Shown here: piece by piece, positions 1 through 64,000 of the stretch | Position numbering within the stretch: position 1 is the stretch's first letter | How the letters are laid out: each line of letters opens with the position of its first letter | Assembly (NCBI GenBank): GCA_023228995.1 | Contig: JALOAD010000001.1 | Span: 84,603 to 148,602 of the forward strand | Source of the DNA: Candidatus Muiribacterium halophilum | GTDB taxonomy: Bacteria; Muiribacteriota; Muiribacteriia; Muiribacteriales; Muiribacteriaceae | Direction: 5' to 3' | DNA: 64,000 bases | Translations under genes and position numbers: made by a program | Notes under the pieces: model-generated | Seen by the model: the letters and a program-made list of their open reading frames with translations, nothing else | Databases searched by the model: none | Told to the model about the DNA's origin: nothing

Positions 1-256
1 AGTGAGGTCTTTCCTTATAAGAAGGAAGATCGCCGAAATCACAAGCATTTTGAGCACAAAAAGTATTGAATTTTGTAACATGAGCATTAGTAGTATTAGA
101 GTCTTTTAATCTGTCTCTTAATCTAAGAAGTAATTTCCATCTTTTACCATCTTTCAAAAATTCTTCTGGATTTAAAAGCAAATCATCCACCATACCCTTA
201 AAGTTTTTGTTAGCCTCGATAAGACTATCAAATGTAACTTCTTCAACATTCATCAT
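1..256 (-). CDS. Hypothetical protein, N-terminal part (gene runs off the window start). It starts MMNVEEVTFDSLIEANKNF; a GGAGGGG SD lies upstream at about 262-268.
   Basis: Manual minus-strand translation of 1-256 gives an open frame from ATG at 256 with a strong RBS. No recognisable domain. Confidence 0.4.
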   Translation of the reverse strand, partial: MMNVEEVTFDSLIEANKNFKGMVDDLLLNPEEFLKDGKRWKLLLRLRDRLKDSNTTNAHVTKFNTFCAQNACDFGDLPSYKERPH

Positions 257-331
257 TTGGATTCCCCTCCAGAGTTTTTATCCATGGAGTTAATTATAAC
301 CTATGCTTATTATTTAATCAATACTTTTTTT

Positions 332-2254
332 TTATGACAATTTAATTCCACTATCCATATCTTTATCAAGCGTAATAAGACTTAGTTTATTCTTTTTTTT
401 ACAAGCTAGAAGCATACCTTCAGATAAAATCCCTCTTAATTTTGCAGGTTTAAGATTATAAATCATTATAACTTTTTTACCCTTAAGCTCTTCAGGGTTA
501 TAATAATCAGCAATTCCAGCAACAACTTGCCTGTTATATTCACCTACTTTAAGTTTTACAACAAGAAGTCTATCAGCATCTTTATGTTTTTGCGCACTTA
601 AAATTTCAGCAACTCTAAGATCAAGTTTTTCCCAATCAGCAAATTCAATCAAAGAAATACCTTCTTCTTTTTTACCTTCTTGTTTTTTATTATCTTCTGC
701 ATCAACTTCTATTTCAATTCTCGGGAAAAGCGGTTCTCCAACTTTTATTTGTGAAATTTCAGGAAATAATCCCCATTTTGATAAATTATTTAATAATAAT
801 TCCTCTTTTTTAAATTCAATACCAATTTCATCAAAAATCTTTTCAACAGTTTGAGGTATTATAGGAAACAGAAGAACAGAAGCTATTCTAAAGGATTCTA
901 AAATATTATACATAATAACAGACACAGTTTGTTTATCACCTTGTTTAAAACAGTTCCAAGGAGCACTATGATCAATATATTTATTAGCATCTTTGATAAT
1001 ATTCATAGCTTTTTCAATAGCTTGAGGAATATCAAATTCATCCATTAATTTTGTATAATCTGCAACATTTGAAAGTACATTATTTTTGTAATTACAAGTA
1101 TCAGCTATATTTTTATCACAATTACTAATATCAAGATTATTATCAAGATATTTTTTAACCATATTTTTAGTTCTATGTAAAAGATTACCAAGATCATTTG
1201 CAAGATCTGAATTAAATCTTTTAATAAATAAATCCCATGTAAAATCACCATCTCTAATCATACCAACTTCAGACATTGCATAATATCTCAAAGGATCTGG
1301 ACCATATTTTTTAATAATATCAAGCGGATTAATAACATTACCTAAGGATTTAGACATTTTTTCACCTTTAGTATAAATAAATCCATGAGATAAAATTCTA
1401 TAAGGAATTTCAATATCTGCCGCCATAAGCAATGCAGGCCAAATAATACAATGAAGTCTAGTAATATCTTTACCAATAACATGATGAACATTAGGCCAAT
1501 ATTTTTTGAATTTTTCATCATCAGGATAACCAATTACAGAAATATAATTAATAAGAGCATCAAACCAAACCCAAACAATATGTTCTTCATCTATAGGAAG
1601 TTTAATACCCCATTGAGAATTAGCTCTTGAAACAGAAACATCCTCAAGTCCACCTTCAATAATATTTATAATTTCATTTCTCCTTGATTCAGGAGTAAAT
1701 CTTTCAGGCTGAGTTTTATAAATTTCAAGCAATTTATCCTGGAATTTAGATAAAGCAAAAAAGTAATTTTCTTCAATTCTTTTTTCAGGTTCAGTATTAT
1801 GATTTGGACATTTACCATCTACAAGATCTTTTTCTTTTATATAAGTTTCACAACCAATGCAATAAAAACCTTCATATTTCGCTTTATATATAAAACCATT
1901 ATCATAAACTTTTTTAAATATTTCTCTTACAACTTTTTTATGTCTTTCATCAGTAGTTCTAATAAAATCATTGTAAGATATATTTAATTCTTTCCATGCT
2001 TGTTTAAAAATATCTGAATTAATATCACATAACTCTTTAGGAGTTTTTCCTTGTTCAAAAGCTAATTTTTCAATTTTAGCAGCATGTTCATCAGTTCCAA
2101 CTGTAAAATAAACATCATAACCTTTCATTCTCATATATCTAGCCATTACATCAGTACCAATTTTTTCAAGTGCATGACCAAGATGAGGTTTTCCATTAGC
2201 ATAATCAATAGCATCAGTTATATAAAATATTTTATTTTCCATAATTGCCTCCAT
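332..2254 (-). CDS. metG: Methionyl-tRNA synthetase with C-terminal EMAP/tRNA-binding domain
   Basis: 640 aa. Class I aaRS HIGH-like motif (GKPHLGHALE) and KMSKS (GEKMSKSLGN). The C-terminal tRNA-binding OB domain (DLRVAEILSAQKHKDADRLLVVKL...) is typical of MetG. Confidence 0.95.
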   Translation of the reverse strand: MEAIMENKIFYITDAIDYANGKPHLGHALEKIGTDVMARYMRMKGYDVYFTVGTDEHAAKIEKLAFEQGKTPKELCDINSDIFKQAWKELNISYNDFIRTTDERHKKVVREIFKKVYDNGFIYKAKYEGFYCIGCETYIKEKDLVDGKCPNHNTEPEKRIEENYFFALSKFQDKLLEIYKTQPERFTPESRRNEIINIIEGGLEDVSVSRANSQWGIKLPIDEEHIVWVWFDALINYISVIGYPDDEKFKKYWPNVHHVIGKDITRLHCIIWPALLMAADIEIPYRILSHGFIYTKGEKMSKSLGNVINPLDIIKKYGPDPLRYYAMSEVGMIRDGDFTWDLFIKRFNSDLANDLGNLLHRTKNMVKKYLDNNLDISNCDKNIADTCNYKNNVLSNVADYTKLMDEFDIPQAIEKAMNIIKDANKYIDHSAPWNCFKQGDKQTVSVIMYNILESFRIASVLLFPIIPQTVEKIFDEIGIEFKKEELLLNNLSKWGLFPEISQIKVGEPLFPRIEIEVDAEDNKKQEGKKEEGISLIEFADWEKLDLRVAEILSAQKHKDADRLLVVKLKVGEYNRQVVAGIADYYNPEELKGKKVIMIYNLKPAKLRGILSEGMLLACKKKNKLSLITLDKDMDSGIKLS

Positions 2255-2297
2255 TTTTTAAAAATATATCAAAAATACATTAATTTCTCAATAAAAA

Positions 2298-2376
2298 AAT
2301 CGTATAAGAACAGTATACGAATATGTGAAGCGTATGGGAGCAGTATAAAAGCAGTATAAGAACGGTATAAAAGCTA
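2298..2376. repeat. Degenerate 11-bp-period tandem repeat (CGTATAAGAAC AGTATACGAAT ATGTGAAGCGT ... AGTATAAGAAC GGTATAAAAGC)
   Basis: Read directly. Related units (GTATAAGA, ATGTGAAGCG and their complements) recur at 15921-15990, 28801-28870, 36585-36650 and 52651-52690. Confidence 0.7.
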
Positions 2377-2446
2377 TTGAAAAACAAAAAATAAAAGAGC
2401 TCATTAAACGAGCCCTTTTATATTAATAAATTCTTTTATTATTTTA

Positions 2447-5400
2447 TTAATTATTAAAATTTGGTTTGTATAAAGGTTCCCATTTAGTTGCATTTAAATC
2501 AAAATCATTTGAGTAAACATTTTCATTAAGTTGCCAACCTGATAAATTTTGATTAAATGCTATAGATTCACAAAACATAAAACTCATATCTGTAACATTT
2601 GAAGTCTTCCAATTTGATATATTTTGATTAAATGTTGTAGCATAAGAAAACATTCCATACATGTTTGTAACTTTTAAAGTATCCCAATTACCTATATCCT
2701 GATTAAATGCACTAGCATAAGAAAACATTAGCTTCATATCTGTAACATTTGAAGTATCCCAACTACTTATATCCTGATTAAATGCTGTTGCATTAAAAAA
2801 CATTCCATACATATTTGTAACTTTTGAAGTATCCCAATTACTTATATCCTGATTAAACACGCTAGCATAATCAAACATATAATACATATTACATTTTTCA
2901 CCAAAACCTTTATCCCACTTTAAAGAAACTCCACCATTATTAAATACACTTGCATTAGAAAACATAGAATTCATATTTATAACATTTGAAGTATCCCAAC
3001 TTCCTATATCCTGATTAAATGCTTTAGCATAACTAAACATACTAGTCATATCACAATTTTCACCAAAACCTTTATTCCAATTTAAAGAAACTCCATCATT
3101 ATTAAATACACTTGATTTATAAAACATTTTTTCAAAATTTTTAACTTTTGAAGTATCCCAACTTCCTATATCCTGATTAAATGCTATAGATTCACAAAAC
3201 ATAAAACTCATATCTGTAACATTTGAAGTATCCCAACTTCCTATATTCTGATTAAATGATCCTGTACTTTGAAACATTCGACTCATATTTATAACATTAG
3301 AAGTATCCCAATTACTTATATCCTGATTAAATACTGTAGCATAATAGAACATAAGACTCATATCTGTAACATTTGAAGTATTCCATACTGATAAATCCTG
3401 ATTAAATGCTTTAGCATGACCAAACATACCAGTCATATCACAATTTTCACCAAAACCTTTATTCCAATTTAAAGAAACTCCATCATTATTAAATACACTT
3501 GATTTATAAAACATTTTTTCAAAATTTTTAACTTTTGAAGTATCCCAACTTCCTATATCCTGATTAAATGCTATAGATTCACAAAACATAAAACTCATAT
3601 TTATAACATTAGAAGTATCCCAACTACTTATATCCTGATTAAATTTTTCAGCACAATAAAACATATAAGATAAATTCTCAACTGTTTTAGGAATGCTATT
3701 TGGTAATTTTTTAAAAAATATATAACTATCATCATTAAATGAACTCAAACAACCTTCAAGAGAATTTAAACCAATATCTCCAAATGAAATTATTTCAACA
3801 AGATAATTATGCCAAGGTGCATTTCCTGTTAGAGATTTTAATTCATCAGAAGTAAAGCCTAAATGATCAGCTTTGCCATATATTTTTACAGTATACTCAT
3901 TTATTGAAGTATAATTATGAGATGGTTGATCTATCTTTATATTCTCAATTTCACTACCATCACCCCAATCTATAAATACATTTAAATTACCTTTAAGAGG
4001 AATTACTAAAGCATCATTTGAATTTACTTTAAATTTTATTTCAAGAAGTTTTCCCCATTGAGCATATAATATTGTATCTTGAGTTATATTAAAAATAGTC
4101 CCTGGTAAATAAAATATTCCATTTCCATCACTTGATGTATTCCAAGCAAAAAATTCGTAATCTGTTTTTGTTAAATCTCCTTTCCCTGCTACTGAAACTT
4201 CTGGATTATAATCAGCGGAATTTACTAATGGTATTGTTCCACCTGTATTATCATTTCCATTATAAGTTAAATTATATTGTTTTATTTCAAAATCCGCTGT
4301 TATAATCACTTCTTTTGTTGGCATTGTGTAATTATAAGGATTTGAAGTTGATATAACTTTTTCACCAACTTTCCATTCTTTGAATTTATAATTTGTATTT
4401 GCTTCTGCTTTTATTTCTACTATCTGACCTTGAGAATAAAGTCCATTATTTGTTAATATTTTTCCATTATCGCCTGAATTAAAGGTTATTAAATATGTTT
4501 TATCCGATATAACAGTATTTTCAGTTATATTGTTAAAATATGTTGTTAATTCGGTCTTATCTGAAGAATTTAAAGTAGAAGTTACCTTTGTTATAATTGC
4601 ATTTTTATCTTTAATATCTACAAAATTATCAGTAATATAACATGCAATTCCAAGTTTTAATATTTTCTTAGTATTTTCAGTTTTGTTAATATTATCTATT
4701 GATGTATTAAGAGCATCTATTGTATTTCCAGTAATATTCTCAATATTTGTATTATTTACTGATACAACCGAACTTAATAAATTAATAATATCAAATTTAG
4801 GTTCATCAGTTGGAATTAACTCTTGAAGTTTTTCAAATTTTTCAACACTTAATAATGATTTAACATTATTTGCAAGAGGTTTTAAGATTTTTGTTATATT
4901 TGCAGTATTAATATCATCTTTATTTATTGCAGATTTTTCAAGCAATTCAATTAATCCATTAACTGCTATAGCTGATTGTAACCTTTTAATATGTTCAATA
5001 TTTAATTTTTCATTATCTTCAGGAAGAAATACCATTGGATTTGATAATATATCAGAAGAAGTAATTTTTATTTCAGCAGAAAAATCAAAAGCTTCATTCA
5101 GGATTATTGCAACTTCTTCTTTTGATAAATTATATTTAGAAACAAGAGTTGTTAATGGCGATAATACCACTCTTCCACTTATATCATTTTGTTCTGCAAT
5201 ACATTCAAGCAAAGGACCTGAATAATTTATACCATTATGTTTACCCTTAAATTCAGCATGCATTTTTATTTTTTGACCAATAATAATTTCGGTTGAAAAG
5301 TTAAATTCACCCTTATCATCAGAAATATCAGATATTATTTCATTAGTATCAATTATTCCATTATTATTAGAATCTATAAAAAACTTTGCACCAATAATAT

Positions 5401-5536
5401 ATGGATCAACCGCAACACCTGTTTTTGATAAAACCTTAGAATTATTAGTAACTCCACCACTACTTCCACCACATCCAATTAAAACCACAATTAACAATAA
5501 AGAAAATAATAATATTAGTTTGTTTTTATACAACAT
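2447..5536 (-). CDS. Large surface lipoprotein (lipobox LIGCGGSSGG). The N-terminal half has Listeria-Bacteroides-type repeat domains; the C-terminal half has more than 15 DUF285-type repeats (FNQDIxxWDTSNVTxMxxMF).
   Basis: Signal peptide + Cys lipobox. Reiterated ~26-aa FNQDI(S/G)xWDTSxVxxMxxMF units match the DUF285 (Mycoplasma/Listeria lipoprotein) repeat signature. YNLTYNGNDNTGG...FFAWNT and ITFNSGDNG...FKEWKVG segments resemble the Flg_new/InlB B-repeat. Confidence 0.8.
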   Translation of the reverse strand: MLYKNKLILLFSLLLIVVLIGCGGSSGGVTNNSKVLSKTGVAVDPYIIGAKFFIDSNNNGIIDTNEIISDISDDKGEFNFSTEIIIGQKIKMHAEFKGKHNGINYSGPLLECIAEQNDISGRVVLSPLTTLVSKYNLSKEEVAIILNEAFDFSAEIKITSSDILSNPMVFLPEDNEKLNIEHIKRLQSAIAVNGLIELLEKSAINKDDINTANITKILKPLANNVKSLLSVEKFEKLQELIPTDEPKFDIINLLSSVVSVNNTNIENITGNTIDALNTSIDNINKTENTKKILKLGIACYITDNFVDIKDKNAIITKVTSTLNSSDKTELTTYFNNITENTVISDKTYLITFNSGDNGKILTNNGLYSQGQIVEIKAEANTNYKFKEWKVGEKVISTSNPYNYTMPTKEVIITADFEIKQYNLTYNGNDNTGGTIPLVNSADYNPEVSVAGKGDLTKTDYEFFAWNTSSDGNGIFYLPGTIFNITQDTILYAQWGKLLEIKFKVNSNDALVIPLKGNLNVFIDWGDGSEIENIKIDQPSHNYTSINEYTVKIYGKADHLGFTSDELKSLTGNAPWHNYLVEIISFGDIGLNSLEGCLSSFNDDSYIFFKKLPNSIPKTVENLSYMFYCAEKFNQDISSWDTSNVINMSFMFCESIAFNQDIGSWDTSKVKNFEKMFYKSSVFNNDGVSLNWNKGFGENCDMTGMFGHAKAFNQDLSVWNTSNVTDMSLMFYYATVFNQDISNWDTSNVINMSRMFQSTGSFNQNIGSWDTSNVTDMSFMFCESIAFNQDIGSWDTSKVKNFEKMFYKSSVFNNDGVSLNWNKGFGENCDMTSMFSYAKAFNQDIGSWDTSNVINMNSMFSNASVFNNGGVSLKWDKGFGEKCNMYYMFDYASVFNQDISNWDTSKVTNMYGMFFNATAFNQDISSWDTSNVTDMKLMFSYASAFNQDIGNWDTLKVTNMYGMFSYATTFNQNISNWKTSNVTDMSFMFCESIAFNQNLSGWQLNENVYSNDFDLNATKWEPLYKPNFNN

Positions 5537-5709
5537 AATAACCTTACAAGTTAGATTTTAGTCATAGTAACACAATTTAATGATATAAACCAATAATAAC
5601 CCTCTTCAGGGTAGACCTGACCCCAATTTTTTTTAAAGTTAGATATTCCAAACAAATTAACTAGCTCTTATAACCCTATTATACATTTTTTTGTATTAAC
5701 AAATACTTT

Positions 5710-7068
5710 ATGTTATTATTTGCTATATATAATAATAGCAAACGAGGAAATCTGATGGAACAAGCTTTCTGGGTAATACTAACTTTATCCTCTGTAATAT
5801 CAATTCTAATATGTATTATATTTATATATTTTTACAATAAATTCAAGAAAACTTTCTTCTTAGAACTTGCTTTAGCATCATTTTTGTATGCTATACATAT
5901 ACCGGTAATAAATTTAATAACATCAATGACAAAACAAAGTTTAATAGGAATATTATCAGATAAAATCCTATTAATTTCAGCTTCTTATCTCTTCGTACAC
6001 GCAATATCAAAATTAACTGAAATAAAATTTTACAAAATAATACATTCTATATTCATTTTTGTTTTTTTCCTTGTTATAACACTTGAAATTTATTGCAATG
6101 AAATTTTCATTAAAGGTTCAGCTGGATTAATAATTTTTGCAACAGCATTTATTTATTGCGGAATACTTTTTTTTAGGAATAAAACTTTTATACGACATAA
6201 TCGAATTATACTCGGAAGTCTTTTTGTTATATGGGGATTAATACCATTTTTATATATACCTTATTATCTTAATGATAAACTTCCATTAATTCCTGTAATG
6301 CTTATTTTTACTGTTAAATTATTAATAAATTTTTTTATAATAATATTATTTTTTGAAGAAAGTAGAAAAGAAGTACTTATTAAAAATTTTGAAATTACAT
6401 CTTTGGAAAATACTAAAAAACAAATTCTATCAACAATAACACATGATATAAAATCTCCTCTTACATCATTAAGCGGTTATTGTGAACTTATAGTATCTGA
6501 AAAACTTGGAACTCTTACAAAAGAACAAAAAGAAAAAATATTAATAATGAAAAAAAATATCGATAAAATCAATTCAATTACTGATAGAATATCTTTTTAC
6601 TCAAAACTCACACGTTTTGAAAAAATCAATCAAGTTGAAAAAATATCAATAAAAAAACTTCTTTTTGATATTTCTGTTTATATTAGAAAAATAAACCCAG
6701 GAATATCAATCAATTTTGAATTTCCTGAAGATGAACTTATAATTCAAGTTGATTTCACCAAATTATCTGAACTTTTTTATATTTTAACCGATATAATGAC
6801 TAATTTTGAAAATAATCCATCAATTAATATATTATTTATAAGTTATCAAGATAAAGACAAAAACTATATTTTTGAAAATAAATTTTATTACAAAGAAAAA
6901 ATACAAAAAAATGAAATACTAAACATAACAGATGAGCAAAAGACATTTGGTGCTAATTTAATAAACAAAATATTTACTGATATTAATGCAAATATGAATT
7001 TAGATATAAAAGAAAATGAAAATTGTCTTATTATAAAAATAAAATTATTAGGATTTCCCCTTGATTGA
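5710..7068 (+). CDS. Polytopic membrane sensor histidine-kinase-like protein with a degenerate ATP-binding domain
   Basis: About 6-7 N-terminal hydrophobic helices, then a HisKA-like H-box (ILSTITHDIKSPLTSLSGYCELI). The C-terminal region has an N-box-like LTDIMTNFENN but lacks clear G1/G2 (DxGxG/GxGxG) motifs. Confidence 0.55.
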   Translation: MLLFAIYNNSKRGNLMEQAFWVILTLSSVISILICIIFIYFYNKFKKTFFLELALASFLYAIHIPVINLITSMTKQSLIGILSDKILLISASYLFVHAISKLTEIKFYKIIHSIFIFVFFLVITLEIYCNEIFIKGSAGLIIFATAFIYCGILFFRNKTFIRHNRIILGSLFVIWGLIPFLYIPYYLNDKLPLIPVMLIFTVKLLINFFIIILFFEESRKEVLIKNFEITSLENTKKQILSTITHDIKSPLTSLSGYCELIVSEKLGTLTKEQKEKILIMKKNIDKINSITDRISFYSKLTRFEKINQVEKISIKKLLFDISVYIRKINPGISINFEFPEDELIIQVDFTKLSELFYILTDIMTNFENNPSINILFISYQDKDKNYIFENKFYYKEKIQKNEILNITDEQKTFGANLINKIFTDINANMNLDIKENENCLIIKIKLLGFPLD

Positions 7069-8025
7069 ATCGATTATCGAATAATATTCATCATATTCAT
7101 CAACCCATATAACTTTTACACCAAGCTCGTTCAAAACACTTTCCTTAAGATAGTCATTAAGATATAAAAGACTTTTAATATCTTGATTATGAATATTTTT
7201 ATCATAAGAATGTTTTTGAACAGTATAATTAACAACACCTTGAAAATTAAGCTGAACAATTTCAAGAATTCTTCTTAAATTAGCATCATTAAAAGAAGTT
7301 CCAACAAAAAAAGAACCTGAATCCTTAAAACTAGTAAGCTGAACAATATTAGACCACGAAAACATTTCGGAAGAAGATTGTCTATTATAATCATCATCTG
7401 AAAAAACAATATTCATATTATCAAAATCTTTAATATGCTGAGGAAGATAACCATGAACATGATAAATTGGAAGAGAACTCTCTAAAAATTCAACATTACT
7501 ATCAAAAATACTCTTATGTTCAACATTATATTTATTAAGTTTTCTTTCAAGAAGATCATCAAAATTATAAGATATAACAGATTTTATATAATTAAACCTT
7601 GTAGGAACACAAAGCCGACCAATAGAACTAATAAGAGGGTTTTTCATAAAAACTTCTTTTGAATACAAAGCTCTTTCAATAGCTTCAAAAAAAGCTTCTG
7701 GACTACCAAATCCACTTTTTATATATCTAGCCTGTAAAATAAGCTCATCAGTTTTAAGTTTAAGGCTTTCCCAATCAGGCAAATCCATAACAACTTTATT
7801 AAGCACAAGGTCATTATAAAGAGCTTTAACAAGATCAGGCCACAAAGGAAGACCCGCAGCTTTTGAAACACCAGAACCCAGAACTAAAGTAAGTCTATTT
7901 GAATTATAAATTTTACGAATATCATAAATAAACTTATCTCGGTTTTTGTCCCAAGTTGTAAAACACTCTGTTAAGTCAAATGCACTAATTTTATTCATTC
8001 TATTATTATACCATTTATCAAGCAT
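7048..8025 (-). CDS. Stand-alone SIR2-like domain protein (SIR2_2 / defence-type sirtuin-like, predicted NAD+-consuming effector)
   Basis: 325 aa. Rossmann motif LVLGSGVSKAAGLPLWPDL (GxGxS..GlPxW), SYNFDDLLE (the TTNYDxLLE motif of SIR2_2) and YHVHGYL (HG motif). Same motif set as ThsA/DSR-type SIR2 domains. Last gene of the 12272->7048 operon. Confidence 0.7.
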   Translation of the reverse strand: MLDKWYNNRMNKISAFDLTECFTTWDKNRDKFIYDIRKIYNSNRLTLVLGSGVSKAAGLPLWPDLVKALYNDLVLNKVVMDLPDWESLKLKTDELILQARYIKSGFGSPEAFFEAIERALYSKEVFMKNPLISSIGRLCVPTRFNYIKSVISYNFDDLLERKLNKYNVEHKSIFDSNVEFLESSLPIYHVHGYLPQHIKDFDNMNIVFSDDDYNRQSSSEMFSWSNIVQLTSFKDSGSFFVGTSFNDANLRRILEIVQLNFQGVVNYTVQKHSYDKNIHNQDIKSLLYLNDYLKESVLNELGVKVIWVDEYDEYYSIIDSIKGKS

Positions 8026-8116
8026 AAAAACAATAGAATCCCGTGAATTGAGGTCAAACCCGCAGAGGCTGTTGATTTATTCAGAATCATGCAGGGATGA
8101 CAAAAATAAAGATAGT

Positions 8117-8524
8117 TTAAAGATTTAACTCAATATTATTCAATCCGTTTTCATAAAATTCATCCATATATTTTTTAAATATATTTTTGAATTCATCTAC
8201 CTGATCAGAATTCATCTTGTCTGAAAAATAAAGATTGTGTTTGTTTATTATATCTCTTTCAGATAATCTTCGTCCAAGTTGTTCCCAAAATATATTATCA
8301 ACAAACTTTTCTTTGAAATCTTTTATTTCCAATAGTGTATTGAGTTCATCTTGTCTTGATCTAAAGCCTTTTTCTTCAAGAGCTTTAATTACTTTTAATT
8401 CCAGTTCTTTTAAATTATCATCTTTCTCAAACACTGTAAGACATGGCTCATTAAATTTTTCATTACCAAGATGTATTAATTTTAAAAGTAGTTTATATTC
8501 TTTTTCTGACAAGTTTAGTGCCAT
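8117..8524 (-). CDS. Small predicted all-helical hypothetical protein (135 aa)
   Basis: Open frame overlapping the upstream gene by 32 nt (translational coupling). Lys/Glu-rich helical composition, no recognised motif. Confidence 0.5.
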   Translation of the reverse strand: MALNLSEKEYKLLLKLIHLGNEKFNEPCLTVFEKDDNLKELELKVIKALEEKGFRSRQDELNTLLEIKDFKEKFVDNIFWEQLGRRLSERDIINKHNLYFSDKMNSDQVDEFKNIFKKYMDEFYENGLNNIELNL

Positions 8525-8873
8525 GTTTTATCTTCCTCTCTTTTCTTGCAAAAAATACATCACCCGGAACCCAACCTCTTTCTCCAATAGCATTTTTACA
8601 ATAATACCACGAAGATGATTTTTCAAGAATTGCTAATTTTTCTCCAGTTTTAATATCAAGTTCTCCTGAATAATAATCTTTTTTTATTTTAACATGAAAA
8701 TCTTCGCCAAATTCAATATAATCAATAGGTACCCATGCTCTTTTACCGTTTTCTTTAACACACCATCTAAATCCTGGCCAAGGAGATTTCTTTTTTGTAT
8801 ATATACAAATCTCATCTTGCTCGTAAAAAATATTTTCATCTGTTGACTTTCTATAGTCTTTTAATGCTATCAT
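8493..8873 (-). CDS. Small cytoplasmic protein with two tandem SH3-like domains (126 aa)
   Basis: Two consecutive segments fit the SH3 pattern (ALxDY...E.xF..GD.I.....WW....GxxGxVPxxYV): ALKDYRKSTDENIFYEQDEICIY...WPGFRWCVKENGKRAWVPIDYIE and KIKKDYYSGELDIKTGEKLAILEKSSSWYYCKNAIGERGWVPGDVF. It starts 4 nt after the STAND gene stop. Confidence 0.55.
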   Translation of the reverse strand: MIALKDYRKSTDENIFYEQDEICIYTKKKSPWPGFRWCVKENGKRAWVPIDYIEFGEDFHVKIKKDYYSGELDIKTGEKLAILEKSSSWYYCKNAIGERGWVPGDVFFARKERKIKHGTKLVRKRI

Positions 8874-8877
8874 TCTT

Positions 8878-11439
8878 CTACTCCATTATAATACAATAAT
8901 CATTTTTTAATTCAAACATATATGTTTTAGTCTTTCTGGAATTTACAAGTGTATCCATAAATATCTTCCTAAGACTGTGTACACTTACTCTTAGAAGATT
9001 CAAGTCTGACAAATCTTCAAGTTTTCTTCCCCATACTTTTTCATAAATTTCATCTGAATTTAATTCTTTTCCTATATTAACACAAAAAAGTTTTAAAAGT
9101 TTTAATAATATGGTCTTTTTAAAAATATCATGTTTTTTTCCAAATACTAAAATTTCTTGATTAATAAAATCAATATAAATGTTATATTTCTCTTTTTTAC
9201 TGCTATATTCTTTCATTTCATAATATTCAATTTTTCTTTTAACACCGTTTACATTAATTTCAAAAAAACTACCACTTTGGTTTTTTTCAACAATAAATCT
9301 CAATCTATTTATTTCTCTAACTATAATAACAGAATTATAAAATGATAATCCTTGAATTATATTATTAATATCCTTGTTTTCTATCATATTTACTATTGAT
9401 TCAGCAAATACTTTCATATATTCCCAATCAGAAATATTTAAACTTTCTATTTCATTTTTTAAATTAATTTTATCTTTATCAATAATATATTTTAACACGA
9501 TATAATCTAAAAAAAACAAGTTATAAAATATGTAATAATTATTTTCTTTAAAAAATTTTAAGCTTTGCTCTATTTTAATATAAGCTTTGTAATAATCGTT
9601 TTTTAAAATATATATATGACCTAGTAATGCACTGTAAAAACCGTTTGTATTTTCCAATTCAAGAAATTTATCACCTGTTATTCCAAAAATTGATTTTTTT
9701 TCAAAAATTTTAATATATAAAATAACATATACAATTCTCTTATTAATAGTCTTTGCTTTATCATAATCTGCATAATATAAAAATTGTCTATAATACTCAT
9801 AAGCTTTCATTTTTGATCTTTTTGATAATTCAACAAGCGATAAATTAAAATATATATCTGATAATTTTTGTTTGTCATAATATGGATATTTTTCAATTAT
9901 ATCATTTAATACAAAATGACATTTATCATGTTCCATGAGATATAAATAACATTCACCCATTAATGCTTTTAAATTAATAAGTAATTTAAGCGAAACATTT
10001 TCACTTGATTTATCAATAAAATCTTTAAGATTTATTATACAGCTTTGAAGTAAACATAATTCTCTTTCTTTAAAAATTGTAATATATTGTATAATTATTT
10101 TTTCAGGTTTCGTTAAATTATCTGTTTTTAATTGTTCTTTAAATGAATTATTCAAATAAAAGGAATTTACTTTCAATAATAAATCTCTTTTTTTAGAATC
10201 ACATAATCTTTCTACATTTTCAATAAAAATATTTTTCTTTTCTTTTGTTAAAGCTTGTATCCACATATTATAATAATAAATTTCATCGTTAAATTCGCAA
10301 AGATATTCAATGTTTTCTTCAAGAAAAATATTCAAGTCAATATTATTTACAAAATCTATTGGAAAATTTTCAAAAGCATTTTTTATATATAAACAACATT
10401 TAAAATAATCTTCCGATGATTTAGAAAAAGTTATATATTCAAAAAAATTATCGACTGAAAATATATATTTTTCTTCGTAAAATTCAAGTATTTTTTTAGA
10501 TGTTTTTGTTATAATTTTTTTATCTGAATTATTAAGAATTGATATTTTCATCATATCTGAACATTTAATATTATTATCAATATCTTGTTCAATTACAAAA
10601 TGATTTTTTAAAAAATTTATATCATCTTCTTTAATATTAAAAAAATCAATAAAGTTTTTTTTATTTACTGCTATATTAAAAAAAGATAATAAAAACGTTA
10701 TTTCCTTCCTTTTTTGTGTAAGACCTTCATAATCAAGATAATTAATTTCTTTATTTATTGCATTAAGAAATGCATTTCCTTCAAATATATCATTTATTGA
10801 AAAATCATAACTTGTAAAAAGTGATATAAAAACTTTAATATATAAAGGAATTCCACCTGTTTTTTTATAAATTTTATTAAGCCAAAAAGAAGATATTTTT
10901 TTGTTATTTTGTCCTATAGAAATTTTTTCAACAAGTTTTACAAACTCAATATAATCAAGTTTTTTAACATTATAATGATAAATATCACTTTTTACACTTA
11001 AAGGAATTTCGATAAATTGTGAAGATAAAACAATAAGTTTTGAATTGTAAAAAATATCAAAAGCTTCTCTTATAAACTCTGAATGATCAATAAGACAAAA
11101 ATTGAAATTATCAAGTAAAATATAATTATTGTTTTTTTCTAAATATTCCAGAAATTCTCGAATATTGGCATTTTGATTGATTTTTAAATTATATTTAGTA
11201 TTTAGTAAATTGATTAATTCTTTAAAATCCATATTTCTTGTTACTTTAGCATATAATATTTTATTGTTTTTTCTATCAATATTAATATTTTCTAGAGCTT
11301 TTATAATAAAAGAAGTTTTACCAACTCCACGCATTCCATATATAAAAAAAATTGAAAAATCGTTGAATTTGTTTTTTAATCTTTCAATTTCATCTTTTCT
11401 ACCAGTAAAATTAACTAATTTTGAAAATTCTCTTTTCAT
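8878..11439 (-). CDS. STAND-type P-loop NTPase (AAA_16-like, helical/TPR-like middle) with a C-terminal OmpR/PhoB-type winged-helix DNA-binding domain
   Basis: 853 aa. FTGRKDEIERL + Walker A GMRGVGKTSF + Walker B-like YILLDNFNF in the first 120 aa. A long helical repeat region follows. The C-terminus (DIFKKTILLKLLKLF..GKELNSDEIYEKVWG....LLRVSVHSLRKIF) aligns with the Trans_reg_C motif (EF.LL.LL....G.V.sRe.L...VWG.......rtVdVHIrRLRKKL). Confidence 0.75.
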   Translation of the reverse strand: MKREFSKLVNFTGRKDEIERLKNKFNDFSIFFIYGMRGVGKTSFIIKALENINIDRKNNKILYAKVTRNMDFKELINLLNTKYNLKINQNANIREFLEYLEKNNNYILLDNFNFCLIDHSEFIREAFDIFYNSKLIVLSSQFIEIPLSVKSDIYHYNVKKLDYIEFVKLVEKISIGQNNKKISSFWLNKIYKKTGGIPLYIKVFISLFTSYDFSINDIFEGNAFLNAINKEINYLDYEGLTQKRKEITFLLSFFNIAVNKKNFIDFFNIKEDDINFLKNHFVIEQDIDNNIKCSDMMKISILNNSDKKIITKTSKKILEFYEEKYIFSVDNFFEYITFSKSSEDYFKCCLYIKNAFENFPIDFVNNIDLNIFLEENIEYLCEFNDEIYYYNMWIQALTKEKKNIFIENVERLCDSKKRDLLLKVNSFYLNNSFKEQLKTDNLTKPEKIIIQYITIFKERELCLLQSCIINLKDFIDKSSENVSLKLLINLKALMGECYLYLMEHDKCHFVLNDIIEKYPYYDKQKLSDIYFNLSLVELSKRSKMKAYEYYRQFLYYADYDKAKTINKRIVYVILYIKIFEKKSIFGITGDKFLELENTNGFYSALLGHIYILKNDYYKAYIKIEQSLKFFKENNYYIFYNLFFLDYIVLKYIIDKDKINLKNEIESLNISDWEYMKVFAESIVNMIENKDINNIIQGLSFYNSVIIVREINRLRFIVEKNQSGSFFEINVNGVKRKIEYYEMKEYSSKKEKYNIYIDFINQEILVFGKKHDIFKKTILLKLLKLFCVNIGKELNSDEIYEKVWGRKLEDLSDLNLLRVSVHSLRKIFMDTLVNSRKTKTYMFELKNDYCIIME

Positions 11440-12227
11440 TTTTTTTCCTTAAAACATTGTGATAAGATTTTAAATGCTTTACTTGGACAAGCAATAATAT
11501 CTTTTTTAAGCGGTTTTCCATTTAAAATATCATAATCAAAAAATAAATCTTCTCCATCTATATATTTCACACAAAGACCTGAAGCATAACAAATACTAAC
11601 AGCGCCTAAAATATCCCATATTTTAACTTTACCACAATGAGCAGCAAGTACACTTGATTTTGCAGCAAAAACAAGATGAAGAGCAGTCGAACCAAAAGAT
11701 CTTAATTTACCTGGAAATTTTATTGAAATATTTCTCATACTTTTGGAATCAATACATATAGAATCTGTTTTACAAAGATCTTCACGGTTAAAGACACAGG
11801 AATTAATTTCAGAATAATTAAGAAATGCACCAAAATCAGGTCCACCATAATAAAGTTCATCAAATATTGGAGAATATATAAGTCCAAAATAAGGTTTTTT
11901 ATCTTTCAGAAGTCCAATACTTATGCACCAGCCAGGAAGTTTCATTGCATAAGAATGAGTGCCATCGATTGGATCGACAGCCCATATAAATTCAGATTCT
12001 AAATTCAAATTATTATTATTACCTTCTTCACCTATAACAATTCCTTCAAATTCCTCTTCTAATTTACTTTTTATAAATATTTCAATTTCCTTATCAGCAA
12101 TTGTTACATGAGAACCATCTGGTTTTAAATCGTATCCAGTAAATGGATTTTTATAATATCTTAAAGCAATTTCACCTGCTTGTTTTATTATTTCTACAGT
12201 TTTTGTAATTAATTTTTCATTTTCCAT
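11436..12227 (-). CDS. Inositol-monophosphatase (FIG/IMPase) family phosphatase (SuhB/CysQ-like)
   Basis: Motifs IGEEG, WAVDPIDGTHSY (WxxDPxDGT) and KIWDILGAVSI (WDxxA). The ORF track begins at a TTG at 12272, but that TTGACT looks like a -35 box. The ATG at 12227 (MENEKL) has a GAGGA SD. Stop overlaps the STAND start (ATGA). Confidence 0.8.
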   Translation of the reverse strand: MENEKLITKTVEIIKQAGEIALRYYKNPFTGYDLKPDGSHVTIADKEIEIFIKSKLEEEFEGIVIGEEGNNNNLNLESEFIWAVDPIDGTHSYAMKLPGWCISIGLLKDKKPYFGLIYSPIFDELYYGGPDFGAFLNYSEINSCVFNREDLCKTDSICIDSKSMRNISIKFPGKLRSFGSTALHLVFAAKSSVLAAHCGKVKIWDILGAVSICYASGLCVKYIDGEDLFFDYDILNGKPLKKDIIACPSKAFKILSQCFKEKK

Positions 12228-12239
12228 AATATCCTCAAG

Positions 12240-12278
12240 ATAAATACTACAATTCCAATAGTATAAAGTCAAAAAAAA
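12240..12278 (-). promoter_or_regulatory. Putative sigma70-type promoter of the IMPase-STAND-SH3-SIR2 operon (TTGACT-17bp-TAGTAT, then GAGGA SD)
   Basis: Minus-strand read: tttttttttGACTttatactattggaattgTAGTATttatcttGAGGAtattATG. It sits immediately after the subtilase terminator. Confidence 0.35.
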
Positions 12279-12302
12279 AGTGCAGATTTCTCTGCACTTT
12301 TT
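12271..12302. terminator. Bidirectional rho-independent terminator (A-run, AGTGCAGA-tttc-TCTGCACT, T-run)
   Basis: Perfect 8-bp stem flanked by A9 and T5. On the minus strand it ends the subtilase gene. Confidence 0.65.
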
Positions 12303-12333
12303 GGAATTTTTAACTAGCTATACAATTTTGAAG

Positions 12334-13746
12334 TTAAAAAGCAAATTCAATTGCAAGTCTTTTTTCAAAATCAGTCATTGGAGCTCTTAAATGTAATGAT
12401 CTTGTGATGTTATCAGCAATTTCATCCATTGAAGCAGAAATTGCATCATTGATATTAGCAAGTGATTTTGAATATCTTGCTGCCTGAACTGCTCTGTTTA
12501 TATTTATTACTCCGCCTGAAATAACTTTATCTGAAAGCCAGTCTTTTTTGTCAACTGTTTTCATTATTATATCTTTAACTTCAACAGCTGTGAGTTCAGG
12601 GTTTTCATTAAGCATAAGTGTAGCAACTCTCGCAGCATAAGGAGCAGCCTGAGAAGTACCAGACATATAACCCATTTTACCATTAGGATAAGTTGATAAT
12701 ATATTAACACCAGGAACAGCTACATCAACTTTATTTATAGCAAAACATGAAAAAACAGCAAGGTTTTTATCATTATCAGTTGCTGCAACAACAAGTTTAT
12801 TGTCAATTTTTACATCATTTGGAGATGATACAATGTTTTCGAGATTTTCAGAAGAATTCCCAGCTGCTATTACAATTAAAGCATTAGGAACTTTTGAGAA
12901 AAGCTCTTTATCTTTTGGAAGTAGAGCAAGTTCAACAAAAAGATTGACCATTTCTTGAACATCTTCTTCAGTAGGATTTGCAAAACCCCATTGTTCAACC
13001 ATAGTTTGTTTAAAAGAAGCCATAAGCTGTTGGTTTTCAGTACCAAATGAACAGTTAATAACTCTAGGTGCTAATTCTCCAACATAATCTCTTTCTTTTG
13101 CAACACCTTGAGCCTGCTGCATACCCATATAAGCAAAATAATTTTTAATTTCTTCCATTGTAGGAGCTTTTTCTTCTCCACTTCTTGTAGTAAGAGATGC
13201 TCTTAAACCTCTTGCAGCATCTTCAATAAGCTGAGCTACTGGTGGTTCTCCAACTGGAATATGAGAAATTGCTTTCATATTAATTACATCGTTATTTCTA
13301 GCGATAATACCGCCAACATGTGAACCATGAGCCCATCCACCTGTAAAATTAACCCATGCATTGAATTCTTTATTTTGATAATTAGTTAAAAGAAAATTGA
13401 ATTCATCCGCACTTAAAGAATCTTTACCGTAAACTGTGAGTTTACCAATAAGTTCCATAAATCTAAGAACATCATCATATCTTGGTGGCTGATATTCTGA
13501 ATGAACAAGAGTTCCAGTGTTTTCTACAAAATTCCAACCATAAATATCATCAATATAACCGTTACCATCTTCATCTACACCTTCAATTCCATTAAATTCA
13601 GCTAAATTAATATCAGCAACAGGTCCAAGTTTTTCATGATTAAAATCAGTACCTGAATCCATTACTAATACTGGAATTTTTGAGTCAGCAAATGAATTTA
13701 AACTAAGAATTGCTACCATAGTTATTGCTATCATGCTTTTTTTCAT
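12334..13746 (-). CDS. Secreted subtilisin-like serine protease (peptidase S8)
   Basis: Signal peptide. Catalytic triad contexts VLVMDSGTD (Asp), GGWAHGSHVGGIIA (His), GTSQAAPYAARVATLM (Ser). Confidence 0.8.
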   Translation of the reverse strand: MKKSMIAITMVAILSLNSFADSKIPVLVMDSGTDFNHEKLGPVADINLAEFNGIEGVDEDGNGYIDDIYGWNFVENTGTLVHSEYQPPRYDDVLRFMELIGKLTVYGKDSLSADEFNFLLTNYQNKEFNAWVNFTGGWAHGSHVGGIIARNNDVINMKAISHIPVGEPPVAQLIEDAARGLRASLTTRSGEEKAPTMEEIKNYFAYMGMQQAQGVAKERDYVGELAPRVINCSFGTENQQLMASFKQTMVEQWGFANPTEEDVQEMVNLFVELALLPKDKELFSKVPNALIVIAAGNSSENLENIVSSPNDVKIDNKLVVAATDNDKNLAVFSCFAINKVDVAVPGVNILSTYPNGKMGYMSGTSQAAPYAARVATLMLNENPELTAVEVKDIIMKTVDKKDWLSDKVISGGVININRAVQAARYSKSLANINDAISASMDEIADNITRSLHLRAPMTDFEKRLAIEFAF

Positions 13747-13819
13747 ACTTTATTCCTCCATACAAAAATACTTACCATTATTATAATCGAATACAACAAA
13801 TATATCTACAACTTTTTTT

Positions 13820-15061
13820 TTAAGACTCTTGAATTGGAAGTTCTATTCTAAAACCAGCTCCACTTCCCTGTTTTGAATAAACGAAAAAATTACCATTGTG
13901 ATTTTCTGTAATAACAAAATAGCTTATTGCAAGACCTAATCCAGTACCTTTTCCAACATCTTTTGTAGTAAAAAAAGGCTCAAATATTCTTCTTTTTACC
14001 TCATCTTTAATATAAGGTCCATTATTCCATATATCAATTGTCAAATAAACTTCATCAGAAAATACATCAATCCTAATTTCAGGATTCAAAACTTCCGCAT
14101 AAAACAACTCATGAGCGGCATTTTTTAATATATTAACAATTACCTGTTCAATTTCAATTTTATTACATAAAATATCTTTAATATCACTATGTATATTTTT
14201 TCTAATTTTAACCTTTTTAAAATCATATTTATTTTCAGAATTATATTCATTATTTAAAAGATTTAAACAATCATCAAAAATCCCAGAAATATTGCATAAC
14301 ATTTTGCTTTTAGAACTTTTTCTTGAAAAAGAAAGCATATTTGAAATAATATTAGTTGCTTTTAAACTAGATTTTTTAATATCATTTATAAATTTAATTA
14401 CAGTTCTATTTTCAAGATATTGATCAATTTTTTTTATATCTACACCTATTTCTTCAGCAAATTTAATATTTTTAGGATTATTTTTATCAATTCTTCTTGT
14501 AATATTTTGAACAGCTTGATTTATACCAGATAATGGATTATTAATCTCGTGAGCCATACCAGCTGCAAGACTTCCAATACTAATCATTTTTTCATTTTGT
14601 AAAAGAATTTCTTGAAATTTCACCGAATTTGTAACATCATCAATTCTAATAACAGCACCAGCTCTATAATCAAAACTAATTGGAAATACAGTAATATCAA
14701 TATAAGTGTTTGTTGATTTAATAAAAATTTTAGATAATGTTTCAGTAATTCCGCCTAATAAAGTTCTTTTTACAATTTCAAATGAACCTGGAATATCTTC
14801 AAGAATAGTTTCTATTTTTTGTCCAACTAATTTTTCTTCAGGTAAATCAAAAAAATCTATTGCTCCAAGATTAACTTTTTCAATTGTAAAATCATCTTTT
14901 ACACTTATTATAACCGATGGCATAAAGTTAAATATGCTGTAAAAATATTTTGTAGTATCATCAAGAGCTTTAGTTCTTTTAATAACTTCTCTTCTTAATT
15001 TTTTATTAATATAATAAAAAAAGGTAAATATCATAATACTAATTCCAATAAGCATAACCAT
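13820..15061 (-). CDS. Sensor histidine kinase, PAS + HisKA + HATPase_c portion (C-terminal part of a frameshifted binding-domain/kinase fusion)
   Basis: H-box MAHEINNPLSGINQAVQNI. ATPase G-boxes DIWNNGPYI and GKGTGLGLAISY. N-terminal TM helix. Confidence 0.85.
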   Translation of the reverse strand: MVMLIGISIMIFTFFYYINKKLRREVIKRTKALDDTTKYFYSIFNFMPSVIISVKDDFTIEKVNLGAIDFFDLPEEKLVGQKIETILEDIPGSFEIVKRTLLGGITETLSKIFIKSTNTYIDITVFPISFDYRAGAVIRIDDVTNSVKFQEILLQNEKMISIGSLAAGMAHEINNPLSGINQAVQNITRRIDKNNPKNIKFAEEIGVDIKKIDQYLENRTVIKFINDIKKSSLKATNIISNMLSFSRKSSKSKMLCNISGIFDDCLNLLNNEYNSENKYDFKKVKIRKNIHSDIKDILCNKIEIEQVIVNILKNAAHELFYAEVLNPEIRIDVFSDEVYLTIDIWNNGPYIKDEVKRRIFEPFFTTKDVGKGTGLGLAISYFVITENHNGNFFVYSKQGSGAGFRIELPIQES

Positions 15062-15279
15062 AGAAATTGCAAAAATTCTTGAAAATCTATCTGCGTTATT
15101 TAAAAGATTATAATTAATCCATTTTCTGTATATTTCAAGTTTTTTTTCATAATCAATTTCATTTAAAGCTTTATTAAAAATATCTCTTAAAATAACATTA
15201 TCTTTTGAAAATCCAAATGTATTTTTAATTCTAAAATTAATTTCTCCTGAAATATATAAATTAGTAAAATTCTCTTTTT

Positions 15280-15885
15280 CTAAAAAAAAGAAATTGGAGC
15301 AATATTATCAATAAAATAATCAACAATACCCAAAGAAACCATCTTTAATCCAGTAGATATATCATGAACAAGATTAAAATTTAATTCTGGATATTTATCG
15401 CTAAGATAATCATAACTTGAATAACCTTTAACCAAAGCTATTGTTTTATTTGCAAGCATTTCTTCGCTTATAGCAGTTTTTATTCTGTTTCTTGAAACAA
15501 TAACAGCTGGAAAATCAAGATAAAAATCAGAAAAAATATATTTTTGAAGCTTTATATTTGTTATTGCAACACTAGTCATTAAATGTGATTTTTTTTCATC
15601 AATTTTTGATAAATAATCTCTATCATAATAAATATTAAATTTAATATTTAATAATTTAGAAATCTCAATTAAATAATCAGAAGAAATACCTTGATATATT
15701 CCATTATTATCAAAAAATTCAATTGGACTATAAGAACCGTCTGTATATATTGTGAGAATTGGATTTTCTTTTAAATATTGAATTTCTTCATTTGTTAAAT
15801 TAATTCCAAAAGTATTATATGAAAAAAATATCAATAAAAATATAAATTTGAAAACAAAAGATTTACAACAAAAAGTATTTTTCAT
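15280..15885 (-). CDS. Periplasmic solute-binding domain (SBP_bac_3-like), N-terminal part of the same sensor kinase, truncated by a frameshift
   Basis: Signal peptide + LTIYTDGSYSPIEFFDNNGIYQGISSDYLIEISKLLN (family-3 SBP fold). The frame continuing after the T8 run at 15282-15289 reads ...DIFNKALNEIDYEKKLEIYRKW... straight into the kinase start MVMLIGIS. Confidence 0.7.
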   Translation of the reverse strand: MKNTFCCKSFVFKFIFLLIFFSYNTFGINLTNEEIQYLKENPILTIYTDGSYSPIEFFDNNGIYQGISSDYLIEISKLLNIKFNIYYDRDYLSKIDEKKSHLMTSVAITNIKLQKYIFSDFYLDFPAVIVSRNRIKTAISEEMLANKTIALVKGYSSYDYLSDKYPELNFNLVHDISTGLKMVSLGIVDYFIDNIAPISFF

Positions 15886-16054
15886 AAATAGGATAATATC
15901 ATATTATTAGTAAAAAGCATAGTAAAAACAACAATTAAGTAGTATGTAAAGCGTATAAGAACAGTATGCGAGTATATGGTGCGTATAAGAGCGTGAAATA
16001 GTGAAGTGGTGAGATAGGAAAATCTTTAAATCCATTTCACTATTTCTCTATCTT

Positions 16055-19045
16055 TTAATAACTAACTCTTACAACAGTAAATTCTCCAACTCCACCTTCA
16101 TAATTCTCAGTTACAAATATTATTTTGCGATTAACTTCATCTCTTATAGTATTTGTTACAGAATCAGCCGAATTAGGATCTAAAGATTTGGAAAATTCAG
16201 TGCCGAGCTTTATTATAGGAAATCCAGCTTGATCTGGAATTAAAAACACATAGTTTTTTCCATCTGCTTGCATAATAGAATACATCTGATTATCAGTAAG
16301 ACTTGTAATATCATTTATTATATTATTTTCTAAATCAAGTAAATTAACAGAATCGCCATAATTTTCTTCGAATATTAAAAATCCATTATTGTTTTCATCT
16401 TCAAAATATTTAAGCTGATTAAACTGATTACATGTAAGATTGTTAAAACTATTTTCAATAACTTTTGAAGGTGTTTGCCATACACCATTATCAAGCTCAG
16501 AAAACCATATATGATCAAGTTCATTCTGATCTCTTGCAGAAAAATATATTTTTTCAACATTAGATAAATTTTTATAATAAAATGCAAAACCCGATTCTCT
16601 AATATCTATATCAGAAAGATTCTCAGTCGGAGTTGAATATACTTCCACTGTATCACTAAATGAATTTCCATCAAATGTATTATATATAAGCGAGTGTTTA
16701 TTACTATCCCATTCTGCTTTTACAAAAATTTGATGAAAAACACCATCTTTATAAATAGCACTTGGCACTGGAGAATAAGTATAATTAAAATCAGTATAAT
16801 TTGTAAAATTATTACTATTATAATTAAAGAATACAGTTCTATAACCCAAAGAAGGATTCGTTCCATTAGGAGATTCAAATACTAAGTAAGCTCCCAAAGA
16901 ATTATAGAAAATATCATGAAAGCAATTAATATCTTCACCAGGAGAAACTGTATAAATAATCTCAGTACCATCTGCCAAACAAGCTACAATGTCACATGAA
17001 CTATTCATATAAAATATTATAACATCTCCCGAATTATCAAGAGCAATTTTTATTTGTGAAGAAACATCAGCCAAAGTTATTTCTTCAAAAGTAATATTAT
17101 TTATATTTATTGAATAAGATTCACTAATATCATTTTCAAATCTATTATAAGCTTTAAATGAAAGATCGCATGAATAATCAAACTCTAATGGATAAACATT
17201 TCTTGTATCATAAAAATATGAATAATGACCTGGTTTAAGATTAATTAATCCTTCAGTTAACGGTGCATATTGTGCAGGTTCATAAACGCTTATATCAACT
17301 GAAACTGTATCATATAAAACATCAAAGCTAAATTGTATAATCCTAGAATCATTTAATTGAGTAAAATTCGCTATTTGTGAAGTTCTATTATCTATGCTGA
17401 AAGTTTGAGATTCAACAAATGCTAAAGGGTTTTCAGAAGGTGTAATTTTTATTTTAATTTCAGATATAGTTTCTGCTACTTCATTAAAACTTTCCCACAT
17501 TACTGTATATGTTCCAGGAGAAAGATTTGTAATATTATCAGAAGAATTCAAAGTTATAGCCTGATATTCTTGATTATTAATTTTAGCTTCTAATAAAACT
17601 GAAGTTCTTTTATATAAAACAGTAAAAGCTATAGGAATATCAAATCTATTATGATTAACATTTAATTGCGTTATAATCGGAATTATTTCTCCACCAGTGT
17701 TTACAACTACTCCAGTCAAATTTTCAAGTATTGTATAATCTGTAATATTAGGATTATTTTGAAGATCAATCCTTTTTAAATTAGGCATATCAAGCAACAC
17801 AGATAAATCTGATATATTAGTATTTGATAAAGATAAATTTTCAAGATTTGAAAGTCCTGCTAGAGATGTTATATCTGATATTCCATTTCCAGATAGATTT
17901 AGCGAATTTATAGTTGAAAGATTTGCTAAAGATGTTATATCAGATATTTTATTTCCAGACAAATTTAAAGCTTTAACTGATGTTAAAGCTGAAAGTGCTG
18001 AAATATCTGAAATATCATTATTTGAAAGATCAATGTTTTCAAGATTTTTACAAAATTCAAGCCCATTAAGACTTATTAAAGAAGTTTGGTTAGCTTTATT
18101 TGGTGCTGTTTTGGATGGACCAGGTAATGGTCCAGTTCCAGAATATGCTAGTGATATAAACTCAGCATGTGAAAGAAGTTCATCTGTAAGATAATCTTCA
18201 GATAGTACAGAAACTCCGTTAATTGTATTTAAAGTTTCTATAACTTTATTTCGTAAATTAGGATCTGTAAAATAATAAGTTTTTGTGTTGATTTCACTTA
18301 ATAAAACCCTATCATTTGTATCATTTTGATAAACATCGATTTTATAATCTTTGCCATTATCAAGATCAGTTAATACATAAATAATATTTTCAATAGTTCC
18401 GGAATAAGTAAAATTATAAGTATCAAACAAAATATTATTAACTTCAATATCATAATTGGTTGAAAATGAAGGTGATTGCCATGCAATACCAATACTATTT
18501 GAACTTTTTTCAAAAACTTCAGGAGTTTTATTTAAAGGAATTTCAATTTCCCATGAATTATATGAAATACTAACATAAGTAGTGTTATTATCGATTATTT
18601 TTATTTGTTCATTATAGTAAAATGGTATTGCATCATTTGAATTAATTGGTATAAAAAAGAAAAAATAATCTCCAGCAGCTATTTCCCCAATATTAACTCC
18701 ATTCTCATGTGGACTACCCGGTTTTACATCATATGTTTTAAAAAAAACATCATCTCTTTTACTTAAAATATCTGCAATTATAAGATTACTATGTTCTGAA
18801 GTAACTAAATCACTTACTGCATTATATACACCTAATGGAGCAAGAATAACTTCTATAGTATTAATTCCAAGATGTCTTGGTGGAGCTTTACGGTTTGTAC
18901 TATTTACAGGCCATTCAACATTAACATTAAGAGAATTTCCTGTGAATTTAGGACTTATATCAACACTGCGATTGCTACCGCATCCAGCAATAAAAAGCAT
19001 AAAAACAACCAAAATGCTTAAAGAAAAAATATATTTTTTACACAT
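16055..19045 (-). CDS. Large surface lipoprotein with leucine-rich repeats (internalin-like) and Ig/FN3-like domains
   Basis: Lipobox FIAGCGS. 22-aa LRR units (LSNNDISDISALSALTSVKALNLSGNKISDITSLANLSTINSLNLSGNGISDITSLAGLSNLENLSLSNTNISDLS). Confidence 0.8.
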   Translation of the reverse strand: MCKKYIFSLSILVVFMLFIAGCGSNRSVDISPKFTGNSLNVNVEWPVNSTNRKAPPRHLGINTIEVILAPLGVYNAVSDLVTSEHSNLIIADILSKRDDVFFKTYDVKPGSPHENGVNIGEIAAGDYFFFFIPINSNDAIPFYYNEQIKIIDNNTTYVSISYNSWEIEIPLNKTPEVFEKSSNSIGIAWQSPSFSTNYDIEVNNILFDTYNFTYSGTIENIIYVLTDLDNGKDYKIDVYQNDTNDRVLLSEINTKTYYFTDPNLRNKVIETLNTINGVSVLSEDYLTDELLSHAEFISLAYSGTGPLPGPSKTAPNKANQTSLISLNGLEFCKNLENIDLSNNDISDISALSALTSVKALNLSGNKISDITSLANLSTINSLNLSGNGISDITSLAGLSNLENLSLSNTNISDLSVLLDMPNLKRIDLQNNPNITDYTILENLTGVVVNTGGEIIPIITQLNVNHNRFDIPIAFTVLYKRTSVLLEAKINNQEYQAITLNSSDNITNLSPGTYTVMWESFNEVAETISEIKIKITPSENPLAFVESQTFSIDNRTSQIANFTQLNDSRIIQFSFDVLYDTVSVDISVYEPAQYAPLTEGLINLKPGHYSYFYDTRNVYPLEFDYSCDLSFKAYNRFENDISESYSININNITFEEITLADVSSQIKIALDNSGDVIIFYMNSSCDIVACLADGTEIIYTVSPGEDINCFHDIFYNSLGAYLVFESPNGTNPSLGYRTVFFNYNSNNFTNYTDFNYTYSPVPSAIYKDGVFHQIFVKAEWDSNKHSLIYNTFDGNSFSDTVEVYSTPTENLSDIDIRESGFAFYYKNLSNVEKIYFSARDQNELDHIWFSELDNGVWQTPSKVIENSFNNLTCNQFNQLKYFEDENNNGFLIFEENYGDSVNLLDLENNIINDITSLTDNQMYSIMQADGKNYVFLIPDQAGFPIIKLGTEFSKSLDPNSADSVTNTIRDEVNRKIIFVTENYEGGVGEFTVVRVSY

Positions 19046-19120
19046 AATTATACTCCATTAATTATCAATTATTTAATCTAATATATTTATAACATAAAAA
19101 TGAATAAAAATAAAGAAAAT

Positions 19121-19232
19121 TTAAGGGTTTAAGGGTTGAGGGTTGAGGGTTATGGGTTAAAAACCCGAATCCCTGTTTTTCCTCAGTTTTTACCAGGTTT
19201 TTCCCCGGTATCTCCCCGGTATCTCCCCGACG
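19121..19232. repeat. G-tract telomere-like heptamer repeats (GGTTTAAGGGTTGAGGGTTGAGGGTTATGGGTT), then a C-tract repeat (CCCCGGTATCT x2 + CCCC)
   Basis: Read directly. Five G3 tracts on the plus strand and three C4 tracts 60 bp downstream, in the promoter region of the LRR lipoprotein gene. Confidence 0.6.
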
Positions 19233-19241
19233 CTTTAAAAT

Positions 19242-20663
19242 CTATTTATAAAACAACAAACCTATTCCAGCTTTTGCTTTTCTTTTAAATTCACCAAAAC
19301 TTCTAACAGATAAAACTCTTTTAAGCAAATAAAACGGTCTAAAATAAAAAGATTTATAAGCTTTTTTTACAAGACTATGAAGTTTTTCTTCTGAAATAAT
19401 CTCATTCCAATGAGGAGGAATAAAATCTTTATTAGGATTTTGGGCAAATTCTTTCCAAATATCTTTTTTAAAAACATTATTTTTTAAACCTAAAAAATAT
19501 AACTCGGTTGCAGGAAACGGACTTGTAATAGTAACATGTACATAGTCAGGATTTAATTTTTTCATAAATTTAATTGTTTTTTCAACATCTTCAACAGTTT
19601 CTTCAGGAGAACCAATCATAAAATACGCTAAAGTCTGAATTTTAGCTTTTTTAGTTTCTTTAAAAACTTTTAAAGCTTGTTCTAAAGTTATACCTTTTCT
19701 CAAAACTTTAAGAATTTTTTCACTTCCAGACTCAACTCCATAATGAATTCTCTCACAACCAGCTTTTTTCATAAGACAAAGAAGCTCATAATCTACAGTA
19801 TTAACTCTGGCTCTTACATCCCAACCGATTTTTTTATGTAAGTTTTTTTTTATAAGAATTTCACAAATTTCAACAACTCTTTCTCTTATAATCGTAAAAG
19901 TATCATCATATATTAGAAATTCATTAATACCCATTTCATAACATTTTTCAATTTCATCAACAACATTTTTTGCAGTTCTTGCTCTAAATTTATCTCCTAA
20001 ATGAGGTCTATCACAAAAAAGACATTTATATGGACAACCTCTGCTTGTAAACATTGTTGTAACAGGAGTTCTTTTGGCAATTACTGAATTATATTTTTTA
20101 AAAAAAGTTAATTCTCTTGCAGGAAATTGAACTGTATCAAGATTTTCAATTAATGGTGGTGGCGGATTTTTGTGAATATTTCCGTCTTTTTTGACAAAAC
20201 AAGCACCAGGTACTTTTTTAAGTAATTCTTCATTATTTATATTTTTAAAAAAATCAGGAGCTGTAAAATCAGCTTCTCCAATAAGAACTGCATCTACCCA
20301 AGACAATCTTGCTGTTTCTTCTGGATAAATATAAATATGAGGTCCACCTAATATAATTTTAATATTTGGATTTATGCTTTTGCATAATTGAGCTGTTTTT
20401 TTAACATCAAATATACAAAATGTCATAAGTGTCATTCCTACAACATCAGGTTTGATAGTTTCAATTCGTTTTTTTAATTGTTTATAATTTAATTCTTCAA
20501 CTTGACAATCTAAAACTTGTACATCCATACCTGCATTTTTTAAAGAACTAGCAATATATAAAAGTCCTAATGGAGGATTATAACCTCGTGATTCTTCAAG
20601 AATTTCAGGATTATTAGCAATTAGAGTATTTCTATCAGGTTGATTTATAAGAAGAATTCTCAT
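19242..20663 (-). CDS. B12-binding-domain radical SAM protein
   Basis: N-terminal cobalamin-binding-like domain. CxxxCxxC radical SAM motif (TSRGCPYKCLFCD). Confidence 0.85.
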   Translation of the reverse strand: MRILLINQPDRNTLIANNPEILEESRGYNPPLGLLYIASSLKNAGMDVQVLDCQVEELNYKQLKKRIETIKPDVVGMTLMTFCIFDVKKTAQLCKSINPNIKIILGGPHIYIYPEETARLSWVDAVLIGEADFTAPDFFKNINNEELLKKVPGACFVKKDGNIHKNPPPPLIENLDTVQFPARELTFFKKYNSVIAKRTPVTTMFTSRGCPYKCLFCDRPHLGDKFRARTAKNVVDEIEKCYEMGINEFLIYDDTFTIIRERVVEICEILIKKNLHKKIGWDVRARVNTVDYELLCLMKKAGCERIHYGVESGSEKILKVLRKGITLEQALKVFKETKKAKIQTLAYFMIGSPEETVEDVEKTIKFMKKLNPDYVHVTITSPFPATELYFLGLKNNVFKKDIWKEFAQNPNKDFIPPHWNEIISEEKLHSLVKKAYKSFYFRPFYLLKRVLSVRSFGEFKRKAKAGIGLLFYK

Positions 20664-21575
20664 TTATTTACCTCTTTTGACAATAAGTTCTGCAAGAAGT
20701 CCCATACAAAAAGTCTGTACAGAAGTTAAAATTGTTATAAGAACTGTCATATCCAACACTTTATCCATATAAAAAAATGAATATAAAAAAACTGCTATTC
20801 CAGCAAGAAATATCATTAAAGATAAAGGAAGAAAAAATCTTAATGGTGAAAAATAAAAAACTGTTTTCCAAACTAAAATAAAAAAATTAATTGTATCCCT
20901 TATAGGTCTAATTTTAGAATTTCCTTCTCTGATTTTATAATCTATTTCTCTATAATCTATAAAAAATTTTTCTGAAAAAGTCACTAATGTTGTTGTTGAA
21001 GTAAATGAAAAACCATCTGGAATTATCTTTAAATTTCTCAATGCTATATCTTTTTTAAATATTCTAAATCCTGAATTAAGATCTGGAATACTAAAACCTG
21101 ATATATAACTTGCAAATAATCTCAAAACAGCTTTTGCAGGTCTTCTTATTAATGGAATATGAGAACGTTTCCTTGCGCCTACAAGCATATCAAGAGAATT
21201 TTTTGTGTAAATCTCATAAAATTCAGCCATTCTTTCATTTGGATATGTTCCATCTGCATCTGTTATAAATATATTTTGACTAAGACTTTCTTTTATACCT
21301 CTTTTTAATGAATATCCATAACCTGAATTTACTCTATTTCTTAATACTTTTACATCTTTGAAATTTTCTCTGATTATTTCAGAAGAACCATCATTGCTTC
21401 CATCATCAATTGCGATTATTTCATAACTAATTTCTTTATTTAAAAATGATTTTTTAATTTCATTTATTGTTGATACAATTGATTCTTTTTCATTATATAC
21501 AGGTATTAATATAGTTAAGTTCATAATGTAGTGATTATACACTAATACCATGGATTTTTCAAAATCATACCACAT
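20664..21575 (-). CDS. Family 2 glycosyltransferase (polyprenol-phosphate sugar transferase-like) with C-terminal TM helices
   Basis: LTILIPVYNE...IAIDDGSNDGS...ITDADG motifs of GT2 (DPM1-like). Confidence 0.85.
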   Translation of the reverse strand: MWYDFEKSMVLVYNHYIMNLTILIPVYNEKESIVSTINEIKKSFLNKEISYEIIAIDDGSNDGSSEIIRENFKDVKVLRNRVNSGYGYSLKRGIKESLSQNIFITDADGTYPNERMAEFYEIYTKNSLDMLVGARKRSHIPLIRRPAKAVLRLFASYISGFSIPDLNSGFRIFKKDIALRNLKIIPDGFSFTSTTTLVTFSEKFFIDYREIDYKIREGNSKIRPIRDTINFFILVWKTVFYFSPLRFFLPLSLMIFLAGIAVFLYSFFYMDKVLDMTVLITILTSVQTFCMGLLAELIVKRGK

Positions 21576-21694
21576 AACCTCAGCAAAACCTCATGTATAT
21601 TAAGTTTCAATTCATAAAACTTTAAATTATTCAATACAGTTAACGATAAAGTCGATAATGTTAGTGAAACAATTTCTATCCTGATGAGGTTTTT

Positions 21695-21991
21695 ATGTGC
21701 GAAGATGATATTTATATTCAGTTTAAGAAAAATTTTAATGAAAAGATAAAACTAATTGAAAATATTCTTAATAAACAAGAAATTGACATTTCTGAATCTG
21801 ATATTATCACTCTAGAACAAATGTTTCATTCTTTAAAAGGAAATTTGGTATCTTTACATTTTGAAAAATCATTTGTGAATGATTCAGGTGCCAAAATTCA
21901 TAATTTACTTTCAAAGAGTAAAACTTGTAACAAATCTTTAATAAAAGAATATTTCAACGAACTTAAAGTCAGGGCGGAAAGCGAACTTTAA
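21695..21991 (+). CDS. Small Hpt-like (histidine phosphotransfer) domain protein, tentative
   Basis: FHSLKGNLVSLHF resembles the Hpt consensus HxLKGxxxxxG. 98 aa, helical. Confidence 0.35.
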   Translation: MCEDDIYIQFKKNFNEKIKLIENILNKQEIDISESDIITLEQMFHSLKGNLVSLHFEKSFVNDSGAKIHNLLSKSKTCNKSLIKEYFNELKVRAESEL

Positions 21992-22009
21992 TTAAAGGGA
22001 GGAATTCAG

Positions 22010-22516
22010 ATGTATATTACCGGCGATAAAGTACTTCATCCGCTACATGGTGCAGGTATAATTGAAGGCATCGAAGCTAAAAAAGTTCTTGTTAAAACCA
22101 TGAAGTTTTATATTTTCAATCCAGCAGATATTTCTGTTGAAAAAATTTATATTCCTGTAAATAATGCAGACAACATTGGAATTAGATATCTTGTTGAAGA
22201 TAAAATGCTTAAACTTGTTGAGGATTATTTGAAAGATCCTTATGATCTAATTATTGATGAACCTTGGAAATCACAGTTTAAAAAACAAGAAACATTAGTA
22301 AATTCAGGAAATATCATGGAAGTTGCTAAAGCTTTTAAATTTTTATTTTATAAAAGTCTAAAGAAAAAATTAGGTGAAATGGATAAATGGCTTTTTAGAA
22401 AAGCTAGAGATATTATATCATCTGAAATGCATCTTGTAAGAAATATCACAATCGAAAAATGCAGTGAATTTATTATAGAAATAGTAAATTCTTCTGTTAT
22501 AGACGAAGTTGCATAA
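22010..22516 (+). CDS. CarD/CdnL-family RNA-polymerase-binding transcription factor
   Basis: N-terminal Tudor-like GDKVLHPLHGAGIIEGIE motif typical of the CarD_CdnL_TRCF domain. ~165 aa. SD GGGAGGA upstream. Confidence 0.75.
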   Translation: MYITGDKVLHPLHGAGIIEGIEAKKVLVKTMKFYIFNPADISVEKIYIPVNNADNIGIRYLVEDKMLKLVEDYLKDPYDLIIDEPWKSQFKKQETLVNSGNIMEVAKAFKFLFYKSLKKKLGEMDKWLFRKARDIISSEMHLVRNITIEKCSEFIIEIVNSSVIDEVA

Positions 22517-22539
22517 AATTTAATATAAACATATATATA

Positions 22540-22572
22540 AAAAAAAAGCCACCGAAACGGTGGCTTTTTTGC
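22540..22572. terminator. Bidirectional rho-independent terminator (A9-GCCACCG-aaa-CGGTGGC-T6)
   Basis: Perfect 7-bp GC-rich stem flanked by A and T runs between convergent genes. Confidence 0.85.
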
Positions 22573-22596
22573 TTTCTTGTTATATAAGTAATTAAC

Positions 22597-24066
22597 TTAT
22601 TTTACTATAAAACTTAATACTCCAGCTTGTGGAGCTTTGTCTGGAAGTGTTTCATACATTCCATTGATGTTTTCTGCTTCAATGAAATAATAAACTTCAG
22701 TTCCATTACTCTGAGCAGGAATTGCAGCTATAAATTTACCATCAATTTCAACAGCTTCAGTTTTAGCAAATGGACCTTCTGAATCATTTGAATAATAAAC
22801 ACTTACATTGTCTTTATCAAGTTCTTTTGTTGAAAAAACTTCAAATTCAATGTAAATCTCTTCTCCACTTCTTGCATCAACAATTTCATTAGCTCTGATT
22901 TCAAGAGGGTCTTTCATAACCATTTTAGTAATACAATGAATTGCTCCATTAGCCTGAATTACATCTTTTGCCATAAATCCTCTAACATCATATCCAGGAA
23001 GAGCTTTTCTGTATATATCAAGAGCTACTTTATCAAGATCAAAACCATAAATAGGAACAAGCACTTTATTATTACAAATAAGTGAATTTGTATAAGAATA
23101 TGAAGTTCCGTTATATCTTGGCATAGGCATTCTTATAACTTTGAATTTTTCACCTTTACCATTGGTTTCATTAGCCATTTTTTCAGCATTTCTATTTAAA
23201 ATATAATAATTATCTTCAGCACCATCTGAAGGTTTTGCGTATTCACCAATTATTATTGTTTTATCATCAAGCAATTTTGAGAACATATCAACATGTCCAG
23301 TACCATCTCTTTTCATTTGCTCAAGTATAATAGTTTTTTTGACATTAAAAAGTTGTTTCATGTATTTTTCAAGCTGTGGAACTGAAAGTTCAGGCATTCC
23401 ACCCTGACTTGGATCAAAAACAACATCTGTCATTATTGCAACATTATGTCCATCAAGCTGAAAATTTCCACCAGGCATAATAAGATCAGTAACATTGTTT
23501 TTAACATTCAATATTGAAGCTATTTTTTCAGGAAATCTATCATCTAATGGTCTAGGTCTGTTATATTTAAAATCAATAACTTCTCTATCTCCATCTTCAG
23601 TATATATCCACCAAGGACCGTAATCTCTCATCCATACTGAGTTTAAACCATACTCTAATATAACAACATTTGTCATATTAACACCAGCATTTCTAAGTTC
23701 AGTTTTTACTGATTCAGCAGATGCTCCACCATACCATGAAGACCCACCACTAGCTACAACCCATGCAATTTCATCTTCAGCAACAAATTTAATCAATTGT
23801 TTTATAAGTGAAGTGTATGACATATAAGAAAAACATACGCCATCTGAAGGTTCAAATTCTGCTGGTCCATAAAAATTCCCTTGAGGAAGTCTTAATCCAG
23901 CTCTAGTTAAAGGTTCTAGTTTACTTTCTCGATACTCTTGATAATGGTTTGTAATAAAATCTTTTTCCGCTTCAGTCATTGATTTTGGAAGAGGTTTAAC
24001 CTGTCCAAAAGCAGCAGAAGCTGAAAAAACCATTGCCAAAGCTAATAGCAAGGTTCTTTTTTTCAT
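22597..24066 (-). CDS. Secreted agmatine-deiminase / Porphyromonas-type peptidylarginine deiminase family protein with extra C-terminal beta domain
   Basis: Signal peptide. Guanidino-modifying fold with the catalytic-Cys context NGAIHCITKMV near the core C-terminus. About 90 extra C-terminal residues. Confidence 0.65.
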   Translation of the reverse strand: MKKRTLLLALAMVFSASAAFGQVKPLPKSMTEAEKDFITNHYQEYRESKLEPLTRAGLRLPQGNFYGPAEFEPSDGVCFSYMSYTSLIKQLIKFVAEDEIAWVVASGGSSWYGGASAESVKTELRNAGVNMTNVVILEYGLNSVWMRDYGPWWIYTEDGDREVIDFKYNRPRPLDDRFPEKIASILNVKNNVTDLIMPGGNFQLDGHNVAIMTDVVFDPSQGGMPELSVPQLEKYMKQLFNVKKTIILEQMKRDGTGHVDMFSKLLDDKTIIIGEYAKPSDGAEDNYYILNRNAEKMANETNGKGEKFKVIRMPMPRYNGTSYSYTNSLICNNKVLVPIYGFDLDKVALDIYRKALPGYDVRGFMAKDVIQANGAIHCITKMVMKDPLEIRANEIVDARSGEEIYIEFEVFSTKELDKDNVSVYYSNDSEGPFAKTEAVEIDGKFIAAIPAQSNGTEVYYFIEAENINGMYETLPDKAPQAGVLSFIVK

Positions 24067-24172
24067 ACTACCCCCTGAATAATAAAATTCTTGATTTAAT
24101 TATAAAAGATAAAAAAACTATAAGCAAGTGATTTTTTTTTAAAAATTTTTTTAGTTTTTTTGAAAAGTTTTT

Positions 24173-24571
24173 TTATCTATATAAATTCAAATATACATAA
24201 ATACAAGCTGTATGAACAACTTTCACATTGTTTTTTTCAAATATATTGAGTAATTCATCGCTTATTGCACCTGGCTGAAGCCAAACAAATTTAATATTTT
24301 TTTTTATTATATCTTCCGCAATTTTAATACCAATTTCCGGATTAACTACAAAAACAGCTCCATCAATGTTACTTTCAATATCTAAAACTGAATTATATAC
24401 TTTATTACCCTCAATTTCTTTTAAGGATTTATGCACAGGAACAACTTCATAACCTTTTTCAGATAATTTTTTGAAAATTTTATAACCCCATTTATCAGGT
24501 TTAGATGAAGCTCCAATTACAGCAATTTTTTTTAGTTCAACAAAACTTTCAATTATTTCAGATTGATTCAT
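24173..24571 (-). CDS. CoA-binding domain protein (YccU-like)
   Basis: KIAVIGASSKPDKWGYKIF Rossmann-like CoA_binding_2 signature. 132 aa. Confidence 0.75.
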   Translation of the reverse strand: MNQSEIIESFVELKKIAVIGASSKPDKWGYKIFKKLSEKGYEVVPVHKSLKEIEGNKVYNSVLDIESNIDGAVFVVNPEIGIKIAEDIIKKNIKFVWLQPGAISDELLNIFEKNNVKVVHTACIYVYLNLYR

Positions 24572-24604
24572 AAAAACACCTCCATAGAAAATTATAAAAC
24601 TGTT

Positions 24605-25495
24605 TTATTGTGATATTAGTCTTAAAACAGCTTTTTCTTTCATTTTAGCTTCAACCATAATATCGCAACAAATATTTACTGGAATATTATTAATTATATC
24701 AGTAAATTCATTAAAATCATAATCTTCAATATAATCAGTATGAGAACAACCTTTCACACCTTTTTTAGACGAAATATGAAAAATAGGAATATCACCTTTC
24801 CACGAATTAACAACTTTTTTTATATTATCAATAATATTTAAACGCCAATTATCTTTAAAATCAGCATTACATTTATGATGCAGAATATCAAAAACAACCG
24901 GAATATCTAATTTTTGAGAAATTTCAAGAACATCAACAATATTATAACTTTTATCATCATTTTCAATAATAAGTTTTTTTTGAGCCCTTTCAGATAATCT
25001 ATAAAAATTCTTACAAAATCTTTCAATTGCTGAAATTTTATCTCCGTATACTCCGCCAATATGAATAACTATTTTACCTTTATCAGGATATAAAAAATCA
25101 AGAAAATCAGAATGAAATTCAATTTCTTTCAAAGCATTAAAGACAACATTATCATTAAGAGAATTCAAAACAGTATATTGACCAGGATGCATAGAAAATC
25201 TCATATCAGAAACTTGAGCAAGTTTTCTTAAAGATTTTATCTTATCACCAAAATCAGCTTTCCAGTCAAAGTTAAAATCTCTATGAGAAGCAAGAGGAAT
25301 AATCTCAGAACCAATTCTAAAAAAGTTAATTTTATTCGCTTGATTCCATAAAATAATATCTTTCAAAGAATCAAGATTATAATTAACAATGTCAAAATAT
25401 TTATCATAATTAAGATTTTTTAACCTTAAAGTCTTGTTTGTAGTTCTACCAAGTCCTGTATTAATACAAGCATAACCTAAATATCTAATTTTCAT
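24605..25495 (-). CDS. uvsE: UV DNA damage endonuclease (UvsE/UVDE family)
   Basis: N-terminal KIRYLGYACIN and overall TIM-barrel UVDE-like conservation (~296 aa). Confidence 0.65.
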   Translation of the reverse strand: MKIRYLGYACINTGLGRTTNKTLRLKNLNYDKYFDIVNYNLDSLKDIILWNQANKINFFRIGSEIIPLASHRDFNFDWKADFGDKIKSLRKLAQVSDMRFSMHPGQYTVLNSLNDNVVFNALKEIEFHSDFLDFLYPDKGKIVIHIGGVYGDKISAIERFCKNFYRLSERAQKKLIIENDDKSYNIVDVLEISQKLDIPVVFDILHHKCNADFKDNWRLNIIDNIKKVVNSWKGDIPIFHISSKKGVKGCSHTDYIEDYDFNEFTDIINNIPVNICCDIMVEAKMKEKAVLRLISQ

Positions 25496-25787
25496 TTGTT
25501 AACCTCTTGGGGTCGGTCCACTATTTGTTTACAACCAAAATAATTATAAGTATATATAAATTTGCAATTTTGACTTTTTTTAGTAAAAAAACATGTTTAT
25601 AACGATTTAACCAAACAAAAATTTATAAGAATTAAAAAAAATTAATAATAATTTTTAATAAATTTTTGATTTTTGCAATTATTAAATAGTATATAACAAT
25701 TTTTATCTTAAAATTTCTTAATCCCTTGCAAAATCTATAAAAAACAATATTTTTTTATATTTTGTCAAGAATTAAGGTCCGACACCA

Positions 25788-27152
25788 TCACTTTACAAAA
25801 TTTCCTATTTTTTTAATTATTTTGTCATTATCTACTACTATTTCACCTGATATAAAAACTCTTTTGATTTTTCCTTTGAATTTTCTTCCTTCAAATGGTG
25901 TGTATTTGCCTATACTTTCAAATAATTGTCCTTCTACTGTAAAGTTTTCGTCTGGATTAAATAAAATAAAATCTGCATCTGCTCCTGGATTTATATTTCC
26001 TTTTGCTGGATAAAGTCCGAAAAATTTTGCAGCATTTTGTGAACTTATTTCTATTAATCTTTTTAATGATAATTTCCCTGATATATATCCTTCTGATAAA
26101 ATATATGCAAATACTATTTCAACTCCTGGTATTCCAGCATAGTCTTTCCATATATCTCCTGTGTTTTTTTCTGTTTTTACATTACAAGGAGCATGATCTG
26201 TTGTTATAAACGATATATTACCTTTTTTTAAATAATTCCATAATGCTTCGGAATCTTCTTGATTTTTAACAACAGGTGCTGTTTTTAATATTCCTCCAAA
26301 AGTATTTAAATCATTTTCATTAAATTCAAGATAATGTGGGCAAGTTTCACATGTAATAAAAGTTCCTTTTTTTTGCCATTCATTTACAAGCTCTACTCCT
26401 TCTGCTGAACTTATATGTACAATATGTATTTTCGCACCTGTGAGTTTTGCCATATATGCTACATTATTTATTGCTAATAATTCGACTTCTACTGGTCTGG
26501 AATCTGCATAATCTAAAGGTGATTTTTTGCCTGAATTTTTAATTTTTGTTGTAAGTGTATTTACAATTGAAGGATCTTCTGCATGAATCATTATTGGTAT
26601 ATCATTTAAAACCGCAGCTTTCATTGTTTCAAAAATCTGAAAATTATCTAGTGCTTTGAATGTTTCCATTCCTGAAACAGTATATATTTTTAATGCTGTT
26701 ACTCCAAGTGTTTTTAATTGTTTTACTCTGCTATAAACATCAAAATAATTATCTTCAAATAAATTTCCTGATATTCCTCCGTGAAGTGCAAAATTACACC
26801 ATGCATTATCTTTTATTATATTTAATTTATTATTAAATCCTTTTTCATCAACTACTGGCGGAAGTGATGTGCATGGCATATCAATAATTGTTGTTACGCC
26901 ACCTTTAACTGCTCCTTTTGTACCTTTTTCAAAAGTCTCATGATTTTCAAATCCAGGAGTATTAAAATGAACATGGGAATCAATTCCACCTGGCAACATA
27001 TATTCGCCATTTCCTTCAATGATTTCAACATTTTCAAGCAATATATCATCTTTATATATAAAAGTTCTTATTTTTTGGTCAAAAAGTACATTTCCTTTTT
27101 CAAATCTATCATTTACTGGGTAATAAACATTTTTTAACAATTTTTTCTTCAT
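25788..27152 (-). CDS. Cyclic amidohydrolase (dihydroorotase/allantoinase/dihydropyrimidinase family)
   Basis: Metal-binding GGIDSHVHF motif near the N-terminus. Amidohydrolase length/pattern. Confidence 0.75.
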   Translation of the reverse strand: MKKKLLKNVYYPVNDRFEKGNVLFDQKIRTFIYKDDILLENVEIIEGNGEYMLPGGIDSHVHFNTPGFENHETFEKGTKGAVKGGVTTIIDMPCTSLPPVVDEKGFNNKLNIIKDNAWCNFALHGGISGNLFEDNYFDVYSRVKQLKTLGVTALKIYTVSGMETFKALDNFQIFETMKAAVLNDIPIMIHAEDPSIVNTLTTKIKNSGKKSPLDYADSRPVEVELLAINNVAYMAKLTGAKIHIVHISSAEGVELVNEWQKKGTFITCETCPHYLEFNENDLNTFGGILKTAPVVKNQEDSEALWNYLKKGNISFITTDHAPCNVKTEKNTGDIWKDYAGIPGVEIVFAYILSEGYISGKLSLKRLIEISSQNAAKFFGLYPAKGNINPGADADFILFNPDENFTVEGQLFESIGKYTPFEGRKFKGKIKRVFISGEIVVDNDKIIKKIGNFVK

Positions 27153-27167
27153 ATTTTACCTCTTTAT

Positions 27168-28538
27168 TTAGTTTGAATTCTCATCAAGTCGTCTTGCAGC
27201 AAGAATTCCTGTTGCTGCAGCACTTACTATGTTTCCAGCTACTCCAGCTCCGTCACCTGCTATAAAAAGTCCAGCTATATCTGTTTTTAGACAATCATTA
27301 TGTATTTCTGTAGAAAAAAACTTTATTTCAGGAGCATATAAAAGAGTGGACGGAGATGCTATTCCATGAATTACTTTATCTAATTTTTCAAGCCCTTCTA
27401 TGAGATTAACTACAATTCTTTGAGGTAAAGCCATTCCAATATCACCTGGAATTACATCTTTAAAAGTTGGAATAATATGACTATTATTAATTCTCTGCCA
27501 TGTACTTCTTCTGCCTTTTTTTAAATCTATAAATCTCTGAACAATTGGTTTTCCGCCACCAACCATTGTTGCTAATTGTCCTATTGATTTACCATAGGCA
27601 AAAGTATCGTTTACTGGTTCAGTCAAAGTAACTTTGCTTAAAAATGCAAAATTTGTATTATTCGATTTTTTATTTTTTTCAGCATGACCATTTACACAAA
27701 CAAAATCTTGATAATTTTCTTTTGCAACAAAACCACCTTTATTGGTGCAAAAAGTTCTAAGCTGATCATCATAAGTATCACCATAAATAAAAAATGTAGG
27801 ATCATAAACAACATCGGTTATATCATCCATTATTTGATTAGGAACTTCAACTCTTACACCAATTTCAACTGGTTGATAATCTACTTTTAATCCTAATCTA
27901 ATACATTCTTTATAAAACCATTTAGCACCAACTCTTCCAGGTGCTGCAATAATATTTTCGCAAAATATCTCTTCTTTTGAAGTAGTTACACTTTTTACTT
28001 TTCCGTTTTCAGTATTTATATTATGAACTTTTTCAGATAATCTAAATTCAACACCATTTTTTTTCAAATAATCCATCATATTTGTCATATAAGTTGGAAG
28101 CATATCAGAACCAAGATGTTTTTGTTTTATAAGCATAAGGTCAAAACCATTTTTTAAAGCAGATTGCCTGATTTTACGAGCTTTTTCCATATCTGTTGGA
28201 AAAACTTTGCCATCCATTCCAAATTTAGTAAATATTTTTTCAGAATCTTCTATAAGTAAAGATGCTTGATCATAGGAAAGGTATTTTGTAAGGTCAGTTT
28301 TGCCTAAAGTTGGTATAAAATTAAGTTTTCCATCAGAAAACAATCCAGCTCCACCAACACCAGACATAATATTACATGGATTACAATTAATGCAATCCTT
28401 ATCATACTTAACAGGACAATTTCTTTTTGCTGGAGATTTTCCTTCATCTATAATAATTACTTTTCGTCCAATAAGAGTAAAAGCTGCAAAAAGTCCAGCT
28501 GGTCCAGCTCCGATTATAACAATATCTGCTTTTTTCAT
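27168..28538 (-). CDS. FAD-dependent oxidoreductase (NAD(FAD)-utilising dehydrogenase family)
   Basis: N-terminal ADIVIIGAGPAGLFAA dinucleotide-binding motif. Second GDGAGVAGNI motif near the C-terminus. Confidence 0.7.
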   Translation of the reverse strand: MKKADIVIIGAGPAGLFAAFTLIGRKVIIIDEGKSPAKRNCPVKYDKDCINCNPCNIMSGVGGAGLFSDGKLNFIPTLGKTDLTKYLSYDQASLLIEDSEKIFTKFGMDGKVFPTDMEKARKIRQSALKNGFDLMLIKQKHLGSDMLPTYMTNMMDYLKKNGVEFRLSEKVHNINTENGKVKSVTTSKEEIFCENIIAAPGRVGAKWFYKECIRLGLKVDYQPVEIGVRVEVPNQIMDDITDVVYDPTFFIYGDTYDDQLRTFCTNKGGFVAKENYQDFVCVNGHAEKNKKSNNTNFAFLSKVTLTEPVNDTFAYGKSIGQLATMVGGGKPIVQRFIDLKKGRRSTWQRINNSHIIPTFKDVIPGDIGMALPQRIVVNLIEGLEKLDKVIHGIASPSTLLYAPEIKFFSTEIHNDCLKTDIAGLFIAGDGAGVAGNIVSAAATGILAARRLDENSN

Positions 28539-28725
28539 TATTTTCCGCCTTAAATATTTTGTTTTTTAAAAGATTTTTAATAAAATTACTAAAATATAAT
28601 AACCAGATAATTGTTTTTTTTCAACACAACTGATTTATAGATAACAGGGTTTTATATATCTCCTATAAAGCTTTATTACAAATCCCAGCCCAGAACTTAA
28701 TCGGAATGAAAAACCTTAAATCTGC

Positions 28726-28773
28726 GAAATAGCCAAATAGCGAGATTGCGAAGTAGATTTAAAGCTTTTTAAT
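28726..28773. repeat. Conserved intergenic element, family B copy 1 (AAATCTGCGAAATAGCCAAATAGCGAGATTGCGAAGTAGATTTAAAGC)
   Basis: Shares AAATCTGCGAA(A)TAGC and GAGATTGCGAARTAGATTTAAA with 52752-52821. Both lie ~180-190 bp upstream of a minus-strand start and next to short tandem repeats. Confidence 0.75.
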
Positions 28774-28877
28774 TCTTTTATAATTTAACATTCCAAATTA
28801 AACATTGCTTTTGTACTGCTTCTATACGCTTCACATACCGCTTCTATACGCTCTTATACTCTTCTTATACTTCTTCT

Positions 28878-30359
28878 CTAATAATCAAAATCAAAATCTT
28901 TTATTGGTATATATTCTTCATAAGATTGATAAACTCCAGCTTTAATAAAATTATCAACCCACCAAAAAATATCATACTTTTTTATTGAATTTCTCATTTT
29001 TTTCATTTTTTTTCTTTTTATTTTATAATCCATTTTGTAAGCTTCATAAATTGTATCTGCTGTTTTTTCAACATCAAAAGGATTAACTAACAAACATTCT
29101 TTACCTAGTTGAGCAGAAGCACCAGCAAATTCAGATAAAATAACAATACCTGTTTCTTCAATATTAGCTGCACAAAATTCTTTTACAACTAGATTCATTC
29201 CATCTTTTAATGGTGTAACCAGAGCTATTTCTGAAGTTCTATAATAAGCTAGCAATTCTTCTCTTTTTAATGAACGAAATATATAATATATTGGAACCCA
29301 TCCTAATTCTGTAAATCTACCGTTTATTTCTCCAACCATTCTCTCGATATTATCTTTAAGTTCTTTATATTTTGGTATATAAACTCTTGATGGAACTAAA
29401 ATCTGTACTAATGAGACTTTTTTTTGCATATCAGGATATTTTTCTAGTGCTCTTGCAAATGCTTTAAGCTTAAATGGTATTCCTTTTGTATAATCAAGCC
29501 TATCTATTCCTAATATTAGTTTTCTATTTGGTAAATTTTCATGCAAAAACCACGCTCTTTCTGCAACATTTGCACTATCTGCTCCATCTTTAAAAGCTTC
29601 ATAATCTATACTTATTGGAAAAGAACCAACCAGAACATCTCTGCTTTGACTTTTAATAAATACAAGATTTTCTCTTCCTCTTGCCTGTACTTTGTTTCTT
29701 AGAATTCTTCTAACACATTGTAGAAAATTTCTTTTATCTCTTGGAGTCTGAAATCCTATAAGATCATATTCTAAAAGGCTTTCAAGTATTTTTTTTCGCC
29801 AAGGTAATTTACTAAATATATCTAATGATGGAAATGGTATATGTAGAAAAAATCCAATTCTATTATTATAACCTTTTTGTCTTAATTCACTTGCTACATT
29901 AAGTAAATGATAGTCATGAACCCATATAAAATCATCTTTTATTATTTTTGACATTATTTTATTTGAAATTTTTTTATTTACGCTTAAATAAGTTTCCCAA
30001 TATTTATCTTTAAAATTACATAGTGATATTAAATCATGAAAAAGTGGCCATATTATCTCATTTGAAAAACCTTCATAGTAATTATCTCTTTCTTTTTTTG
30101 TTAAAATAATCGGTTCAAGTTCATAACCACTATCTTTAACACCTTTTGAAATAAGTTCTCCAAGGTTCTGCTCTGTTATGCCATCTTCTTCAATTATTCC
30201 AGGCCACCCTATCCAAACACCGCCTCGATTTTTTAAAACTGGTGCCATTGCAGTAACAAGTCCGCCTTTACCAGCAGAAATAGAAAAACTACCATCTTTT
30301 TTTTTGTCTATTACAACTGGCAATCGATTGGATACAATAATCAATCTTCCTTCAGACAT
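28878..30359 (-). CDS. otsA: Alpha,alpha-trehalose-phosphate synthase (GT20)
   Basis: RLIIVSNRLPV start, WVHDYHL, GT20 conservation over 493 aa. Confidence 0.9.
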   Translation of the reverse strand: MSEGRLIIVSNRLPVVIDKKKDGSFSISAGKGGLVTAMAPVLKNRGGVWIGWPGIIEEDGITEQNLGELISKGVKDSGYELEPIILTKKERDNYYEGFSNEIIWPLFHDLISLCNFKDKYWETYLSVNKKISNKIMSKIIKDDFIWVHDYHLLNVASELRQKGYNNRIGFFLHIPFPSLDIFSKLPWRKKILESLLEYDLIGFQTPRDKRNFLQCVRRILRNKVQARGRENLVFIKSQSRDVLVGSFPISIDYEAFKDGADSANVAERAWFLHENLPNRKLILGIDRLDYTKGIPFKLKAFARALEKYPDMQKKVSLVQILVPSRVYIPKYKELKDNIERMVGEINGRFTELGWVPIYYIFRSLKREELLAYYRTSEIALVTPLKDGMNLVVKEFCAANIEETGIVILSEFAGASAQLGKECLLVNPFDVEKTADTIYEAYKMDYKIKRKKMKKMRNSIKKYDIFWWVDNFIKAGVYQSYEEYIPIKDFDFDY

Positions 30360-31153
30360 TTTTCCTCCAAAAACTCATTTTTTAAAACTCTGTAAAATTC
30401 CTGATGAGAATTTATCCATATATCCGCATAAGTATTTCTGAAAGTATCTTTTATCAAAAAACTAATTCCTGAACCTTTCACTTCTAAAAAAGCATCTTCA
30501 TCAGTTATATCATCTCCAAAATACACTGGAAAACAATTTTTATTTTCTTTAATTATCTGTGAAACTGCATAACCTTTATTAAAAGATGGAATAATAAATT
30601 CATATCCACCATCAAATTCAAGAATTTTGATATTATTGAATTTATTTAATATCTGTTTTTTTAATCTTTCAATATTTTCTCTGATATTTTGTGGAATTTC
30701 TCTATAATGCAAAGCTATTGAACTAACCTTTTTTTCAGTATGTTCAACGATTTTATCAAGTTCAAGATAATCCCAGATTTTTTGTAATAAAACTTTATTT
30801 TGAGGATTAAGATTTAAATAATCACCATTAGATTTAAGAACTTCATTACCATGACTTCCCCATATACATGGAGGAAAATCAAGACAATACAAAAGTTTTT
30901 TTAGTGAATCAACTGTCCTGCCTGTAATAAAATATATTTTGTATTTTTTAGCAAGTTTATTTATTAAATCAGCAAATCCTTCATACATAAAAGCTTTTTC
31001 TCTATCTTTTACAAACGGAGCAAGCGTACCATCATAATCAAATAAAAGTATTTTATCTTTATTAATTAAAACCTTTTGATAATCTTTATAATCAAAAATG
31101 TCTTTATTCAAAAATTCCATAATCCCAGTTTTATCCTTGTTTTTACTAATCAT
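30341..31153 (-). CDS. otsB: Trehalose-6-phosphate phosphatase (HAD-IIB)
   Basis: HAD motif I LLFDYDGTL. Overlaps otsA start. Confidence 0.8.
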   Translation of the reverse strand: MISKNKDKTGIMEFLNKDIFDYKDYQKVLINKDKILLFDYDGTLAPFVKDREKAFMYEGFADLINKLAKKYKIYFITGRTVDSLKKLLYCLDFPPCIWGSHGNEVLKSNGDYLNLNPQNKVLLQKIWDYLELDKIVEHTEKKVSSIALHYREIPQNIRENIERLKKQILNKFNNIKILEFDGGYEFIIPSFNKGYAVSQIIKENKNCFPVYFGDDITDEDAFLEVKGSGISFLIKDTFRNTYADIWINSHQEFYRVLKNEFLEEKCLKED

Positions 31154-31266
31154 TAATTAGATGCAAATCATCGCTAATTAGCAATTTATTGCGTTAATTG
31201 CTTTCAATCTTCAACTCTTTAACCCATTAACCCTTTAACCATCTCACTATCTCACTATCTCACTTT

Positions 31267-32535
31267 TCACAACTCTATTCTATCTTTATCTTGATAATGA
31301 ATTGCAGCAAGCATTAAAGTAAGATATTCTCTCAAATGTCTTGTTATAAGAAAGTTTTCTCTTACAAATTCTTTTGCATTTTTGCCAATTTCAAGCATTC
31401 TTTTTTTATGATTAAAAAGATATCTAATTCTCAAAGCAGCACCTTCAGGTGTATTTACAAGATATCCAGTATGATGATTAATAACTTGAAGTCTTATTCC
31501 ACCAGTATCACCACCAATCATTGGTTTTCCTTTCCACATTCCCTCGGTTACCGTTAACCCAAAACCTTCTTTAACTGATTTTTGCAAAATTATATCTGAA
31601 CCTCTCTGAATTGCATTTATAGTTCTATGAGCATCTGCCGGAAGAAGAAGTATTTTAATGTCAGAATCTCCATAAGCAGCTTCTCTAACTTCGTTTAGTA
31701 CAGCTTCACCTTCAGGATCATCTGTTGCACCACCACCTGCAAGGACAAGTTGAAGGTCAGGAGTAAATTTTTTGACAATTTTATAAGCTTTAATAACTCC
31801 AATAGGATCTTTGAATCTATCAAATCTTGAAATCTGCGACATAATAGGTCTTGAAAGATCAATTCCATAACTAATACAAGTTTGCTTTACTTCTTTAATG
31901 TCAAGATCAATGTTTTTTTCACTTAAAGGATCTATACTTGGAAGTATAAGATATTGAGTGTGTGGCAATTTTTGAGCATAATCAGCTAAAGAAAAAACAC
32001 TAGCATCATAATCTGCTACTTTATTTTTGATATAATTCCATAAAGGTCTATATGGTTTACTAACATCAATATGGCATCTCCAAATCCATTTTCCTTTTCT
32101 TTCTGGAATATATTTCAAAAGCATAGCTGGTTGCGGATCATGAATAAAAACAACATCAGCATCTTTGAGACTATTTCTTAATTTATCAGCGTTTTCCTCA
32201 TTTGTTTTTTCATAAATATCAAGAAGCTTTTTATTCATACTAACAACATTTCCTTGTAATCCATTATGAAAATTTTTAGTACAATTATAAAATTCTTGTT
32301 CTCCTGTAACAACTTCCCATTTTGTATTAATACCTAATTCTTCTTTTAAAGGTATAAGTTTATGCAGAATTTCAGCAACACCTCCGCCAACTTTTGTAGA
32401 ATTAACATGAACTACATTTATACCTTTTAATGGAGCAGCAAGCTGATAAAGAGAATCTATAATAGGATTTCCAACTATATCTCTATAAAGATCAAGTTTA
32501 TTCATTAATTTTACCTCCTTTAAAAAAATCATCAA
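31267..32535 (-). CDS. GT4-family glycosyltransferase, TreT (trehalose glycosyltransferring synthase)-like
   Basis: N-terminal GT4_4-like region (VVHVNSTKVGGGVAEIL) and C-terminal GT1 region with the EGFGLTVTEGMWKGKP (E-x7-E) motif. Lies in the trehalose cluster. Confidence 0.55.
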   Translation of the reverse strand: MMIFLKEVKLMNKLDLYRDIVGNPIIDSLYQLAAPLKGINVVHVNSTKVGGGVAEILHKLIPLKEELGINTKWEVVTGEQEFYNCTKNFHNGLQGNVVSMNKKLLDIYEKTNEENADKLRNSLKDADVVFIHDPQPAMLLKYIPERKGKWIWRCHIDVSKPYRPLWNYIKNKVADYDASVFSLADYAQKLPHTQYLILPSIDPLSEKNIDLDIKEVKQTCISYGIDLSRPIMSQISRFDRFKDPIGVIKAYKIVKKFTPDLQLVLAGGGATDDPEGEAVLNEVREAAYGDSDIKILLLPADAHRTINAIQRGSDIILQKSVKEGFGLTVTEGMWKGKPMIGGDTGGIRLQVINHHTGYLVNTPEGAALRIRYLFNHKKRMLEIGKNAKEFVRENFLITRHLREYLTLMLAAIHYQDKDRIEL

Positions 32536-33172
32536 ATATATTGACTAATTGTTCTTTAAGTGTGTTTAATGATACAAAATAAGGATCAAGAGATGATATT
32601 TTATCGCATATTGGATTATATTTTCCATCAAGCCCCATAAGCCATTGTCTAAAATCATCAACATTATCTTTAGTTCTTCTTCTTGCATCAATAAAATGAT
32701 AAAATATAGAGCTTGTTGACATTTCTTTGATTACTTCAGAAAACTTTGAAGGATCTTTTAATGCAATATTCGTATCAAAAACAACAATATGAGATTTTTT
32801 AAAATGAAATTTATTTTGCGGTCTAACAAAATTAATCCATTCATCCTCATCTAATCTCTCTTGAATAGTATCAACTAATTCATTTCTTAATTCATCAAGT
32901 AAACCAAAATCTGTAGGATCAACAACAGATAATCTTTCTGCAAGTATTGAATCATGCAGAGAACTTTTTACCCATAAAGCAAATTCGTTATTATATTCAC
33001 TATCCATAAATCTTGGTTTTAACAACATACCCCAAAAATGATAATAAATACTACCTTGATCAATATTTTGAATAATATCTTTTAACTCTCTTAGGTTATG
33101 AGCTTTTTTCCCTGTAGCAATAGCAACAAGAGCACAATCTTTGACATTGAATGCTGGGGTTTCTTTAATCAT
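32498..33172 (-). CDS. Hypothetical protein (224 aa), first gene of the trehalose cluster
   Basis: Open frame overlapping the GT4 start. No recognised motif. Confidence 0.4.
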   Translation of the reverse strand: MIKETPAFNVKDCALVAIATGKKAHNLRELKDIIQNIDQGSIYYHFWGMLLKPRFMDSEYNNEFALWVKSSLHDSILAERLSVVDPTDFGLLDELRNELVDTIQERLDEDEWINFVRPQNKFHFKKSHIVVFDTNIALKDPSKFSEVIKEMSTSSIFYHFIDARRRTKDNVDDFRQWLMGLDGKYNPICDKISSLDPYFVSLNTLKEQLVNIFDDFFKGGKINE

Positions 33173-33334
33173 TTACAATATCCTCCCCTTTTTTAATATA
33201 AAAAACCTAATAAATCACAGGTTTTTTATAAATTATAACACAAAAAAGTATATTTAACAAAAACTATCAGCTAGTTCCAACCATTTTATTAATTATAATA
33301 TTCCTTATGGTTTATTTGAGGTTTATTATTTTTA

Positions 33335-34654
33335 TTGAATATGCCAAAGTTCAACAAAAACTTATGTTTTACCGATTTAAGGCTAATGCGAAATTTTTTT
33401 ATAATATTTTTTATTTTTATACTTTTGTTTTTATCATTATTTAATACTGTTAAATACCATGTTATTAAATTTAATGATTTCTCAAAAGCTAGACAAGATT
33501 ATCTTGAAGCTGCTTTTTATATTGAATATTATGGGAATTTTTTAAAAACTGGAAATCAATCCGATAAGTTTTTAAATATAATAAAGTATTTTGGAGAAAA
33601 AAAAGATATAGATAGATTAAAAAATTTAGTTAAATCAAAAAATATTTCTCATAAAACAAGATCACTTATATTTATTGAAATGTTCAGATACTATAGAAAT
33701 GTTAATTTTCCCCATCTTGGTGAACCATATCTTGAAAAAGCTCTTGAAAATATACAAAATTCAGGTGATATAAAGGAAAAACTTGAAATATTCACATTAG
33801 CTGTACAAGATTATAAAAATATTTTCAAACAGCAGCAAAGTGAAATTAATGAAGAAAAAGTTATTGAACTGTTAAATAAATACTCGTATTTTGATTATTC
33901 TGATAATCCTGATGTTTTTTTTAAAGCTTGTTTTGCAGTTAAAGAAAATAATTTTGATAAAATTCAATCAATAAAAGATATTGAAAAATATTTCATAGAA
34001 AGTAATTTAATAGAAAATAACTTTCTGAAACTTTCAGATTTTTATTTTTATTATTCAAAATATATACCAGATAAAATCACAAAATCACAAAAGAATAAAA
34101 TCAAAAATTTATTAAAAACTCTAATTTCAAAAAAATCTTTAACACCTGAAGAAATATTCGTGATGACAAATCTATTATACGCAAATATGAAAATAGAAAA
34201 TAATCTTGATACTTTCAATTATTTAAAAAAATATTTTGAAAACAATTACTTTGACGAAAGAATTATTGATGTTTTCAAATTATGTGTAGAACAAGAACAG
34301 GAAAAATGTACTAAATATATATATGACAACTTAACTTTAAAATATGAAGTTTCACAGTATTATTTATCATCAATAATGGGTAATAAATTAATTGAAACAA
34401 ATAAACATATTAAAGCAGTAAAGGAAATATACAGAACATATCAGGATTTTAAAGATTCTGAGGAGAAAAACCCTGAATATATAATGTTTCTTGCTAAAAT
34501 CGGAGAAATCGACAAAGCAATAGAATGTTCACAATTTTATCATGACAGCATGACCTTAGCAGAGATCGGGAATCAAATGATAAAATACAAAAAAAGAGCT
34601 ACACCAAATTCAAATAAAATTCTAAGAGAAATTCTTCAAAAGTATGATAAATAA
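33335..34654 (+). CDS. Membrane-anchored helical-repeat (TPR-like) hypothetical protein
   Basis: N-terminal TM helix, long helical Lys/Glu/Tyr-rich body. Confidence 0.5.
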   Translation: MNMPKFNKNLCFTDLRLMRNFFIIFFIFILLFLSLFNTVKYHVIKFNDFSKARQDYLEAAFYIEYYGNFLKTGNQSDKFLNIIKYFGEKKDIDRLKNLVKSKNISHKTRSLIFIEMFRYYRNVNFPHLGEPYLEKALENIQNSGDIKEKLEIFTLAVQDYKNIFKQQQSEINEEKVIELLNKYSYFDYSDNPDVFFKACFAVKENNFDKIQSIKDIEKYFIESNLIENNFLKLSDFYFYYSKYIPDKITKSQKNKIKNLLKTLISKKSLTPEEIFVMTNLLYANMKIENNLDTFNYLKKYFENNYFDERIIDVFKLCVEQEQEKCTKYIYDNLTLKYEVSQYYLSSIMGNKLIETNKHIKAVKEIYRTYQDFKDSEEKNPEYIMFLAKIGEIDKAIECSQFYHDSMTLAEIGNQMIKYKKRATPNSNKILREILQKYDK

Positions 34655-34682
34655 TTGAGTCTTCTGATTAAATAAACAAAAA

Positions 34683-35609
34683 TCATTCTTCATCTTCTTT
34701 AAGCTGTCTAAAACCTCTACCCATAACACTAAATGCTTCTGTTACAACAACAAATGCCATTGGATCAAACATATTAATAATACCTTTAAGTTCAAATATT
34801 TGTCTTTTTCCAATAACAATCATAAGCATTTTTTTATCATTTTCAGAATACATGCCTTTTACTTCAAGCTGAGTAACTCCTCTTTGAAGTTTACCCATAA
34901 CAGTTTCACCAATTATTTGATATTGATCTGAAATAACATAAACAACTCTTGAATAATTAAGTCCACTCTGAACCATATCAACAATTTTTGAATTAAAAAA
35001 TATTGTAATTATACCATAAAGTGAAAATTCAAAATTTCCTAAAAACACTCCTGCCGAAATAGCAATAGCTGGATCAATAACAGAAAGAACACGCCCAATT
35101 GAAATTTTAAGATATTTTGAAAGAACCTGAGCAAGTATATCAGTCCCGCCTGTACTTCCACCAACTTTTATTACAACTCCCATTCCAAGACCTGTAAGAA
35201 CACCTCCAAAAAGACATGCAAGCATTCTATCTTCAGTAACATGAAATAAATGATTATATTTTAGCATAATTTCTATAACAACAGGTTGAAGTAAAACAAC
35301 ATATAAAGTTTTAATAGAAGATGATGAACCAAGAACTTTATATTGTATAATCATCAAAATTGCATTAATCACAATAAGAGTAACTGAAACAGGTATTCCT
35401 AAGGTATAAAATAAAATAGTACAAACACCTGTCAAACCTCCTCCAACAATCTTATTTGGAAGAAGAAAATAAACATATCCGACAAGATAAATAATAAATC
35501 CAAAATTTAATAAAATAAAATCAAAAAGAGTTTGATACAATGGCTTTTTATATGTATGCATGCTATCTCCATAATGCTTTAACAACATTCTGCAATAACA
35601 CTCAACCAT
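34683..35609 (-). CDS. YitT-family membrane protein (DUF161 + DUF2179)
   Basis: Multi-TM N-terminal part with GGLTGV motif and a C-terminal soluble DUF2179-like domain. Confidence 0.7.
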   Translation of the reverse strand: MVECYCRMLLKHYGDSMHTYKKPLYQTLFDFILLNFGFIIYLVGYVYFLLPNKIVGGGLTGVCTILFYTLGIPVSVTLIVINAILMIIQYKVLGSSSSIKTLYVVLLQPVVIEIMLKYNHLFHVTEDRMLACLFGGVLTGLGMGVVIKVGGSTGGTDILAQVLSKYLKISIGRVLSVIDPAIAISAGVFLGNFEFSLYGIITIFFNSKIVDMVQSGLNYSRVVYVISDQYQIIGETVMGKLQRGVTQLEVKGMYSENDKKMLMIVIGKRQIFELKGIINMFDPMAFVVVTEAFSVMGRGFRQLKEDEE

Positions 35610-35731
35610 TTTTTTATGTAAAAAGCAAGCAAATTAATAATATTTTCAAATATTGTTCTATGTACCAAAAAAAATATATTAATTAACAGAAAATTTTAGA
35701 AGTTTTTATCCCTATATCCCCTTCACTTTTT

Positions 35732-36562
35732 TTAAAACTTTGTAAAAAAGTTTTTAGATATTGTAATGAGAATTTTATAAAAAAGATAAAACACAATAAA
35801 TGGAATAACAAATATATCAAGAAAAAATACAATTGAAAATGTAAGTATTGAATCTAATATTTCAAGACCTTTATTAGCCATATTATTTAATTTTAATGTT
35901 ATTTTTTCAATTAAATCAAGCGAAACGCTTTCTTCTTTAAGATTTTTTACATCAAGACTATTAACTTCATCTGAAAAATCACCAATATTTTTTTCATAAT
36001 TTTGTGCGTATTTAGTAGTTATTAGAGATGAAAATTTCCCTGATATATAGACTGTTGTAGGAAATACAATGTAAAACATAGTTATAACAAGAAAAATAAA
36101 TAAAGATATTTTTTTTACTTTTTCAAATTTATACTTTTTAATATCAAAAAACTGTATTATTACACAAAACATAACAATTCCAAATAACAAACTATTCCAA
36201 TCCCCAGAAATACTTCTTAAAATTATCATGCTTTTTATAACAATCATGCTAAAAAAAGAAATTTTCCAACCATAATCAACAACATCAAGCACACTTTGAA
36301 CAATATCACCAATCTCAATTTGACTACCCATTGAGCCTTTTAAAATAAAATTTACACCACCTTCCATAGTAATTGAACTGCCTTCAATAATGCTCAAAGT
36401 AGTCTTTATACCGGTTAATAATGTAAATGTAGTTATACTTCTTTTCATCAAAGTATCAAGATAATTACCAGAACCATTCATAACAAAAGGAACAAAACAA
36501 TGCTGAATTATAAACATTATTATCAAAGCTGGAATAATCTTTTTTAAAATCTCATGCTTCAT
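35732..36562 (-). CDS. Polytopic membrane hypothetical protein
   Basis: Six or more hydrophobic helices, no motif. Confidence 0.5.
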   Translation of the reverse strand: MKHEILKKIIPALIIMFIIQHCFVPFVMNGSGNYLDTLMKRSITTFTLLTGIKTTLSIIEGSSITMEGGVNFILKGSMGSQIEIGDIVQSVLDVVDYGWKISFFSMIVIKSMIILRSISGDWNSLLFGIVMFCVIIQFFDIKKYKFEKVKKISLFIFLVITMFYIVFPTTVYISGKFSSLITTKYAQNYEKNIGDFSDEVNSLDVKNLKEESVSLDLIEKITLKLNNMANKGLEILDSILTFSIVFFLDIFVIPFIVFYLFYKILITISKNFFTKF

Positions 36563-36664
36563 AAAACCCTCTTTATGTGTTTTAAAGTTTCTATACCGAT
36601 TTTATACGTTTTTATACGCTTCACATAATGCTTCTTAAATTATTATAACATAAATTGTTTTACT

Positions 36665-39600
36665 TCAAAACAATTGTTGATTTTCTAATTTTTCTGTTCT
36701 AAATATTGATTTTTCAAGATTTTCATCCAAAGATATATTTTCAGAGTTTTTTATTTGTCTATCAATTTTCAAATATTCATCTTTTTCAAAAGTGCTTTTT
36801 TTAATTTTAAGCATATAAATTAGATTAAAACAGTTAAATATTGAATTTTGTTTAAGATCAGATAAACATATAAGCTGAGTATTAAATTTTTTGGCAATTT
36901 CAAATAAAGGAATAAGAAGATGTTGACTTGATATTGGACCGAATGGATTGTCCATTATAAGTATTCTTGAATCTTTTCCTGCTAAATTCTCAGAATTATT
37001 TATCATAGTATTATTTCTTATATATGCCATTAAAGCTGATATAACTGCAAAAAATACTACAAATTTTTCACCACCAGAATTTTCACTTATTGCACTTTCC
37101 CATTTTTTCCAACGATTATTTGCTGTATTAAGATCAATTTTATAAACACTTACTGGAATTGAATTTCTTCCTGAATACTGATTTATCAATTCTCTTGTAG
37201 ACATTAATCTAAAAATACTTTTATTTATTTTTTCGTTTTCATAATTTTGTCTTTTTTCTTCTCTAATATTTTGTATACAAGAATCAATATATTTTTCTAT
37301 TCTTTTTTTAGCATTTTCTTCATTATCAATATCTGTGTTTATCTTTATCATCTGAATTGGTCTGATTTTTTCTGATAATTTCACAGAAGATGATAATGCT
37401 ATTTTACCAAGTTCTTCAAATACTCTTTGAGCATGCACAAAACATTGAAATACAACATCATTTCTATTTTTTTCAACATTTTCAAGTCTTATTCTATTTA
37501 TTTCTATTAATTCACTTATTTTTATTATATAATCTTTTAATCTTTCAAAAAGATAATAATATTCATTGTATTTTTTATTTTTCCTTTCAATCATACTATC
37601 AATTGAAGTAAAAAGATTATCTATATTTTGATTTTTATGTTTAAATTCAGATCTTAATAATGAATAATTACCAATAAGCTGTTTTTCTTCATTATCCATT
37701 TGTTCTTTAAACAATTTATAATTACTTTCAAGATTTTTATAAATTATTTCAATGTTATCTTTTATATCAAATTCAATTATAGAGCTTGAAGGTAAATTTA
37801 AAATATCAATTCTTTGTTTAATTTTTTTAAATTCAGCAATTTCTTTTCTTAACTTTTTTTCAAGTAATATGTAATCTTTGCGATTTGAATTAATTGTATT
37901 TTTTCTTGCAATAAAATCTTGTTTGATATTTTCTCTTGGACAAGCTTTATCATAATCTAATCTTTCAATTTCCTTAAAAGCTTGTTCTTTCCCTCTATTT
38001 TCAGAACTTATATCTTTATCAACTATATTATAATCAGATATAATAGAATTTAGTTTATTATTTTGTAAATAGATATCAATTTCTGTTTTTTCTTCAATTT
38101 CTATGTTATATTCAATGTTATTCACTTCTTCTTCGTTAAATTTAAATCTTGAAAGTTCTTTTGTAAATTCTGATATTTCATTAATTGATTTTTCTTTTAA
38201 GATTATTAATGCTGAAAAATCTTTTGAATATTCTTTTTTCAAATTCTCATATATACTTAAAAGTTCTTCAATATTTTCTTTGAGTATTTCAGATTTTTCT
38301 TGAGCATTTGAGAATTTTAATTTATATTTTTCACATTCTGTTAATTTATTTTTTATAATTTCAATATTTTTATTTAATCCTGAAATTTCATTATTTATTT
38401 TTATAATTTCATTTTCATTTAATAAAATATCTTTATTGAGTTTTTCTATTGTTTTTTGAAGATTTTTTCTTTTTTCTAATATTCTGACATATTCTGAATC
38501 TTTCACTATAAATTCATTGAAATCATGTAATTTGACATTTAATAAATTGAGTTTATTTTGTTTTTCATTTAATTTATTTATATTATTCCTGATATTTATT
38601 TCTGCATTTTTATTTTCATTATTTAAAATTTCAATTTTTTTTTCTATTTCATTAGTTTTTTGTAATAAATCTCTTTCATTTTTTTCAGCTTGATATAAAA
38701 AATCCTCTTTATAATCAAATTCTTGAAGAATTCTAAAATCATTTGATGCAATATTATAAGAATTAGCAATATCCTTATATATATTTTCAAGAGATTTTTT
38801 TTCATTTTCTTTTTCATTAAGAAATTTTTCAGTTTTATCAATTTCAAATATTCGTTTTTCAACATTAACAATAAAATTCAAATCTTCATTGATTTTAATA
38901 AATACATTATTGTTTTCAAAATCAACATTTGTATTTTCATAAAAAAATAAAGGAATTGAACTTTTAATAAATTTATCTTTAAATACATCTTTAACTTTAT
39001 TAATTTGATCTTTTTTTAATATAATTGAATAAGCAAGAAGAGGATTTTTTTCAAGTAAAGAATTTCTATTATCTTTTTTTTGATTTTTAATAAAATTCTC
39101 ACCAGTTTCAAATTCAATATTATTATTAATCAAAATATCAATTATATTTTGATCTATATGAAGAGAATTTTGTTTAATTCCTTTAATAATATTTTCAATT
39201 AATTTTATATCAGAAGAAAGTTCTTTTTTTCTATTATCATAATCAATAAGAATATTTTTAAATTCAAATTCAATATGTTTTTTATCAAAAATTCTTTGTT
39301 TTTTTAATTCATATTTTTTTAATATTTCATAAGATTTATCTCTTTTATCTGTGAATAATGCAATTTCATCTATTTTTTTTTGATAAAGTAAAATATTATC
39401 TCTAACTTTATTAGAAAAGTCTTTGATTAAATCAGAATTATTTTGCAATTTATTTTCTAATTTTAAATTTTGCTCATTTATTTGTAAAATCTCATTATTA
39501 TGATTTGCAATTTTATTTTCAATTTCACTTATAAATAAATTAAACTCATCTATATCAATCTGCCCAAGAATATTTCTTAATATTTTAACATTATTATTTT

Positions 39601-41074
39601 TTTCAAAATCCAATTGATATTTTTCAAATATAATAGCTTTTTCATTTACAGAACCAAGACTAATATTAGAAGAATTAATTGTTTTTTTAAATTCTTTTTG
39701 TTTAATTAAAATTTCTTCAAGATTTTGCTTTGAAATTTGTTTATTATTTTCAATATTTTTATATTGATTTTGTAAATTTACAATTCTTTCATCAAACTTT
39801 ATTTTTAGAGAATATTCAATATGAGATAATCTTTCTTGTATATTGGAATTTTTTTCAAGACTTAAAATTTTTTCATTATAACCTTTTAAATCATTTTCAC
39901 AATTGATTTTTTTATCATAAATCTTTTTAAATCGAAGTTTTTCAAGAAATATATTAAGTTTTTTTATATTATCTTTTAAAATATTAATCTTTTCTAATAA
40001 TGTGATTTTTCTTTTTTCCAAAATTTCAAGCTTATCAACAGAATTATAATAATCAAGACTTCTTTCTTCATAATCAATATTTTTAAGAGAATATTCAGCT
40101 TGAATTAAAAATTTAGAAATATCATTTTCCTCTTTTTCAAGTTGTTCTATTTTATCACTTAAAATATTTTCAATATATTTAATTTTCTTTTCAGTATTTT
40201 CTTTATTTTCAATAATTGCAGTAAAAATCTCAATATCTTTTGAAAAATCCTCAAGTTTTTCTGAAAAATTCTGCAAAAGCTCTTTTTCAATAAGAAATTC
40301 CTCATTTCTAATTATTTCATCAACAAGATTAGACATCATTTGTCCAAGATGCCCAGCTTGATTTTTATCTTTATAGAAAACCTTTAATATTGTTTTATTT
40401 AAAAACCATTCATTAATCAATTGATCTGAATTTTTACATTTTTGAAAAATCTCATCAAGACCACCTTCACTATCATTTATACCAATGATTATATTTTTCC
40501 ATTCATCCTGAGAAATTCCATATTCAGATAAATGCTCTCTATATTCTTCCATATTTTCCTGAGAAAATATCCTAAAATCCATTGAAGATTTTTTAGCTCT
40601 TTCATCAGCAAATTCTCTAGCTTTTTTATAATTCATAACATTAATAACATTTCCTTTCCTAGCAGAAAAACCAATATTACTAATATCATAAGAATTTGAC
40701 TGTGAATATTTTGATGTAAACATAAAAAATCTAAGCCTTGAGTTTTTTTCTCCATCCATTCCATGAAACTCATGATTTTCACAAACAATACCTGTTAAAA
40801 GATAATCAGAAGAATAATCAAGTTTCCATTCTATCATTATAAAACAAGGTAATTTAGAAGTTTTAAAAAAATCAGCAAATTTTCTACCTTGAATCTTTGC
40901 CCCAGGTACAATTGGTTGAAGCATAACTTGAACAAGAACACTCTTTCCTCCACCATTTGCAAGACTTAAAAGAGCATTTTCACCTTTATAAAAATCAAAC
41001 ATTTCATCAGTAATATGTCTTGTAAAATTATTATATGAAAAATTAAGAACTCTTATTCGATTGATTTTAGGCAT
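36665..41074 (-). CDS. jetC: Wadjet JetC / MksB-like SMC-family ABC ATPase (1469 aa)
   Basis: N-terminal Walker A LANGGGKSVLVQV. Very long coiled-coil middle. C-terminal signature NSGGEKF and Walker B ILIMDNPFG. Last gene of the jetDABC operon. Confidence 0.75.
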   Translation of the reverse strand: MPKINRIRVLNFSYNNFTRHITDEMFDFYKGENALLSLANGGGKSVLVQVMLQPIVPGAKIQGRKFADFFKTSKLPCFIMIEWKLDYSSDYLLTGIVCENHEFHGMDGEKNSRLRFFMFTSKYSQSNSYDISNIGFSARKGNVINVMNYKKAREFADERAKKSSMDFRIFSQENMEEYREHLSEYGISQDEWKNIIIGINDSEGGLDEIFQKCKNSDQLINEWFLNKTILKVFYKDKNQAGHLGQMMSNLVDEIIRNEEFLIEKELLQNFSEKLEDFSKDIEIFTAIIENKENTEKKIKYIENILSDKIEQLEKEENDISKFLIQAEYSLKNIDYEERSLDYYNSVDKLEILEKRKITLLEKINILKDNIKKLNIFLEKLRFKKIYDKKINCENDLKGYNEKILSLEKNSNIQERLSHIEYSLKIKFDERIVNLQNQYKNIENNKQISKQNLEEILIKQKEFKKTINSSNISLGSVNEKAIIFEKYQLDFEKNNNVKILRNILGQIDIDEFNLFISEIENKIANHNNEILQINEQNLKLENKLQNNSDLIKDFSNKVRDNILLYQKKIDEIALFTDKRDKSYEILKKYELKKQRIFDKKHIEFEFKNILIDYDNRKKELSSDIKLIENIIKGIKQNSLHIDQNIIDILINNNIEFETGENFIKNQKKDNRNSLLEKNPLLAYSIILKKDQINKVKDVFKDKFIKSSIPLFFYENTNVDFENNNVFIKINEDLNFIVNVEKRIFEIDKTEKFLNEKENEKKSLENIYKDIANSYNIASNDFRILQEFDYKEDFLYQAEKNERDLLQKTNEIEKKIEILNNENKNAEINIRNNINKLNEKQNKLNLLNVKLHDFNEFIVKDSEYVRILEKRKNLQKTIEKLNKDILLNENEIIKINNEISGLNKNIEIIKNKLTECEKYKLKFSNAQEKSEILKENIEELLSIYENLKKEYSKDFSALIILKEKSINEISEFTKELSRFKFNEEEVNNIEYNIEIEEKTEIDIYLQNNKLNSIISDYNIVDKDISSENRGKEQAFKEIERLDYDKACPRENIKQDFIARKNTINSNRKDYILLEKKLRKEIAEFKKIKQRIDILNLPSSSIIEFDIKDNIEIIYKNLESNYKLFKEQMDNEEKQLIGNYSLLRSEFKHKNQNIDNLFTSIDSMIERKNKKYNEYYYLFERLKDYIIKISELIEINRIRLENVEKNRNDVVFQCFVHAQRVFEELGKIALSSSVKLSEKIRPIQMIKINTDIDNEENAKKRIEKYIDSCIQNIREEKRQNYENEKINKSIFRLMSTRELINQYSGRNSIPVSVYKIDLNTANNRWKKWESAISENSGGEKFVVFFAVISALMAYIRNNTMINNSENLAGKDSRILIMDNPFGPISSQHLLIPLFEIAKKFNTQLICLSDLKQNSIFNCFNLIYMLKIKKSTFEKDEYLKIDRQIKNSENISLDENLEKSIFRTEKLENQQLF

Positions 41075-41766
41075 TATATTGCATCCTCAAATATTTCTCT
41101 AATATCTTTAACTCTATCCTGATCAAGATAATAATTTATCATTATATCATCAAGCTTAGATGTAGATCTAATTTCTCTATTATCATCAAGTATAATAATA
41201 AGATCTTCTTTTTGCATAAATCTTGCAGCTTTAATAACAGTATAAGTTTTAGTTTTTCTTGAATTTTCATCATATCCTTGTTTTGAATCCCATTCTTGAG
41301 CTATTTTTATAAAATTAATACTATATTTTTCTTCCATTTTTTCATAATCTTCCGAATTTGAAAGAATACGAATAAATCTTTCATCAAGTTTTTCAACAAT
41401 TTCATGAATTCTAATAAAATCTCTTTGTTTTGGATTACGATTTTTACCACCATAAAAAATATGAAGAATAAACATAGATATATACGAATTAAGAAATACA
41501 TCAACAAGTCTTGCATCACTTCCTAACCATTCTCTCATATTTTTAGAAGTCCATCCCAAAAGATCATTTGAAGAATTCGGGATAATATAAGCTATATGAG
41601 AAAGTTCAACAATATCAAATTCAAAAACTTCTTCAAAATCATATAGAATAGTTCTAATATCAGGATTTTTAAATTCAATAAATAATTCAAGATCATTATC
41701 CTTAGATAATTCACCTTTTTTTAGAAGTATTCTAAATATATTAAGAGCTGTTTTTAATTCACTCAT
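41074..41766 (-). CDS. jetB: Wadjet JetB / MksE-like (DUF4194-type) subunit
   Basis: 230-aa acidic helical protein between the kleisin-like and SMC-like genes. 1-nt and 4-nt start/stop overlaps. Confidence 0.55.
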   Translation of the reverse strand: MSELKTALNIFRILLKKGELSKDNDLELFIEFKNPDIRTILYDFEEVFEFDIVELSHIAYIIPNSSNDLLGWTSKNMREWLGSDARLVDVFLNSYISMFILHIFYGGKNRNPKQRDFIRIHEIVEKLDERFIRILSNSEDYEKMEEKYSINFIKIAQEWDSKQGYDENSRKTKTYTVIKAARFMQKEDLIIILDDNREIRSTSKLDDIMINYYLDQDRVKDIREIFEDAI

Positions 41767-43376
41767 ATTTGAACCTCAATAAGAAAATCAGACAATATTA
41801 TTTTTTTATTAATATTTAAATTATTTTCAGATATTGTATATTCACATTCAAAATTCACATTGTCATCCTTTGATATTTTAATACTAATAACATTATAAAT
41901 ATCAGGATTTTCATCCTCAATAGCATATAAACAAACATTAGCATCAAACTCGCCAGATATATCAGCAATAATATTTTCTCTTTCTTTCTTCCAAGCTATA
42001 ATATCAAGCAATCCAATATCATAAAGCTTTAACATTGTTCTAAATATTCTTTCTTCACTTGTAAAAACATCAATATTTTCATATTTTTCATTAAGAAAAC
42101 TAAAAAAATCAGAAAATCTAAATTTATTAAACTCTTTTCCATAAATCATAATATTTTTCACAATATCAATATAAGCATTTGTTCTTTCTTTTTCAAGAAA
42201 AATAATACTTTCATCATTTTCAGTTAAATTTTCCACAATATCAGAAAAATTAGCAAATTCTTTTTCCCTAAGCTTGTATTGTCTTTCATATAATTTAATT
42301 AAATTAAGTATATTTTTAATATCTGGTTTAAAAATTGGATTAAAAAGTTTCCATAAACAACAATATTTATCCTCAGATAATTTTTCCATAACACAAAGAA
42401 TTTCATCTTCAATATCAAATCTTCTATTAATTGTTTTTGAAAAAGAATCTCCAATTGTGTCAATATATATTTTAGATAAATTATGCCTATTTATAATCAA
42501 TTCTCTCTGTTCAGAAACAGTTCTATCAATGTTTTTTAGAATTTCAGCAATATCATTTTTAGCTTTTCTAATTTCCACATTATCACTATCAGAATTTTCA
42601 TCTTTAAACAAATTAAATTCAGATAATTTCACAGTTTTATGAATATCATCCATAACTTTATACTCATCTTCAAGAAGAGCATAAGTACCCTTGATAATAA
42701 TTTCATACTCAGCAACATCAACTGAATAAATATTTTCACGAAGTTTTTCAAGAAATCTTAAAATCTCTGATTTTTTTTGCCTAACCATTTGAACAAGACT
42801 TCTGCTTTGCAATACAGCTTTTTTGTAATTTTTACGCTTAATAAGTTCTTTAAGTTTTAATTCTTCAATAGTAAAACTAATTTCATCATCAACTTCCTTT
42901 GTCCTAAAAAGAAAATCATAACCTTGATCAGTAAGTCTATAAATAACTTTATAACTTTTTTCAGTATAAATAACTTTATCATCAATAAGTTTAACCCTAT
43001 ATTTAATTTTTCCAGCAGAATAATCCATAATATCAAAAAATCTTGGTTTACCACCATTTTGAAGAATATCCTTAACAAGATATTCAGCCAAAATTAAATT
43101 ATCAATATCAATTTCACCATAAAAAGGAAGAATTAAACCAAGAAAATCCGCAATATTATTAATACTACATTCATTATCTTCTGAAAGAGTTTTTTCCATT
43201 ATAAAAACAAGAAGAGAAAAAAGAATATTTTCCAAATCACCTGAATTAAAACGATTTTCAATATCCATTTTACGCTCTCTGCGATTAACAATAGAATCAA
43301 CAGCCCCAGAAACCTGCATTCTTTTATAAAAACCCTCAAGATATTCAGGATATTTAGCAATCACAATTTTCTCCAA
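41763..43376 (-). CDS. jetA: Wadjet JetA / MksF-like kleisin-type subunit (DUF3375-type)
   Basis: 537 aa. Position and size fit jetA. Helical with winged-helix-like segments. Confidence 0.55.
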   Translation of the reverse strand: MEKIVIAKYPEYLEGFYKRMQVSGAVDSIVNRRERKMDIENRFNSGDLENILFSLLVFIMEKTLSEDNECSINNIADFLGLILPFYGEIDIDNLILAEYLVKDILQNGGKPRFFDIMDYSAGKIKYRVKLIDDKVIYTEKSYKVIYRLTDQGYDFLFRTKEVDDEISFTIEELKLKELIKRKNYKKAVLQSRSLVQMVRQKKSEILRFLEKLRENIYSVDVAEYEIIIKGTYALLEDEYKVMDDIHKTVKLSEFNLFKDENSDSDNVEIRKAKNDIAEILKNIDRTVSEQRELIINRHNLSKIYIDTIGDSFSKTINRRFDIEDEILCVMEKLSEDKYCCLWKLFNPIFKPDIKNILNLIKLYERQYKLREKEFANFSDIVENLTENDESIIFLEKERTNAYIDIVKNIMIYGKEFNKFRFSDFFSFLNEKYENIDVFTSEERIFRTMLKLYDIGLLDIIAWKKERENIIADISGEFDANVCLYAIEDENPDIYNVISIKISKDDNVNFECEYTISENNLNINKKIILSDFLIEVQI

Positions 43377-44418
43377 GAAATTTCATAAAAACCTCATAAT
43401 TAACAATTTCTTGCGGAATATACAACTTAGAATTAAGAATAAATTTAATATTATTTTGAATTTCAAAGTTAAAATAATCTAAAAAAACATCAATATCAAT
43501 ATTTTTCTTCCTTAAAGAAAAACATTTAGGCAAATTAATATTATAAGATAATTTTATCATTAATTCGTATAATCGCATAAACGGATATACCAAACATTCA
43601 GAATTATTACTCAAAATCCTCATAAAAATATCAACACCCTCAAAATCCAAATCACCAAAATATAAAAAATCAACTTTATCAGCAATATTATTTTCTAAAA
43701 TATACAATCTATAATAATCAAGAGCATTTTTTCTTGTAATTTTATTACCCTCACCGTAAATCAAAACATCAATATAAAGACCAAAAATCAAATTCTCACC
43801 TTTATTTTGAATAGCTTTTTTCAAAGAAAACCAAGTATCTTTATTTTCAATAACAAGAATTTTCATATCTTTATTTTTCCCACAAACATATTCAAAAAAC
43901 GGTTCATAAGTATCAAAAAAATTAAGAAAATTCAATTCAAGCTTATTAAATTTAAAAACCTGTTCTAAAAGAGATAAATTTTTTTCAATAAATTTTTCAT
44001 AAAGAAATATTTCAAAAGATCTTTCATTTCTTGAAATCTTCAATTTAGGAATACAATTATTTTGCCATAAATAATCAGAAATAGGTTCTAAAACACATTT
44101 ATGAATATTATATTTTTGAGGATATTTAAGATATTTTTCAATACAAAAAACAGGATTCAACCTTCTAATTTCTTCAAAAACAACATTATTATAAGGTTTA
44201 TCAGCAACAATTCTATATCTATTAAATAAAGGAAATTTAATATTACCATCAGTATTAGAAGCTTTTATCCTACAAATAATATTTTCATTTTCAAGAATTG
44301 AAATTTTTTGAAAAAGTTCACAATTCTGTTTTTCGTCAATAATAACAGCAATTTCTTTAAGAGTAATTGTCTTTTTTTTATATTTTTGTAATTTTTTCCT
44401 AATCAAATTTATATTCAA
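43354..44418 (-). CDS. jetD: Wadjet JetD / MksG-like nuclease subunit (C-terminal Toprim, DUF2220-type)
   Basis: Toprim acidic motifs ILVIENKDTW (Glu) and LYFGDLDFEGVDIF (DxD) about 54 aa apart in the C-terminal half. First gene of the operon, as in mksGFEB. Confidence 0.65.
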   Translation of the reverse strand: MNINLIRKKLQKYKKKTITLKEIAVIIDEKQNCELFQKISILENENIICRIKASNTDGNIKFPLFNRYRIVADKPYNNVVFEEIRRLNPVFCIEKYLKYPQKYNIHKCVLEPISDYLWQNNCIPKLKISRNERSFEIFLYEKFIEKNLSLLEQVFKFNKLELNFLNFFDTYEPFFEYVCGKNKDMKILVIENKDTWFSLKKAIQNKGENLIFGLYIDVLIYGEGNKITRKNALDYYRLYILENNIADKVDFLYFGDLDFEGVDIFMRILSNNSECLVYPFMRLYELMIKLSYNINLPKCFSLRKKNIDIDVFLDYFNFEIQNNIKFILNSKLYIPQEIVNYEVFMKFLGENCDC

Positions 44419-44450
44419 AACAAAAACCCCTAAATTTAATTTCCCCGATT

Positions 44451-45302
44451 TTATACCGATTTTAAAGCTATTTCCCTAAATCCTTCTCCTACCATTTTTT
44501 GTCTATATTCTCTAGTTGACCTAATATCACTAATTGGTTTTGATTCTTCACTCACCATATTTGCAACTTTTTCAATAAGTTCAGGAGAAAGTTTCTGACC
44601 TTTTAACATTTGTTCAGCTTTTTCACATCTCAAAGCCCTTACTGCAACTGCTCCAATAGCTATTTTTGCTTTTTTAATTGTAATTTCATCATTTTCATAT
44701 TCAAATACTACTGCTGTTGAACATTTCTGAATTGAAACTTCAGGTCTTTGAGCAAATTTTCTATAAGCTTGATAATTTTTTGAATTAATTATAGGAATTT
44801 CAAGTTTTTCAATTATTTCACCAGTTTCTAAAGCAGTTTGACAAACTCCTTTTGGAAAATCTTTTAATTCAATTATTTTTCTGTTATTTTCTGAAACTAT
44901 ATGGATTTTTGCATCAAGTGCCATTAAAATCGGCATTGAATCAGAAACAGGAGAACAATTCGCTAAATTTCCACCCAAAGTTGCTTGATTTCTAATCTGT
45001 AATGAACCAATTAATTCAATTGCTTGAATTAATCCAGGAAAGTTTTCTTTTACAATAGTATTTTTGATTATATCTGTAAGTTTTTCAGCAGCTCCGATAA
45101 ATATACTATTATCTTTTTTTTCAATTCCTTTAAGTTCTAGCATATCTCCAATATACAAAAGTCCAGAAGTTCGTAAATATCCTTCTTTTACTTTTATCAT
45201 AACATCAGTTCCACCAGCAAATGGAAGATAATTTTTTTTCATATAATTAAAAACATCGGTATAACCTTCAGCTTTATAAAATTCAAATTCTTTTTCTATC
45301 AT
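44451..45302 (-). CDS. Molybdo-hydroxylase FAD-binding subunit (XdhB/CoxM family)
   Basis: FAD_binding_5 motif LPFAGGTDVMIKVKEG. CO-dehydrogenase-flavoprotein C-terminal domain. Confidence 0.8.
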   Translation of the reverse strand: MIEKEFEFYKAEGYTDVFNYMKKNYLPFAGGTDVMIKVKEGYLRTSGLLYIGDMLELKGIEKKDNSIFIGAAEKLTDIIKNTIVKENFPGLIQAIELIGSLQIRNQATLGGNLANCSPVSDSMPILMALDAKIHIVSENNRKIIELKDFPKGVCQTALETGEIIEKLEIPIINSKNYQAYRKFAQRPEVSIQKCSTAVVFEYENDEITIKKAKIAIGAVAVRALRCEKAEQMLKGQKLSPELIEKVANMVSEESKPISDIRSTREYRQKMVGEGFREIALKSV

Positions 45303-45314
45303 AATTCACTCCCT

Positions 45315-46085
45315 TTAATCTTTCATAGGACAAACTGATTTGCCTGTATTTTTTACTGCAATAATTTCAGCAAGTATTGAAATAGCTATTTCAAAAGGTG
45401 AATCTCCGCCTAATTTAACTCCAATTGGTGTAAAAATAGTATTGATAAAATTCTGACTTACACCATGTTCTAAAAGATCTGATTTTAATTTTGCAACTTT
45501 ACTTTTAGAACCAATACAACCAACATAGGAAGTTTTTTTACCTTTTGAAACATACAATAAAGCTTGCATATCAAAAGCATGACCATGTGTTAAAACAACA
45601 ACATAATCTCCTTCTTCAATACAATTTTCAAGTCCAATAAAATCTTCAAGATATTCAACTTTATATTCATTACTTAAACTCTCAACTCTATCTTTTCTAT
45701 TATCAAAAGCTATAATATCAAAATCCCTTGTTTCATTTACTATTCTTAAGAGTTCTTTACCGATATGTCCTGCTCCTGCAATAACAATTCTTGATTTTCT
45801 TTTAATAACTTCAATATACACAGATGTTTTTCCTCCACAAGTCATATTAACATCAGAAAGTGTGAACTCTTCAAATGAAGTAATATTCTTTTTGATATTT
45901 TCAACAGCTTTTTTAATAATAAGTTTTTCAAGATTTCCTCCACCTACAGTTCCTTCAATAGAACTATCTGGAAAAACTATCATTCTAAACCCTGATTTAC
46001 CCGGAGATGAACCATCAATACTTACAATTGTACATATTGCAAATTCTATATTCTGTCTTACAAGTTCTGCTATTTTATTAAACAT
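45315..46085 (-). CDS. XdhC/CoxI-family molybdenum cofactor insertion accessory protein
   Basis: XdhC_CoxI N-domain + Rossmann-like C-domain (IVIAGAGHIGKEL). Confidence 0.75.
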   Translation of the reverse strand: MFNKIAELVRQNIEFAICTIVSIDGSSPGKSGFRMIVFPDSSIEGTVGGGNLEKLIIKKAVENIKKNITSFEEFTLSDVNMTCGGKTSVYIEVIKRKSRIVIAGAGHIGKELLRIVNETRDFDIIAFDNRKDRVESLSNEYKVEYLEDFIGLENCIEEGDYVVVLTHGHAFDMQALLYVSKGKKTSYVGCIGSKSKVAKLKSDLLEHGVSQNFINTIFTPIGVKLGGDSPFEIAISILAEIIAVKNTGKSVCPMKD

Positions 46086-46180
46086 TATTTACCTCAACTT
46101 TAATACAATTAGTACATTAGATGAAATTAACGACTACTAAAGTAGTCTAATTAACGCAACTTCGTTATAATATAACTTCG

Positions 46181-46223
46181 TTGCTAATTAGGTGCAAAGC
46201 ACCGCTAATGCTCTTTCTTGCTT
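46181..46223. repeat. Conserved 43-bp intergenic element, copy 1 (TTGCTAATTAGGTGCAAAGCACCGCTAATGCTCTTTCTTGCTT), containing the hairpin GGTGC-aaa-GCACC
   Basis: 42/43 identical to 58387-58429. Lies inside the xdh operon between the FeS-subunit and xdhC genes. Confidence 0.8.
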
Positions 46224-46277
46224 CTTTAATTTTTCATTATTAATTTTTAATTATTCATTATCAGACTTTAGTCTGAT

Positions 46278-46739
46278 CTATTTCCTTGTTTTTAATGCTT
46301 CATCTATTCCATTAACTATATATTCATAACCAGTACATCTGCAAAGATTTCCAGAAATAGCTCTTTTAATTTCATCTCTTGAAAAATCTCTATCCTGAAT
46401 AAAAAGTGCATAAGCTGACATAACCATACCTGGTGTGCAAAATCCACATTGAACAGCTCCTGCTTCGACAAGTTTTTGTTGAATAATATGAAGTTGTCCG
46501 TTTTTGGAAATTCCTTCAATTGTTAAAACTTCTTTACCATGAACAACTGGAGCTAAAACAGTGCATGAAGTAACAGCTTTATTATCCATTACAACAGTAC
46601 AAGCTCCACATTCTCCTTTATCACAGCCTTTTTTTGTACCTGTAAGTCCAAAAATATCTCTAATCATTCTTAATAGTGAAAAATGTTCAGGAACATCACA
46701 TTTCACCTTTTCATTATTTAATGTAAATTCAACAATCAT
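46278..46739 (-). CDS. Molybdo-hydroxylase [2Fe-2S]-binding small subunit
   Basis: Plant-type ferredoxin motif CDKGECGACTV and second cluster motif CGFCTPGM...CRCTGY. Confidence 0.9.
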   Translation of the reverse strand: MIVEFTLNNEKVKCDVPEHFSLLRMIRDIFGLTGTKKGCDKGECGACTVVMDNKAVTSCTVLAPVVHGKEVLTIEGISKNGQLHIIQQKLVEAGAVQCGFCTPGMVMSAYALFIQDRDFSRDEIKRAISGNLCRCTGYEYIVNGIDEALKTRK

Positions 46740-49000
46740 TCTTTCCCCCTGATACTTTCCAAAACTCTTTCTGGAATTGCTGGAATATTTTTAATTCTAC
46801 CACCACATGCATTATAAATTGAATTTGTTAATGCTGGAGCCATTCCCATCAGAGGTTGCTCAGCAAAACCTTTAGCACCATAAGGTCCTTTAGGATATTT
46901 TTCTTCAACAATAATAGGATTCCATTCAGGATAATCACAAGCTGTTGGTATTGTATAAGTAGAAAAATTATTTGTTAAAAATTTACCTTGACTTGAAACT
47001 TGCATATTTTCCATAAGACCATAACCTAAACCCTGTAAAGAACCGCCCATTATCTGACCTTTAACTTCTCTTGGATTAACAGCTTTTCCAACATCATGAG
47101 CACAAGTTGCTTTTATTATTTTCACCTCACCAGTCCTTGTATTAACTTCTGTTTCAACAACATTTGCCCCCCAAGCATAAGTATAATAAGCATCACCTTG
47201 ACCATGTTCATCAAAACTACATTCTGGTGGAATATGTAGAGCTGCTGCATGTAATGTAAGTTTTTTATCAGTTGCCCATTTAATAACATCAAAATAGCTT
47301 TCTTCATGATTTCCAAATAACACTTTCCCGTCTTTATAATGTATATCTTCAAATTTTTCATTAAATTTTTCTTCAAGAAATTTATGAATTCTCTTTTTGA
47401 TTTTATTAAGAGCTTTTAAAATTCCCCAACCAGCAGTTATTGTACCTCTGGAAGCAACTGTAGGACCTGAATCAAGAACTCTTGAAGTATCAACCTGTGA
47501 AACAACAATATTATCTTCCAAAATACCAAGAAATTCAGCAGCCATTTGTGCAGCCACAGTTCTCATTCCCTGACCCATATCAACTACACCAACAGAAACA
47601 GTAACAGAACCATCTCCATCAATCTTTGCAGTTCCAGCAGCTCTTGACATGTGTTTACCAGCATCACCAAGACCAACTCCATAATAAACAGCTGAAACTC
47701 CAATACCTTTTTTAATATTATCTGAAACATTATTATATTCTTTAAATTCTTTGATTTTATTATAATAATCAGATTCATCAATACATTTATCAAAAGCTTC
47801 CAAAAGCCCAACAGAATCTTCTAAAACTTGATTAGTACAAGTTCTATCCCCAAGCTTCAAAAGGTTTTTTTGACGAATATCAGCCGGATCCATATTAAGT
47901 TTTTCAGCCATTTGATCAATTATAGATTCCATAGCAAAAATAGTTTGAGGAGATCCAAAACCTCTATAAGCACCATTAGGAGCAGTGTTTGTAGCAACAG
48001 CTTCACCTATAACATCAACGTTTTCAATATTATATGGACCTGAAAGATGAATTGTACCACGATAAAGTACAGCAGGAGTAAGAGTTGCAAATGCTCCAGC
48101 ATTTTCAAGATAATAACCTTTTACTGCAACAAATTTACCAGTTTTATCAGCCCATAAAGTAATATCTGTTCTAGCTGGATGTCTTTTTGACATTGTTTGC
48201 ATATCTTCTTCTCTATTATAAATAATCTTAACAGGTTGTCTTAAATGATAAGCACAAATTGCAGCCTGAGAACAAACTATATTTGGAACATCTTCCTTAC
48301 CACCAAAAGCTCCACCAGTCATCTGTTGAATAACCCTGACTCTTGATTTTTTCATATTAAGAACTTCAGTAACAGCCTGCTGAACATAAAACGGAGCCTG
48401 CATAGAACCACGAATTGTAAGAGTATTGTCTTCCCAATAAACCACAGCTCCCTGAGGTTCAATATAAGCATGTTCTTGATGTTGAGTATAATATGAATCA
48501 CTAATACTAATAAGATCACTATCGTTAATAATATCCATATTTCCATGATCAATATGATATTTACAAAAAATATTATCATCACCATAAAGTTTTATAGAAT
48601 TATTTTTAGATTTTTCAAAATCAAGAAGAGGTTCAAGTTCTTCAATTTCCAGTTTAATTTTTTTAATAGCTTCTTTACAAGCTTCTTCACTATTTGCAGC
48701 AATAACCGCAATTGGTTGACCCGGATATTTAACAAAATCTGAAGCTAAAAATATTTGATCATCATAAATAACATGAATTATATTTTTTCCAGGAACATCC
48801 TTATAAGTAAAAATTCCTTTAACACCAGGTACTTTTTTAGCAAGTTCAAGGTCTAGATTTTTTATTTTACCATAAGCCACAGGAGATCTAAACACTTTAG
48901 CATAAAGCATATTAGACATTTTAATATCTTCAACATAAAGAGTTTTTCCAGTAACCTTTTCCACAGAATCAAGTCTGATAATTGATTTTCCAACTCCCAT
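46736..49000 (-). CDS. Molybdopterin-binding large subunit of a xanthine-dehydrogenase-family hydroxylase
   Basis: 754 aa. Ald_Xan_dh_C/C2 conservation (GGAFGGKE, AHDVGKAVNP). Confidence 0.9.
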   Translation of the reverse strand: MGVGKSIIRLDSVEKVTGKTLYVEDIKMSNMLYAKVFRSPVAYGKIKNLDLELAKKVPGVKGIFTYKDVPGKNIIHVIYDDQIFLASDFVKYPGQPIAVIAANSEEACKEAIKKIKLEIEELEPLLDFEKSKNNSIKLYGDDNIFCKYHIDHGNMDIINDSDLISISDSYYTQHQEHAYIEPQGAVVYWEDNTLTIRGSMQAPFYVQQAVTEVLNMKKSRVRVIQQMTGGAFGGKEDVPNIVCSQAAICAYHLRQPVKIIYNREEDMQTMSKRHPARTDITLWADKTGKFVAVKGYYLENAGAFATLTPAVLYRGTIHLSGPYNIENVDVIGEAVATNTAPNGAYRGFGSPQTIFAMESIIDQMAEKLNMDPADIRQKNLLKLGDRTCTNQVLEDSVGLLEAFDKCIDESDYYNKIKEFKEYNNVSDNIKKGIGVSAVYYGVGLGDAGKHMSRAAGTAKIDGDGSVTVSVGVVDMGQGMRTVAAQMAAEFLGILEDNIVVSQVDTSRVLDSGPTVASRGTITAGWGILKALNKIKKRIHKFLEEKFNEKFEDIHYKDGKVLFGNHEESYFDVIKWATDKKLTLHAAALHIPPECSFDEHGQGDAYYTYAWGANVVETEVNTRTGEVKIIKATCAHDVGKAVNPREVKGQIMGGSLQGLGYGLMENMQVSSQGKFLTNNFSTYTIPTACDYPEWNPIIVEEKYPKGPYGAKGFAEQPLMGMAPALTNSIYNACGGRIKNIPAIPERVLESIRGKE

Positions 49001-49061
49001 ACAATACCCCTTTTTCTGTTTTTTTAAATTATATCACAAAAAACTACTTTAAATAAAAAAA

Positions 49062-49490
49062 TTGTTTTTTGTAAAGCTCTGGGGTCGGTCCACTTTAGGT
49101 TTTCAACTGAAATATTTATAAGTATAATTTATGATTTTTAATTTTAACGATTATAAGGTTTATTTATCCATAAAAAAAACAAATTTTATAAAATTTTATT
49201 AACAATATAGACATTATTTATTTAGTAAATTAAATTAAATTTATTGTATTTTATAAAATCCTGAAATCATAATATTTTGTTTTCTATCAATCCTTTCAGA
49301 ATTAAAAATGTTGATAATTCTTGAAAATTAAATTTAAAAAACATCATTTTATAAAAAATTTATTTTTTCATTTTAAATTCTAAGTTGCAATTCAATTTCA
49401 AATTGAAATTTGACCATTATAATCAGCAATTTTAATTCTCGCAGTGAAATTTGTAAACATTTCAAGCACCGACCCCAAGCTTTACAAAAT
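49062..49490. repeat. 24-bp inverted-repeat pair (TTTTGTAAAGCTCTGGGGTCGGTCC at 49062-49086; GCACCGACCCCAAGCTTTACAAAA at 49467-49490) bracketing a 380-bp AT-rich segment
   Basis: The arms are 24/25 identical as reverse complements. A third arm-like copy (CTTGGGGTCGGTCCACTATTTGTTTACAACC) is at 25497-25530. Confidence 0.75.
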
Positions 49491-49504
49491 TTATATTATA
49501 GAAA

Positions 49505-50587
49505 TTGAAAATTTATGCCGATTTTGTCTTTATGAGAAAAAATATTTTTTTATTTTTTATTATTTTAATTCTTTTATCAAAAATTTTTGCACAAAGTGCA
49601 AAAGATCCTGTAAAGGAAACTTTTAGTTATTTTGATAAATTTGGTCTTATTCAGACTACTTCTCAACTTTATAATTCGCAATTAAATATTTCTTCTCTTG
49701 AAAAAGCTGAAATTATTATTGAAATTTGTGAAAGGCTTTTTTCAAAAGAAAAAAAAGTTCCATTAAATATGAATGTTTTACAAAATCTTAAAACTTCAAT
49801 TGAAAATTATTCTACTGAAATATTACTTACTGGAAGATTAGACCCAGATGAAGCTCTTAGAAAAATCAGACAATTTATGCTTGATAAAAGAGATATGCAA
49901 TTTGGATATCAACCTTCTCTTGAAAAAGGTATTTATGCAAAAGAATTTTTAAAAAAAGTTCAAGTATCGCAAGAAAGCAGTGATATTGATGGTAATTTTA
50001 TTGCTGTTGACCGTGAAAATATTATAAAAAGTGGTAAGATTAAAATTAAAAATATTATTGGTTTTGATTTAAATAAAAAAAGTTATTTTTCTTTAAGAGG
50101 TGGTTTTTTTGAACCAGATTCTTCTCTGCCATACATTAAATCAGATTACATTTATGGTATTAATCTAGGTTTTCATAGAACTTCAAGAATGTCATTTGAT
50201 ATAAGCTCAACTTCTTATGAAATTAACGATTCTGGTAATTTCTTTGGAAATATCAACGATAAATACAGTTTAAAAATAAATCCTATATCTTTTAGTGTTA
50301 GATATTTTTTATTTAAACTTCATAAAATTCTTCCTTATGGGGGATACGGAATATCAAAGGTTAGATTAAAACATAAACTAAACAGCATTGTAAATGAAAA
50401 AACATTTTATACTCCGCATATTCTTTATGGTGCTGAATATTTTGAAAAAGATAGATTTTCAATTTTTTCTGAGCTAAATTATTATCTTTCAAAAACTGAA
50501 AGTCTTAATATTAATGGAAAACGATATAATTTTGATATTGATAAGTTTACAATTCATTTTGGTATTAAATTTTATTTTAATGGATAA
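49505..50587 (+). CDS. Outer-membrane beta-barrel protein with N-terminal soluble domain (start possibly at 49532, MRKNIF...)
   Basis: Signal peptide (FIILILLSKIFAQS). C-terminal amphipathic beta-strand region ending in ...FTIHFGIKFYF (terminal aromatic), typical of OMP barrels. Confidence 0.5.
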   Translation: MKIYADFVFMRKNIFLFFIILILLSKIFAQSAKDPVKETFSYFDKFGLIQTTSQLYNSQLNISSLEKAEIIIEICERLFSKEKKVPLNMNVLQNLKTSIENYSTEILLTGRLDPDEALRKIRQFMLDKRDMQFGYQPSLEKGIYAKEFLKKVQVSQESSDIDGNFIAVDRENIIKSGKIKIKNIIGFDLNKKSYFSLRGGFFEPDSSLPYIKSDYIYGINLGFHRTSRMSFDISSTSYEINDSGNFFGNINDKYSLKINPISFSVRYFLFKLHKILPYGGYGISKVRLKHKLNSIVNEKTFYTPHILYGAEYFEKDRFSIFSELNYYLSKTESLNINGKRYNFDIDKFTIHFGIKFYFNG

Positions 50588-50591
50588 AAAA

Positions 50592-51131
50592 ATGAGAGTT
50601 TTTGCTGCTTTTGATATATCAAATGAATTCAAAATCAAGTTATATAATTCTATAGAAGATTTAACTTTAAAATATTCTGATATTAATTGGGTTAAACCTG
50701 AGAATTTTCATATTACACTGAAATTTTACGAAAATATTGGTGATATTCAAAAAGTTAAAGATGAAATAATTGATTTTTCTAATAATATTACAAAAATACC
50801 TGTTAAATTCAGAAAATTTTCTTTTTTTTCACATAAAGTATTTTATGCTCAGCTTAAATTTACTCCTTTTAAAATTGTAAAAACTATAAAAAATCAATTA
50901 AATACCAATTTTACTCCTCATATAACTCTTGCAAGAAATAAATTTGGAATAGAAATTAAAGAAAATATTGTTGAATCAATGCAGAATATTGATTTTAATC
51001 ATTCAGAAATTTTAGATAATATAACAATATACGAAAGTATTTTAAAAAAGACAGGTTCAGAGTATAGAATAATTGAAAAAATTTATTTAAAAAACTCTTC
51101 GCAAAAATCCTGCACATTTTGCTCAAGATAA
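50592..51131 (+). CDS. thpR: RNA 2',3'-cyclic phosphodiesterase (LigT/ThpR, 2H phosphoesterase)
   Basis: Two H-x-T-x motifs: NFHITLKFY and TPHITLARN. The ATG at 50592 follows the upstream stop. Confidence 0.85.
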   Translation: MRVFAAFDISNEFKIKLYNSIEDLTLKYSDINWVKPENFHITLKFYENIGDIQKVKDEIIDFSNNITKIPVKFRKFSFFSHKVFYAQLKFTPFKIVKTIKNQLNTNFTPHITLARNKFGIEIKENIVESMQNIDFNHSEILDNITIYESILKKTGSEYRIIEKIYLKNSSQKSCTFCSR

Positions 51132-52573
51132 GAGCATAATGCTATATAACAAGGACAATCTTCATAAAGACGAAATTCATACGGTGAATCAAGACCAATT
51201 ACAATAGTGTTTTCATTAGCTCTCGTAACAGCAATACCTAGGTTTTCCCTACCTTCATCATAATGAGCATTTATACTATACAAAATTACAGCTTCATATT
51301 GAGTTGCTTTTTCTTTTATTATTTCAATCTCATTATTATCAGGGCTTAATGAATATTCTATAAGTTCAGATTTTCTTTTAAAATATTTAACACTTCTATG
51401 AAAATAATTTACTCCTTCTTCACCATAAATTGCCTTATAATCTGGTGCTATAACAAGAATATCTTTTACATCTTTTATTTTATGAACAAAATCTTTGCCT
51501 TTAAAATATTTTATACATTCTTTCATTATAGATTGAACTATTTCTCTATTTTGTTTTTTTATATTATAAAGAGTTTTTTTGTTTGCACTTATATTTTCTG
51601 ACAAAGTATTAAAAGAATCTAGTTTTTGTAATGATTTTTCTTTTATATTACCTTTTTTTATTTCCATATAAAGACCATTATAAGCTTCAATATTTTCTCT
51701 AAGTCCACCAGGCATTATAATTAGATTACATCCTGCTTTATAAGCATTAATAACACTATGAGAAGGTTTTATACCTGAAAATTCTTTCCTATATAAAGAT
51801 GATGACATTACAATACCTTTGTATTCAAGTGTATTTCTTAAAAGGTCTATTATTTCTTCTGAAAAACATGCTGGTTCTTTAACTGTTTTTGATTCTTTAA
51901 AATAATAAACATCAGAAACTTCAATTACTGGAATATTTTCTTGAAAAGCTTTTTTAAAAGAAAGAATTTCATCTTCAAACATACTTTCAAATCCTCTATG
52001 AACTGTGTTAAATTGTATATTTGAAAATTCTTCTAATGAACCAATTCCTGGAAAATTCATGCCACAAAGTATTACACCTGTATCTTTAAATGCTTTAATG
52101 AAATTTGCAATATATTCAGAGTTTTCTCCGATTGTATCATTAAAAGATGATGTTCCAACAAACATATTATGATTATTCATATTAATATTTAAAAAATCTG
52201 AAATCACCATGTTAATTCCAAGGGATTTTAATTCTTCAGCCATTATTTTTGCTATTTTATAAGCATTTTGAGGATTTTCTGATAATCCTACGGTCATATT
52301 TGAAGGTATATGAGTTATATTTTTATTAACAGGCATTTGAGTTCCACCACCTGCATGAATTGCAAATATATAATCATTATCTGGATATTTTTTATTAATT
52401 TTTGAAATTGCATTTTTTATATCTGCTGGATTGTTTAAGTTGAGAGTTGATAATAGAAAAAAACAAGCTCTATATTTTTCAATATACATCTGAATTTCAA
52501 GCTCAATATCTCCAGATGAATCTCCCATTAAAGGATACATAAGTATTTGTGATAACTTGTTTTTAACTTCCAT
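51083..52573 (-). CDS. Glycoside hydrolase family 3 protein (NagZ-like beta-N-acetylhexosaminidase) with C-terminal extension
   Basis: GH3 N-domain pattern (YPLMGDSSGDIELE...FAIHAGGGT...LKSLGINMVISDFLNI). Confidence 0.7.
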   Translation of the reverse strand: MEVKNKLSQILMYPLMGDSSGDIELEIQMYIEKYRACFFLLSTLNLNNPADIKNAISKINKKYPDNDYIFAIHAGGGTQMPVNKNITHIPSNMTVGLSENPQNAYKIAKIMAEELKSLGINMVISDFLNINMNNHNMFVGTSSFNDTIGENSEYIANFIKAFKDTGVILCGMNFPGIGSLEEFSNIQFNTVHRGFESMFEDEILSFKKAFQENIPVIEVSDVYYFKESKTVKEPACFSEEIIDLLRNTLEYKGIVMSSSLYRKEFSGIKPSHSVINAYKAGCNLIIMPGGLRENIEAYNGLYMEIKKGNIKEKSLQKLDSFNTLSENISANKKTLYNIKKQNREIVQSIMKECIKYFKGKDFVHKIKDVKDILVIAPDYKAIYGEEGVNYFHRSVKYFKRKSELIEYSLSPDNNEIEIIKEKATQYEAVILYSINAHYDEGRENLGIAVTRANENTIVIGLDSPYEFRLYEDCPCYIALCSYLEQNVQDFCEEFFK

Positions 52574-52660
52574 TTATTGTTTAAACCTCTAATTAAAAAT
52601 GTAGTTGTACAGAAAATATCTATTAACGACTGCAAAAACATTATAAATAATACTTAGTAT

Positions 52661-52691
<31 letters not shown>

Positions 52692-52751
52692 CAGTATGAT
52701 TAAGTTAAAACAAAATCAAATCCTGGCTCAAAATCATACCGGGATGACACT

Positions 52752-52821
52752 AAAATCTGCGAATAGCAAATTAAAATGTTCAGTGAACATTTTTGTGTGA
52801 GATTGCGAAATAGATTTAAAA
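52752..52821. repeat. Conserved intergenic element, family B copy 2, with a 27-bp insertion carrying the palindrome ATGTTCA-g-TGAACAT
   Basis: Read directly and compared with 28726-28773. Confidence 0.75.
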
Positions 52822-52837
52822 TTTTTCCTACTTCGCC

Positions 52838-53232
52838 ATTTCACTCTTTCACTCTTTCACTCTTTCACCATTTCGCCATTTCACTCTTTCACTCTTTCAC
52901 TCTTTCACTCTTTCACCATTTCGCCATTTCACTCTTTCACCATTTCACTCTTTCACCATTTCACTCTTTCACCATTTCACTCTTTCACCATTTCACTCTT
53001 TCACTCTTTCACCATTTCACTCTTTCACCATTTCACTCTTTCACCATTTCGCCATTTCACTCTTTCACCATTTCACTCTTTCACCATTTCGCCATTTCAC
53101 TCTTTCACCATTTCACTCTTTCACCATTTCGCCATTTCACTCTTTCATCATTTCACTCTTTCACCATTTCACTCTTTCACCATTTCACTCTTTCACCATT
53201 TCACTCTTTCACCATTTCACTCTTTCACCCAT
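52838..53232. repeat. About 50 tandem copies of a degenerate octamer (TCACTCTT / TCACCATT / TCGCCATT)
   Basis: Read directly. Units of 8 bp with three variants. No stop codons in any frame, which explains the artefactual 160-aa ORF 52776-53258. Confidence 0.9.
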
Positions 53233-53254
53233 GCTCTTTAGCTTCTATACTTTA

Positions 53255-54352
53255 TTAATACAACAAAAGTTTTTCTCTTTTTCCTGTATATTCATCAAGT
53301 GTTTTCATTGCTTTATAATAAACTTCAGATAGCGGAATATATCTTTCAAGAGATTTCCTTATTCTATCATCTGAAAACAACTCATCAATAACATAATTAT
53401 CTCTATTGTTCATTACAAACTCAAATTCACCAAATGTATTATAACATATTTCTATAATATTCAAAAATAATTCAATAGAATTTAATAATTCCTTGTTAAT
53501 AACTTTAAATTGAATTCCTTTGCATAATTTATTTGAATAAACTCCATTTTCTGGTATAAATTCACATGTTTCCATTTCAAAACCTTCCATTCCAAGATAA
53601 ATTATCTGATCAAATACATTATCTGAATCAATCCATGGTGCTCCAAAAACTGAATAACTTTTTTCAGTTCCAATACCAATTGAAAGATTTGTACCTTCAA
53701 GAAGATGAAATCCTGGATAAAGAAAAAACGCATTATAATCCTTAATATCAGGAAATTGAAATTCAAATACTGGTTTTATATCATCTAAAAATTTTTCTCT
53801 ATTATAACCTTCCATTTTTATAACATTAATTTTTGCTTCTCTAAAAAGTTCTTCTTGTAAAAAAAGCCCTATTTCTCCAATTGTAAGACCATGTCTCAAA
53901 GGTATATTAATTCTTGAATATTGACCTATTATACCGTCAAATATATTACCATTTATAGGATTTGGTCTGTCGAGAATATAAAGTTGAATATCTTTTCCAT
54001 TTATAAATTCAATTATTTCATAAAGTGCTTTTATTACATCAGTATTTTTTACTCCATAATTTTGTATATCAAAAAGAATAACTTTGACTTTAAGTAATTT
54101 TTTGTATGTTTCTTCAGAAAAAGCTGGAAGAATCGGGATTTTATTATATTCAGTTAAATTTTCATCTTTATTAATAAAAAAACCAAATGATGGTTCAATA
54201 ATGTATTTTAAATTGTAATTAGGATTAAAAAAATTATCAATAACTCTCTCACCATTGCAATCATACATGTTATAAGAGGTAAATATTGCAAGCGGTATAT
54301 CTTTTATAAAATGCGATTTTTTTAATAGTAAAACATCAATTCCATTTAACAT
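53255..54352 (-). CDS. DUF1343 family protein (NamZ/YbbC-like exo-beta-N-acetylmuramidase)
   Basis: N-terminal LNGIDVLL and LDRPNPINGN motifs characteristic of DUF1343. Adjacent to the GH3 gene, as in nagZ-ybbC clusters. Confidence 0.7.
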   Translation of the reverse strand: MLNGIDVLLLKKSHFIKDIPLAIFTSYNMYDCNGERVIDNFFNPNYNLKYIIEPSFGFFINKDENLTEYNKIPILPAFSEETYKKLLKVKVILFDIQNYGVKNTDVIKALYEIIEFINGKDIQLYILDRPNPINGNIFDGIIGQYSRINIPLRHGLTIGEIGLFLQEELFREAKINVIKMEGYNREKFLDDIKPVFEFQFPDIKDYNAFFLYPGFHLLEGTNLSIGIGTEKSYSVFGAPWIDSDNVFDQIIYLGMEGFEMETCEFIPENGVYSNKLCKGIQFKVINKELLNSIELFLNIIEICYNTFGEFEFVMNNRDNYVIDELFSDDRIRKSLERYIPLSEVYYKAMKTLDEYTGKREKLLLY

Positions 54353-54416
54353 AATACTTTATCCTCTATTACTATTGAAAACTCAATTATATACTTAAAA
54401 AGTAATAATATTTAAA

Positions 54417-55436
54417 TTACAATAAAAAATCAACATAATCAACTGTTTTAACACTATATTTTAATGTTGATATGTTATTTATGATTTTTTTGCCATTAAT
54501 AATATTAATAGAATTACTGCTTATTAGAATAATATTTTCATTAATTTTCCCAAAAAAAACTTTTTCTCCGAGATTAAATGAATCTATAACAATTTCTTCT
54601 TTATTTAAATTTTCAATTATTACAAGTATATTTTTATCTTTTTCAATATTATATCTAACTTCATACTTATAGCTTTTATCTATATATGTGTTAACTATTT
54701 TATATCCAGATTTTTTTTCTTCTGGAAAATATTCCCTACTTCCGGTCTGAATTCGTTCAATCTTATCATTTATTACTTTGTTTAAACTATAAAAAGAACC
54801 TCTTTTATTGCTTTCTTGAGATGTAAAATTCCAAATATTGTTTTCAATAAATTGAGTATTAAGATGACCATTTACAAGATTCACCTTTATATCTTCTATA
54901 AGTTTTAAATTATTTAAATCATTAATTGAAATTTTAAATATATGATATGGAAACATAATATTATCTAATAAATAAAGAATATTATGTTTAATCATAATAT
55001 CATGAGCATTTTTTTTAATAGGTAATTTAAGAACATTTATATTATTTAATTTATCATCAAGAACAAAAACACTGTTTTCTGTACATAAAATTATATTATC
55101 TTTATAAATATCACAATCAAATATAATATCGTTAAATTTTTTTGAAATTCCATTGAACTCAAGGTGTTTTTGTTTAACAATTAGAAATGAATCTTTTAAA
55201 AAAAGTACTTTTTTAACAGTATTATCATTAAAAAATCCAAATCCACTTGTATTTTCTTCAGTTTTATGATCTTTAATAAGTATTTGCTTTGATTCTATAA
55301 TATCAATATTGTTAAATTTAAGCACAACAAAAGAATATTTATTTCCAATTAATATATTTTGATTATAAATATCTTTTCCCGATAAACAATATACTATGGC
55401 TATAAAAACAATAAGCAAAAAAAAGATTTTTTTCAT
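54417..55436 (-). CDS. Secreted hypothetical protein
   Basis: Signal peptide, Asn/Lys-rich, no motif. Confidence 0.45.
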   Translation of the reverse strand: MKKIFFLLIVFIAIVYCLSGKDIYNQNILIGNKYSFVVLKFNNIDIIESKQILIKDHKTEENTSGFGFFNDNTVKKVLFLKDSFLIVKQKHLEFNGISKKFNDIIFDCDIYKDNIILCTENSVFVLDDKLNNINVLKLPIKKNAHDIMIKHNILYLLDNIMFPYHIFKISINDLNNLKLIEDIKVNLVNGHLNTQFIENNIWNFTSQESNKRGSFYSLNKVINDKIERIQTGSREYFPEEKKSGYKIVNTYIDKSYKYEVRYNIEKDKNILVIIENLNKEEIVIDSFNLGEKVFFGKINENIILISSNSINIINGKKIINNISTLKYSVKTVDYVDFLL

Positions 55437-55643
55437 TTCAACATTGTATCATTATATAAGGTTTTTTTTTGAACCTGTTACCAGATATAAATAATTAATA
55501 CAAAAAACTAGTAATAGAACAGATTTTTCATATTTATAAAAAATATCAATTAAAATAGTAAATTTTCTAATCAACCCTTCAAAACCTGCCGATAATTCAA
55601 TTGTATAAAAGTTAATTAAGCGCGAATATACAGGAGGAGAGTT

Positions 55644-57113
55644 ATGAACAGAAAAAAAGTTCTGAAAAAACTGGTTTTATTGACTGCGATGCTATTTGTA
55701 ACATTTCTACTCGCAGGATGTGGATCAGCTGGGGTATCTTCAGGTTCTATCAAAGTACAAGTTGTAGAAATGGTAGATTTATCTGAAAGTATTATTACAA
55801 ACGCAATTGTTGGAGTAGAATCTGATTCTACTGGTTCTGGACCTGCTTTGCACAGGCAAGTTGTAAAAGCTAATGGTTCAGGTAATACATTTATTTTTGA
55901 AGATCTTCCACCATCTGTAACTTATCAGGTTTATGTGGAAGCTTCAGGTTATGTAAATGATGAACAAATTTCTCAAGGTAAGGCAACTGGTGGAGCACCT
56001 ATGAGAGCTACAGAAATTGCAGACCGAGCATATAAGACAGTAAAAGTTGAAGATGGTCAGGATTATTTTGTTAAAATTTATATGAAAAAAAATCCAACCC
56101 CTTCTACAGGAAGCATCGAAGGTATTGTTCGTGGTGTTGATCCAAACAATGTCGCAAACAGTGTTATATTAGCAAATTCGACAGTTGTTGTTAGAAACAG
56201 CGATGATTCTATGGCTTTTTCAGCAAAAACTGATCAGACTGGATTTTATATAATTTCTAATATACCAATTGATGCTCAAGGTTATAAATTACAATGTTAT
56301 GCTGCAAATGATCAGGGACCGACTCAGATTTATAGACCTCTTGAATCAACTGGTGGCGGAGAAAACGAAACTGGTAACGGTTCTAATTCAGAAATATTCC
56401 TTGTTCCTGGAGATGTTGTAAGAAAAGATATATTTCTTCAAAAATCAGTTATCGAAGCAACACCTGAAACAGGTGGTATAATTACAGCTGTTGTACAATC
56501 AAACAATGGACTTGCAATAGATTTTAATACAACTCCAATGTTTGCAACCTTATATAGAGATGGAAGTGCATATCATACTAAAAGAGTTGGAGATGGTGGG
56601 CTTATAGAATTCTCTGACCTTCCTATAACTGAAGGTGGAATTAATTACAATAAACTTGAAGTTCATTCATCATTTATTGAAAATAGTCCAGTTATCTTTG
56701 CAGGTTTTAATGCAACTTTAACAAAAAACAGTAAATCTTTTGCAGCTCCTGCTCCAGCAGAAGTTATATTAAGAACTGGTAATTGTAATGTAACAATAAG
56801 TGGAACATTCGCCGGTACTAATCTTTCTGGTGCACAGGTACAGACAAGAGTTACTGCTGAAGGTTCTCCTTCAACTGCATTAGTAACTTTAACAAGCACA
56901 AGTGCTGGAAGCAATTCTGCATCTGGAAATGGTAGTCTTACAAGTATACCAATCGGTAAGAGAAAAGTTAGTGCTGTTGCAACAGTTACTAATAATGGTG
57001 TTGGTGGAACAACTGCTCTTTCTGTTACAATGGCTAACAATGAACAGGAAGTAATTATAATATCAGGAACCGATGCATCAGCTGCATTTAGTTTCCAAGC
57101 AACAAAACAATAA
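55644..57113 (+). CDS. Lipoprotein with carboxypeptidase-regulatory-like/Cna-B-like beta-sandwich domains
   Basis: Lipobox LLAGCGS. GSIEGIVRGVD...TDQTGFYIISNIPIDAQGYKL matches the CarbopepD_reg-like pattern. AGGAGG SD. Confidence 0.6.
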   Translation: MNRKKVLKKLVLLTAMLFVTFLLAGCGSAGVSSGSIKVQVVEMVDLSESIITNAIVGVESDSTGSGPALHRQVVKANGSGNTFIFEDLPPSVTYQVYVEASGYVNDEQISQGKATGGAPMRATEIADRAYKTVKVEDGQDYFVKIYMKKNPTPSTGSIEGIVRGVDPNNVANSVILANSTVVVRNSDDSMAFSAKTDQTGFYIISNIPIDAQGYKLQCYAANDQGPTQIYRPLESTGGGENETGNGSNSEIFLVPGDVVRKDIFLQKSVIEATPETGGIITAVVQSNNGLAIDFNTTPMFATLYRDGSAYHTKRVGDGGLIEFSDLPITEGGINYNKLEVHSSFIENSPVIFAGFNATLTKNSKSFAAPAPAEVILRTGNCNVTISGTFAGTNLSGAQVQTRVTAEGSPSTALVTLTSTSAGSNSASGNGSLTSIPIGKRKVSAVATVTNNGVGGTTALSVTMANNEQEVIIISGTDASAAFSFQATKQ

Positions 57114-57178
57114 ATAGTGTATAATTATATAAGGGTGTTTTTAAGTTACTCTTATTTATAAAGAAAAGCGAGGTGTAA

Positions 57179-58306
57179 ATGATGAAAAAGCTTGGTGCAA
57201 TATTCGGCCTTTTAGCTCTATGTGTCTTTTCCTTCGCAAGTGACGGTGGGGCCGGTCAGGCAGGTGCATATCTCAAAATGGGTGTTGGTGCCCGTGCACT
57301 CGGCATGGGTGGAGCTTTTGTAGCTGTCTCGGATGATGCAACCGCATCATACTGGAATCCAGCCGGACTTGCAAAATTAAAAAAAGACCAAGCAAGTTTT
57401 ATGCATGCAAAACTAAAACTTGATAGAAATTTCGATTTTATAAACTATGTAAAAAAACAGGGTGAAAACCAAGCAATTGCGTTTTCTGTAATTCGCTTTG
57501 GTGTTGATAACATACCTGAAACCAGAATATGGAGATTTGATTCAAGTGGGAATTTAAAATCTAATCTTACTTTTGGTAATCCATATTATTATATCGATAC
57601 AGCAACTGGAGATGCAAGAGCTATACCTGTAACTACTACAGGTGCTAATAGTGAAGCAACTCCACCTACAGTTAATCCTACTTATGATAATACTTGGACT
57701 AAAGAGCAGGTAGAAGGTGTTCAAGCTGGTGGAGATTCAAGCAGTGCATTACAAACAGATATTGTAGGACCTGAACCGGTTAAAATATTTTCTAATTTTG
57801 ATGATAATGAAGATACTATGTTTGTGTCATGGTCAAAAGGTTTTGATAATTTATATTTAGGTGCAAACTTTAAATATATGACTCAGAGTCTTTTTGGATA
57901 TGATGCTGATTCTTTTGGTATGGATATTGGATTATTATATGATTATACATCAAAATTAACATTTGGTCTTTCAATAAGGGATCTTTTTGGTGAAATGAAA
58001 TGGGATACTCCATCTAAAACAGCAGATAAGATTCCAGTAACAACTCAACTTGGTATTGCTTACAGACCTATGTCAACATGGTTAATCGCGCTTGATTATA
58101 ACAAGGTTGAAAATATGAGCTCTGAGTTCTATTTTGGTGCTGAAAAAGCAATCAACGATATACTAAGTGTAAGAATAGGTTCAAATGACAGTGATTTTTC
58201 TGCTGGACTTTCATTCTATAATGAAGAATGGGTTTTTGAATATGCCTATGCTGAACAAGAATTAGGTAATATTCACAGATTCTCGACAACAAGAAGCTTT
58301 AAGTAA
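57179..58306 (+). CDS. Outer-membrane beta-barrel protein, FadL/OmpP1-like N-terminal motif
   Basis: Signal peptide then GVGARALGMGGAFVAVSDDATASYWNPAGLA, matching the conserved N-terminal FadL/TodX-type motif. C-terminal ...FSTTRSFK. Confidence 0.5.
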   Translation: MMKKLGAIFGLLALCVFSFASDGGAGQAGAYLKMGVGARALGMGGAFVAVSDDATASYWNPAGLAKLKKDQASFMHAKLKLDRNFDFINYVKKQGENQAIAFSVIRFGVDNIPETRIWRFDSSGNLKSNLTFGNPYYYIDTATGDARAIPVTTTGANSEATPPTVNPTYDNTWTKEQVEGVQAGGDSSSALQTDIVGPEPVKIFSNFDDNEDTMFVSWSKGFDNLYLGANFKYMTQSLFGYDADSFGMDIGLLYDYTSKLTFGLSIRDLFGEMKWDTPSKTADKIPVTTQLGIAYRPMSTWLIALDYNKVENMSSEFYFGAEKAINDILSVRIGSNDSDFSAGLSFYNEEWVFEYAYAEQELGNIHRFSTTRSFK

Positions 58307-58334
58307 AACTCTACTCCTTTTTTAAATAAAAAAA

Positions 58335-58357
58335 AGCCTGGGAAACTAGGCTTTTTT
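58335..58357 (+). terminator. Rho-independent terminator (AGCCTGG-gaaa-CTAGGCT + T6)
   Basis: 7-bp stem (one G-U) followed by TTTTTT, 30 nt after the stop at 58306. Confidence 0.7.
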
Positions 58358-58386
58358 ACTTTATATGATTATTATATTGTTTTTCT

Positions 58387-58429
58387 CACTAGATTTGCTA
58401 GCAAATTGCTAATTAGGTGCAAAGCACCG
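58387..58429. repeat. Conserved 43-bp intergenic element, copy 2, preceded by the perfect palindrome TTTGCTAGCAAA
   Basis: Read directly and compared with 46181-46223. Confidence 0.8.
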
Positions 58430-58554
58430 CTAATGTTCTTTCTTGCTTTTCTAATTGTCTATTTATAGACATTAATGCTCCTTCGCTATTTCACTAGTTC
58501 TTAAATTGCTTTTATAATTCTTAATTTTTAATTATTAATTGTTATTTGTTTATA

Positions 58555-59133
58555 TTAATACTTCTGCAATAGCATTTCATCAGGATTAACTGGTCCTGAT
58601 GTCATAATATGAGATATAAGCACATCTGTATCTTCGCCATTAATAAGAAATTTAACTGATTTTACCGCATCAATCTGACAAACTGTATTTGCAATACCAT
58701 AAATAAACAATAATTCAGGTAATATTCCACCTTGGAAATTTGACCTAACTTCTCTTGATAAATCAATATAAAGAACATTTTCAGATAAAAAATAATTTCT
58801 CAAAGTAACTTTTTCAGGAATAACATTAAAAAGATCGGAGTTTTCAGGACCTTTGAAATATTCATCAAGTACAATTCCAGAAAGAACAAGTGGATTATGG
58901 GACAATCTTATCTTTCTATCTTCTCTAATTAATTTATTACCATCTGTATAATAAAAAGACATATTAAGAATTTCAAAATTCTGTTCATTAATTTCTTTTT
59001 GCTCAAATTTATCAGGCATTTCAGAAGAATAATCCTCAATTTCATAATAAAAAATAAAATATGAACTTACACATAAAATTGCAAGCCAAAATATTTTAAA
59101 AACTAATTTTATAAATCCAAAACTATCTTTCAT
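58555..59133 (-). CDS. GerMN-domain protein (membrane-anchored)
   Basis: N-terminal TM helix. Body fits the GerMN domain pattern (...LVLSGIVLDEYFKGPENSD...VLYIDLSREV). Confidence 0.5.
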   Translation of the reverse strand: MKDSFGFIKLVFKIFWLAILCVSSYFIFYYEIEDYSSEMPDKFEQKEINEQNFEILNMSFYYTDGNKLIREDRKIRLSHNPLVLSGIVLDEYFKGPENSDLFNVIPEKVTLRNYFLSENVLYIDLSREVRSNFQGGILPELLFIYGIANTVCQIDAVKSVKFLINGEDTDVLISHIMTSGPVNPDEMLLQKY

Positions 59134-60755
59134 TGATTATCTCCAGATTTAAAAAATATTTCAATAGATGAAACTATGTTTTCTGCTATTTTCTGCTGAA
59201 CAATACTATCTTTTAAAAATTCAGCACTTTCTCTATTTGTCAAAGACTCAACTTCAAATACAATACCAGGACAATTAATTTCAGAAAGAACTCTAATTTC
59301 AGCAGGAAATGTACCTTTTTCAGTCCAATGCATATTATCACTAATAATTCTTGATAAAATCCTCGCAAATTTTCTTGAAGATTCAACTATTGACATTTGT
59401 CTTAATTCCATAAGAACACGCTGAGTATTATCTTCATTGTTAAGTTTTTCATTAATCAGTTTTTTTTCATTTTCATATTTAGAATTAGCATAATAATATA
59501 TATAAAAACCTCTTGAATTAACTTGAGAAGATGCTCCAGCATGAATTGATATAAATAATTCAGCTTTATTACCATTTGCTGTATAAATTCTATCTTCTGA
59601 TGAAACATTTGAATTACCAGTTCTTGTAATAAAAGGTCTTGCGAGTTTTCCTTTTAATATATCATAAATTTTTCTTGAAATTTCAAGAGTTATGTCTTTT
59701 TCATATATACCATATCTAGTAATACCATAATCGTTTCCACCATGACCAGGATCAATTACTATAACATGATCTTCAAGATAATTTTCATTTGTATCAAATG
59801 CCAAAGTGTTTTGATCAAGCAAAGTATCCTCAACTTTTTCAAGCAAACTTTCGTCAACAAAAATTTCATCCGAACTATATAATTGATTTTCAAATGTATC
59901 AATATCAAGTTCAAAAATTTCAGGTTCATAAACACTTTCTTTTAAATTAGAATCATTAGTTTTAATTTTTATTTCTGTTGTTATTTTTGTTAAATTGATA
60001 TTTTTTTCAATTTCAGAATCAACTCTGTTTTCAGGTAAAACTTCATTTTTATCCAATCCTGTAACTACTTTAATAAGCAATCCTGTAGGTTGCATAGAAG
60101 GTCCGGTTTGTATATCGTATTCTTCGTTAAATTCAATTCTTAAAACAGTAATATTGTTTTCAGTCATTATAATATTTGAAATAATAAAATCAGAAAAAGG
60201 AATATCTTCTGTCATAACATTTGTTTGGGTTTCAGGAAAAGTAATATTTAATATATTTCTATTTTTACTAATCATATATTCATTTTTTGAGTAAGTTTTA
60301 TCACCTACAACAAATATATTTAATTCTTCACCAGTTTCTCTAATAATAATATTAGAAATTTTGGCAAGTTTATCAAACTCTTCAGGTTTCCAAGTAATCT
60401 CAAAGCCAAAATACTTTTGAAAAAACTTAACATCAAAATAAACTTTCCTATTAATTAATCTTGGAGCAATTTCCAATTCTTTATAATTGCTATTTATAAG
60501 AAGTTCTTTTTGATCTACAACAGTACTCATCATATTATTATTGTAATTTATAGCAATTATTCCTGTATCTGGAAAATATCCAAATTTTATATCAAATTTT
60601 CTGCAAACATCTTCAAGTGGAAGATATACAATATCGTTTTCAATCTGTCCTTGAATTTTTTCAGAATTAATATTAACCTGAATACTATTATAAGCATATA
60701 AATTACAAAATAAAAACAAAATAAATATTAATAATAAGCTTTTTTTCTTTGCCAT
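59130..60755 (-). CDS. N-acetylmuramoyl-L-alanine amidase (Amidase_3, AmiC-like) with N-terminal AMIN-like region
   Basis: HVIVIDPGHGGNDYG zinc-binding start of Amidase_3. ELFISIHAGAS second motif. Confidence 0.8.
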   Translation of the reverse strand: MAKKKSLLLIFILFLFCNLYAYNSIQVNINSEKIQGQIENDIVYLPLEDVCRKFDIKFGYFPDTGIIAINYNNNMMSTVVDQKELLINSNYKELEIAPRLINRKVYFDVKFFQKYFGFEITWKPEEFDKLAKISNIIIRETGEELNIFVVGDKTYSKNEYMISKNRNILNITFPETQTNVMTEDIPFSDFIISNIIMTENNITVLRIEFNEEYDIQTGPSMQPTGLLIKVVTGLDKNEVLPENRVDSEIEKNINLTKITTEIKIKTNDSNLKESVYEPEIFELDIDTFENQLYSSDEIFVDESLLEKVEDTLLDQNTLAFDTNENYLEDHVIVIDPGHGGNDYGITRYGIYEKDITLEISRKIYDILKGKLARPFITRTGNSNVSSEDRIYTANGNKAELFISIHAGASSQVNSRGFYIYYYANSKYENEKKLINEKLNNEDNTQRVLMELRQMSIVESSRKFARILSRIISDNMHWTEKGTFPAEIRVLSEINCPGIVFEVESLTNRESAEFLKDSIVQQKIAENIVSSIEIFFKSGDNQ

Positions 60756-61183
60756 TCTCTATCAATATCCTTTTTTTTAATATCTTCTCTCTTGTCAAAA
60801 AGTTGTTTTCCTTTTGCAAGTCCGATCTCGACTTTTAACATACCATTTTTAAAATATATACTCAATGGAACAATTGTCAAACCTTTTTCCTGAACTTTTG
60901 CAAGTAATTTTCTCAATTCCTTTTTATGAAGAAGAAGTTTTCTATCTCTAACCGGATCATGAGTTGTAATACTTGCCATTTTATATTTTGCAATATGAAG
61001 ATTGACAATAAATGCTTCTCCTCTAATTAATTTAACAAAACTATCATTAAAATTAATACCATGATTTCTTGCAGATTTAATTTCAGTTCCAGTAAGAACA
61101 ATACCAGCCTCAAATCTTTCAAGTATTGAATATTCATGAAACGCTTTTCTATTTTTTAATAATTCACTAGTTTTTTTACTCAT
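60728..61183 (-). CDS. smpB: SsrA-binding protein
   Basis: 151 aa. KAFHEYSILERFEAGIVLTGTEIKS and C-terminal basic tail. Characteristic SmpB. Confidence 0.9.
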   Translation of the reverse strand: MSKKTSELLKNRKAFHEYSILERFEAGIVLTGTEIKSARNHGINFNDSFVKLIRGEAFIVNLHIAKYKMASITTHDPVRDRKLLLHKKELRKLLAKVQEKGLTIVPLSIYFKNGMLKVEIGLAKGKQLFDKREDIKKKDIDREWQRKKAYY

Positions 61184-62250
61184 AGACCTTTTACATAATC
61201 TCCAATTCTTATTTTATTATCATTTTCTATAGTAATCTGACCATAAGTCAGTTTTTCATCAACTTTAGTAATAAGTATTTCTCCAACTACAATTTCATCA
61301 GTCCAACCAAGCAGTTCTCCACTTTCAAGATCTTTAACTTCTGAACCACCTCTATATAAAGTAAGATGAGACCTAAATTCCATACCTTTTTTTAAACCAT
61401 CTCTAAAACCTGAGTTTATAATTACTTCTTTACCATTTCTTTTTATAATTACAAACAATGATTTAGTTTTAATAAATTTTGATATTTCAACAATCATATC
61501 TCTTAAATATGGTCTATACTCAGCAAAATCCTCACTTCCTTTTTTAAGAATTCTGACAGCTTCTTCATATTCACCAGCATCAGAAAGAAGTTTTGCAATC
61601 ATTTTATATCTTTTCATATCAGGTTTGATTTTTAAACCTTTTTTTATTTCTATAGCTGCAAGTGCAGGAAAACCTCTATCCATATAAACATCGCTTAATC
61701 TATAATAATATTCAGAAATATTAGGATTTTTTTCAATAGCATATTTAAGAGAATTTTCAGCTTCAAAAAAATTCCCATCCTCAATATAAATCAACGCTTG
61801 ATTACATAATAACTCAGCTTCCTGTTCAGATGATATTACATCTTTTATTTTTGATCCTAAATCTGGATTTTCTTCTAACTCTTTAAGATTTTTTTCATTT
61901 TGTAAAATATCATTTCTAACAATAACAGCTCTTTCAAAATAAAACATAGCTTTTTCAAAATCATTATTTTCGCGATATATTTTACCAAGAAAATAATATG
62001 CTTCAATAAATCTAGGATCAATATCAATAATATTTTTCAAAGAAATTTCAGCTAGTCCTATTTTACCATTTTTATAATAATCTTCAGCTTGTTTGTATAA
62101 TTCATGAATATCAGTTTCAATATTAACCGATGTAACTATTTCACCTATATCACAAAAAACAGATAATTGTATAAAAAATATATATAAAAGTGAAATAATA
62201 AAAAACTTTTTCATAATATATATATAAACAGATTTATTTTTTAGAGTCAA
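61180..62250 (-). CDS. TPR-repeat protein (membrane-anchored/secreted)
   Basis: N-terminal hydrophobic segment. Several 34-aa TPR-like units (AEISLKNIIDIDPRFIEAYYFLGKIY...). Confidence 0.6.
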   Translation of the reverse strand: MTLKNKSVYIYIMKKFFIISLLYIFFIQLSVFCDIGEIVTSVNIETDIHELYKQAEDYYKNGKIGLAEISLKNIIDIDPRFIEAYYFLGKIYRENNDFEKAMFYFERAVIVRNDILQNEKNLKELEENPDLGSKIKDVISSEQEAELLCNQALIYIEDGNFFEAENSLKYAIEKNPNISEYYYRLSDVYMDRGFPALAAIEIKKGLKIKPDMKRYKMIAKLLSDAGEYEEAVRILKKGSEDFAEYRPYLRDMIVEISKFIKTKSLFVIIKRNGKEVIINSGFRDGLKKGMEFRSHLTLYRGGSEVKDLESGELLGWTDEIVVGEILITKVDEKLTYGQITIENDNKIRIGDYVKGL

Positions 62251-62309
62251 TTGACAAAGTGTAGTTTTTACATTATCATATTCTAATATAATATTTCTCT
62301 GGAGGATTT

Positions 62310-63713
62310 ATGAAAAAATTTGATCTTATTGTTATTGGATTAGGACCTGCTGGTATGGCAGTATCTATAATGGCTTCTGAAATGGGTCTTAAAGTCGCTG
62401 GAATTGAAAAACATAAGATCGGCGGTGAATGCATGAATGTTGGTTGTATTCCAAGCAAAGCTATATTAAGAGAAGCATTAAATTATTATCATTCTATTAA
62501 TTTTCTAAATATTGAAAATCCAACTTATACAAAACAACATCTTTTTGAAAATATAAATAAAAGTCTTGAATATATTAATGACAAAAAAACAATTGGTATG
62601 TTTTCAAAAGTAAAACTTTATCTAGGAAATGACGCAAAATTTATTAATAAAAAAACTGTTAAAGTTGGTGAAGAAACAATAACTGCTCCTAAAATATTTA
62701 TATGTACCGGTACAAAACCTTTCATACCTCCAATTCCAGGAATTGATTCAGTTGATTATTTAACAAATGAAACAATATTTTCTCTTGATAAACTTCCAAA
62801 ATCAATGATTATAATAGGTGGTGGAGCAATAGGTTCAGAAATGGCCCAAGCTTTTTCAAGATTAGGTACAAAAATAAGTATAGTTCACATGGATCCTAAT
62901 CTTATGTATGGACCAAATAAACATAGTAAATTTATTATGGAAGACATTCTTTTAAAAGAAGGTATTGATATATTTAATTCAAGAAAAATATTATCAATAG
63001 AAAAATCTAATAATAATATAATTCTAAAAACAGATAAAAATGAAAGTATTATTGGCGAAAAACTTCTTGTTGCAGCAGGAAGAACTAGAGATTTTACATC
63101 TATGGAACTTGAAAAAGCAAATATAAAATATGACAGAAACGGTATAAAAGTTAATAATTATCTTCAAACAAATATAAAACATATATATGCAGCAGGTGAT
63201 GTAAATGGACATTTTCTTTTATCTCATGCAGCAATGCATCAAGGAATGATTTCACTTATAAATAGTATGCTTCCATGGGTTTTTAAAATGAATTTCAAAA
63301 AATTCATCGTACCATGGACTGTTTTCACCGATCCACAGATTTCTTATGCTGGAATGAGCGAGTATGAGCTTAAAGAAAAAAATATTTATTATGAAACTTA
63401 TATAAGTAAATATCAAGATTATGGTGCAGCAATCGCAGAAAACATTGCTGTTGGTCATGTTAAAATATTATGTTCAAAATGGGGCAAAATATATGGAGCT
63501 GAAATTGCTGGCGAAGGTAGCGGAGAAATGATAAATGAAATTGCACTTGCTATACAAAATAATTTAAAAATGCATAATATAATGTTTTTACAACATTCTT
63601 TCCCAACAATGGGTTTTTTAATAAAAAGAGTTGCAGAAAGCTGGATGATGAAGAGAATGGAAAGTAAATTTTTAAAAAAATCAGCTAAATTTTTCTTTAA
63701 AATTTTTAAATAA
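62310..63713 (+). CDS. Pyridine nucleotide-disulfide oxidoreductase, dihydrolipoyl dehydrogenase/mercuric-reductase-like
   Basis: FAD motif DLIVIGLGPAG. Redox-active disulfide GGECMNVGCIPSK. NAD motif IIGGGAIGSEMAQ. GGAGGA SD. Confidence 0.8.
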   Translation: MKKFDLIVIGLGPAGMAVSIMASEMGLKVAGIEKHKIGGECMNVGCIPSKAILREALNYYHSINFLNIENPTYTKQHLFENINKSLEYINDKKTIGMFSKVKLYLGNDAKFINKKTVKVGEETITAPKIFICTGTKPFIPPIPGIDSVDYLTNETIFSLDKLPKSMIIIGGGAIGSEMAQAFSRLGTKISIVHMDPNLMYGPNKHSKFIMEDILLKEGIDIFNSRKILSIEKSNNNIILKTDKNESIIGEKLLVAAGRTRDFTSMELEKANIKYDRNGIKVNNYLQTNIKHIYAAGDVNGHFLLSHAAMHQGMISLINSMLPWVFKMNFKKFIVPWTVFTDPQISYAGMSEYELKEKNIYYETYISKYQDYGAAIAENIAVGHVKILCSKWGKIYGAEIAGEGSGEMINEIALAIQNNLKMHNIMFLQHSFPTMGFLIKRVAESWMMKRMESKFLKKSAKFFFKIFK

Positions 63714-63870
63714 AAAGGTCGGTGGTATTTTTAAACAATAATTTTTTTGAATAATCTTACCGATTAATATAATATATACTTGAAGCTTAGAAATTATAAT
63801 TATTTTTTAAGCTTCAACCTTACCAATAAGATGAGTTTAATACTCAATAAGCGTATAATCTGGAGGGAAG

Positions 63871-64000
63871 ATGAAAAAAACAGTTATTATTCTATTAGTG
63901 TTTCTAATGACAAATCTATGTTTTGCAGGTGAAAAACCATGTATTATTGATTTTTTCAACAATGTACAAGAATATCTTAATTACATGGCTACATTAAAAA
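63871..64000 (+). CDS. Secreted hypothetical protein, N-terminal part (runs off the window end)
   Basis: MKKTVIILLVFLMTNLCFAG signal peptide. GGAGGG SD upstream. Confidence 0.4.
   Translation, partial: MKKTVIILLVFLMTNLCFAGEKPCIIDFFNNVQEYLNYMATLK

Follow-up and report, generated by a model that had tools for sequence, protein, structure and literature searches.

The C6/C7 frameshift in the sensor kinase gene bvgS of Bordetella pertussis accounts for virulent/avirulent phase variation (PMC1891110). A second two-component precedent is flgS/flgR of Campylobacter jejuni, with changes in poly-A/T runs (PMC8355987). Broken frames can also be rejoined during expression: a base added by RNA polymerase within an A/T run joins the two frames (PMC1088944; PMC3017870). 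Examples include Shigella mxiE, with a run of T's, and human apoB, where an A8 run gives ∼10% rescue (PMC1088944). The dominant type of slippage error is +1 U (PMC5574713), the type needed at the locus described here.

This locus lies in a 64-kb stretch of DNA (the window) from Candidatus Muirbacterium halophilum, a salt-loving bacterium that has not been cultured. It carries a sensor histidine kinase gene that is split by a 1-nt frameshift in a T8 run. As the explanation we favor a recent, fixed T9-to-T8 deletion that left a young pseudogene, with slippage providing leaky rescue at most (rough probability 0.6).

Structure of the interrupted gene

The plus-strand A8 run at positions 15282–15289 of the window is T8 on the minus strand. 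The parts of the gene are as follows.

13820..15885, minus strand: whole ancestral gene, coding for a 688-aa sensor histidine kinase if the run is T9 (Pfam, homologue alignment, AlphaFold model and PDB matches)
15280..15885, minus strand: upstream ORF of 201 aa, with a hydrophobic leader and the first ∼three quarters of SBP_bac_3
15282..15289, minus strand: T8 homopolymer, the frameshift site, with zero-frame U_UUU_UUU and then UAG
15062..15286, minus strand: startless continuation in the −1 frame, repaired residues ∼201–275 (open frame, no ATG, GTG or TTG before 15061)
13820..15061, minus strand: downstream ORF of 413 aa, from an internal Met within the transmembrane (TM) helix
about 14657–14914, minus strand: PAS_9, in the 413-aa ORF
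about 14411–14572, minus strand: HisKA, with phospho-acceptor His446 at 14549–14551
about 13829–14161, minus strand: HATPase_c, in the 413-aa ORF

The minus-strand codons through the tract are ...GCT CCA ATT TCT TTT TTT TAG. The 201-aa ORF ends with APISFF, and the TAG stop (15280–15282) lies partly inside the run, its T being the eighth T. The coding sequence continues in the −1 frame, which past the run reads F L E K E N F T N L Y I S G E I N F R I K N ... and has no stop for ∼486–489 codons, up to the stop at 13820; it merges directly into the 413-aa PAS/HisKA/HATPase ORF. The earliest ATG, GTG or TTG in this frame is at 15061; the ∼73 codons behind the tract are open and startless, an arrangement with a chance probability of ∼7e-4 by our arithmetic from base composition. 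The segment 15062..15286 is, as encoded, untranslatable unless the frame changes.

Restoring one T (T8 to T9) yields the 688-aa protein with the junction ...APISFFLEKEN..., of which FFLEKEN is homologue-like. The tract, the ORF ending in APISFF and a stop, and the read-through on addition of one T, as described in the original prediction, all match the sequence. The junction peptide of the frame-restored product is MVSLGIVDYFIDNIAPISFFLEK; TTCTTCTT is a synonymous, interrupted form of the T8 run. Read-through or reassignment of the TAG codon was considered and rejected, as the zero frame stops again after ∼30 codons and, read by eye, is unlike the homologues.

In public records the 201-aa ORF carries the NCBI label ‘transporter substrate-binding domain-containing protein’, and the downstream ORF is called ‘ATP-binding protein’, its start being placed in three ways (413, 411 and 404 aa). 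The ATG at 15061 lacks a preceding Shine–Dalgarno-like motif, unlike the majority of genes in the window. A scan for promoters and terminators was uninformative (22 promoter-like sites versus 20.5 expected).

Domain composition of the repaired protein

With the run read as T9, the protein has an N-terminal hydrophobic leader, a periplasmic SBP_bac_3/Venus-flytrap (VFT) domain, a TM helix, PAS, HisKA and HATPase_c, in this order. In the repaired protein the SBP_bac_3 match covers residues 44–258 and profile positions 1–131 of 132, running across the junction; in the 201-aa ORF alone it covers positions 1–96 of 132 only (Pfam). The complete domain is therefore present only in the T9 reading and is split as encoded. 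Among PDB matches, the VFT domain of EvgS aligned with residues 28–259 (E = 1e-20) and the VFT2 domain of BvgS with residues 33–256, while ThkA (3a0r) was the closest solved kinase.

The AlphaFold model of the repaired protein (mean pLDDT 72) places the junction, residues 201/202, inside a predicted helix (195–204). The startless segment behind it codes for the last strand and helices of SBP_bac_3 and for the start of the TM helix. Strand 218–227 and helix 231–243 are modelled with pLDDT 84–91, and six alignment columns in this segment are invariant among homologues (N209, L233, L241, I244, I252 and W256). The lesion thus cuts a domain that homologues have undamaged, and it leaves the downstream part without a start of its own, the configuration expected of a pseudogene.

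The kinase part has retained its motifs. HisKA (E = 3.8e-8, Pfam) contains His446 within AGMAHEINNPL, a His present in 119/119 homologues; in HATPase_c (E = 3e-18, Pfam) conservation extends to N585, N589, FEPFFTTK and GTGLGL. The H, N, F and G2 boxes are undamaged. At the G1 box the protein has NNGPY, while 117 of the 119 homologues have DNGPG. Decay of the kinase was considered as an explanation for this box and rejected: the sister species has the same NNGPY, and ThkA (3a0r) has NSGPP at this place. By Pfam, the repaired protein has one SBP_bac_3 and neither Response_reg nor Hpt, so it lacks the two VFTs, receiver and HPt that define the BvgS/EvgS-type hybrids. The gene is a disrupted member of the SBP_bac_3 (VFT) sensor histidine kinase family, class I HisKA type. 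The canonical binding-domain-kinase fusion that the original prediction expected after repair is borne out: the product is a binding-domain/TM/PAS/HisKA/HATPase sensor kinase with many single-ORF homologues of ∼680–700 aa.

Homologues and single-gene ancestry

The T9-repaired protein was aligned with ten homologues of 678–705 aa, all single ORFs, at 29–32% identity over 93–100% of the query; there was no gap at the junction. Since the binding domain spans the break and the alignment to ∼690-aa homologues is gap-free, the ancestor was one gene. This bears out the proposal that a 1-nt frameshift has divided a single gene. The proposal would have failed had homologues normally been two genes; those aligned are single ORFs of ∼680–705 aa. 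The T9 ancestral state is read from distant homologues, of 29–32% identity.

The 201- and 413-aa products could also be regarded as the outcome of functional gene fission, a secreted binding protein and a separate, membrane-anchored, sensor-less kinase. There are precedents of kinases that receive their signal from a free binding protein (LuxP/LuxQ and TorT/TorS), and both a hydrophobic N-terminus and the complete kinase core are retained in the 413-aa ORF. On the other hand, the 201-aa product would end before the final strand and helices of its fold, the 73 codons that it lacks are conserved yet startless, the ATG at 15061 has no ribosome-binding motif and falls inside the TM helix, and the homologues are fused. 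We regard fission as extremely improbable.

Protein and contig searches found no orthologue spanning the tract. A protein search with the sensor half alone returned the strain's own pieces and one match of 27% identity, and a search of metagenome contigs with the sensor-domain protein returned no relatives. A search of genome contigs with the repaired protein was saturated by GMAHEINN matches; it gave relatives of 33–41% identity from other phyla, this organism was absent from the result, and the search was of no use for comparing the tract. The sole close relative found, the syntenic sister-species contig L084 (ctg21418l of sample ERZ21862645), ends ∼370 codons downstream of the tract, at residue ∼567. 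In comparison with this contig, the C-terminus of the kinase has dN/dS of about 0.24, in or close to the range of neighbouring genes (0.07–0.21).

We saw no secondary degenerative lesions or relaxed selection in the downstream part (∼486 open codons, motifs intact, dN/dS 0.24), which implies either a recent event or continued use. The lesion is recent, because the kinase part is otherwise intact and shows dN/dS of ∼0.24 versus the sister species. The undamaged downstream frame, to be weighed against a pseudogene, is likewise compatible with continued expression of the gene through slippage or after reversion.

Tract length in public data and in the genome background

The T8 state was also found in GCA_023230945.1, Logan SRR8449813 and ENA ERZ27247376, which are identical to the window (100%) over 3.6–11.2 kb. 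At 100% identity these three assemblies represent the same strain, a single clone, and their read sets may be shared. Their contig names (k141-style, as in MEGAHIT; Logan; NCBI MAG) suggest, as we read them, that different assembly pipelines were used. A second NCBI protein accession of Ca. M. halophilum (MCK9474359.1) has the same 201-aa product. Comparison of tract length among strains or isolates, proposed as a check, was carried out in part, across assemblies: the window and the three assemblies are all T8, and all copies come from one clone, so that they are little informative on minor alleles or on heterogeneity within the population. An exact look-up in ∼15 billion proteins found no product of the T5, T6, T7, T9, T10, T11 or T12 alleles; a DNA pattern allowing T4–T14 had 0 matches in metagenome contigs. 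A literature search for the organism or its accessions returned nothing.

The window contains 44 A/T runs of length 8 and 11 of length 9. Of these lengths, 42 runs are coding (37 8-mers and five 9-mers), and 41 of the 42 are in frame; the T8 at 15282–15289 is the only one that breaks the frame within a domain. In-frame T8 runs include those at 9509, 11344 and 18740. The length of the tract is ordinary for this genome of 26% GC; the run is neither longer nor rarer than the background.

These data bear on the reading of T8 as a sequencing or assembly artefact, with a true T9 and an intact gene. Homopolymers are a classic site of indel errors, the public copies may stem from related read sets, and the sister contig L084, where at least three genes have their frame broken at a homopolymer, illustrates that public data for the lineage do contain such errors. 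Still, three other assemblies have T8 at 100% identity over up to 11 kb. The window assembly is accurate at homopolymers, as 41/42 of the long coding A/T runs, including five A9 runs, are in frame. An artefact is therefore very unlikely.

Seven homopolymer frame-junction candidates in the window were inspected as a possible sign of sloppy assembly. This idea was dropped: the others are complete, unrelated adjacent genes. Three overlapping pairs are separated by Pfam (SmpB/amidase, DUF5752/TreT and an unknown ORF/LigT); the remaining three, judged by eye only, are two 4-nt stop/start overlaps and one case within a long ORF.

Another reading is reversible toggling between T8 (OFF) and T9 (ON) by replication slippage, which would generate subclones with and without the kinase. 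As at a contingency locus, +1 in a coding homopolymer restores the 688-aa ORF, here an intact kinase with no other damage that was under purifying selection until recently; precedents among two-component genes are those given above. Typical contingency loci are surface-antigen or restriction-modification genes; the gene described here falls outside this class, in an organism known only as an environmental MAG. No length polymorphism was seen (the window and three assemblies are T8, with no product of an alternative allele), and the tract is unexceptional, being one of 37 coding 8-mers, next to five coding 9-mers, in 64 kb, with the others in frame. Moreover, changes in short A/T tracts of Campylobacter were called non-reversible mutations, not true phase variation (PMC8355987). 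We consider phase variation unlikely. The ON/OFF switch put forward in the original prediction finds no positive support: public data hold no other tract length, and the tract is an ordinary one.

Possible restoration of the frame during expression

The zero-frame heptamer U_UUU_UUU (15283–15289), followed by UAG, is a slippery motif in phase, and the run as a whole is also prone to transcriptional slippage. T8 could be the working state of the gene, with a physiologically relevant share of full-length kinase made by U8-to-U9 slippage and/or −1 frameshifting along with a secreted 201-aa fragment. Both mechanisms would give the FFLEKEN junction, with the heptamer in the correct phase directly before the stop and a downstream frame that shows no decay. 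In E. coli U_UU.U_UU.U is shift-prone, at >0.1% without stimulators (PMC4066793), and slippage insertions in A/T runs grow exponentially with run length (PMC5574713). In AT-rich symbionts frameshifted conserved genes are reportedly rescued by slippage, with ∼30% full-length transcripts (PMC3017870).

Against these points, we detected no hairpin or pseudoknot downstream of the tract: the minimum free energy of 15180–15300 (minus strand) is −13.6 versus a mean of −14.8 for shuffled sequences (z = 0.46). Likewise, there is no SD-like element upstream, no GGAGG-like motif being present within 30 nt before the tract. None of the aligned homologues shares the frameshift arrangement, all being single ORFs, and the run has 8 nt versus 9 in the programmed bacterial case, Thermus dnaX (PMC1088944). 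The window also tolerates dozens of coding A/T 8–9-mers, which suggests, by the argument of Baranov et al., that slippage there is not very costly or frequent. A programmed frameshift is unsupported, because the stimulatory structure is missing and the homologues are unbroken; recoding as the working state of the gene is, in our view, quite doubtful. As an observation that speaks against a pseudogene, U_UUU_UUU in the right phase before the stop is a plausible site of appreciable frame restoration.

Taken as one broader alternative, a T8 run that acts as a working recoding element (leaky full-length kinase plus secreted fragment) or as a T8/T9 population switch seems rather unlikely. If true, a contingency or recoding locus would be described for the first time in this lineage, here from a free-living member of the candidate phylum Muirbacteria and in a signalling gene, not in a surface or mobile-element gene.

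A probable recent pseudogene

The original prediction took phase variation, sequencing error and pseudogenisation as equally possible. They are not equal: pseudogenisation (a fixed OFF allele) is best supported and sequencing error is disfavoured. The T8 allele is most likely a loss-of-function allele, because of the early stop, the startless end of the domain and the lack of a ribosome-binding site at the internal Met.

For the young pseudogene we propose the following course of events. The VFT sensor kinase gene of Candidatus Muirbacterium halophilum would have lost one T of an ancestral T9 by replication slippage, giving T8, the consensus allele of all available assemblies of the strain. 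Translation from the native start would halt after 201 residues, within a helix of the binding domain, and the last strand and helices of this domain would be left without a start codon; the kinase module would require initiation at an internal Met that lacks a ribosome-binding site. The presumed result is a recent fixed loss-of-function allele, which pipelines annotate as a pair of genes. Full-length product might still arise in small amounts from non-programmed events, either an extra U added by RNA polymerase in the U8 run or a −1 slip of the ribosome on U_UUU_UUU before UAG, with the same ...APISFFLEKEN... junction.

The immediate consequence concerns annotation. The two unrelated-looking proteins in public records ought to be listed as a single disrupted sensor-kinase gene; tallied as a transporter component and a soluble kinase, they would skew the signalling and transport inventories of a candidate phylum known from MAGs only. 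The locus would also be a case of a gene inactivated very recently at an A/T run, in a genome of 26% GC. If reads or transcripts showed T9 or U9, it would become a modest example, from neither a pathogen nor an endosymbiont, of homopolymer-mediated switching or of leaky rescue.

Comparison with known systems

One close parallel is the bvgS C6/C7 switch of B. pertussis, where a sensor kinase with VFT and PAS domains is also truncated by a 1-nt change in a coding homopolymer (PMC1891110). The two differ in architecture, since BvgS has two VFTs, a receiver and HPt while the protein described here has one VFT and no receiver. In bvgS both alleles have been seen and interconvert, whereas only the OFF (T8) allele was ever seen here; bvgS has a poly-C tract and belongs to a GC-rich pathogen, while the present tract is poly-T, common in an environmental bacterium of 26% GC.

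C. jejuni flgS/flgR resembles our case in its AT-rich genome and in the loss of two-component genes via indels in short A/T runs (PMC8355987). Those events were observed experimentally, under strong selection, and were mostly non-reversible, whereas the event in Ca. M. halophilum is known from assembled sequence alone.

In the systems with slippage rescue (Shigella mxiE, Thermus dnaX with A9, human apoB with A8, and Buchnera/Blochmannia), as would be the case here, one added base joins two overlapping frames. The Thermus dnaX run has 9 nt versus 8 in our locus, the frameshifts of the symbionts Buchnera/Blochmannia are conserved across populations and species, and the homologues aligned here are unbroken. 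The −1 frameshift sites of dnaX and the IS3/IS911 family share with the T8 locus an X_XXZ_ZZN heptamer in phase and a −1 frame that is the functional continuation; unlike them, it has no downstream structure and no SD-like stimulator, and its arrangement is not conserved in the aligned homologues.

Finally, the single-VFT kinases of Maridesulfovibrio/Desulfovibrio and others (P0013, P0018–P0023, P0029, P0035, P0043 and P0044 in our set) have the same domain order and similar length, 678–705 aa versus 688 aa. In contrast to the gene described here they are intact single ORFs with DNGPG, versus NNGPY, in the G1 box, and none is a close orthologue.

Sequence of the frameshift site

The kinase gene is interrupted at a T8 run. 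On the minus strand, positions 15300 to 15270 read GCT CCA ATT TCT TTT TTT TAG AAA AAG, and the last T of the run is also the T of the TAG stop of the upstream ORF.

Elements of the split gene
15282-15289, plus strand: A8 homopolymer in the run listing (T8 on the minus strand)
15280-15885, minus strand: 201-aa ORF, C-terminus ...DNIAPISFF followed by TAG
13820-15061, minus strand: 413-aa ORF, contained in the frame open from 15286

The frame one base upstream, read from 15286 (FLEKENFTNLYISGEINFRIKN...DIFNKALNEIDYEKKLEIYRKW...), has no stop for 489 codons, until 13820; the original prediction had described the run, the TAG and this open −1 frame exactly. From the tract to 15061 this frame contains no ATG, GTG or TTG, so that 73 open codons have no possible initiation; we estimate from window base composition that such a stretch would occur by chance with a probability of ∼7e-4. 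TAG is the least used stop codon of the window's ORFs (5 of 48, the 201-aa ORF among them).

Homologues and domain structure

In 5.8 billion protein clusters the 411-aa and 201-aa products are found at 100% identity under Candidatus Muirbacterium halophilum. The search also returned many single-ORF homologues (678–705 aa) with the same SBP_bac_3-PAS-HisKA-HATPase architecture, at 29–32% identity and covering 93–100% of the repaired query (the 688-aa product with one T put back). Examples are P0013, P0018, P0019, P0021-23, P0029, P0035, P0043 and P0044, several of them from Maridesulfovibrio or Desulfovibrio. The two ORFs are thus one split gene, as first proposed; the homologues are not normally two genes, and an alignment of ten of them with the T9-repaired protein has no gap at the junction. 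Six invariant columns of this alignment (N209, L233, L241, I244, I252 and W256) lie inside the start-less stretch. Repair to T6 leaves the protein one residue short against the homologues; given the gap-free fit of T9, a one-base deletion from T9 to T8 would be the most parsimonious history of the tract.

Pfam domains of the T9-repaired 688-aa protein
Residues 44-258: SBP_bac_3 (profile positions 1-131 of 132)
Residues 325-410: PAS_9
Residues 439-492: HisKA
Residues 576-686: HATPase_c

On its own the 201-aa ORF covers the SBP_bac_3 profile (132 positions) only up to 96, which places the break within the binding domain and not between domains. Among solved structures, EvgS (9ilw, E=1e-20) has a Venus-flytrap (VFT) domain that matches residues 28–259, as does BvgS in its VFT2 (4q0c), and residues 314–684 resemble the Thermotoga kinase ThkA (3a0r). 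AlphaFold modelling of this repaired product (mean pLDDT 72) puts the 201/202 junction within predicted helix 195–204 and the hydrophobic TM segment in a long predicted helix, 246–321. Strand 218–227 and helix 231–243, where the domain is modelled with some of its highest confidence (pLDDT 84–91), are both encoded past the tract, in the −1 frame.

Functional fission, in which the two ORFs would work as separate genes, is highly improbable: by Pfam and the AlphaFold model, the fold of the 201-aa product is incomplete, without its last strand and helices, and ATG 15061 sits within the TM helix (...AISMVMLIGISIMIFTFFYYI) with no GGAGG- or GAGG-like motif upstream, a motif that precedes the start of most window genes. 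Public records start the kinase ORF at three different Met codons (413, 411 and 404 aa).

Accuracy of the assembled sequence

Further public copies of the 201-aa and kinase ORFs
Second copy: GCA_023230945.1 (JALNWI010000011.1)
Third copy: Logan contig from SRR8449813
Fourth copy: ENA ERZ27247376, contig k141_523975

T8 is present in all three fetched loci, which match the window at 100% identity along 3.6, 8.2 and 11.2 kb; the 1-nt frameshift is the consensus in every available assembly. For the 201-aa product NCBI has a further accession under Ca. M. halophilum, and 172 kb is the length of the longest contig on record with this product. Window ORFs contain 42 A/T runs of at least 8 (37 of length 8, five of length 9). 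A scan for homopolymers linking two long open frames gave seven candidates. Three overlapping ORF pairs (SmpB and amidase; DUF5752 and TreT; an unknown ORF and LigT) were rejected as split genes, as Pfam identified separate neighbouring genes with no split domains. From the coding runs and these Pfam results, the assembly is accurate at homopolymers, and the kinase gene is the only broken domain. A sequencing or assembly artefact at the T8 run, the second option of the original prediction, is accordingly very unlikely, even though the public copies are of one clone and may share reads.

The sister-species contig L084 (ENA ERZ21862645, ctg21418l, 10.6 kb) has frame breaks at T7, A7 and A9 runs in three genes within 10 kb (kinase, S8 peptidase and STAND NTPase, at ∼296, ∼1860 and ∼4745), a pattern of error-prone assembly; the same genes are unbroken in the window at these sites. 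The breaks are probably long-read homopolymer errors, and L084 is unsuitable for judging reading frames.

Tract length and slippage

In 64 kb of this 26% GC genome, A/T runs of 8 number 44 and runs of 9 number 11, so that a T8 tract is ordinary here. By exact look-up, ∼15 billion public proteins include the T8 products but none expected from T5, T6, T7, T9, T10, T11 or T12 alleles, and a DNA pattern allowing T4–T14 had no match in JGI metagenome contigs. Length variation of the tract is without positive evidence, though minor alleles would not show in consensus assemblies of a single clone. Of the proposed phase variation, the frame break in a homopolymer stands, with no other tract length among public proteins. 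Sensor-gene precedents are the C6/C7 homopolymer of bvgS (PMC1891110) and the A/T tracts of flgS/flgR, whose changes a review rates as essentially non-reversible mutations (PMC8355987); against the ordinary tract length and the missing alleles, we consider reversible switching unlikely here.

Coding homopolymers in the window are strand-asymmetric, with poly-A in the sense strand for 5 of 5 9-mers and 28 of 37 8-mers. No window ORF has a sense-strand T9; the presumed ancestral T9 of the kinase gene would be the sole one in 64 kb.

The zero frame of the run is U_UUU_UUU followed by UAG. As derived from the sequence, after a −1 slip both tRNA-Phe would re-pair perfectly and UUA GAA AAA GAG would follow, giving ...SFFLEKEN..., identical to the T9-repair product; an extra U from RNA polymerase would have the same outcome. 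The heptamer U_UU.U_UU.U shifts at >0.1% in E. coli without stimulators (Sharma et al., PMC4066793), and at A/T runs single-base insertions predominate and increase exponentially with run length (PMC5574713). Rescue of ∼10% is known at an A8 run of apoB, and a run of T's joins two ORFs in Shigella mxiE (PMC1088944); rescue by slippage has been reported for frameshifted genes of Blochmannia and Buchnera (PMC3017870). Functional recoding, to which the in-phase heptamer and the shared product of both routes point, is nevertheless quite improbable: RNA folding in 120 nt around and downstream of the run is no better than in shuffles (z = 0.46), there is no SD-like motif upstream of the run, and the homologues are unbroken. 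For these reasons we think that slippage may plausibly yield traces of full-length protein but do not regard it as a designed mechanism.

Age of the lesion

Beyond the frameshift the kinase gene shows no damage. Its H box (AGMAHEINNPL, His446) is intact, and the N box (N585, N589), F box (FEPFFTTK) and G2 (GTGLGL) agree with 119 homologues. The G1 ATP-lid box (13975-13989, minus strand) reads NNGPY, where 117 of the 119 have DNGPG. We rejected NNGPY as a sign of decay: the sister species has it too (L084 ∼240-255), ThkA (3a0r) has NSGPP there, and the motif seems to be a tolerated lineage-specific variant.

L084 is syntenic with window positions 5756-14272 (∼74–78% nucleotide identity) and carries an 89%-identical relative of the S8 peptidase beside the kinase. 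It opens with the final ∼120 codons of the orthologous kinase gene, ending ∼370 codons downstream of the tract. Against the sister species, kinase dN/dS is 0.24 (101 clean codons), which indicates that purifying selection acted on the gene over most of the period after the species split; neighbours have 0.07 (S8), 0.21 (inositol phosphatase), 0.12 (SH3) and 0.08 (SIR2). Either the frameshift arose recently or the gene continues to be used.

Other features of the window

A complete four-gene type III Wadjet anti-plasmid system (36665-44418, minus strand; PADLOC E-values 1e-78 to 1e-167) lies in the region of lowest GC (0.20 at 36–40 kb). A possible defence island (7048-11439, minus strand; L084 3040-7282) keeps its gene order in L084.

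Wadjet, possible defence-island and putative surface protein genes (all minus strand)
43354-44418: JetD3 (PADLOC)
41763-43376: JetA3 (PADLOC)
41074-41766: JetB3/DUF6063 (PADLOC)
36665-41074: JetC3, 1469 aa (PADLOC)
7048-8025: SIR2_2 protein, weak ThsA-like PADLOC match
Possible island: 135-aa ORF, no matches
8493-8873: SH3-domain protein
Possible island: 853-aa STAND NTPase, N-terminal NB-ARC/nSTAND6, weak C-terminal Trans_reg_C match, no PADLOC match
2447-5536: putative surface protein, 1029 aa, DUF285 (Mycoplasma-type) and Listeria-Bacteroides repeats
16055-19045: putative surface protein, 996-aa LRR, directly upstream of the kinase gene

A second kinase-like gene (5710-7068, plus strand, 452 aa) has HisKA as its only match, with no HATPase_c at E<=0.001; its L084 counterpart is called as four fragments. 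A trehalose cluster (28878-33172, minus strand) encodes a GT20 trehalose-6-P synthase, a trehalose phosphatase, a TreT-type trehalose synthase and a DUF5752 protein, consistent with a halophile making compatible solutes. At 49505-51131 (plus strand) a 360-aa ORF with no Pfam match overlaps a 205-aa LigT-like phosphoesterase ORF by 74 nt, close to an A7 run (50586-50592); this is probably a mis-called start, not a frameshift, because the LigT domain looks complete.

Nature of the disrupted gene

The 1-nt frameshift is real, and the gene that it disrupts codes for a single-VFT sensor histidine kinase of Ca. Muirbacterium halophilum. The neighbouring genes encode an LRR protein and an S8 peptidase, and no response regulator adjoins the kinase gene. 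We favour a young pseudogene with possible leaky rescue (probability about 0.6). In annotation, a single entry, flagged as a disrupted gene, should replace the two CDSs. Lesions of this kind are well known, and the kinase frameshift adds one more case.

Follow-up and report, generated by a model that had tools for sequence, protein, structure and literature searches.

A dispersed composite repeat family in the intergenic spacers of Candidatus Muirbacterium halophilum-like bacteria

A short intergenic element that occurs twice in a 64,000-nucleotide stretch of a Candidatus Muirbacterium halophilum genome (the window) is very probably one module of a dispersed, lineage-specific composite intergenic repeat family. 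Six full copies and at least three partial copies were found in about 110 kb of clade sequence by fuzzy patterns and nhmmer, and all of them are intergenic. The family is confined to the Ca. Muirbacterium halophilum-like clade. The element is the junction of a (YAYTTCAC)n array with 1-4 reverse-complement GNGAAATAG units across the conserved AT-rich centre AGATTTAAAnnTTTTCC. The overall best explanation, to which a rough probability of 45% is assigned, is a composite repeat with a co-transcribed hairpin in the 3'UTR or between cistrons, which would behave like the REP/BIME and BOX repeats.

Knowledge of small interspersed repeats comes mainly from cultured Proteobacteria, Firmicutes, Neisseria and Cyanobacteria. 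The family described herein would be the first of this kind described for Muiribacteriota, a phylum without an isolate. In the full-text literature, the genus name Muirbacterium was not found, and the phylum was mentioned only in passing. Such repeats break short-read assemblies at reproducible points and generate spurious ORFs, and they could serve as strain markers. The current understanding is not overturned by the repeat family.

Two copies in the window and the architecture of the element

A first-pass annotation of the window had reported two look-alike sequences of about 50-70 bp upstream of two unrelated genes, and both are real copies of one element. Exactly two matches to the 19-mer ATTGCGAARTAGATTTAAA are present in the window. 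In dinucleotide shuffles, the mean was 0.38 matches even at 3 mismatches, and none of 100 shuffles equalled the observed count. The window has about 26% G+C with a negative GC skew, and 39 of its 47 ORFs are on the minus strand. Because copies 1 and 2 both lie between co-directional minus-strand genes, the element in the orientation first written (the plus strand at these loci) is antisense to its neighbours. The two copies and their parts are as follows.

28708-28775 (minus strand): copy 1, hairpin-less form, on the plus strand GAAAAACCTTAAATCT, then GCGAAATAG CCAAATAG CGAGATT GCGAAGTAG, then ATTTAAAGCTTTTT
28745-28763: right arm of copy 1, ATTGCGAAGTAGATTTAAA
52746-52836 (minus strand): copy 2, full form, with the left arm CTAAAATCTGCGAATAGC at 52750-52767
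52773-52793: palindrome H of copy 2, AAAATGTTCAGTGAACATTTT
52799-52828: right arm of copy 2, GAGATTGCGAAATAGATTTAAAATTTTTCC
52829-52836: first inverted array unit of copy 2, TACTTCGC, which pairs with GCGAAATAG

Copy 1 was also parsed on the plus strand as TTAAATCT-GCGAAATAG-CCAAATAG-CGAGATT-GCGAAGTAG-ATTTAAAGCTTTTT (28708-28775). Its left edge had been placed at 28726; since AAATCTGCGAAATAGC begins at 28718, this edge fell about 8 bp inside the element. On the plus strand, copy 2 reads CTAAAATCT-GCGAATAG-CAAATT-AAAATGTTCAGTGAACATTTT-TGTGTGAGATT-GCGAAATAG-ATTTAAAATTTTTCC (52746-52828), and direct matching places its left arm from 52753 and a 19-bp right arm at 52802-52820. The inverted ends TTAAATCT/AGATTTAA noticed earlier are real, and those of copy 1 are part of a longer, 15-bp imperfect inverted repeat (28708-28723 vs 28755-28770). 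Copy 2 had been described with a 27-bp insert that contains a 7-bp-stem palindrome. The palindrome stands (AAAATGTTC-AGT-GAACATTTT); its stem is 9 bp, not 7. This palindrome is no accident, and copy 1 is the form without H, because H is present at the equivalent site in three other full copies and is also found alone.

In the orientation first written, the layout is TTTAAATCT, then 1-4 GNGAAATAG units, then the optional 21-nt palindrome H AAAATGTTCAnTGAACATTTT, then AGATTTAAAnnTTTTCC, and finally (YAYTTCAC)n. The aligned copies have the cap TTTAAA(A)TCT and the centre AGATTTAAA-nn-TTTTCC, and n ranges from 0 to about 49. H lies within the GNGAAATAG block in four of the six full copies. AAAATGTTCAnTGAACATTTT is identical in four loci, and in an isolated H at 22740 of the related contig L093, a double change from C-G to T-A preserves the stem. 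Because the forward unit GCGAAATAG and the array unit CTATTTCGC are reverse complements, the element marks the point at which a head-to-head octamer array turns round.

Distribution of the repeat family

An nhmmer profile was built from the six full copies, and the contigs fetched around the window proteins and their homologues were searched with it. The six full copies are listed below; L043 is a contig labelled Ca. M. halophilum (GCA_023230945.1).

Window 28714-28769: copy 1, E=1e-10, between the GT20 trehalose-6-phosphate synthase and FAD-dependent oxidoreductase genes
Window 52748-52844: copy 2, E=5e-26, between the NamZ-like exo-muramidase and GH3 hexosaminidase genes
L097 14240-14328: E=2e-23, in the window's own genome about 6.3 kb left of the window, flanked by two flagellar genes
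L043 2263-2352 (L043a, identical to L098 921-1010): E=3e-22, in the fliR/flhB spacer
L043 4304-4400 (L043b): E=2e-27, 5' of fliP
L093 1864-1940 (L093a): E=5e-13, on a related contig of 30% G+C

Partial and isolated members are the following.

15991-16056 (plus strand): partial relative, which on the minus strand reads GAAATAG TGAAATGG ATTTAAAGATTTTCC TATCTCAC CACTTCAC TATTTCAC; nhmmer match 16001-16048, E=5e-8
L093 4829-4854: left arm alone
L093 4640, 22635 and 22740: palindrome H alone

The partial relative is a palindrome with a 15-bp stem, located 5 nt past a stop codon, with z-scores of -4.4 and -5.6; the plus strand is given for it as the better-folding strand. Intergenic DNA makes up 8.9% of the window, yet every copy of the family is intergenic. 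The earlier suggestion of a small mobile repeat holds in this sense, that the element belongs to a dispersed, lineage-specific intergenic family with six full copies at unrelated loci.

Outside the clade, the exact pattern of the right arm gave 14 matches in 185,579 species genomes, all of them chance matches in unrelated coding DNA. In JGI metagenomes, 67 of 68 matches to this pattern were likewise chance matches in unrelated coding DNA, and L043 was the sole genuine one. The JGI scan carries little information on copy number, because the window's own JGI contig was missed as well. The right arm and H had no match in viral contigs, and H and the TGTCAT module (described below) had 0 occurrences in about 80 unrelated control loci. 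Rfam, which had been proposed as a check on the element, was searched over the whole window at gathering and permissive thresholds, and no RNA family matched. Nothing reached the gathering score, and the best sub-threshold values, E=0.74 and E=5.7, were far below it.

The element is not an assembly artefact, because the intergenic sequence recurs in independent assemblies (JGI 3300015214, Logan SRR8449813 and SRR6484323, ENA ERZ27247346). The JGI contig contains a spacer identical to that of the window, and halves of copies 1 and 2 are present in Logan and ENA contigs from other samples. In two samples, the Logan contigs from either side of copy 1 end at 28749 and 28777 and have the 29-mer between those points in common. 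These contig ends are indirect evidence for at least one further near-identical right arm in those samples, since contigs of a de Bruijn graph end where a k-1-mer occurs in several contexts.

Flanking arrays and the neighbouring TGTCAT module

The short tandem repeats reported to flank the element are real, and three arrays were confirmed by Tandem Repeats Finder, which placed the CTTATAC-type units at 28818-28870, a 390-bp octamer array at 52839-53229 and (AGTATAA)5 at 52656-52691. The arrays and a hairpin module next to copy 2 are as follows.

52829-53229 (minus strand): octamer array, period 8/16, ~49 units, on the plus strand CTTTCACT / CATTTCAC / CATTTCGC
28806-28870: CTTATAC-type array, unit ~10-11 nt, between copy 1 and the trehalose-6-phosphate synthase stop codon
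52656-52691: (AGTATAA)5 heptamer array, between copy 2 and the GH3 start
52717-52749 (minus strand): TGTCAT module, a TGTCATCCCGG-N12-CCAGGAT hairpin on the gene-sense strand, adjoining copy 2

On the gene-sense strand, the octamer array reads (GTGAAAGA/GTGAAATG/GCGAAATG)n, and its units are reverse complements of the GNGAAATAG units in the element. Its assembled length may be inexact, as it contains the ends of contigs from other assemblies (L085 and L094 begin there). A 160-aa ORF at 52776-53258 reads through this 8-nt-period array and was rejected as a gene; it was treated as spurious because any slippage of the array shifts the frame. CTTATAC-type units are found elsewhere in the window at 2290-2374, 15924-15990 and 36590-36640. 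The (AGTATAA) array has five units in the window vs four in another assembly (L085), and on the gene strand its units provide sigma-70-like TTTATA-17-TATACT matches. Arrays without a junction element also exist (L090, L099).

The two window loci are similar for about 40 bp past the element toward the genes, because both are adjoined by the TGTCAT module, a second dispersed repeat; a degenerate form of it at 28680-28712 adjoins copy 1. The loci thus have a two-module composite in common, beyond which about 140 bp of promoter region show no relationship. The TGTCAT module reads TGTCATCCYGG-N12-CCRGGAT on the gene strand, and it was also found at window 8026-8116, twice in L043/L098, in L097, and 5' of one GH3 orthologue. 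Its stem has a single mismatch; at L089 this is G·U-compatible on the gene-sense strand, and at the window locus it is so on the other one. The idea that these 40 bp hold a conserved RNA structure was considered and dropped, since the similarity proved to be this separate repeat.

Position of the copies among genes

The element always lies 3' of the upstream stop codon and 5' of the promoter or ribosome-binding site of the next gene. The distance from the element to the next start varies across the family between 17 and 190 bp. Flagellar operons contain three of the copies, each directly before the ribosome-binding site (of fliP, flhB and a flagellar gene), and in the L043a and L097 copies the left arm adjoins the ribosome-binding site. 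In a distant Muiribacteriota contig, fliR overlaps flhB and 0 arrays were found in 21 kb; in the M. halophilum-like contig, a 174-bp spacer between these genes is filled by the element. Because the distant relative packs the same flagellar genes without spacers, the elements are lineage-specific additions that must be tolerated within operons. Two orthologues of the GH3 gene (L089 and L090, 89% and 74% protein identity) have no junction element upstream. Their spacers contain other arrays (AACCCTAC, CTAACC/GGTTAG and GTAC/TATAC units) and are rearranged throughout.

Several other signals within the element were tried and rejected. As promoters, TTGCGA-17-TCCTAT/TTAATT on the strand first written and TTGAAC on the gene strand are poor, and the promoter-like sites that were scanned lie outside the element. 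The spacing is unfit for a sigma-54 promoter, as judged by eye. A mini-ORF from the ATG in H has 9-18 codons and no Shine-Dalgarno sequence, its frame is not kept in copy 2, and it is absent from the hairpin-less copies.

Orientation and predicted folding

In the orientation first written, each of the six full copies runs antisense to the genes on both sides (two-sided p=0.03, a sign test that overstates independence because the copies are related by descent). When the L093 4829-4854 fragment and the partial relative at 15991-16056 are included, 7 of 8 are antisense, and the partial relative is the sole opposite case. Gene and replication direction are collinear at all loci, so the orientation bias could reflect replication rather than transcription.

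The gene-sense strand had the lower predicted minimum free energy in 7/7 comparisons and the better z-score in 6/7 (the better-folding strand was counted instead for the partial copy). Both strands of the element fold better than shuffles, as those of any DNA palindrome would. For copy 1, the minus strand gave -14.7 kcal/mol (z -2.9) and the plus strand -10.5 kcal/mol (z -1.1). The predicted helices contain 28 G·U pairs on the gene-sense strand vs 7 on the other strand. RNAalifold applied to the gene-sense strand gave a 10-bp consensus stem, in which the forward units are paired with those at the end of the array over a 14-16 nt loop, GGAAAAGCUUUAAAUC. In the five copies with array units, this stem has nine G·U cells and 0 A·C cells. 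The main stem of the aligned copies showed no doubly compensatory change, and the sole one seen was in the isolated H at L093 22740. In these predicted structures, the strand-specific folding and the G·U pattern favour an RNA transcribed from the gene strand. Base composition may account for part of the G·U asymmetry, as the gene-sense strand is G-rich (128 G vs 84 C), following the GC skew of the window.

H has two G-C pairs. Of four copies for which its energy was predicted, three give -5 to -6.6 kcal/mol, and the fourth, L097, gives -9.6 kcal/mol with additional pairing by flanking bases. The junction hairpin has -9 to -15 kcal/mol, and four clear terminators in the window have -13 to -18.5 kcal/mol. 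A consensus scan of both window spacers that carry the element found no canonical terminator. The idea of a terminator module is thus weakly favoured by the terminator-like position in two spacers without a canonical terminator, and disfavoured by the weakness of H next to the -13 to -18.5 kcal/mol of the clear terminators.

Comparison with known repeat systems

By analogy with described systems, the repeats are regarded as a new family of small composite interspersed repeats, which may be REP/BIME/BOX-like in action and is a member of none of these. Closest by design are the BIMEs, with alternating units around linkers, and the pneumococcal BOX, with fixed ends and a tandem internal module.

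The REP and BIME repeats of Enterobacteria and Pseudomonads are described as short, dispersed, intergenic and clade-specific, with alternating palindromic units around linkers (PMC3733652, PMC2817692). The same descriptions place them mostly downstream of coding regions and between co-directional genes, including those in operons, where they are plausibly transcribed as RNA hairpins. The present family is broadly similar in these respects, and all its copies are extragenic with co-directional flanking genes. The head-to-head GNGAAATAG / CTATTTCNC units give 9-15 bp stems; these units are 8-9 nt long and tandem, whereas REP palindromes have 20-40 bp. REP/BIME repeats reach copy numbers of over 100 per genome. 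The REP palindrome is described as carrying an unpaired GTAG or CGTC tag at one end (PMC3733652), the sequence hallmark by which most REP super-families are defined. The present element instead reads ATAG or ATGG in five of six full copies, and GTAG is found in copy 1 only (GCGAAGTAG). REPs are also described as flanking a cognate RAYT gene, which encodes an IS200/IS605-like Y1 transposase (PMC2817692). No Y1 transposase or RAYT was found among the 28 window ORFs scanned with Pfam or in the Pfam families recorded for other window genes on the fetched contigs.

MITEs such as Correia, RUP and Nezha have terminal inverted repeats, and so does the element (TTAAATCT / AGATTTAA). These inverted ends, which reach 15 bp in copy 1 and, with one mismatch, about 10 bp in L043a, are short for a MITE. 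There is no target-site duplication at the borders of copy 1, where the flanks are inverted, and the right border of the other copies merges into the array. In the empty-site comparison, the spacers of the GH3 orthologues are rearranged as well as free of the element, and the fliR/flhB overlap stands against the filled 174-bp spacer. No partner IS was seen in the sequence examined.

The BOX repeat of Streptococcus pneumoniae, boxA-boxB(n)-boxC, is described as having fixed end modules and a variable tandem module (PMC3049150), a likeness of design. Further features in common with that description are the AT-rich, self-pairing and intergenic sequence, co-transcription (predicted in the present case), spurious ORFs in large copies, and restriction to one species group. 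The tandem unit is 8 nt here vs about 45 nt for boxB, the phylum is different, and the array lies outside the inverted ends and not between them; moreover, no partner IS with similar ends was seen.

The flanking arrays resemble the TAACTGA-type heptamer arrays of Beggiatoaceae, Cyanobacteria and Bacteroidetes, which are also tandem 7-8 nt units in intergenic DNA, often before start codons. Those repeats have a sporadic phylogeny and variable length, and a post-transcriptional role was suggested for them (PMC4679880). They differ in that the units here are other and more varied, TAACTGA is absent, and the element is a non-tandem junction with unique arms, a kind of module absent from the accounts of those arrays. 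The element resembles a Rho-independent terminator in its location past a stop codon, in a hairpin followed by a U-rich tract, and in its occurrence in spacers without another terminator. It differs in the weak AU-rich stems, in a main hairpin with a 14-16 nt loop and no U-tract, and in the conservation of its sequence between loci, which independent terminators do not show.

Proposed mode of action

An RNA-hairpin mode of action is put forward tentatively, with less than an even chance of being correct. The element would be co-transcribed with the upstream gene, and the transcript would fold, in its 3'UTR or between cistrons, into one or two hairpins. Such hairpins may act as a local, context-dependent brake on read-through, like those of REP/BIME and BOX, and may slow 3'-to-5' mRNA decay as a barrier to 3' exonucleases. 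The role would be at most that of a weak attenuator and/or exonuclease barrier, and not that of an operator of downstream genes; strong termination would be harmful inside the flagellar operons, where three copies sit. In the accounts cited, BIMEs are described as attenuators, and REP325 as a partial terminator and mRNA stabiliser (PMC3049150; bioRxiv 10.64898/2026.03.23.713779). A co-transcribed hairpin likewise has precedent in the descriptions of BIMEs, REP325 and BOX (PMC3049150; bioRxiv 10.64898/2026.03.23.713779; PMC3733652).

Alternative explanations

The strongest alternative is functionless or parasitic DNA, a by-product of slippage, template switching, gene conversion or a transposase that is tolerated in spacers. 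This account is rather unlikely when taken singly, is nearly as likely as the hairpin-module reading, and is mutually compatible with it. It is consistent with the rapid turnover of spacers, in which GH3 orthologues of 89% and 74% identity have completely different arrays and no element, and with the variation of heptamer unit number between samples; both observations also fit the hairpin module. The arrays without a junction in L090 and L099, and the more distant relative that manages with compact spacers, point the same way, and Croucher et al. are cited as concluding that BOX, RUP and SPRITE are likewise functionless or parasitic (PMC3049150). Against it, the arms and H are conserved between loci and related genomes. 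The constant orientation of 6/6 copies and the strand-specific G·U bias are unexpected from pure slippage, although strand-specific transposition could also orient the copies. Functionless DNA is also compatible with side-effects on expression.

It is improbable that the element is a DNA-level protein site, whose palindromes and phased units would bind an IHF/HU-like nucleoid protein, gyrase or a regulator. H is conserved in sequence and not in structure alone, with AAAATGTTCAnTGAACATTTT identical at four loci, which agrees with such a site, and several proteins are reported to bind BIMEs and REPs (PMC2817692). A DNA site would be expected to show mismatches of both polarities, whereas G·U is found on one strand only; in addition, two full copies lack H, and one isolated H keeps its stem by a double change. 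One lead is that three copies have AATCAAAATGTTC just before or in H, which agrees at 12/13 positions with the IHF consensus WATCAANNNNTTR. H as a LexA or Cheo box is disfavoured, as its half-site order is GTTC..GAAC and that of these boxes is GAAC..GTTC.

A cis-regulatory operator or leader common to the FAD-oxidoreductase and GH3 genes was the view of the first-pass annotation, and it is now close to refuted. The element had been placed 188 and 179 bp upstream of the two starts. These distances are numerically right and similar, and the similarity of the loci continues about 40 bp further toward the genes, as a common operator would suggest. The agreement in distance is a coincidence, as the spacing to the next start is 17-95 bp in other copies, which precede unrelated genes that include fliP, flhB and a flagellar gene. 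The extra similarity is the TGTCAT hairpin, which is dispersed at unrelated loci. A conserved operator for GH3 genes is ruled out, because the GH3 orthologue spacers lack the junction element. A predicted promoter also lies downstream of copy 1, between it and the FAD-oxidoreductase gene.

28624-28596 (minus strand): sigma-70-like promoter match TTGAAA-17-TATTAT, 10/12, a consensus match alone

Sigma-70-like matches around 28596-28624 are no commoner than in shuffles of the same region. Four observations speak against one regulatory module set at a constant distance from both genes: the variable spacing, the three copies in flagellar operons, the GH3 orthologues without the element and the promoter after copy 1.

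It is very improbable that the strand first written encodes a separate small RNA or antisense transcript with H and a T-run (TTTTT to TTTTTTT) as its terminator. The 5-7 T after H on this strand form a better tract than the gene strand offers, but no convincing promoter was found upstream on that strand in either window spacer, the strand folds worse in 7/7 cases, two copies lack H, and there is no Rfam match.

The wider spacer pattern

The composite repeat is one part of a wider pattern in the Muirbacterium clade. There is a small chance that the whole mosaic is a lineage-specific post-transcriptional control device, beyond selfish DNA. In such a device, purine-rich sense arrays of 7-8 nt units, e.g. 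(GUGAAAGA)n RNA, could be multivalent pads for a protein of the S1/CSP/CsrA/Hfq kind. The junction hairpin would fix the 3' boundary, with the H palindrome as a third part, and slippage in unit number might tune or phase-vary neighbouring genes, including those of flagellar operons. The clade provides a natural system for the question of whether spacer repeats tune operons, with a compact-spacer sister lineage for comparison.

The spacers of the Muirbacterium clade are densely filled with arrays of octamers and heptamers, with conserved palindromes and with variable-stem hairpins that also form arrays. Many types of array unit are present in one genome, among them CTTTCACT, CATTTCAC, CTTATAC, TTTATAC and GGGTTAG.

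Dispersed hairpin modules and a similar upstream stretch at two loci

Read on the gene-sense strand, the second dispersed module is the hairpin TGTCATCCYGG-N12-CCRGGAT, whose 5' overhang TGTC is constant. This hairpin is similar in size and shape to REP elements and was found at Muirbacterium-like loci only.

Occurrences of the TGTCAT hairpin
Window 52717-52749
Window 28680-28712, a weak copy
Window 8026-8116
L043 (contig labelled Ca. M. halophilum) 893-943, two copies, corresponding to 2330-2380 of contig L098
L097 (same genome as the window, to its left) 11513-11548
L089 (GH3 orthologue locus), about 45 nt ahead of the GH3 start

Small hairpins of another kind were found in runs, in which the flanks are conserved and the self-complementary stems differ. 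The stems co-vary from copy to copy. One example is the pair GCTAATTAG-GTGC-AAA-GCAC-CGCTAAT and GCTAATTAG-CTACT-GTA-AGTAG-CGCTAAT. Another example is the ATTG-stem-loop-stem-CAAG unit, with four units in succession.

Runs of variable-stem hairpins
Window 46181-46251 and 58406-58476
L093 (related contig, 30% G+C) 4448-4905 and 1735-1850
L098 2163-2602

Similarity was also found between 25478-25554 and 49050-49126, a stretch of 77 nt with 73% identity (TGGGGTCGGTCCACT...TTATAAGTATA) located directly upstream of a UvdE-like gene and of a xanthine-dehydrogenase-like operon. A related GCACCGACCCCAAG is present at about 49470-49490, ahead of the divergent gene at 49505. The 77-nt stretch had no Rfam match at gathering score; it may be a common leader or operator.

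Tandem arrays and assembly breaks

The repeat at copy 1 and the octamer array next to copy 2 break up short-read assemblies. At copy 1, Logan contigs from two samples (L001/L002 and L087/L088) end on both sides at identical positions and share a 29-mer overlap (window 28749-28777) that spans the right arm together with the AT-rich sequence beside it. Contigs from several assemblies begin or end within the octamer array, and its assembled length is uncertain. A 160-aa ORF (52776-53258, plus strand) starts at an ATG within the palindrome H of copy 2 and runs through this array, with a predicted product of the (HFTLSPFHSFT)n type; this ORF almost certainly does not represent a gene.

Ahead of GH3, the array of TTTATAC heptamers (52656-52691) consists of 5 units in the window, but a different assembly, L085 (ENA ERZ27247346), carries 4. 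Since at least four units alone suffice to produce sigma-70-like matches of the TTTATA-17-TATACT pattern, the unit number could create or abolish promoter-like sites.

Further short tandem units were observed in window spacers at 19121-19160, 19202-19229, and 31215-31266. They include TTAAGGG/TTGAGGG (five units, giving five G3 runs on the strand opposite to the genes, as is typical of a G-quadruplex motif), TCCCCGGTATC (three units), and TTAACCC units together with ATCTCACT (three units). Even denser arrays are found at 415-979 and 5852-6153 of L099 (JGI 3300014197), a sister genome with an FlhB 81% identical to that of L043; these include 12-mers of the type (GGGATGAAACCG)n, (GGGTTGA)n repeats, and some 25 successive ACTYCACT-type octamers. 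Such arrays are absent from L100, a more distant Muiribacteriota contig.

Other loci in the window

Three gene loci, all on the minus strand, were also observed:
36665-44418, minus, Wadjet-like cluster
7048-11439, minus, STAND NTPase (NB-ARC/nSTAND6, 853 aa), SH3-domain protein, and SIR2_2 protein together
2447-5536, minus, DUF285/Listeria-Bacteroides-repeat surface protein gene

In the Wadjet-like cluster, one ORF carries a JetD C-terminal domain. Alongside it are a 537-aa ORF, a gene for a DUF6063 protein, and an ORF of 1469 aa without a Pfam match, which is located where the GC content of the window is lowest (16.7% at 38-40 kb). The STAND NTPase, SH3, and SIR2_2 genes may form a defence island. 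The surface protein gene has internal tandem repeats of 75, 162, and 387 nt. Its orthologue from another sample, with 88% identity, is 79 residues shorter (950 versus 1029 aa), a difference that is consistent with repeat-number variation.

What the first reader, a model, noticed from the sequence alone, without database searches (positions are those of the whole stretch)
36665..44418. Complete Wadjet / MksGFEB-type SMC-like anti-plasmid system in jetD-jetA-jetB-jetC order
Four overlapping minus-strand genes. The first is a 354-aa protein with Toprim E (ILVIENKD) and DxD (FGDLDFEG) motifs, matching JetD/MksG. Next come a 537-aa kleisin-sized protein (JetA), a 230-aa acidic protein (JetB), and a 1469-aa SMC-like ABC ATPase (Walker A GGGKS, signature SGGEK, Walker B ILIMDNPFG) with an exceptionally long coiled coil (JetC). 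The nuclease gene comes first, as in the Corynebacterium mksGFEB arrangement. JetC is about 30% longer than typical. Its Walker B is D-N rather than D-E, which may deserve attention. Wadjet is a known system, but it marks this stretch as a defence-gene-bearing chromosome.
Basis: partly seen in the sequence, partly recalled or inferred. Interest (0 to 1): 0.6.

Follow-up and report, generated by a model that had tools for sequence, protein, structure and literature searches.

The report
Type III Wadjet anti-plasmid operon

Summary
Four overlapping minus-strand ORFs lie exactly at 36665-44418. Each is a full-length, high-scoring match to PADLOC type III Wadjet profiles: JetD3 1e-77, JetA3 3e-167, JetB3 1e-81, JetC3 4e-144.

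An AlphaFold model of JetD (pLDDT 89) matches only MksG, JetD and topoisomerase VI-A among solved structures. A model of the C-terminal half of the JetC head best matches the P. aeruginosa JetC head.

- jetD-A-B-C order is the type III norm (65 of 65 complete related loci). It is not the Corynebacterium arrangement, which is mksFEBG with the nuclease last.
- 1469 aa is the normal type III JetC length.
- JetA, JetB and JetC do not carry the type I Pfam domains. JetB is DUF6063.

The Walker B D-N is not a lesion. DNPF is present in 237 of the 239 full-length JetC3 proteins examined, and in distant plasmid-borne systems.

In type I, the E-to-Q mutation at this position abolishes ATP hydrolysis and cleavage. 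Type III therefore either hydrolyses ATP differently or runs a slower cycle. I found no paper noting this.

Verdict: a new member of a known kind, with moderate-to-low interest for the locus and a modest family-level lead.

The parts
43354..44418 (-). jetD (354 aa, TTG start): type III JetD, a topoisomerase VI-A-like CAP + Toprim nuclease.
   Evidence: PADLOC JetD3 PDLC00592, E 9.8e-78, full length. Pfam JetD_C, 25.9 bits, above the cut-off of 22. AF2 model pLDDT 89.3. The top 7 Foldseek PDB hits are all MksG 8b7f, JetD 7til or Topo VI-A.
43837..43860 (-). JetD Toprim glutamate motif ILVIENKD (E191, N192 and D194 are invariant in the family).
   Evidence: Translation. Invariant columns in the 54-sequence alignment A2. 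E191 follows strand 184-190 in the model.
43636..43659 (-). JetD Toprim DxD motif FGDLDFEG (G255, D256, L257, D258, E260 and G261 are invariant).
   Evidence: the motif follows strand 248-254.
41763..43376 (-). jetA (537 aa from TTG, or 533 aa from GTG at 43364): type III JetA, the presumed kleisin.
   Evidence: PADLOC JetA3 PDLC00562, E 2.6e-167, residues 10-537 against profile 6-535 of 536. No Pfam family matches. The kleisin fold was not tested here. hhalign against MukF was not significant.
41074..41766 (-). jetB (230 aa, pI 4.99): type III JetB, the presumed KITE subunit, Pfam DUF6063.
   Evidence: PADLOC JetB3 PDLC00576, E 1e-81. Pfam DUF6063, E 1.9e-38. pI. hhalign against MukE was not significant.
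36665..41074 (-). jetC (1469 aa): type III JetC, an SMC-like ABC ATPase with long coiled-coil arms and a central hinge.
   Evidence: PADLOC JetC3 PDLC00583, E 4.4e-144, residues 1-1439 against profile 1-1447 of 1471. In the C-lobe model (pLDDT 75), the top 15 PDB hits are all SMC-family heads. The best is P. aeruginosa JetC 8dk3_B.
40940..40957 (-). JetC Walker A, NGGGKS (N40, G43 and K44 are invariant across type III subfamilies).
40460..40480 (-). JetC INDSEGG motif (N200 and E203 are invariant across three type III subfamilies). It sits where a Q-loop would be expected, and E203 is a candidate alternative catalytic residue. This is inference only.
   Evidence: Cross-subfamily alignment of 29 sequences. 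Translation. No structural test was possible.
38825..39187 (-). Approximate JetC hinge region (residues about 630-750), a conserved non-coiled-coil island at mid-protein.
   Evidence: Invariant H639, T657, G658, E659, P678 and P708 in alignment A1. P678 is invariant across subfamilies. The boundaries are an estimate.
37064..37078 (-). JetC ABC signature motif, SGGEK.
   Evidence: It lies at the N-terminal end of a helix in the model, as in ABC ATPases.
36941..36964 (-). JetC Walker B, ILIMDNPF: Asn1376 occupies the position of the canonical catalytic Glu.
   Evidence: The beta strand ends just before D1375 in the model. hhalign places D1375-N1376 on MukB D1406-E1407, a weak match at E 0.023. 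DNPF is present in 120 of 120 and 117 of 119 homologues. N1376 is invariant across subfamilies.
36851..36883 (-). JetC strand TQLICL followed by S1405-D1406 at the place of the H-loop (switch) histidine. The position is Asp in 45 of 47 relatives and His in 2 of 47.
   Evidence: C. perfringens has 'YTH' and Bacillaceae have 'PPE' at this place.
44452..44464 (.). Upstream copy of an exact 13-nt direct repeat, TATACCGATTTTA. It overlaps the stop codon of the preceding xdh-family gene and lies 34 nt before the jetD start.
36592..36604 (.). Downstream copy of the same 13-nt repeat, 61 nt after the jetC stop codon. Together the two copies bracket the cassette.
   Evidence: Shuffles of the two flanks gave p about 0.0015-0.0025.

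Best explanation
The four genes are a complete, apparently functional type III Wadjet (JetABCD) operon in the chromosome of Candidatus Muirbacterium halophilum.

By analogy with the characterised type I and type II systems, the likely mechanism is as follows:
- JetC dimerises through its hinge.
- JetC is bridged at its ATPase heads by the kleisin JetA, which carries a JetB (KITE) dimer.
- The JetABC motor loads on DNA and uses ATP to reel it in.
- Only a small circular molecule can be extruded completely.
- The stalled complex then licenses the Toprim nuclease JetD to cut the DNA. Plasmids are destroyed while the chromosome is spared.

Shown here: the identity and completeness of the four components, the Topo VI-A/Toprim fold and intact metal-binding motifs of JetD, and the SMC-type head of JetC.

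Inferred: complex formation, loop extrusion, size sensing and cleavage. No type III system has been reconstituted according to the papers I could read.

One step cannot be transferred without reservation. JetC-III has Asn in place of the Walker B catalytic Glu. Its ATP hydrolysis must therefore rely on another residue (the invariant E203 in the INDSEGG motif is my candidate), or it must be intrinsically slow.
For: - Full-length PADLOC type III hits for all four proteins.
- Pfam JetD_C above threshold and DUF6063 for JetB.
- JetD AF2 model at pLDDT 89.3. All seven Foldseek PDB hits with E <= 1e-3 are MksG, JetD or Topo VI-A.
- Invariant E191, D256, D258 and E260 in JetD.
- JetC C-lobe model: the top 15 PDB hits are all JetC, SMC or Rad50 heads, and the best is type I JetC.
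- Walker A, signature and Walker B Asp are all conserved.
- The same D-A-B-C operon occurs in 65 of 65 complete related loci and on B. mycoides and C. perfringens megaplasmids. NCBI names the first gene there as JetD-domain and the third as DUF6063.
- The cassette is found at the same site in four independent metagenome samples of this species, with all ORFs intact.
- Gene overlaps of 23, 4 and 1 nt suggest a single co-translated operon.
- Mechanistic model and type classification from PMC10586767, bioRxiv 10.1101/2025.03.10.642339 and bioRxiv 10.1101/2022.10.04.510915.
Against: - There is no experimental evidence for this locus or, in the papers I could read, for the biochemistry of any type III system. 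These systems are described as 'largely uncharacterized'.
- JetC lacks the Walker B Glu. The E-to-Q mutation of that residue abolishes ATP hydrolysis and cleavage in type I. The H-loop His is also replaced by Asp.
- The kleisin and KITE folds of JetA and JetB were not tested. hhalign against MukF and MukE was not significant.
- Sequence searches with JetC and JetD found no solved structure of a relative. JetA and JetB were not searched.
- The JetC head evidence rests on a half-domain model of moderate confidence. None of its PDB hits has E <= 1e-3.
- The window's JetD differs from the family at 44 of 137 strongly conserved columns. No catalytic motif residue is among the differences.
Confidence: 0.9

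Rival explanations
1. This is a housekeeping MukBEF/MksBEF-type condensin that organises the chromosome, with no role in defence.
For: JetC is an SMC-like ATPase with MukB-like arm length, and it is encoded with kleisin-sized and KITE-sized partners. The flanks are housekeeping genes. The cassette is fixed at one site in four samples of the species.
Against: The operon begins with a Toprim/Topo VI-A-like nuclease gene, which is the signature of Wadjet and is absent from MukBEF/MksBEF (PMC12287153). All best profile hits are defence-type JetA3, B3, C3 and D3. No gene flanking the cassette in the window has a homologue in the flanks of the 79 related loci, so the cassette travels as an independent module (control). 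Its phyletic distribution is patchy. Nearly all relatives are Bacillota, with single Muiribacteriota and Spirochaetia MAGs.
Confidence: 0.04
2. This is a decayed or inactive remnant. The D-N Walker B and the missing H-loop His mean the ATPase is dead and the operon no longer works.
For: Asn replaces the catalytic Glu and Asp replaces the switch His. The equivalent E-to-Q mutant of type I is inactive. The window also has Q at position 1384, where 44 of 47 relatives have E.
Against: The D-N-P-F motif is under strong conservation. It is present in 120 of 120 and 117 of 119 homologues, and N1376 is one of only 27 positions invariant across three subfamilies that share about 23% identity. That pattern indicates a selected feature, not decay. 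All four ORFs are intact and identical products recur in four independent samples. Secondary sources report that all three Wadjet types were defined and tested in B. subtilis (PMC10586767, PMC10123090).
Confidence: 0.04
3. This is a different SMC-like or Rad50-like defence or repair system (Lamassu, SbcCD, a DndD-type phosphorothioation partner) that PADLOC mislabels as Wadjet.
For: JetC3 shows no detectable sequence similarity to type I or II JetC profiles or to DUF3584. Its only Pfam hit is SbcC/Rad50-like Walker B, below threshold. Divergent Walker B motifs are typical of Lamassu LmuB.
Against: No PADLOC hit to any Lamassu, Dnd or other family for any of the four proteins at E <= 0.1. The nuclease partner folds like MksG and JetD, not like SbcD or LmuA. 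The best structural match of the JetC C-lobe is type I JetC. The four-gene architecture with kleisin-sized and KITE-sized middle genes matches Wadjet.
Confidence: 0.02

Closest known systems
Type III Wadjet (JetABCD-III; PADLOC JetA3/B3/C3/D3; representative operon from Bacillus thuringiensis cited in bioRxiv 10.1101/2025.03.10.642339)
   Same: All four proteins match the type III profiles over their full length. The gene order is jetD-A-B-C. JetC is about 1470 aa. JetB is DUF6063. The Walker B is DNPF. The same features occur in B. mycoides, C. perfringens and N. vireti type III loci.
   Different: The host phylum is Muiribacteriota, whereas nearly all relatives are Bacillota. The closest listed JetC from a different organism is only 41-42% identical, and the closest such JetD is 51% identical. 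The window has Q1384 where 44 of 47 relatives have E, and many conservative I/K/N-type substitutions in this 25% GC genome.
Type I Wadjet (E. coli JetABCD, P. aeruginosa JetABCD, C. glutamicum MksBEFG / mksFEBG)
   Same: Both have four components: SMC-like ATPase, kleisin, KITE and Toprim nuclease. The JetD fold matches MksG 8b7f and JetD 7til. The JetC C-lobe best matches P. aeruginosa JetC 8dk3. The presumed extrusion-then-cleavage logic is shared.
   Different: In type I the nuclease gene comes last (jetABCD, mksFEBG). JetC is about 1100 aa (MksB is 1111 aa). The Walker B is D-E, and the EQ mutant is dead. Type I carries Pfam DUF3375, DUF4194 and DUF3584, which do not match here. The type I hinge has a channel, whereas the type III hinge is reported to lack one (PMC12647877).
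Type II Wadjet (Neobacillus vireti nvJET-II)
   Same: JetC has long coiled coils and a channel-less hinge. It cleaves circular DNA in a manner dependent on ATP and on JetABCD. The authors expect the same mechanism to extend to type III.
   Different: JetB in type II is a 388-aa tandem KITE. Here it is a 230-aa single unit. No PADLOC type II profile matches at E <= 0.1.
MukBEF (E. coli chromosomal condensin)
   Same: MukBEF has an SMC-like ATPase of about 1486 aa with long arms, and a kleisin plus KITE architecture. A weak profile alignment places JetC-III 'LIMDN...TQLICL' on MukB 'LFLDE...MQLIIA'.
   Different: MukBEF has no nuclease subunit. MukB has D-E. No significant sequence similarity was found for JetA against MukF or JetB against MukE.
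Lamassu LmuB (SMC/Rad50-like defence ATPase)
   Same: LmuB is a defence-associated SMC-like ATPase that naturally lacks the canonical Walker B Glu (hhhhD[Q/S/T/E] or hhhhDD). It is thought to hydrolyse ATP slowly. This is a precedent for a Glu-less sensor ATPase.
   Different: LmuB is about 650 aa with a zinc hook. It has different partners (LmuA, LmuC) and senses DNA ends rather than extruding circles. There are no profile hits here.

Membership tests
Wadjet (JetABCD), type III | JetD: a Toprim/Topo VI-A-like nuclease subunit encoded in the operon | tested here: met
   PADLOC JetD3, E 9.8e-78. Pfam JetD_C above its cut-off. AF2 model pLDDT 89.3, and the top PDB folds are MksG, JetD and Topo VI-A only. 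The Toprim residues E191 and D256xD258 are invariant.
Wadjet (JetABCD), type III | JetC: an SMC-like ABC ATPase with Walker A, signature motif and Walker B, split by long coiled coils and a hinge | tested here: met
   PADLOC JetC3, E 4.4e-144, full length. The motifs are located and conserved. The C-lobe model has ABC topology, and its best PDB hits are JetC, SMC and Rad50 heads, although none has E <= 1e-3. The N-lobe and hinge folds were not modelled.
Wadjet (JetABCD), type III | JetA: a kleisin subunit that bridges the JetC heads | tested here: inconclusive
   The sequence profile test is met: PADLOC JetA3, E 2.6e-167, full length. The kleisin fold and head binding were not tested. There is no Pfam hit, and hhalign against MukF gave E 0.13.
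Wadjet (JetABCD), type III | JetB: a KITE (tandem winged-helix) subunit | tested here: inconclusive
   The sequence profile test is met: PADLOC JetB3, E 1e-81, and Pfam DUF6063, E 1.9e-38. The winged-helix fold was not tested. hhalign against MukE gave E 0.022 with 2% probability.
Wadjet (JetABCD), type III | Type-specific operon organisation (types were defined by sequence similarity and operon organisation, PMC10586767): jetD-jetA-jetB-jetC on one strand | tested here: met
   The window has this order with overlapping genes. The order recurs in 65 of 65 complete related loci, in B. mycoides p481 and C. perfringens pJFP838A, and in N. vireti. I could not read Doron et al. 2018 to confirm that its own figure shows this order.
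Wadjet (JetABCD), type III | Function: restriction of plasmids, requiring all four genes | not testable with these tools
   Only secondary statements were available (PMC10586767 and PMC10123090). There are no data for this locus.
Wadjet type I (MksBEFG / JetABCD-I) | Pfam DUF3375 (JetA), DUF4194 (JetB) and DUF3584 (JetC) domains, with the nuclease gene last | tested here: not met
   None of these Pfam families hits at E <= 0.1. No PADLOC JetA1, B1 or C1 hits appear. Only weak JetD1 hits appear, at E 1e-4, confined to the Toprim region. The gene order is reversed relative to mksFEBG.
Canonical SMC/ABC ATPase catalytic site | Walker B hhhhD-E, with the Glu acting as catalytic base | tested here: not met
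   The sequence is ILIMD-N. N1376 is invariant across three type III subfamilies. The register is supported by a strand that ends just before D1375 in the model, by a weak hhalign match to MukB D1406-E1407, and by a sub-threshold Pfam SbcC_Walker_B match over residues 1311-1383.
MukBEF/MksBEF condensin | A three-gene SMC-kleisin-KITE operon without a nuclease | tested here: not met
   A JetD nuclease gene opens the operon and overlaps jetA.

The most novel reading that the evidence does not exclude
Type III Wadjet, this locus included, may run on an SMC ATPase that has dispensed with the canonical Walker B glutamate. D-N-P-F is present in 237 of the 239 full-length proteins examined, and the switch His is also replaced.

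There are two possibilities:
- Catalysis has been relocated to another residue. The only other invariant acidic head residue is E203, in the Q-loop-like INDSEGG motif.
- JetC-III is a naturally 'EQ-like', slowly hydrolysing clamp. In that case it recognises plasmids differently from the fast loop-extruding type I motor.

I found no paper in the searchable library that mentions this feature.
Probability: 0.3. Interest if true: 0.6.

Novelty: new member of a known kind. Interest (0 to 1): 0.33.

Why it matters
For the locus itself the value is modest. It adds a correctly typed Wadjet III system to a candidate phylum (Muiribacteriota), where the public record calls JetC, and in the relatives I inspected JetA too, 'hypothetical protein'. 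It also suggests this organism would resist small plasmids, which matters if anyone tries to manipulate it genetically.

The wider point is that type III is the least studied Wadjet type. Here it is shown to have three consistent hallmarks: nuclease-first gene order, a JetC of about 1470 aa, and an invariant Walker B D-N in place of D-E. The E-to-Q change at that position inactivates type I, so the hallmark gives a concrete, testable question about how an SMC motor can work, or sense DNA, without the canonical catalytic base.

Tried and rejected
1. Sequence searches of the PDB found no solved relative. I used JetC and JetD singly, and a 47-sequence JetC profile. They returned nothing or only coiled-coil noise.
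2. NCBIfam returned nothing for any of the four proteins or for the JetC head halves.
Only the C-terminal 320 aa could be modelled, so no full active-site geometry and no test of E203 were possible.
4. hhalign of JetA3 and JetB3 family alignments against E. coli MukF and MukE was not significant. hhalign of the JetC head halves against MukB gave only short, weak alignments. I used these only to fix the register of the Walker A and Walker B motifs.
5. The promoter and terminator scan was uninformative in this AT-rich DNA. It found 110 promoter-like sites against 90 expected, and no terminator between the xdh genes and jetD or directly after jetC.
6. I looked for an 'empty site' lacking the cassette in other assemblies of the same species. 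All four samples carry it at the same place.
7. I tested whether flanking direct repeats are general for type III cassettes. They are not: 52 loci were tested and only one other has a long repeat.
8. Doron et al. 2018 could not be retrieved. Statements about the original definition and testing of type III therefore rest on secondary sources.
9. There are no tRNA genes and no Rfam families in the window.


Full report
**Observation.** The mechanical ORF list shows exactly four large minus-strand ORFs in 36665-44418:
- 43354-44418: 354 aa, TTG start.
- 41763-43376: 537 aa, TTG start. A GTG four codons in gives the 533-aa product called in other assemblies.
- 41074-41766: 230 aa, pI 4.99.
- 36665-41074: 1469 aa.

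They overlap by 23, 4 and 1 nt. They are ILVIENKD and FGDLDFEG in the 354-aa protein, and NGGGKS, SGGEK and ILIMDNPF in the 1469-aa protein.

**Identity.** Against PADLOC-DB, each protein's best hits are type III Wadjet models aligned over essentially the full length:
- JetD3 PDLC00592: E 9.8e-78.
- JetA3 PDLC00562: E 2.6e-167.
- JetB3 PDLC00576: E 1e-81.
- JetC3 PDLC00583: E 4.4e-144, profile length 1471.

No type II model matches any of the four proteins. Of the type I models, only JetD1 appears, as weak hits (E about 1e-4) confined to the Toprim region.

Pfam gives JetD_C above threshold for the 354-aa protein and DUF6063 (E 1.9e-38) for the 230-aa protein. It gives nothing for the 537-aa protein. 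For JetC it gives only a sub-threshold SbcC/Rad50-like Walker B hit. NCBIfam gives nothing.

**Fold checks.**
- I aligned 54 JetD homologues (A2). The invariant residues include E191, N192, D194, E223, G255-D256-L257-D258, E260-G261 and P335-Q336-E337.
- The AlphaFold2 model of JetD has mean pLDDT 89.3. E191 and the DxD each sit just after a beta strand, as in Toprim domains.
- That model has the canonical ABC order. The signature motif lies at the start of a helix. ILIM forms a beta strand that ends just before D1375. A helix follows, then the strand TQLIC, then 'LSD' where the H-loop lies.
- Its top 15 PDB matches are all SMC-family heads. The best is the P. aeruginosa type I JetC head (8dk3_B, E 6e-3, probability 1.0). 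E. coli JetABC, B. subtilis SMC and Rad50 follow. The E-values are modest because only half a domain was modelled.

**Source and context.**
- Exact look-ups place the window in a 172-kb contig of a Candidatus Muirbacterium halophilum MAG.
- NCBI names JetC 'hypothetical protein' (MCK9474377.1) and JetD 'DUF2220 family protein'.
- The flanks are housekeeping genes. A xanthine-dehydrogenase-family operon ends 32 nt before jetD. Downstream lie a 276-aa unknown, a YitT membrane protein and a trehalose cluster. MetRS is at 332-2254.
- The same cassette sits at the same site in four independent metagenome samples. No empty site was found.
- No gene flanking the cassette in the window has a homologue in the flanks of the 79 related loci (positive control). 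The four genes therefore behave as a self-contained module.
- The cassette GC is 21.6%, against 26.9% for the rest of the window. The coiled-coil composition explains part of this.

**Family-level comparison.**
- The closest listed JetC from a different organism is only 41-42% identical (another Muiribacteriota MAG). The other listed homologues are 29-35% identical and 1456-1529 aa long.
- A scan of GTDB species genomes confirmed 551 relatives. Nearly all are Bacillota (Desulfosporosinus, Syntrophomonas, Pelotomaculum, Proteiniclasticum and others). One is a Spirochaetia MAG.
- Local tblastn shows the order jetD-jetA-jetB-jetC on one strand in all 65 loci with enough upstream DNA.
- The same order occurs in distant type III systems on the B. 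mycoides p481 and C. perfringens pJFP838A megaplasmids. It also occurs in N. vireti. All of these are JetC3 by PADLOC.
- Nuclease-first order is therefore the type III norm.
That operon is mksFEBG (cg3106-cg3103), a type I system with the nuclease last (PMC10123090).
- The '30% longer' remark holds only against type I (MksB is 1111 aa). Published work already notes that type III tends to have long coiled coils and a channel-less hinge (PMC12647877).

**The Walker B D-N.** This is the only part with some novelty.
- The motif DNPF is present in 120 of 120 close homologues.
- It is present in 117 of 119 proteins of a second, Bacillaceae subfamily about 23% identical to the window. One more of these has DNPL.
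- It is present in the C. perfringens protein.
- In a 29-sequence alignment across subfamilies only 27 positions are invariant. They include D1375, N1376 and P1377.
- The register is supported by the model's strand, by a weak hhalign match of 'LIMDN...TQLICL' to MukB 'LFLDE...MQLIIA' (E 0.023), and by the sub-threshold Pfam SbcC_Walker_B match.
- The H-loop position is Asp in 45 of 47 relatives and His in 2 of 47. It is 'PPE' in Bacillaceae, as in MukB.
- In type I, JetC(EQ) cannot hydrolyse ATP and cannot support cleavage (bioRxiv 10.1101/2022.10.04.510915).
- Natural loss of this Glu has a precedent in Lamassu LmuB, which is thought to hydrolyse slowly (PMC10586767, PMC12663957).
- The only other invariant acidic head residue is E203, in a Q-loop-like INDSEGG motif. 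I propose it as a candidate alternative catalytic residue, but I could not test this because the tools return no coordinates.
- A literature search found no paper that mentions the feature. Recent papers call type III 'largely uncharacterized'.

**Mechanism.** The best-supported explanation is the Wadjet model transferred from types I and II. JetABC loads on DNA and extrudes it using ATP. Complete extrusion is possible only on small circles, and it licenses JetD to cleave.
- Shown here: the component identities, the JetD fold and motifs, and the SMC-type JetC head.
- Inferred: everything dynamic.
- The Glu-less Walker B is the step that may differ.

**Rivals.** All three are poorly supported.
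- Housekeeping condensin: this is contradicted by the nuclease gene and by the modular, patchy distribution of the cassette.
- Decayed remnant: this is contradicted by the strong conservation of D-N and by intact ORFs in four samples.
- Mislabelled Lamassu, SbcCD or Dnd-type system: there are no profile hits, and the best fold matches are JetD/MksG and JetC.

**Verdict.** The locus is a new member of a known kind. The family-wide D-N hallmark is a modest but concrete lead.

Noticed in passing
window 36592-36604 and 44452-44464: An exact 13-nt direct repeat, TATACCGATTTTA, brackets the Wadjet cassette. One copy overlaps the stop codon of the upstream xdh-family gene. The other lies 61 nt after the jetC stop. 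These are the only exact copies in the 64-kb window, and shuffles of the two flanks gave p about 0.002. Both copies sit in short runs of roughly 11-nt repeats. A 1-mismatch copy lies upstream of the xdh operon at 49514-49525. The repeat could be an insertion scar or a regulatory motif. Flanking repeats are not general in other type III loci.
   Followed up: partly
window 7048-11439 (minus strand): A possible second defence locus. It contains an 853-aa STAND NTPase (8878-11439; NB-ARC 1.5e-7, nSTAND6 1.6e-7), two small ORFs (8117-8524 and 8493-8873), and a 325-aa SIR2-like protein (7048-8025; Pfam SIR2_2 1e-12, PADLOC ThsA SIR2 part 1.1e-14). The STAND protein has no PADLOC hit.
   Followed up: partly
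proteins P0249-P0368 (Bacillaceae type III JetC); L082 7989-12548: In the Bacillaceae subfamily of JetC-III the Walker A reads GGGKG in 112 of 119 proteins. Gly follows the lysine where Ser or Thr normally coordinates Mg2+. This comes on top of the D-N Walker B, a SGGQK signature and 'PPE' at the H-loop place. It is a second non-canonical ATPase feature, and it is not shared by the window's protein, which has GGGKS.
   Followed up: partly
window 36665-41074, JetC residue 1384 (codon 36923-36925): The window has Gln at position 1384, in the motif 'PISSQH'. Of the 47 aligned sequences, 44 have Glu ('PISSEH') and 3, the window among them, have Gln. The position is not conserved in other type III subfamilies, so it is unlikely to be catalytic.
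   Followed up: yes
window 28878-33172: A trehalose metabolism cluster on the minus strand: OtsA-like GT20 (28878-30359), trehalose phosphatase (30341-31153), TreT-type trehalose synthase (31267-32535) and DUF5752 (32498-33172). This fits a halophilic lifestyle.
   Followed up: no
window 44419-44450: Only 32 nt separate the stop of the xdh-family FAD-binding subunit gene (44451-45302) from the jetD TTG start. No terminator-like site lies between them. The Wadjet genes may therefore be read through from the xdh operon, or they may use a promoter inside it.
   Followed up: partly
window 2447-5536 and 16055-19045: Two large putative surface proteins: a 1029-aa protein with six DUF285 repeats plus Listeria-Bacteroides repeats, and a 996-aa leucine-rich-repeat protein.
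   Followed up: no
L082 12820-16810 (B. mycoides plasmid p481): Immediately downstream of the plasmid-borne type III Wadjet lie genes for a SLATT domain protein, a DUF2971 protein and two RES domain proteins. This looks like a defence or toxin island on a 481-kb conjugative plasmid. It is also notable that an anti-plasmid system resides on megaplasmids.
   Followed up: no

Follow-up and report, generated by a model that had tools for sequence, protein, structure and literature searches.

The divergent xdh and OMP-like genes of the window (the whole stretch of 64,000 nucleotides that was analysed) are separated by an intergenic region at 49001–49533, in which an AT-rich segment, here named E1, is bracketed by inverted repeats, and the question was whether this arrangement represents an invertible promoter switch or a MITE, as had been proposed in the first-pass annotation, or an element of another kind. 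Comparison of the repeats with those at other loci, including one where they flank a transposase gene, favored the last option: with a probability of roughly 0.8, E1 is a non-autonomous element formed by the two terminal inverted repeats of a TIRtron (TIRYT, TnpA-REP subclass 2.1) and not an inversion switch. The features of the locus were as follows.

46736–49000, minus strand: xdh molybdopterin (Mo)-subunit gene, divergent neighbor of E1
49028–49038, minus strand: extended -10 of xdh, TGTGATATAAT, read from the sequence and located outside E1
49067–49489, plus strand: element E1, composed of L arm, transposase-type promoter, unrelated AT-rich spacer and R arm
49067–49106, plus strand: L-type arm of E1, with outer half TTTTGTAAAG (49067–49076), core GGGGTCGGTCC (49081–49091) and inner half GTTTTCAA (49099–49106)
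49100–49128, plus strand: promoter-like site TTTTCA-17-TATAAT, 10/12 match, at the same position as the TIRYT promoter in the transposase locus L133
49129–49450, no strand: spacer of E1, about 15% GC, without homology to the spacers of other members
49451–49489, minus strand: R-type arm of E1, with inner half (49451–49458), core GGGGTCGGTGC in minus-strand reading (49466–49476) and outer half (49480–49489)
from 49534, plus strand: OMP-like gene for a 351-aa secreted protein, the other divergent neighbor of E1

Element E1 comprised 423 bp with 20% GC and had no ORF. The inverted repeat around the intergenic segment proved to be real, albeit with 23 instead of 24 matches over 25 positions: the left copy at 49067–49091 reads TTTTGTAAAGCTCTGGGGTCGGTCC and the reverse complement of 49466–49489 reads TTTTGTAAAGCT-TGGGGTCGGTGC, the two differing by one mismatch and a 1-base indel, the latter causing an ungapped repeat finder to report the repeat in two pieces. 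The similarity of the arms extended inward to approximately 40 nt per arm (49067–49106 and 49451–49489), through GTTT(T/A)CAA, and in nhmmer searches both were recognized by the arm profile, the left one with E 7e-10 and the right one with E 5e-8. Since the window has only about 26% GC, the GC-rich 11-mer of the core is rare: GGGGTCGGTCC with no more than one mismatch was present three times in the window, whereas shuffling gave an expectation of 0.01, and the 27-nt pattern core-N7-GTTTACAA was also present three times against 0.00 expected. The promoter-like site is directed inward, toward the OMP-like gene at 49534. Inside the spacer, at 49394–49409, there is a perfect palindrome, AATTTCAA/TTGAAATT. 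The two neighboring genes were indeed divergent, but the assignment of the 351-aa protein as an OMP was weak (OMP_b-brl 19.5 bits, below the cutoff of 28.7).

The absence of a recombinase from the window, already mentioned in the first-pass annotation, was confirmed for the Pfam-scanned ORFs, which made up most of the window, except for some small ORFs and for the ORFs at 13.8–14.6, 52.8–53.3, 58.6–59.1, 60.7–61.2 and 62.3–63.7 kb. Neither a recombinase nor a transposase was detected among the scanned ORFs by Pfam or in the window by tblastn with the transposase of the family, and the tblastn search also gave no transposase relic within E1, the second element described below or the rest of the window. 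Inspection of the sequence revealed no direct repeats or target-site duplication flanking either of the two elements.

A third copy of the core, reported 6 bp upstream of the uvsE start, was present as well, with its core 13 nt from the uvsE ATG (25495) and the whole arm (from 25495/6) abutting the start codon. This copy turned out to be the L arm of a complete element, E2, whose degenerate R arm had been missed.

25495–25800, plus strand: element E2, second complete family member in the window
25495–25534: L arm of E2, core at 25509–25519
25528–25556: promoter-like site of E2, TTTACA-17-TATATA
25761–25800: degenerate R arm of E2, core GGTCCGACACC at 25776–25786, CTTTACAAAA at 25791–25800

The R arm of E2 is inverted and lies about 270 bp beyond the L arm. 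A profile search of the window with the arm detected exactly four arms, that is, the two pairs of E1 and E2. The second element sits in an operon, directly before uvsE, and overlaps functional sequences on both sides: the uvsE RBS AAGAGG is within the outer part of its L arm, while the outer part of its R arm includes the final four codons and the stop codon of an amidohydrolase gene. The outer half of this R arm encodes the amidohydrolase end ..GNFVK*, which aligned with the extreme C-terminus ..GKYIK* of the orthologous protein from the type species, where the element is absent. In this species, the amidohydrolase gene directly overlaps a CoA-binding gene, with neither uvsE nor E2 in between. 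When only the core-to-core segment (25509–25787) was removed from E2 in silico, the junction became TGA-T-AAGAGG-N7-ATG, which is typical of a tight operon. Because the outer half of the E2 R arm encodes an orthologue-aligned C-terminus, the AT-rich outer halves may be part of the target rather than of the element.

Seven more loci with such arms were recovered when public metagenome contigs were scanned with a pattern, the contigs being AT-rich and originating from one sample (Ga0265293). The family thereby comprised 20 arms, distributed over nine loci in a single organism, a Muiribacteriota MAG, with the core and the half-sites common to all of them. The arms were mostly arranged as inverted pairs 170–840 bp apart.

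Ga0265293 contigs L123, L129, L130 (duplicated in L136), L131, L135 and L141: arm-pair loci
Contig L133: arm pair 1.5 kb apart, with the transposase gene between the arms

A first genome scan with the pattern TGGGGTCGGTSCN8TTNNCA was unspecific; among the matches listed, the source organism was not represented, and GC-rich genomes contributed chance hits. Two further pattern matches in viral contigs with 44% GC were rejected as unrelated.

Read from outside to inside, the 20 aligned arms consisted of (T)TG(T/A)AAA(C/G), a variable stretch of 3–5 bases with an invariant T at its end, the core, approximately 7 variable bases and the inner half GTTT(A/T)CAA. The core GGGGTCGGTCC was 95–100% conserved per column, and the half-sites on either side of it, TTGTAAAC ... 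GTTTACAA, were AT-rich and partly complementary. Two arm types were distinguished: the L type continues with (N)AAATAnnTATAAGTAT and runs into the transposase promoter, whose -35 hexamer is the inner half of the arm, and the R type continues with AAAAnCTCCAAAAC-like sequence. The L arms of E1 and E2 were alike over about 65 nt, which is longer than the likeness of L to R within one element and makes the elements polar. The window arms folded no better than shuffled sequences (z from -0.6 to +0.9, with one at -2.4), and some other arm copies were perfect 20-bp hairpins; the arms are most aptly viewed as long, partly self-complementary inverted repeats. A covariation between the arm halves (TGTAAAC/GTTTACA versus TGAAAAC/GTTTTCA) was considered and rejected, since they were paired in 75.4% of cases compared to 75.1% in shuffles.

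The conservation was restricted to the ends. In shuffle-controlled global alignments of seven pairs, the interiors (12–19% GC) had a mean z of 0.57 compared to about 10 for the ends, and the likeness did not reach further inward than approximately 75 nt (L side) or 60 nt (R side). Lenient blastn produced many interior alignments with about 60% identity, but these were compositional, as the shuffle-controlled alignment was negative. Most of the family members were located between gene 3' ends or inside an operon. For ten arms, the distance to the stop codon of the adjacent gene was between -13 and +13 nt, while the gap between arm and gene at 5' ends was 43–110 nt, with the exception of uvsE, where it was 0. 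The positions near stop codons match the known preference of REP-type repeats for sites downstream of genes (PMC3733652).

A gene between arms of this kind was found in L133 only.

L133, 4991–6013, minus strand: transposase ORF, 329/340 aa, the single ORF between the arms
L133, 4602 (plus strand) and 6136 (minus strand): arms forming a 55-nt inverted repeat, 76% complementary

The protein was identified as a Y1 transposase (Y1_Tnp 54.8 bits, Pfam cutoff 23) with a weak Bac_DnaA_C tail (E 4e-6). Its best NCBIfam model was REP_Tyr_transpos, with 63.3 bits and thus below the equivalog cutoff of 80, and the match to the NCBIfam IS200 model was weak (18.9 bits). More than 7000 homologues were retrieved at E <= 1e-10, many of them named RayT by JGI, the nearest being 48–51% identical and belonging to Muiribacteriota and Wallbacteria. 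The HUH motif (NHYHLL) and the tyrosine of YIHLNP were invariant in 23 homologues, and a family profile of the C-terminal 90 residues matched DnaA domain IV chains (E 9e-7). The best PDB match of the AlphaFold model (pLDDT 85.6) was 4ER8, a complex of E. coli TnpA-REP with a REP hairpin (E 2.6e-6, TM 0.76); the TnpA structures of IS608 and ISDra2 came next, and the C-terminal tail of the model matched the DnaA DNA-binding domain, 3PVP. The best promoter-like site of the locus, TTTACA-17-TATAAT (11/12), directly adjoins the L arm on its inner side and precedes the ORF, the -35 of the site being the inner half of the arm. The transposase was seen at a single locus in a housekeeping neighborhood. 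A similar organization was present in other homologues: in a different organism (L146), the gene of a 50%-identical protein was flanked by a 28-nt inverted repeat, AGGGTGTCGGTTTTCGACATTGACAAAA (AGGGTGTCGG...TTGACA), after which come 17 nt, TATAAT and the ATG, with a similar upstream layout in L147 and L148.

Genes of this type have been described as TIRYTs ("TIRtrons"), which are RAYT-like and flanked by long inverted repeats (TIRs) sharing GGGGWSAS (Di Nocera et al., 2013, PMC3733652); the TIR families are moderately abundant and dispersed as singles, dimers and clusters (PMC3733652). Most TIRYTs fall into the TnpA-REP-like subclass 2.1 with a Bac_DnaA_C/HTH tail (Quentin et al., 2018, PMC6006769). 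Our literature search retrieved no experimental work on TIRYTs, which are known from comparative genomics, the term being found only in PMC3733652 and PMC6006769.

The window elements were linked to the transposase locus by their ends: the arm and promoter of L133 were 85% identical over 62 nt to the L arm of E1 and 81% over 69 nt to that of E2, and each of the two elements had one arm of each type together with a promoter-like site but no gene. An exact-sequence look-up demonstrated that the window proteins and the transposase were both deposited as "Candidatus Muirbacterium halophilum" and shared two MAG accession series (MCK9223846/9224151/9224508 and MCK9474367/9475957). On this ground, and from the shared repeats, a transposase-bearing copy appears to be present in the same genome, outside the window, in agreement with two other repeat families common to the window and the Ga0265293 contigs.

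A relative with 82% amino acid identity in both the xdh and the OMP-like proteins contained the same divergent pair, but its intergenic region was only 152 bp long and had no arm, so that E1 represents extra DNA in the source lineage. The promoter-proximal flanks were alignable between the two, including the extended -10 of xdh, a similar version of which (TATGATATAAT) was kept in the relative. This is, however, one site in one fairly distant relative, and a deletion there may be an alternative. To delimit the element ends, a second empty site was looked for via the radical-SAM gene next to the arms of L123, but the closest relative had a different neighbor there.

Taken as a mechanism, the TIRtron reading would involve the following. 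A TIRtron is a single RAYT-like Y1/HUH gene, coding for a protein with a DnaA-domain-IV-like C-terminal HTH, between inverted arms of about 40 nt. By analogy with TnpA-REP and IS608 TnpA, the TIRYT would recognize the arms, probably in a single-stranded and partly folded state, specificity being conferred by the invariant core, and the HTH domain would possibly help recognition on duplex DNA. By the same analogy, the single transposase gene would have disseminated or preserved the arm pairs in trans. Copying of whole units, as in REPINs, has no support here, given that the spacers are unrelated between the copies. The putative sigma-70-type promoter of E1 faces the OMP-like gene and may add to its transcription, and the promoter of E2 would run antisense into the amidohydrolase gene.

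The presence of perfect cores beside random-looking spacers could indicate that the arms are under selection for a host function, and two more far-reaching variants can be derived from the data, which we regard as unlikely, albeit worth considering. Either a domesticated TIRYT installs or maintains portable arm pairs as promoter or transcript-boundary modules, which would be compatible with the invariant core next to neutral-looking spacers, the arms at stop codons and the promoter in the L arm, or the outer half-site is a host target that pairs with the inner half-site. The latter variant resembles IS608, where the target is chosen by an internal guide sequence of the element.

An explanation that overlaps with the TIRYT-ends reading rather than opposes it is that the arms are immobile operators or binding sites of a domesticated protein, either the TIRYT acting via its DnaA-like HTH or a host factor, and are kept by selection for functions in gene regulation, chromosome organization or at transcript ends. 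The core that is near-invariant in 20 arms next to spacers as different as shuffled sequence would be expected from such sites, as would the position of ten arms at no more than 13 nt from a stop codon and the single transposase locus in its housekeeping neighborhood; with the transposase -35 inside the arm, binding there would be autoregulatory, and RAYTs in general behave like vertically inherited, domesticated genes (PMC5581495). Nevertheless, the intact and invariant catalytic HUH and tyrosine argue for a retained nuclease activity, the arm is unlike a DnaA box (PMC6006769), and the orthologous site without the element means that arms are gained or lost. This explanation is considered improbable.

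The invertible promoter, in which a recombinase encoded elsewhere would flip 49092–49465 and thereby toggle the OMP-like gene or xdh, seemed attractive from the locus itself: an AT-rich segment within inverted repeats, divergent genes with one putative surface protein, and a good promoter-like site inside E1 aimed at the OMP-like gene. The occurrence of the repeats at several loci would also be compatible with it, since global invertases such as Mpi of Bacteroides act on the same repeats at several loci. The further data gave it no support and left it with a very low probability. No tyrosine or serine recombinase was present among the scanned ORFs of the window. Three independent assemblies each were available for E1 (the window, L001 and L002, from ENA and JGI) and E2 (the window and L149 and L150, two Logan assemblies), and both elements showed 100% identity and a single orientation among them. 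These orientation data are at the assembly level, and a rare inversion at E1 or E2 may have escaped them. The arms are polar, with the transposase promoter in L and a distinct R, unlike a symmetric pair of recombination sites, and they flank a Y1 transposase gene. Moreover, a switchable promoter makes little sense between gene 3' ends or inside an operon, where most of the members are located, and for xdh a conserved extended -10 is available outside E1.

The MITE proposal came close in that the family is gene-less apart from the transposase locus, its ends being the TIRs of a transposase-bearing element; with terminal inverted repeats of about 25–40 bp, a size of 200–420 bp and non-coding, intergenic copies, the elements also look like MITEs. 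A classical MITE, however, i.e. an internally deleted DDE-type IS moving by cut-and-paste with target-site duplication, is an equally remote explanation for E1, because the enzyme encoded by the one gene found between such arms is of the Y1/HUH and not of the DDE type, neither E1 nor E2 lies between direct repeats, and the interiors are unrelated among the copies. The Y1/HUH enzyme, the lack of a target-site duplication and the conservation of the ends only make TIRtron-derived TIR dimers and REPIN/BIME-like doublets the nearest classes. Least credible of all is a structured ncRNA of about 400 nt closed by a stem of its complementary ends (approximately 24 nt, with a promoter-like site just inside the L arm), as Rfam gave no match at gathering thresholds and otherwise chance-level ones, the interior has 15% GC and differs between the copies, and a transcript from this site, which is downstream of the L arm, would lose the 5' strand of the stem.

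Several other assignments of E1 were tried and discarded. For an ncRNA or CRISPR, no Rfam family reached the gathering score in the window, and a permissive Rfam scan of 48900–49650 produced only chance-level hits to CRISPR-DR49/50 (E 0.35–2) derived from the internal AT palindrome. An integron attC had no GTTRRRY/RYYYAAC pair, and a tmRNA-like structure had neither a T-arm nor G3:U70.

Interpretation of E1 as a pair of TIRYT ends removes a candidate phase-variation switch and explains two GC-rich inverted repeats in an AT-rich genome. For annotation it is a warning that E1 may feed a transposon-derived promoter toward the OMP-like gene. The Muiribacteriota family also offers a clean case for the biochemistry of DNA recognition by TIRYTs, having a short invariant core, two arm types, an arm-embedded promoter, one intact transposase gene and about ten gene-less pairs.

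Compared to known systems, the elements share with fimS of E. coli and the Mpi-controlled promoters of Bacteroides fragilis the short inverted repeats, a promoter-like site, a surface-protein neighbor and the occurrence at several loci, but differ from them in the lack of an invertase among the scanned window ORFs, the single orientation in all assemblies, the polar arms and the Y1 transposase. The TnpA of IS200/IS605 elements (IS608, ISDra2) has the same Y1/HUH fold and, presumably in common with the TIRYT, recognizes folded single-stranded ends without target duplication; their ends, however, form directly oriented hairpins on one strand instead of inverted repeats, and the elements are multicopy and autonomous. 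The REP/BIME/REPIN systems with their RAYTs (E. coli YafM, 4ER8; REPINs of Pseudomonas fluorescens, PMC3116915, PMC3479197) are closer: the transposase is homologous, the gene is flanked by its own inverted repeats, most repeats lie outside genes, on their downstream side, and two repeat subtypes are paired head to head, as are the Y and Z REPs of BIMEs. In contrast to them, the arms described here have no GTAG tag, are weakly palindromic and enclose long spacers that are not co-copied, they apparently occur in tens of copies (at least 20 arms with one transposase locus) instead of hundreds, and the protein has an extra C-terminal HTH and an NCBIfam score of 63 against the cutoff of 80 bits. 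The closest similarity is to the TIRtrons, which likewise have a Y1/HUH gene of about 315–330 aa with a Bac_DnaA_C/HTH tail, long inverted repeats with a GGGG-led motif and repeats dispersed in moderate numbers as singles, dimers and clusters. The core of the present family, GGGGTCGG, matches GGGGWSAS in 7 of the 8 positions (G for A at position 7), while the homologues L146 and L148 carry GGGTGTCGG at this motif. Here, the host is a member of the Muiribacteriota with 26% GC, the dimers are 200–420 bp long with unrelated spacers, the L arm contains the transposase promoter and the arms often touch stop codons. The arm family thus fits the TIRtron class on every tested point but the core motif, and E1 is an element REPIN/BIME-like in its logic and MITE-like in its appearance, of a known, little-studied kind, found here in a candidate phylum.

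Ordinary cargo can sit between the arms of the E1/E2 repeat family, as follows from one of the AT-rich metagenome contigs of sample Ga0265293, L123, where the bracketed gene encodes a DUF2939 protein and not a transposase, and is faced by the promoter-bearing arm:

L123 8291-9157: inverted arm pair, both arms with L-like extensions, flanking an intact 197-aa DUF2939 gene

The spacer of E1, one of the two gene-less elements in the window, contains a palindrome which was the source of chance-level Rfam matches to CRISPR direct-repeat families; this palindrome was not seen in other members of the arm-pair family:

49394-49409: perfect 8+8 palindrome AATTTCAA/TTGAAATT

The left arm of the second element, E2, includes the uvsE ribosome-binding site within its outer part. 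The amidohydrolase and CoA-binding genes on either side of uvsE directly overlap each other in the type species, and therefore uvsE was either gained in the window lineage or lost in the type species:

24605-25495, minus strand: uvsE, between the amidohydrolase and CoA-binding genes

Three other repeat types were present in the genome:

46188-46238 and 58406-58456: 51-nt repeat TTGCTAATTAGGTGCAAAGCACCGCTAATGYTCTTTCTTGCTT, two copies 94% identical
52707-52749, minus strand; L133 9555-9598 and 9953-9995: palindromic REP-like repeat TGTCATCCCGGTATGATTYTGAGCCRGGATYT
2327-2373 and 28807-28868; L141 6536-6597: short arrays of tandemly repeated units, each 9-10 nt long and resembling GTATAAGAGC

The 51-nt repeat encloses a small hairpin (GGTGC-AAA-GCACC) and both of its window copies are intergenic, while the REP-like repeat, with the stem ATCCCGG/CCGGGAT, is common to the window and the transposase-bearing contig L133. 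The tandem runs were found at several loci of the same genome.

Two adjoining genes, in a stretch (7048-11439) with a GC content of just 18-19%, may represent a defence locus; PADLOC gave no match for the STAND protein:

7048-8025, minus strand: SIR2_2/ThsA-like protein gene
8878-11439, minus strand: STAND NTPase gene (853 aa, NB-ARC/nSTAND6)

A complete Wadjet system was recognized by PADLOC (E 1e-78 to 3e-167), and trehalose synthesis genes were located within a putative island at ~28.5-44.4 kb:

28878-32535: trehalose synthesis genes
36665-44418, minus strand: type III Wadjet system, JetD3-JetA3-JetB3-JetC3

This entire stretch looks like an insertion, because the gene-order comparison placed the xdh FAD-subunit gene directly next to the 456-aa FAD-dependent gene in the type species.
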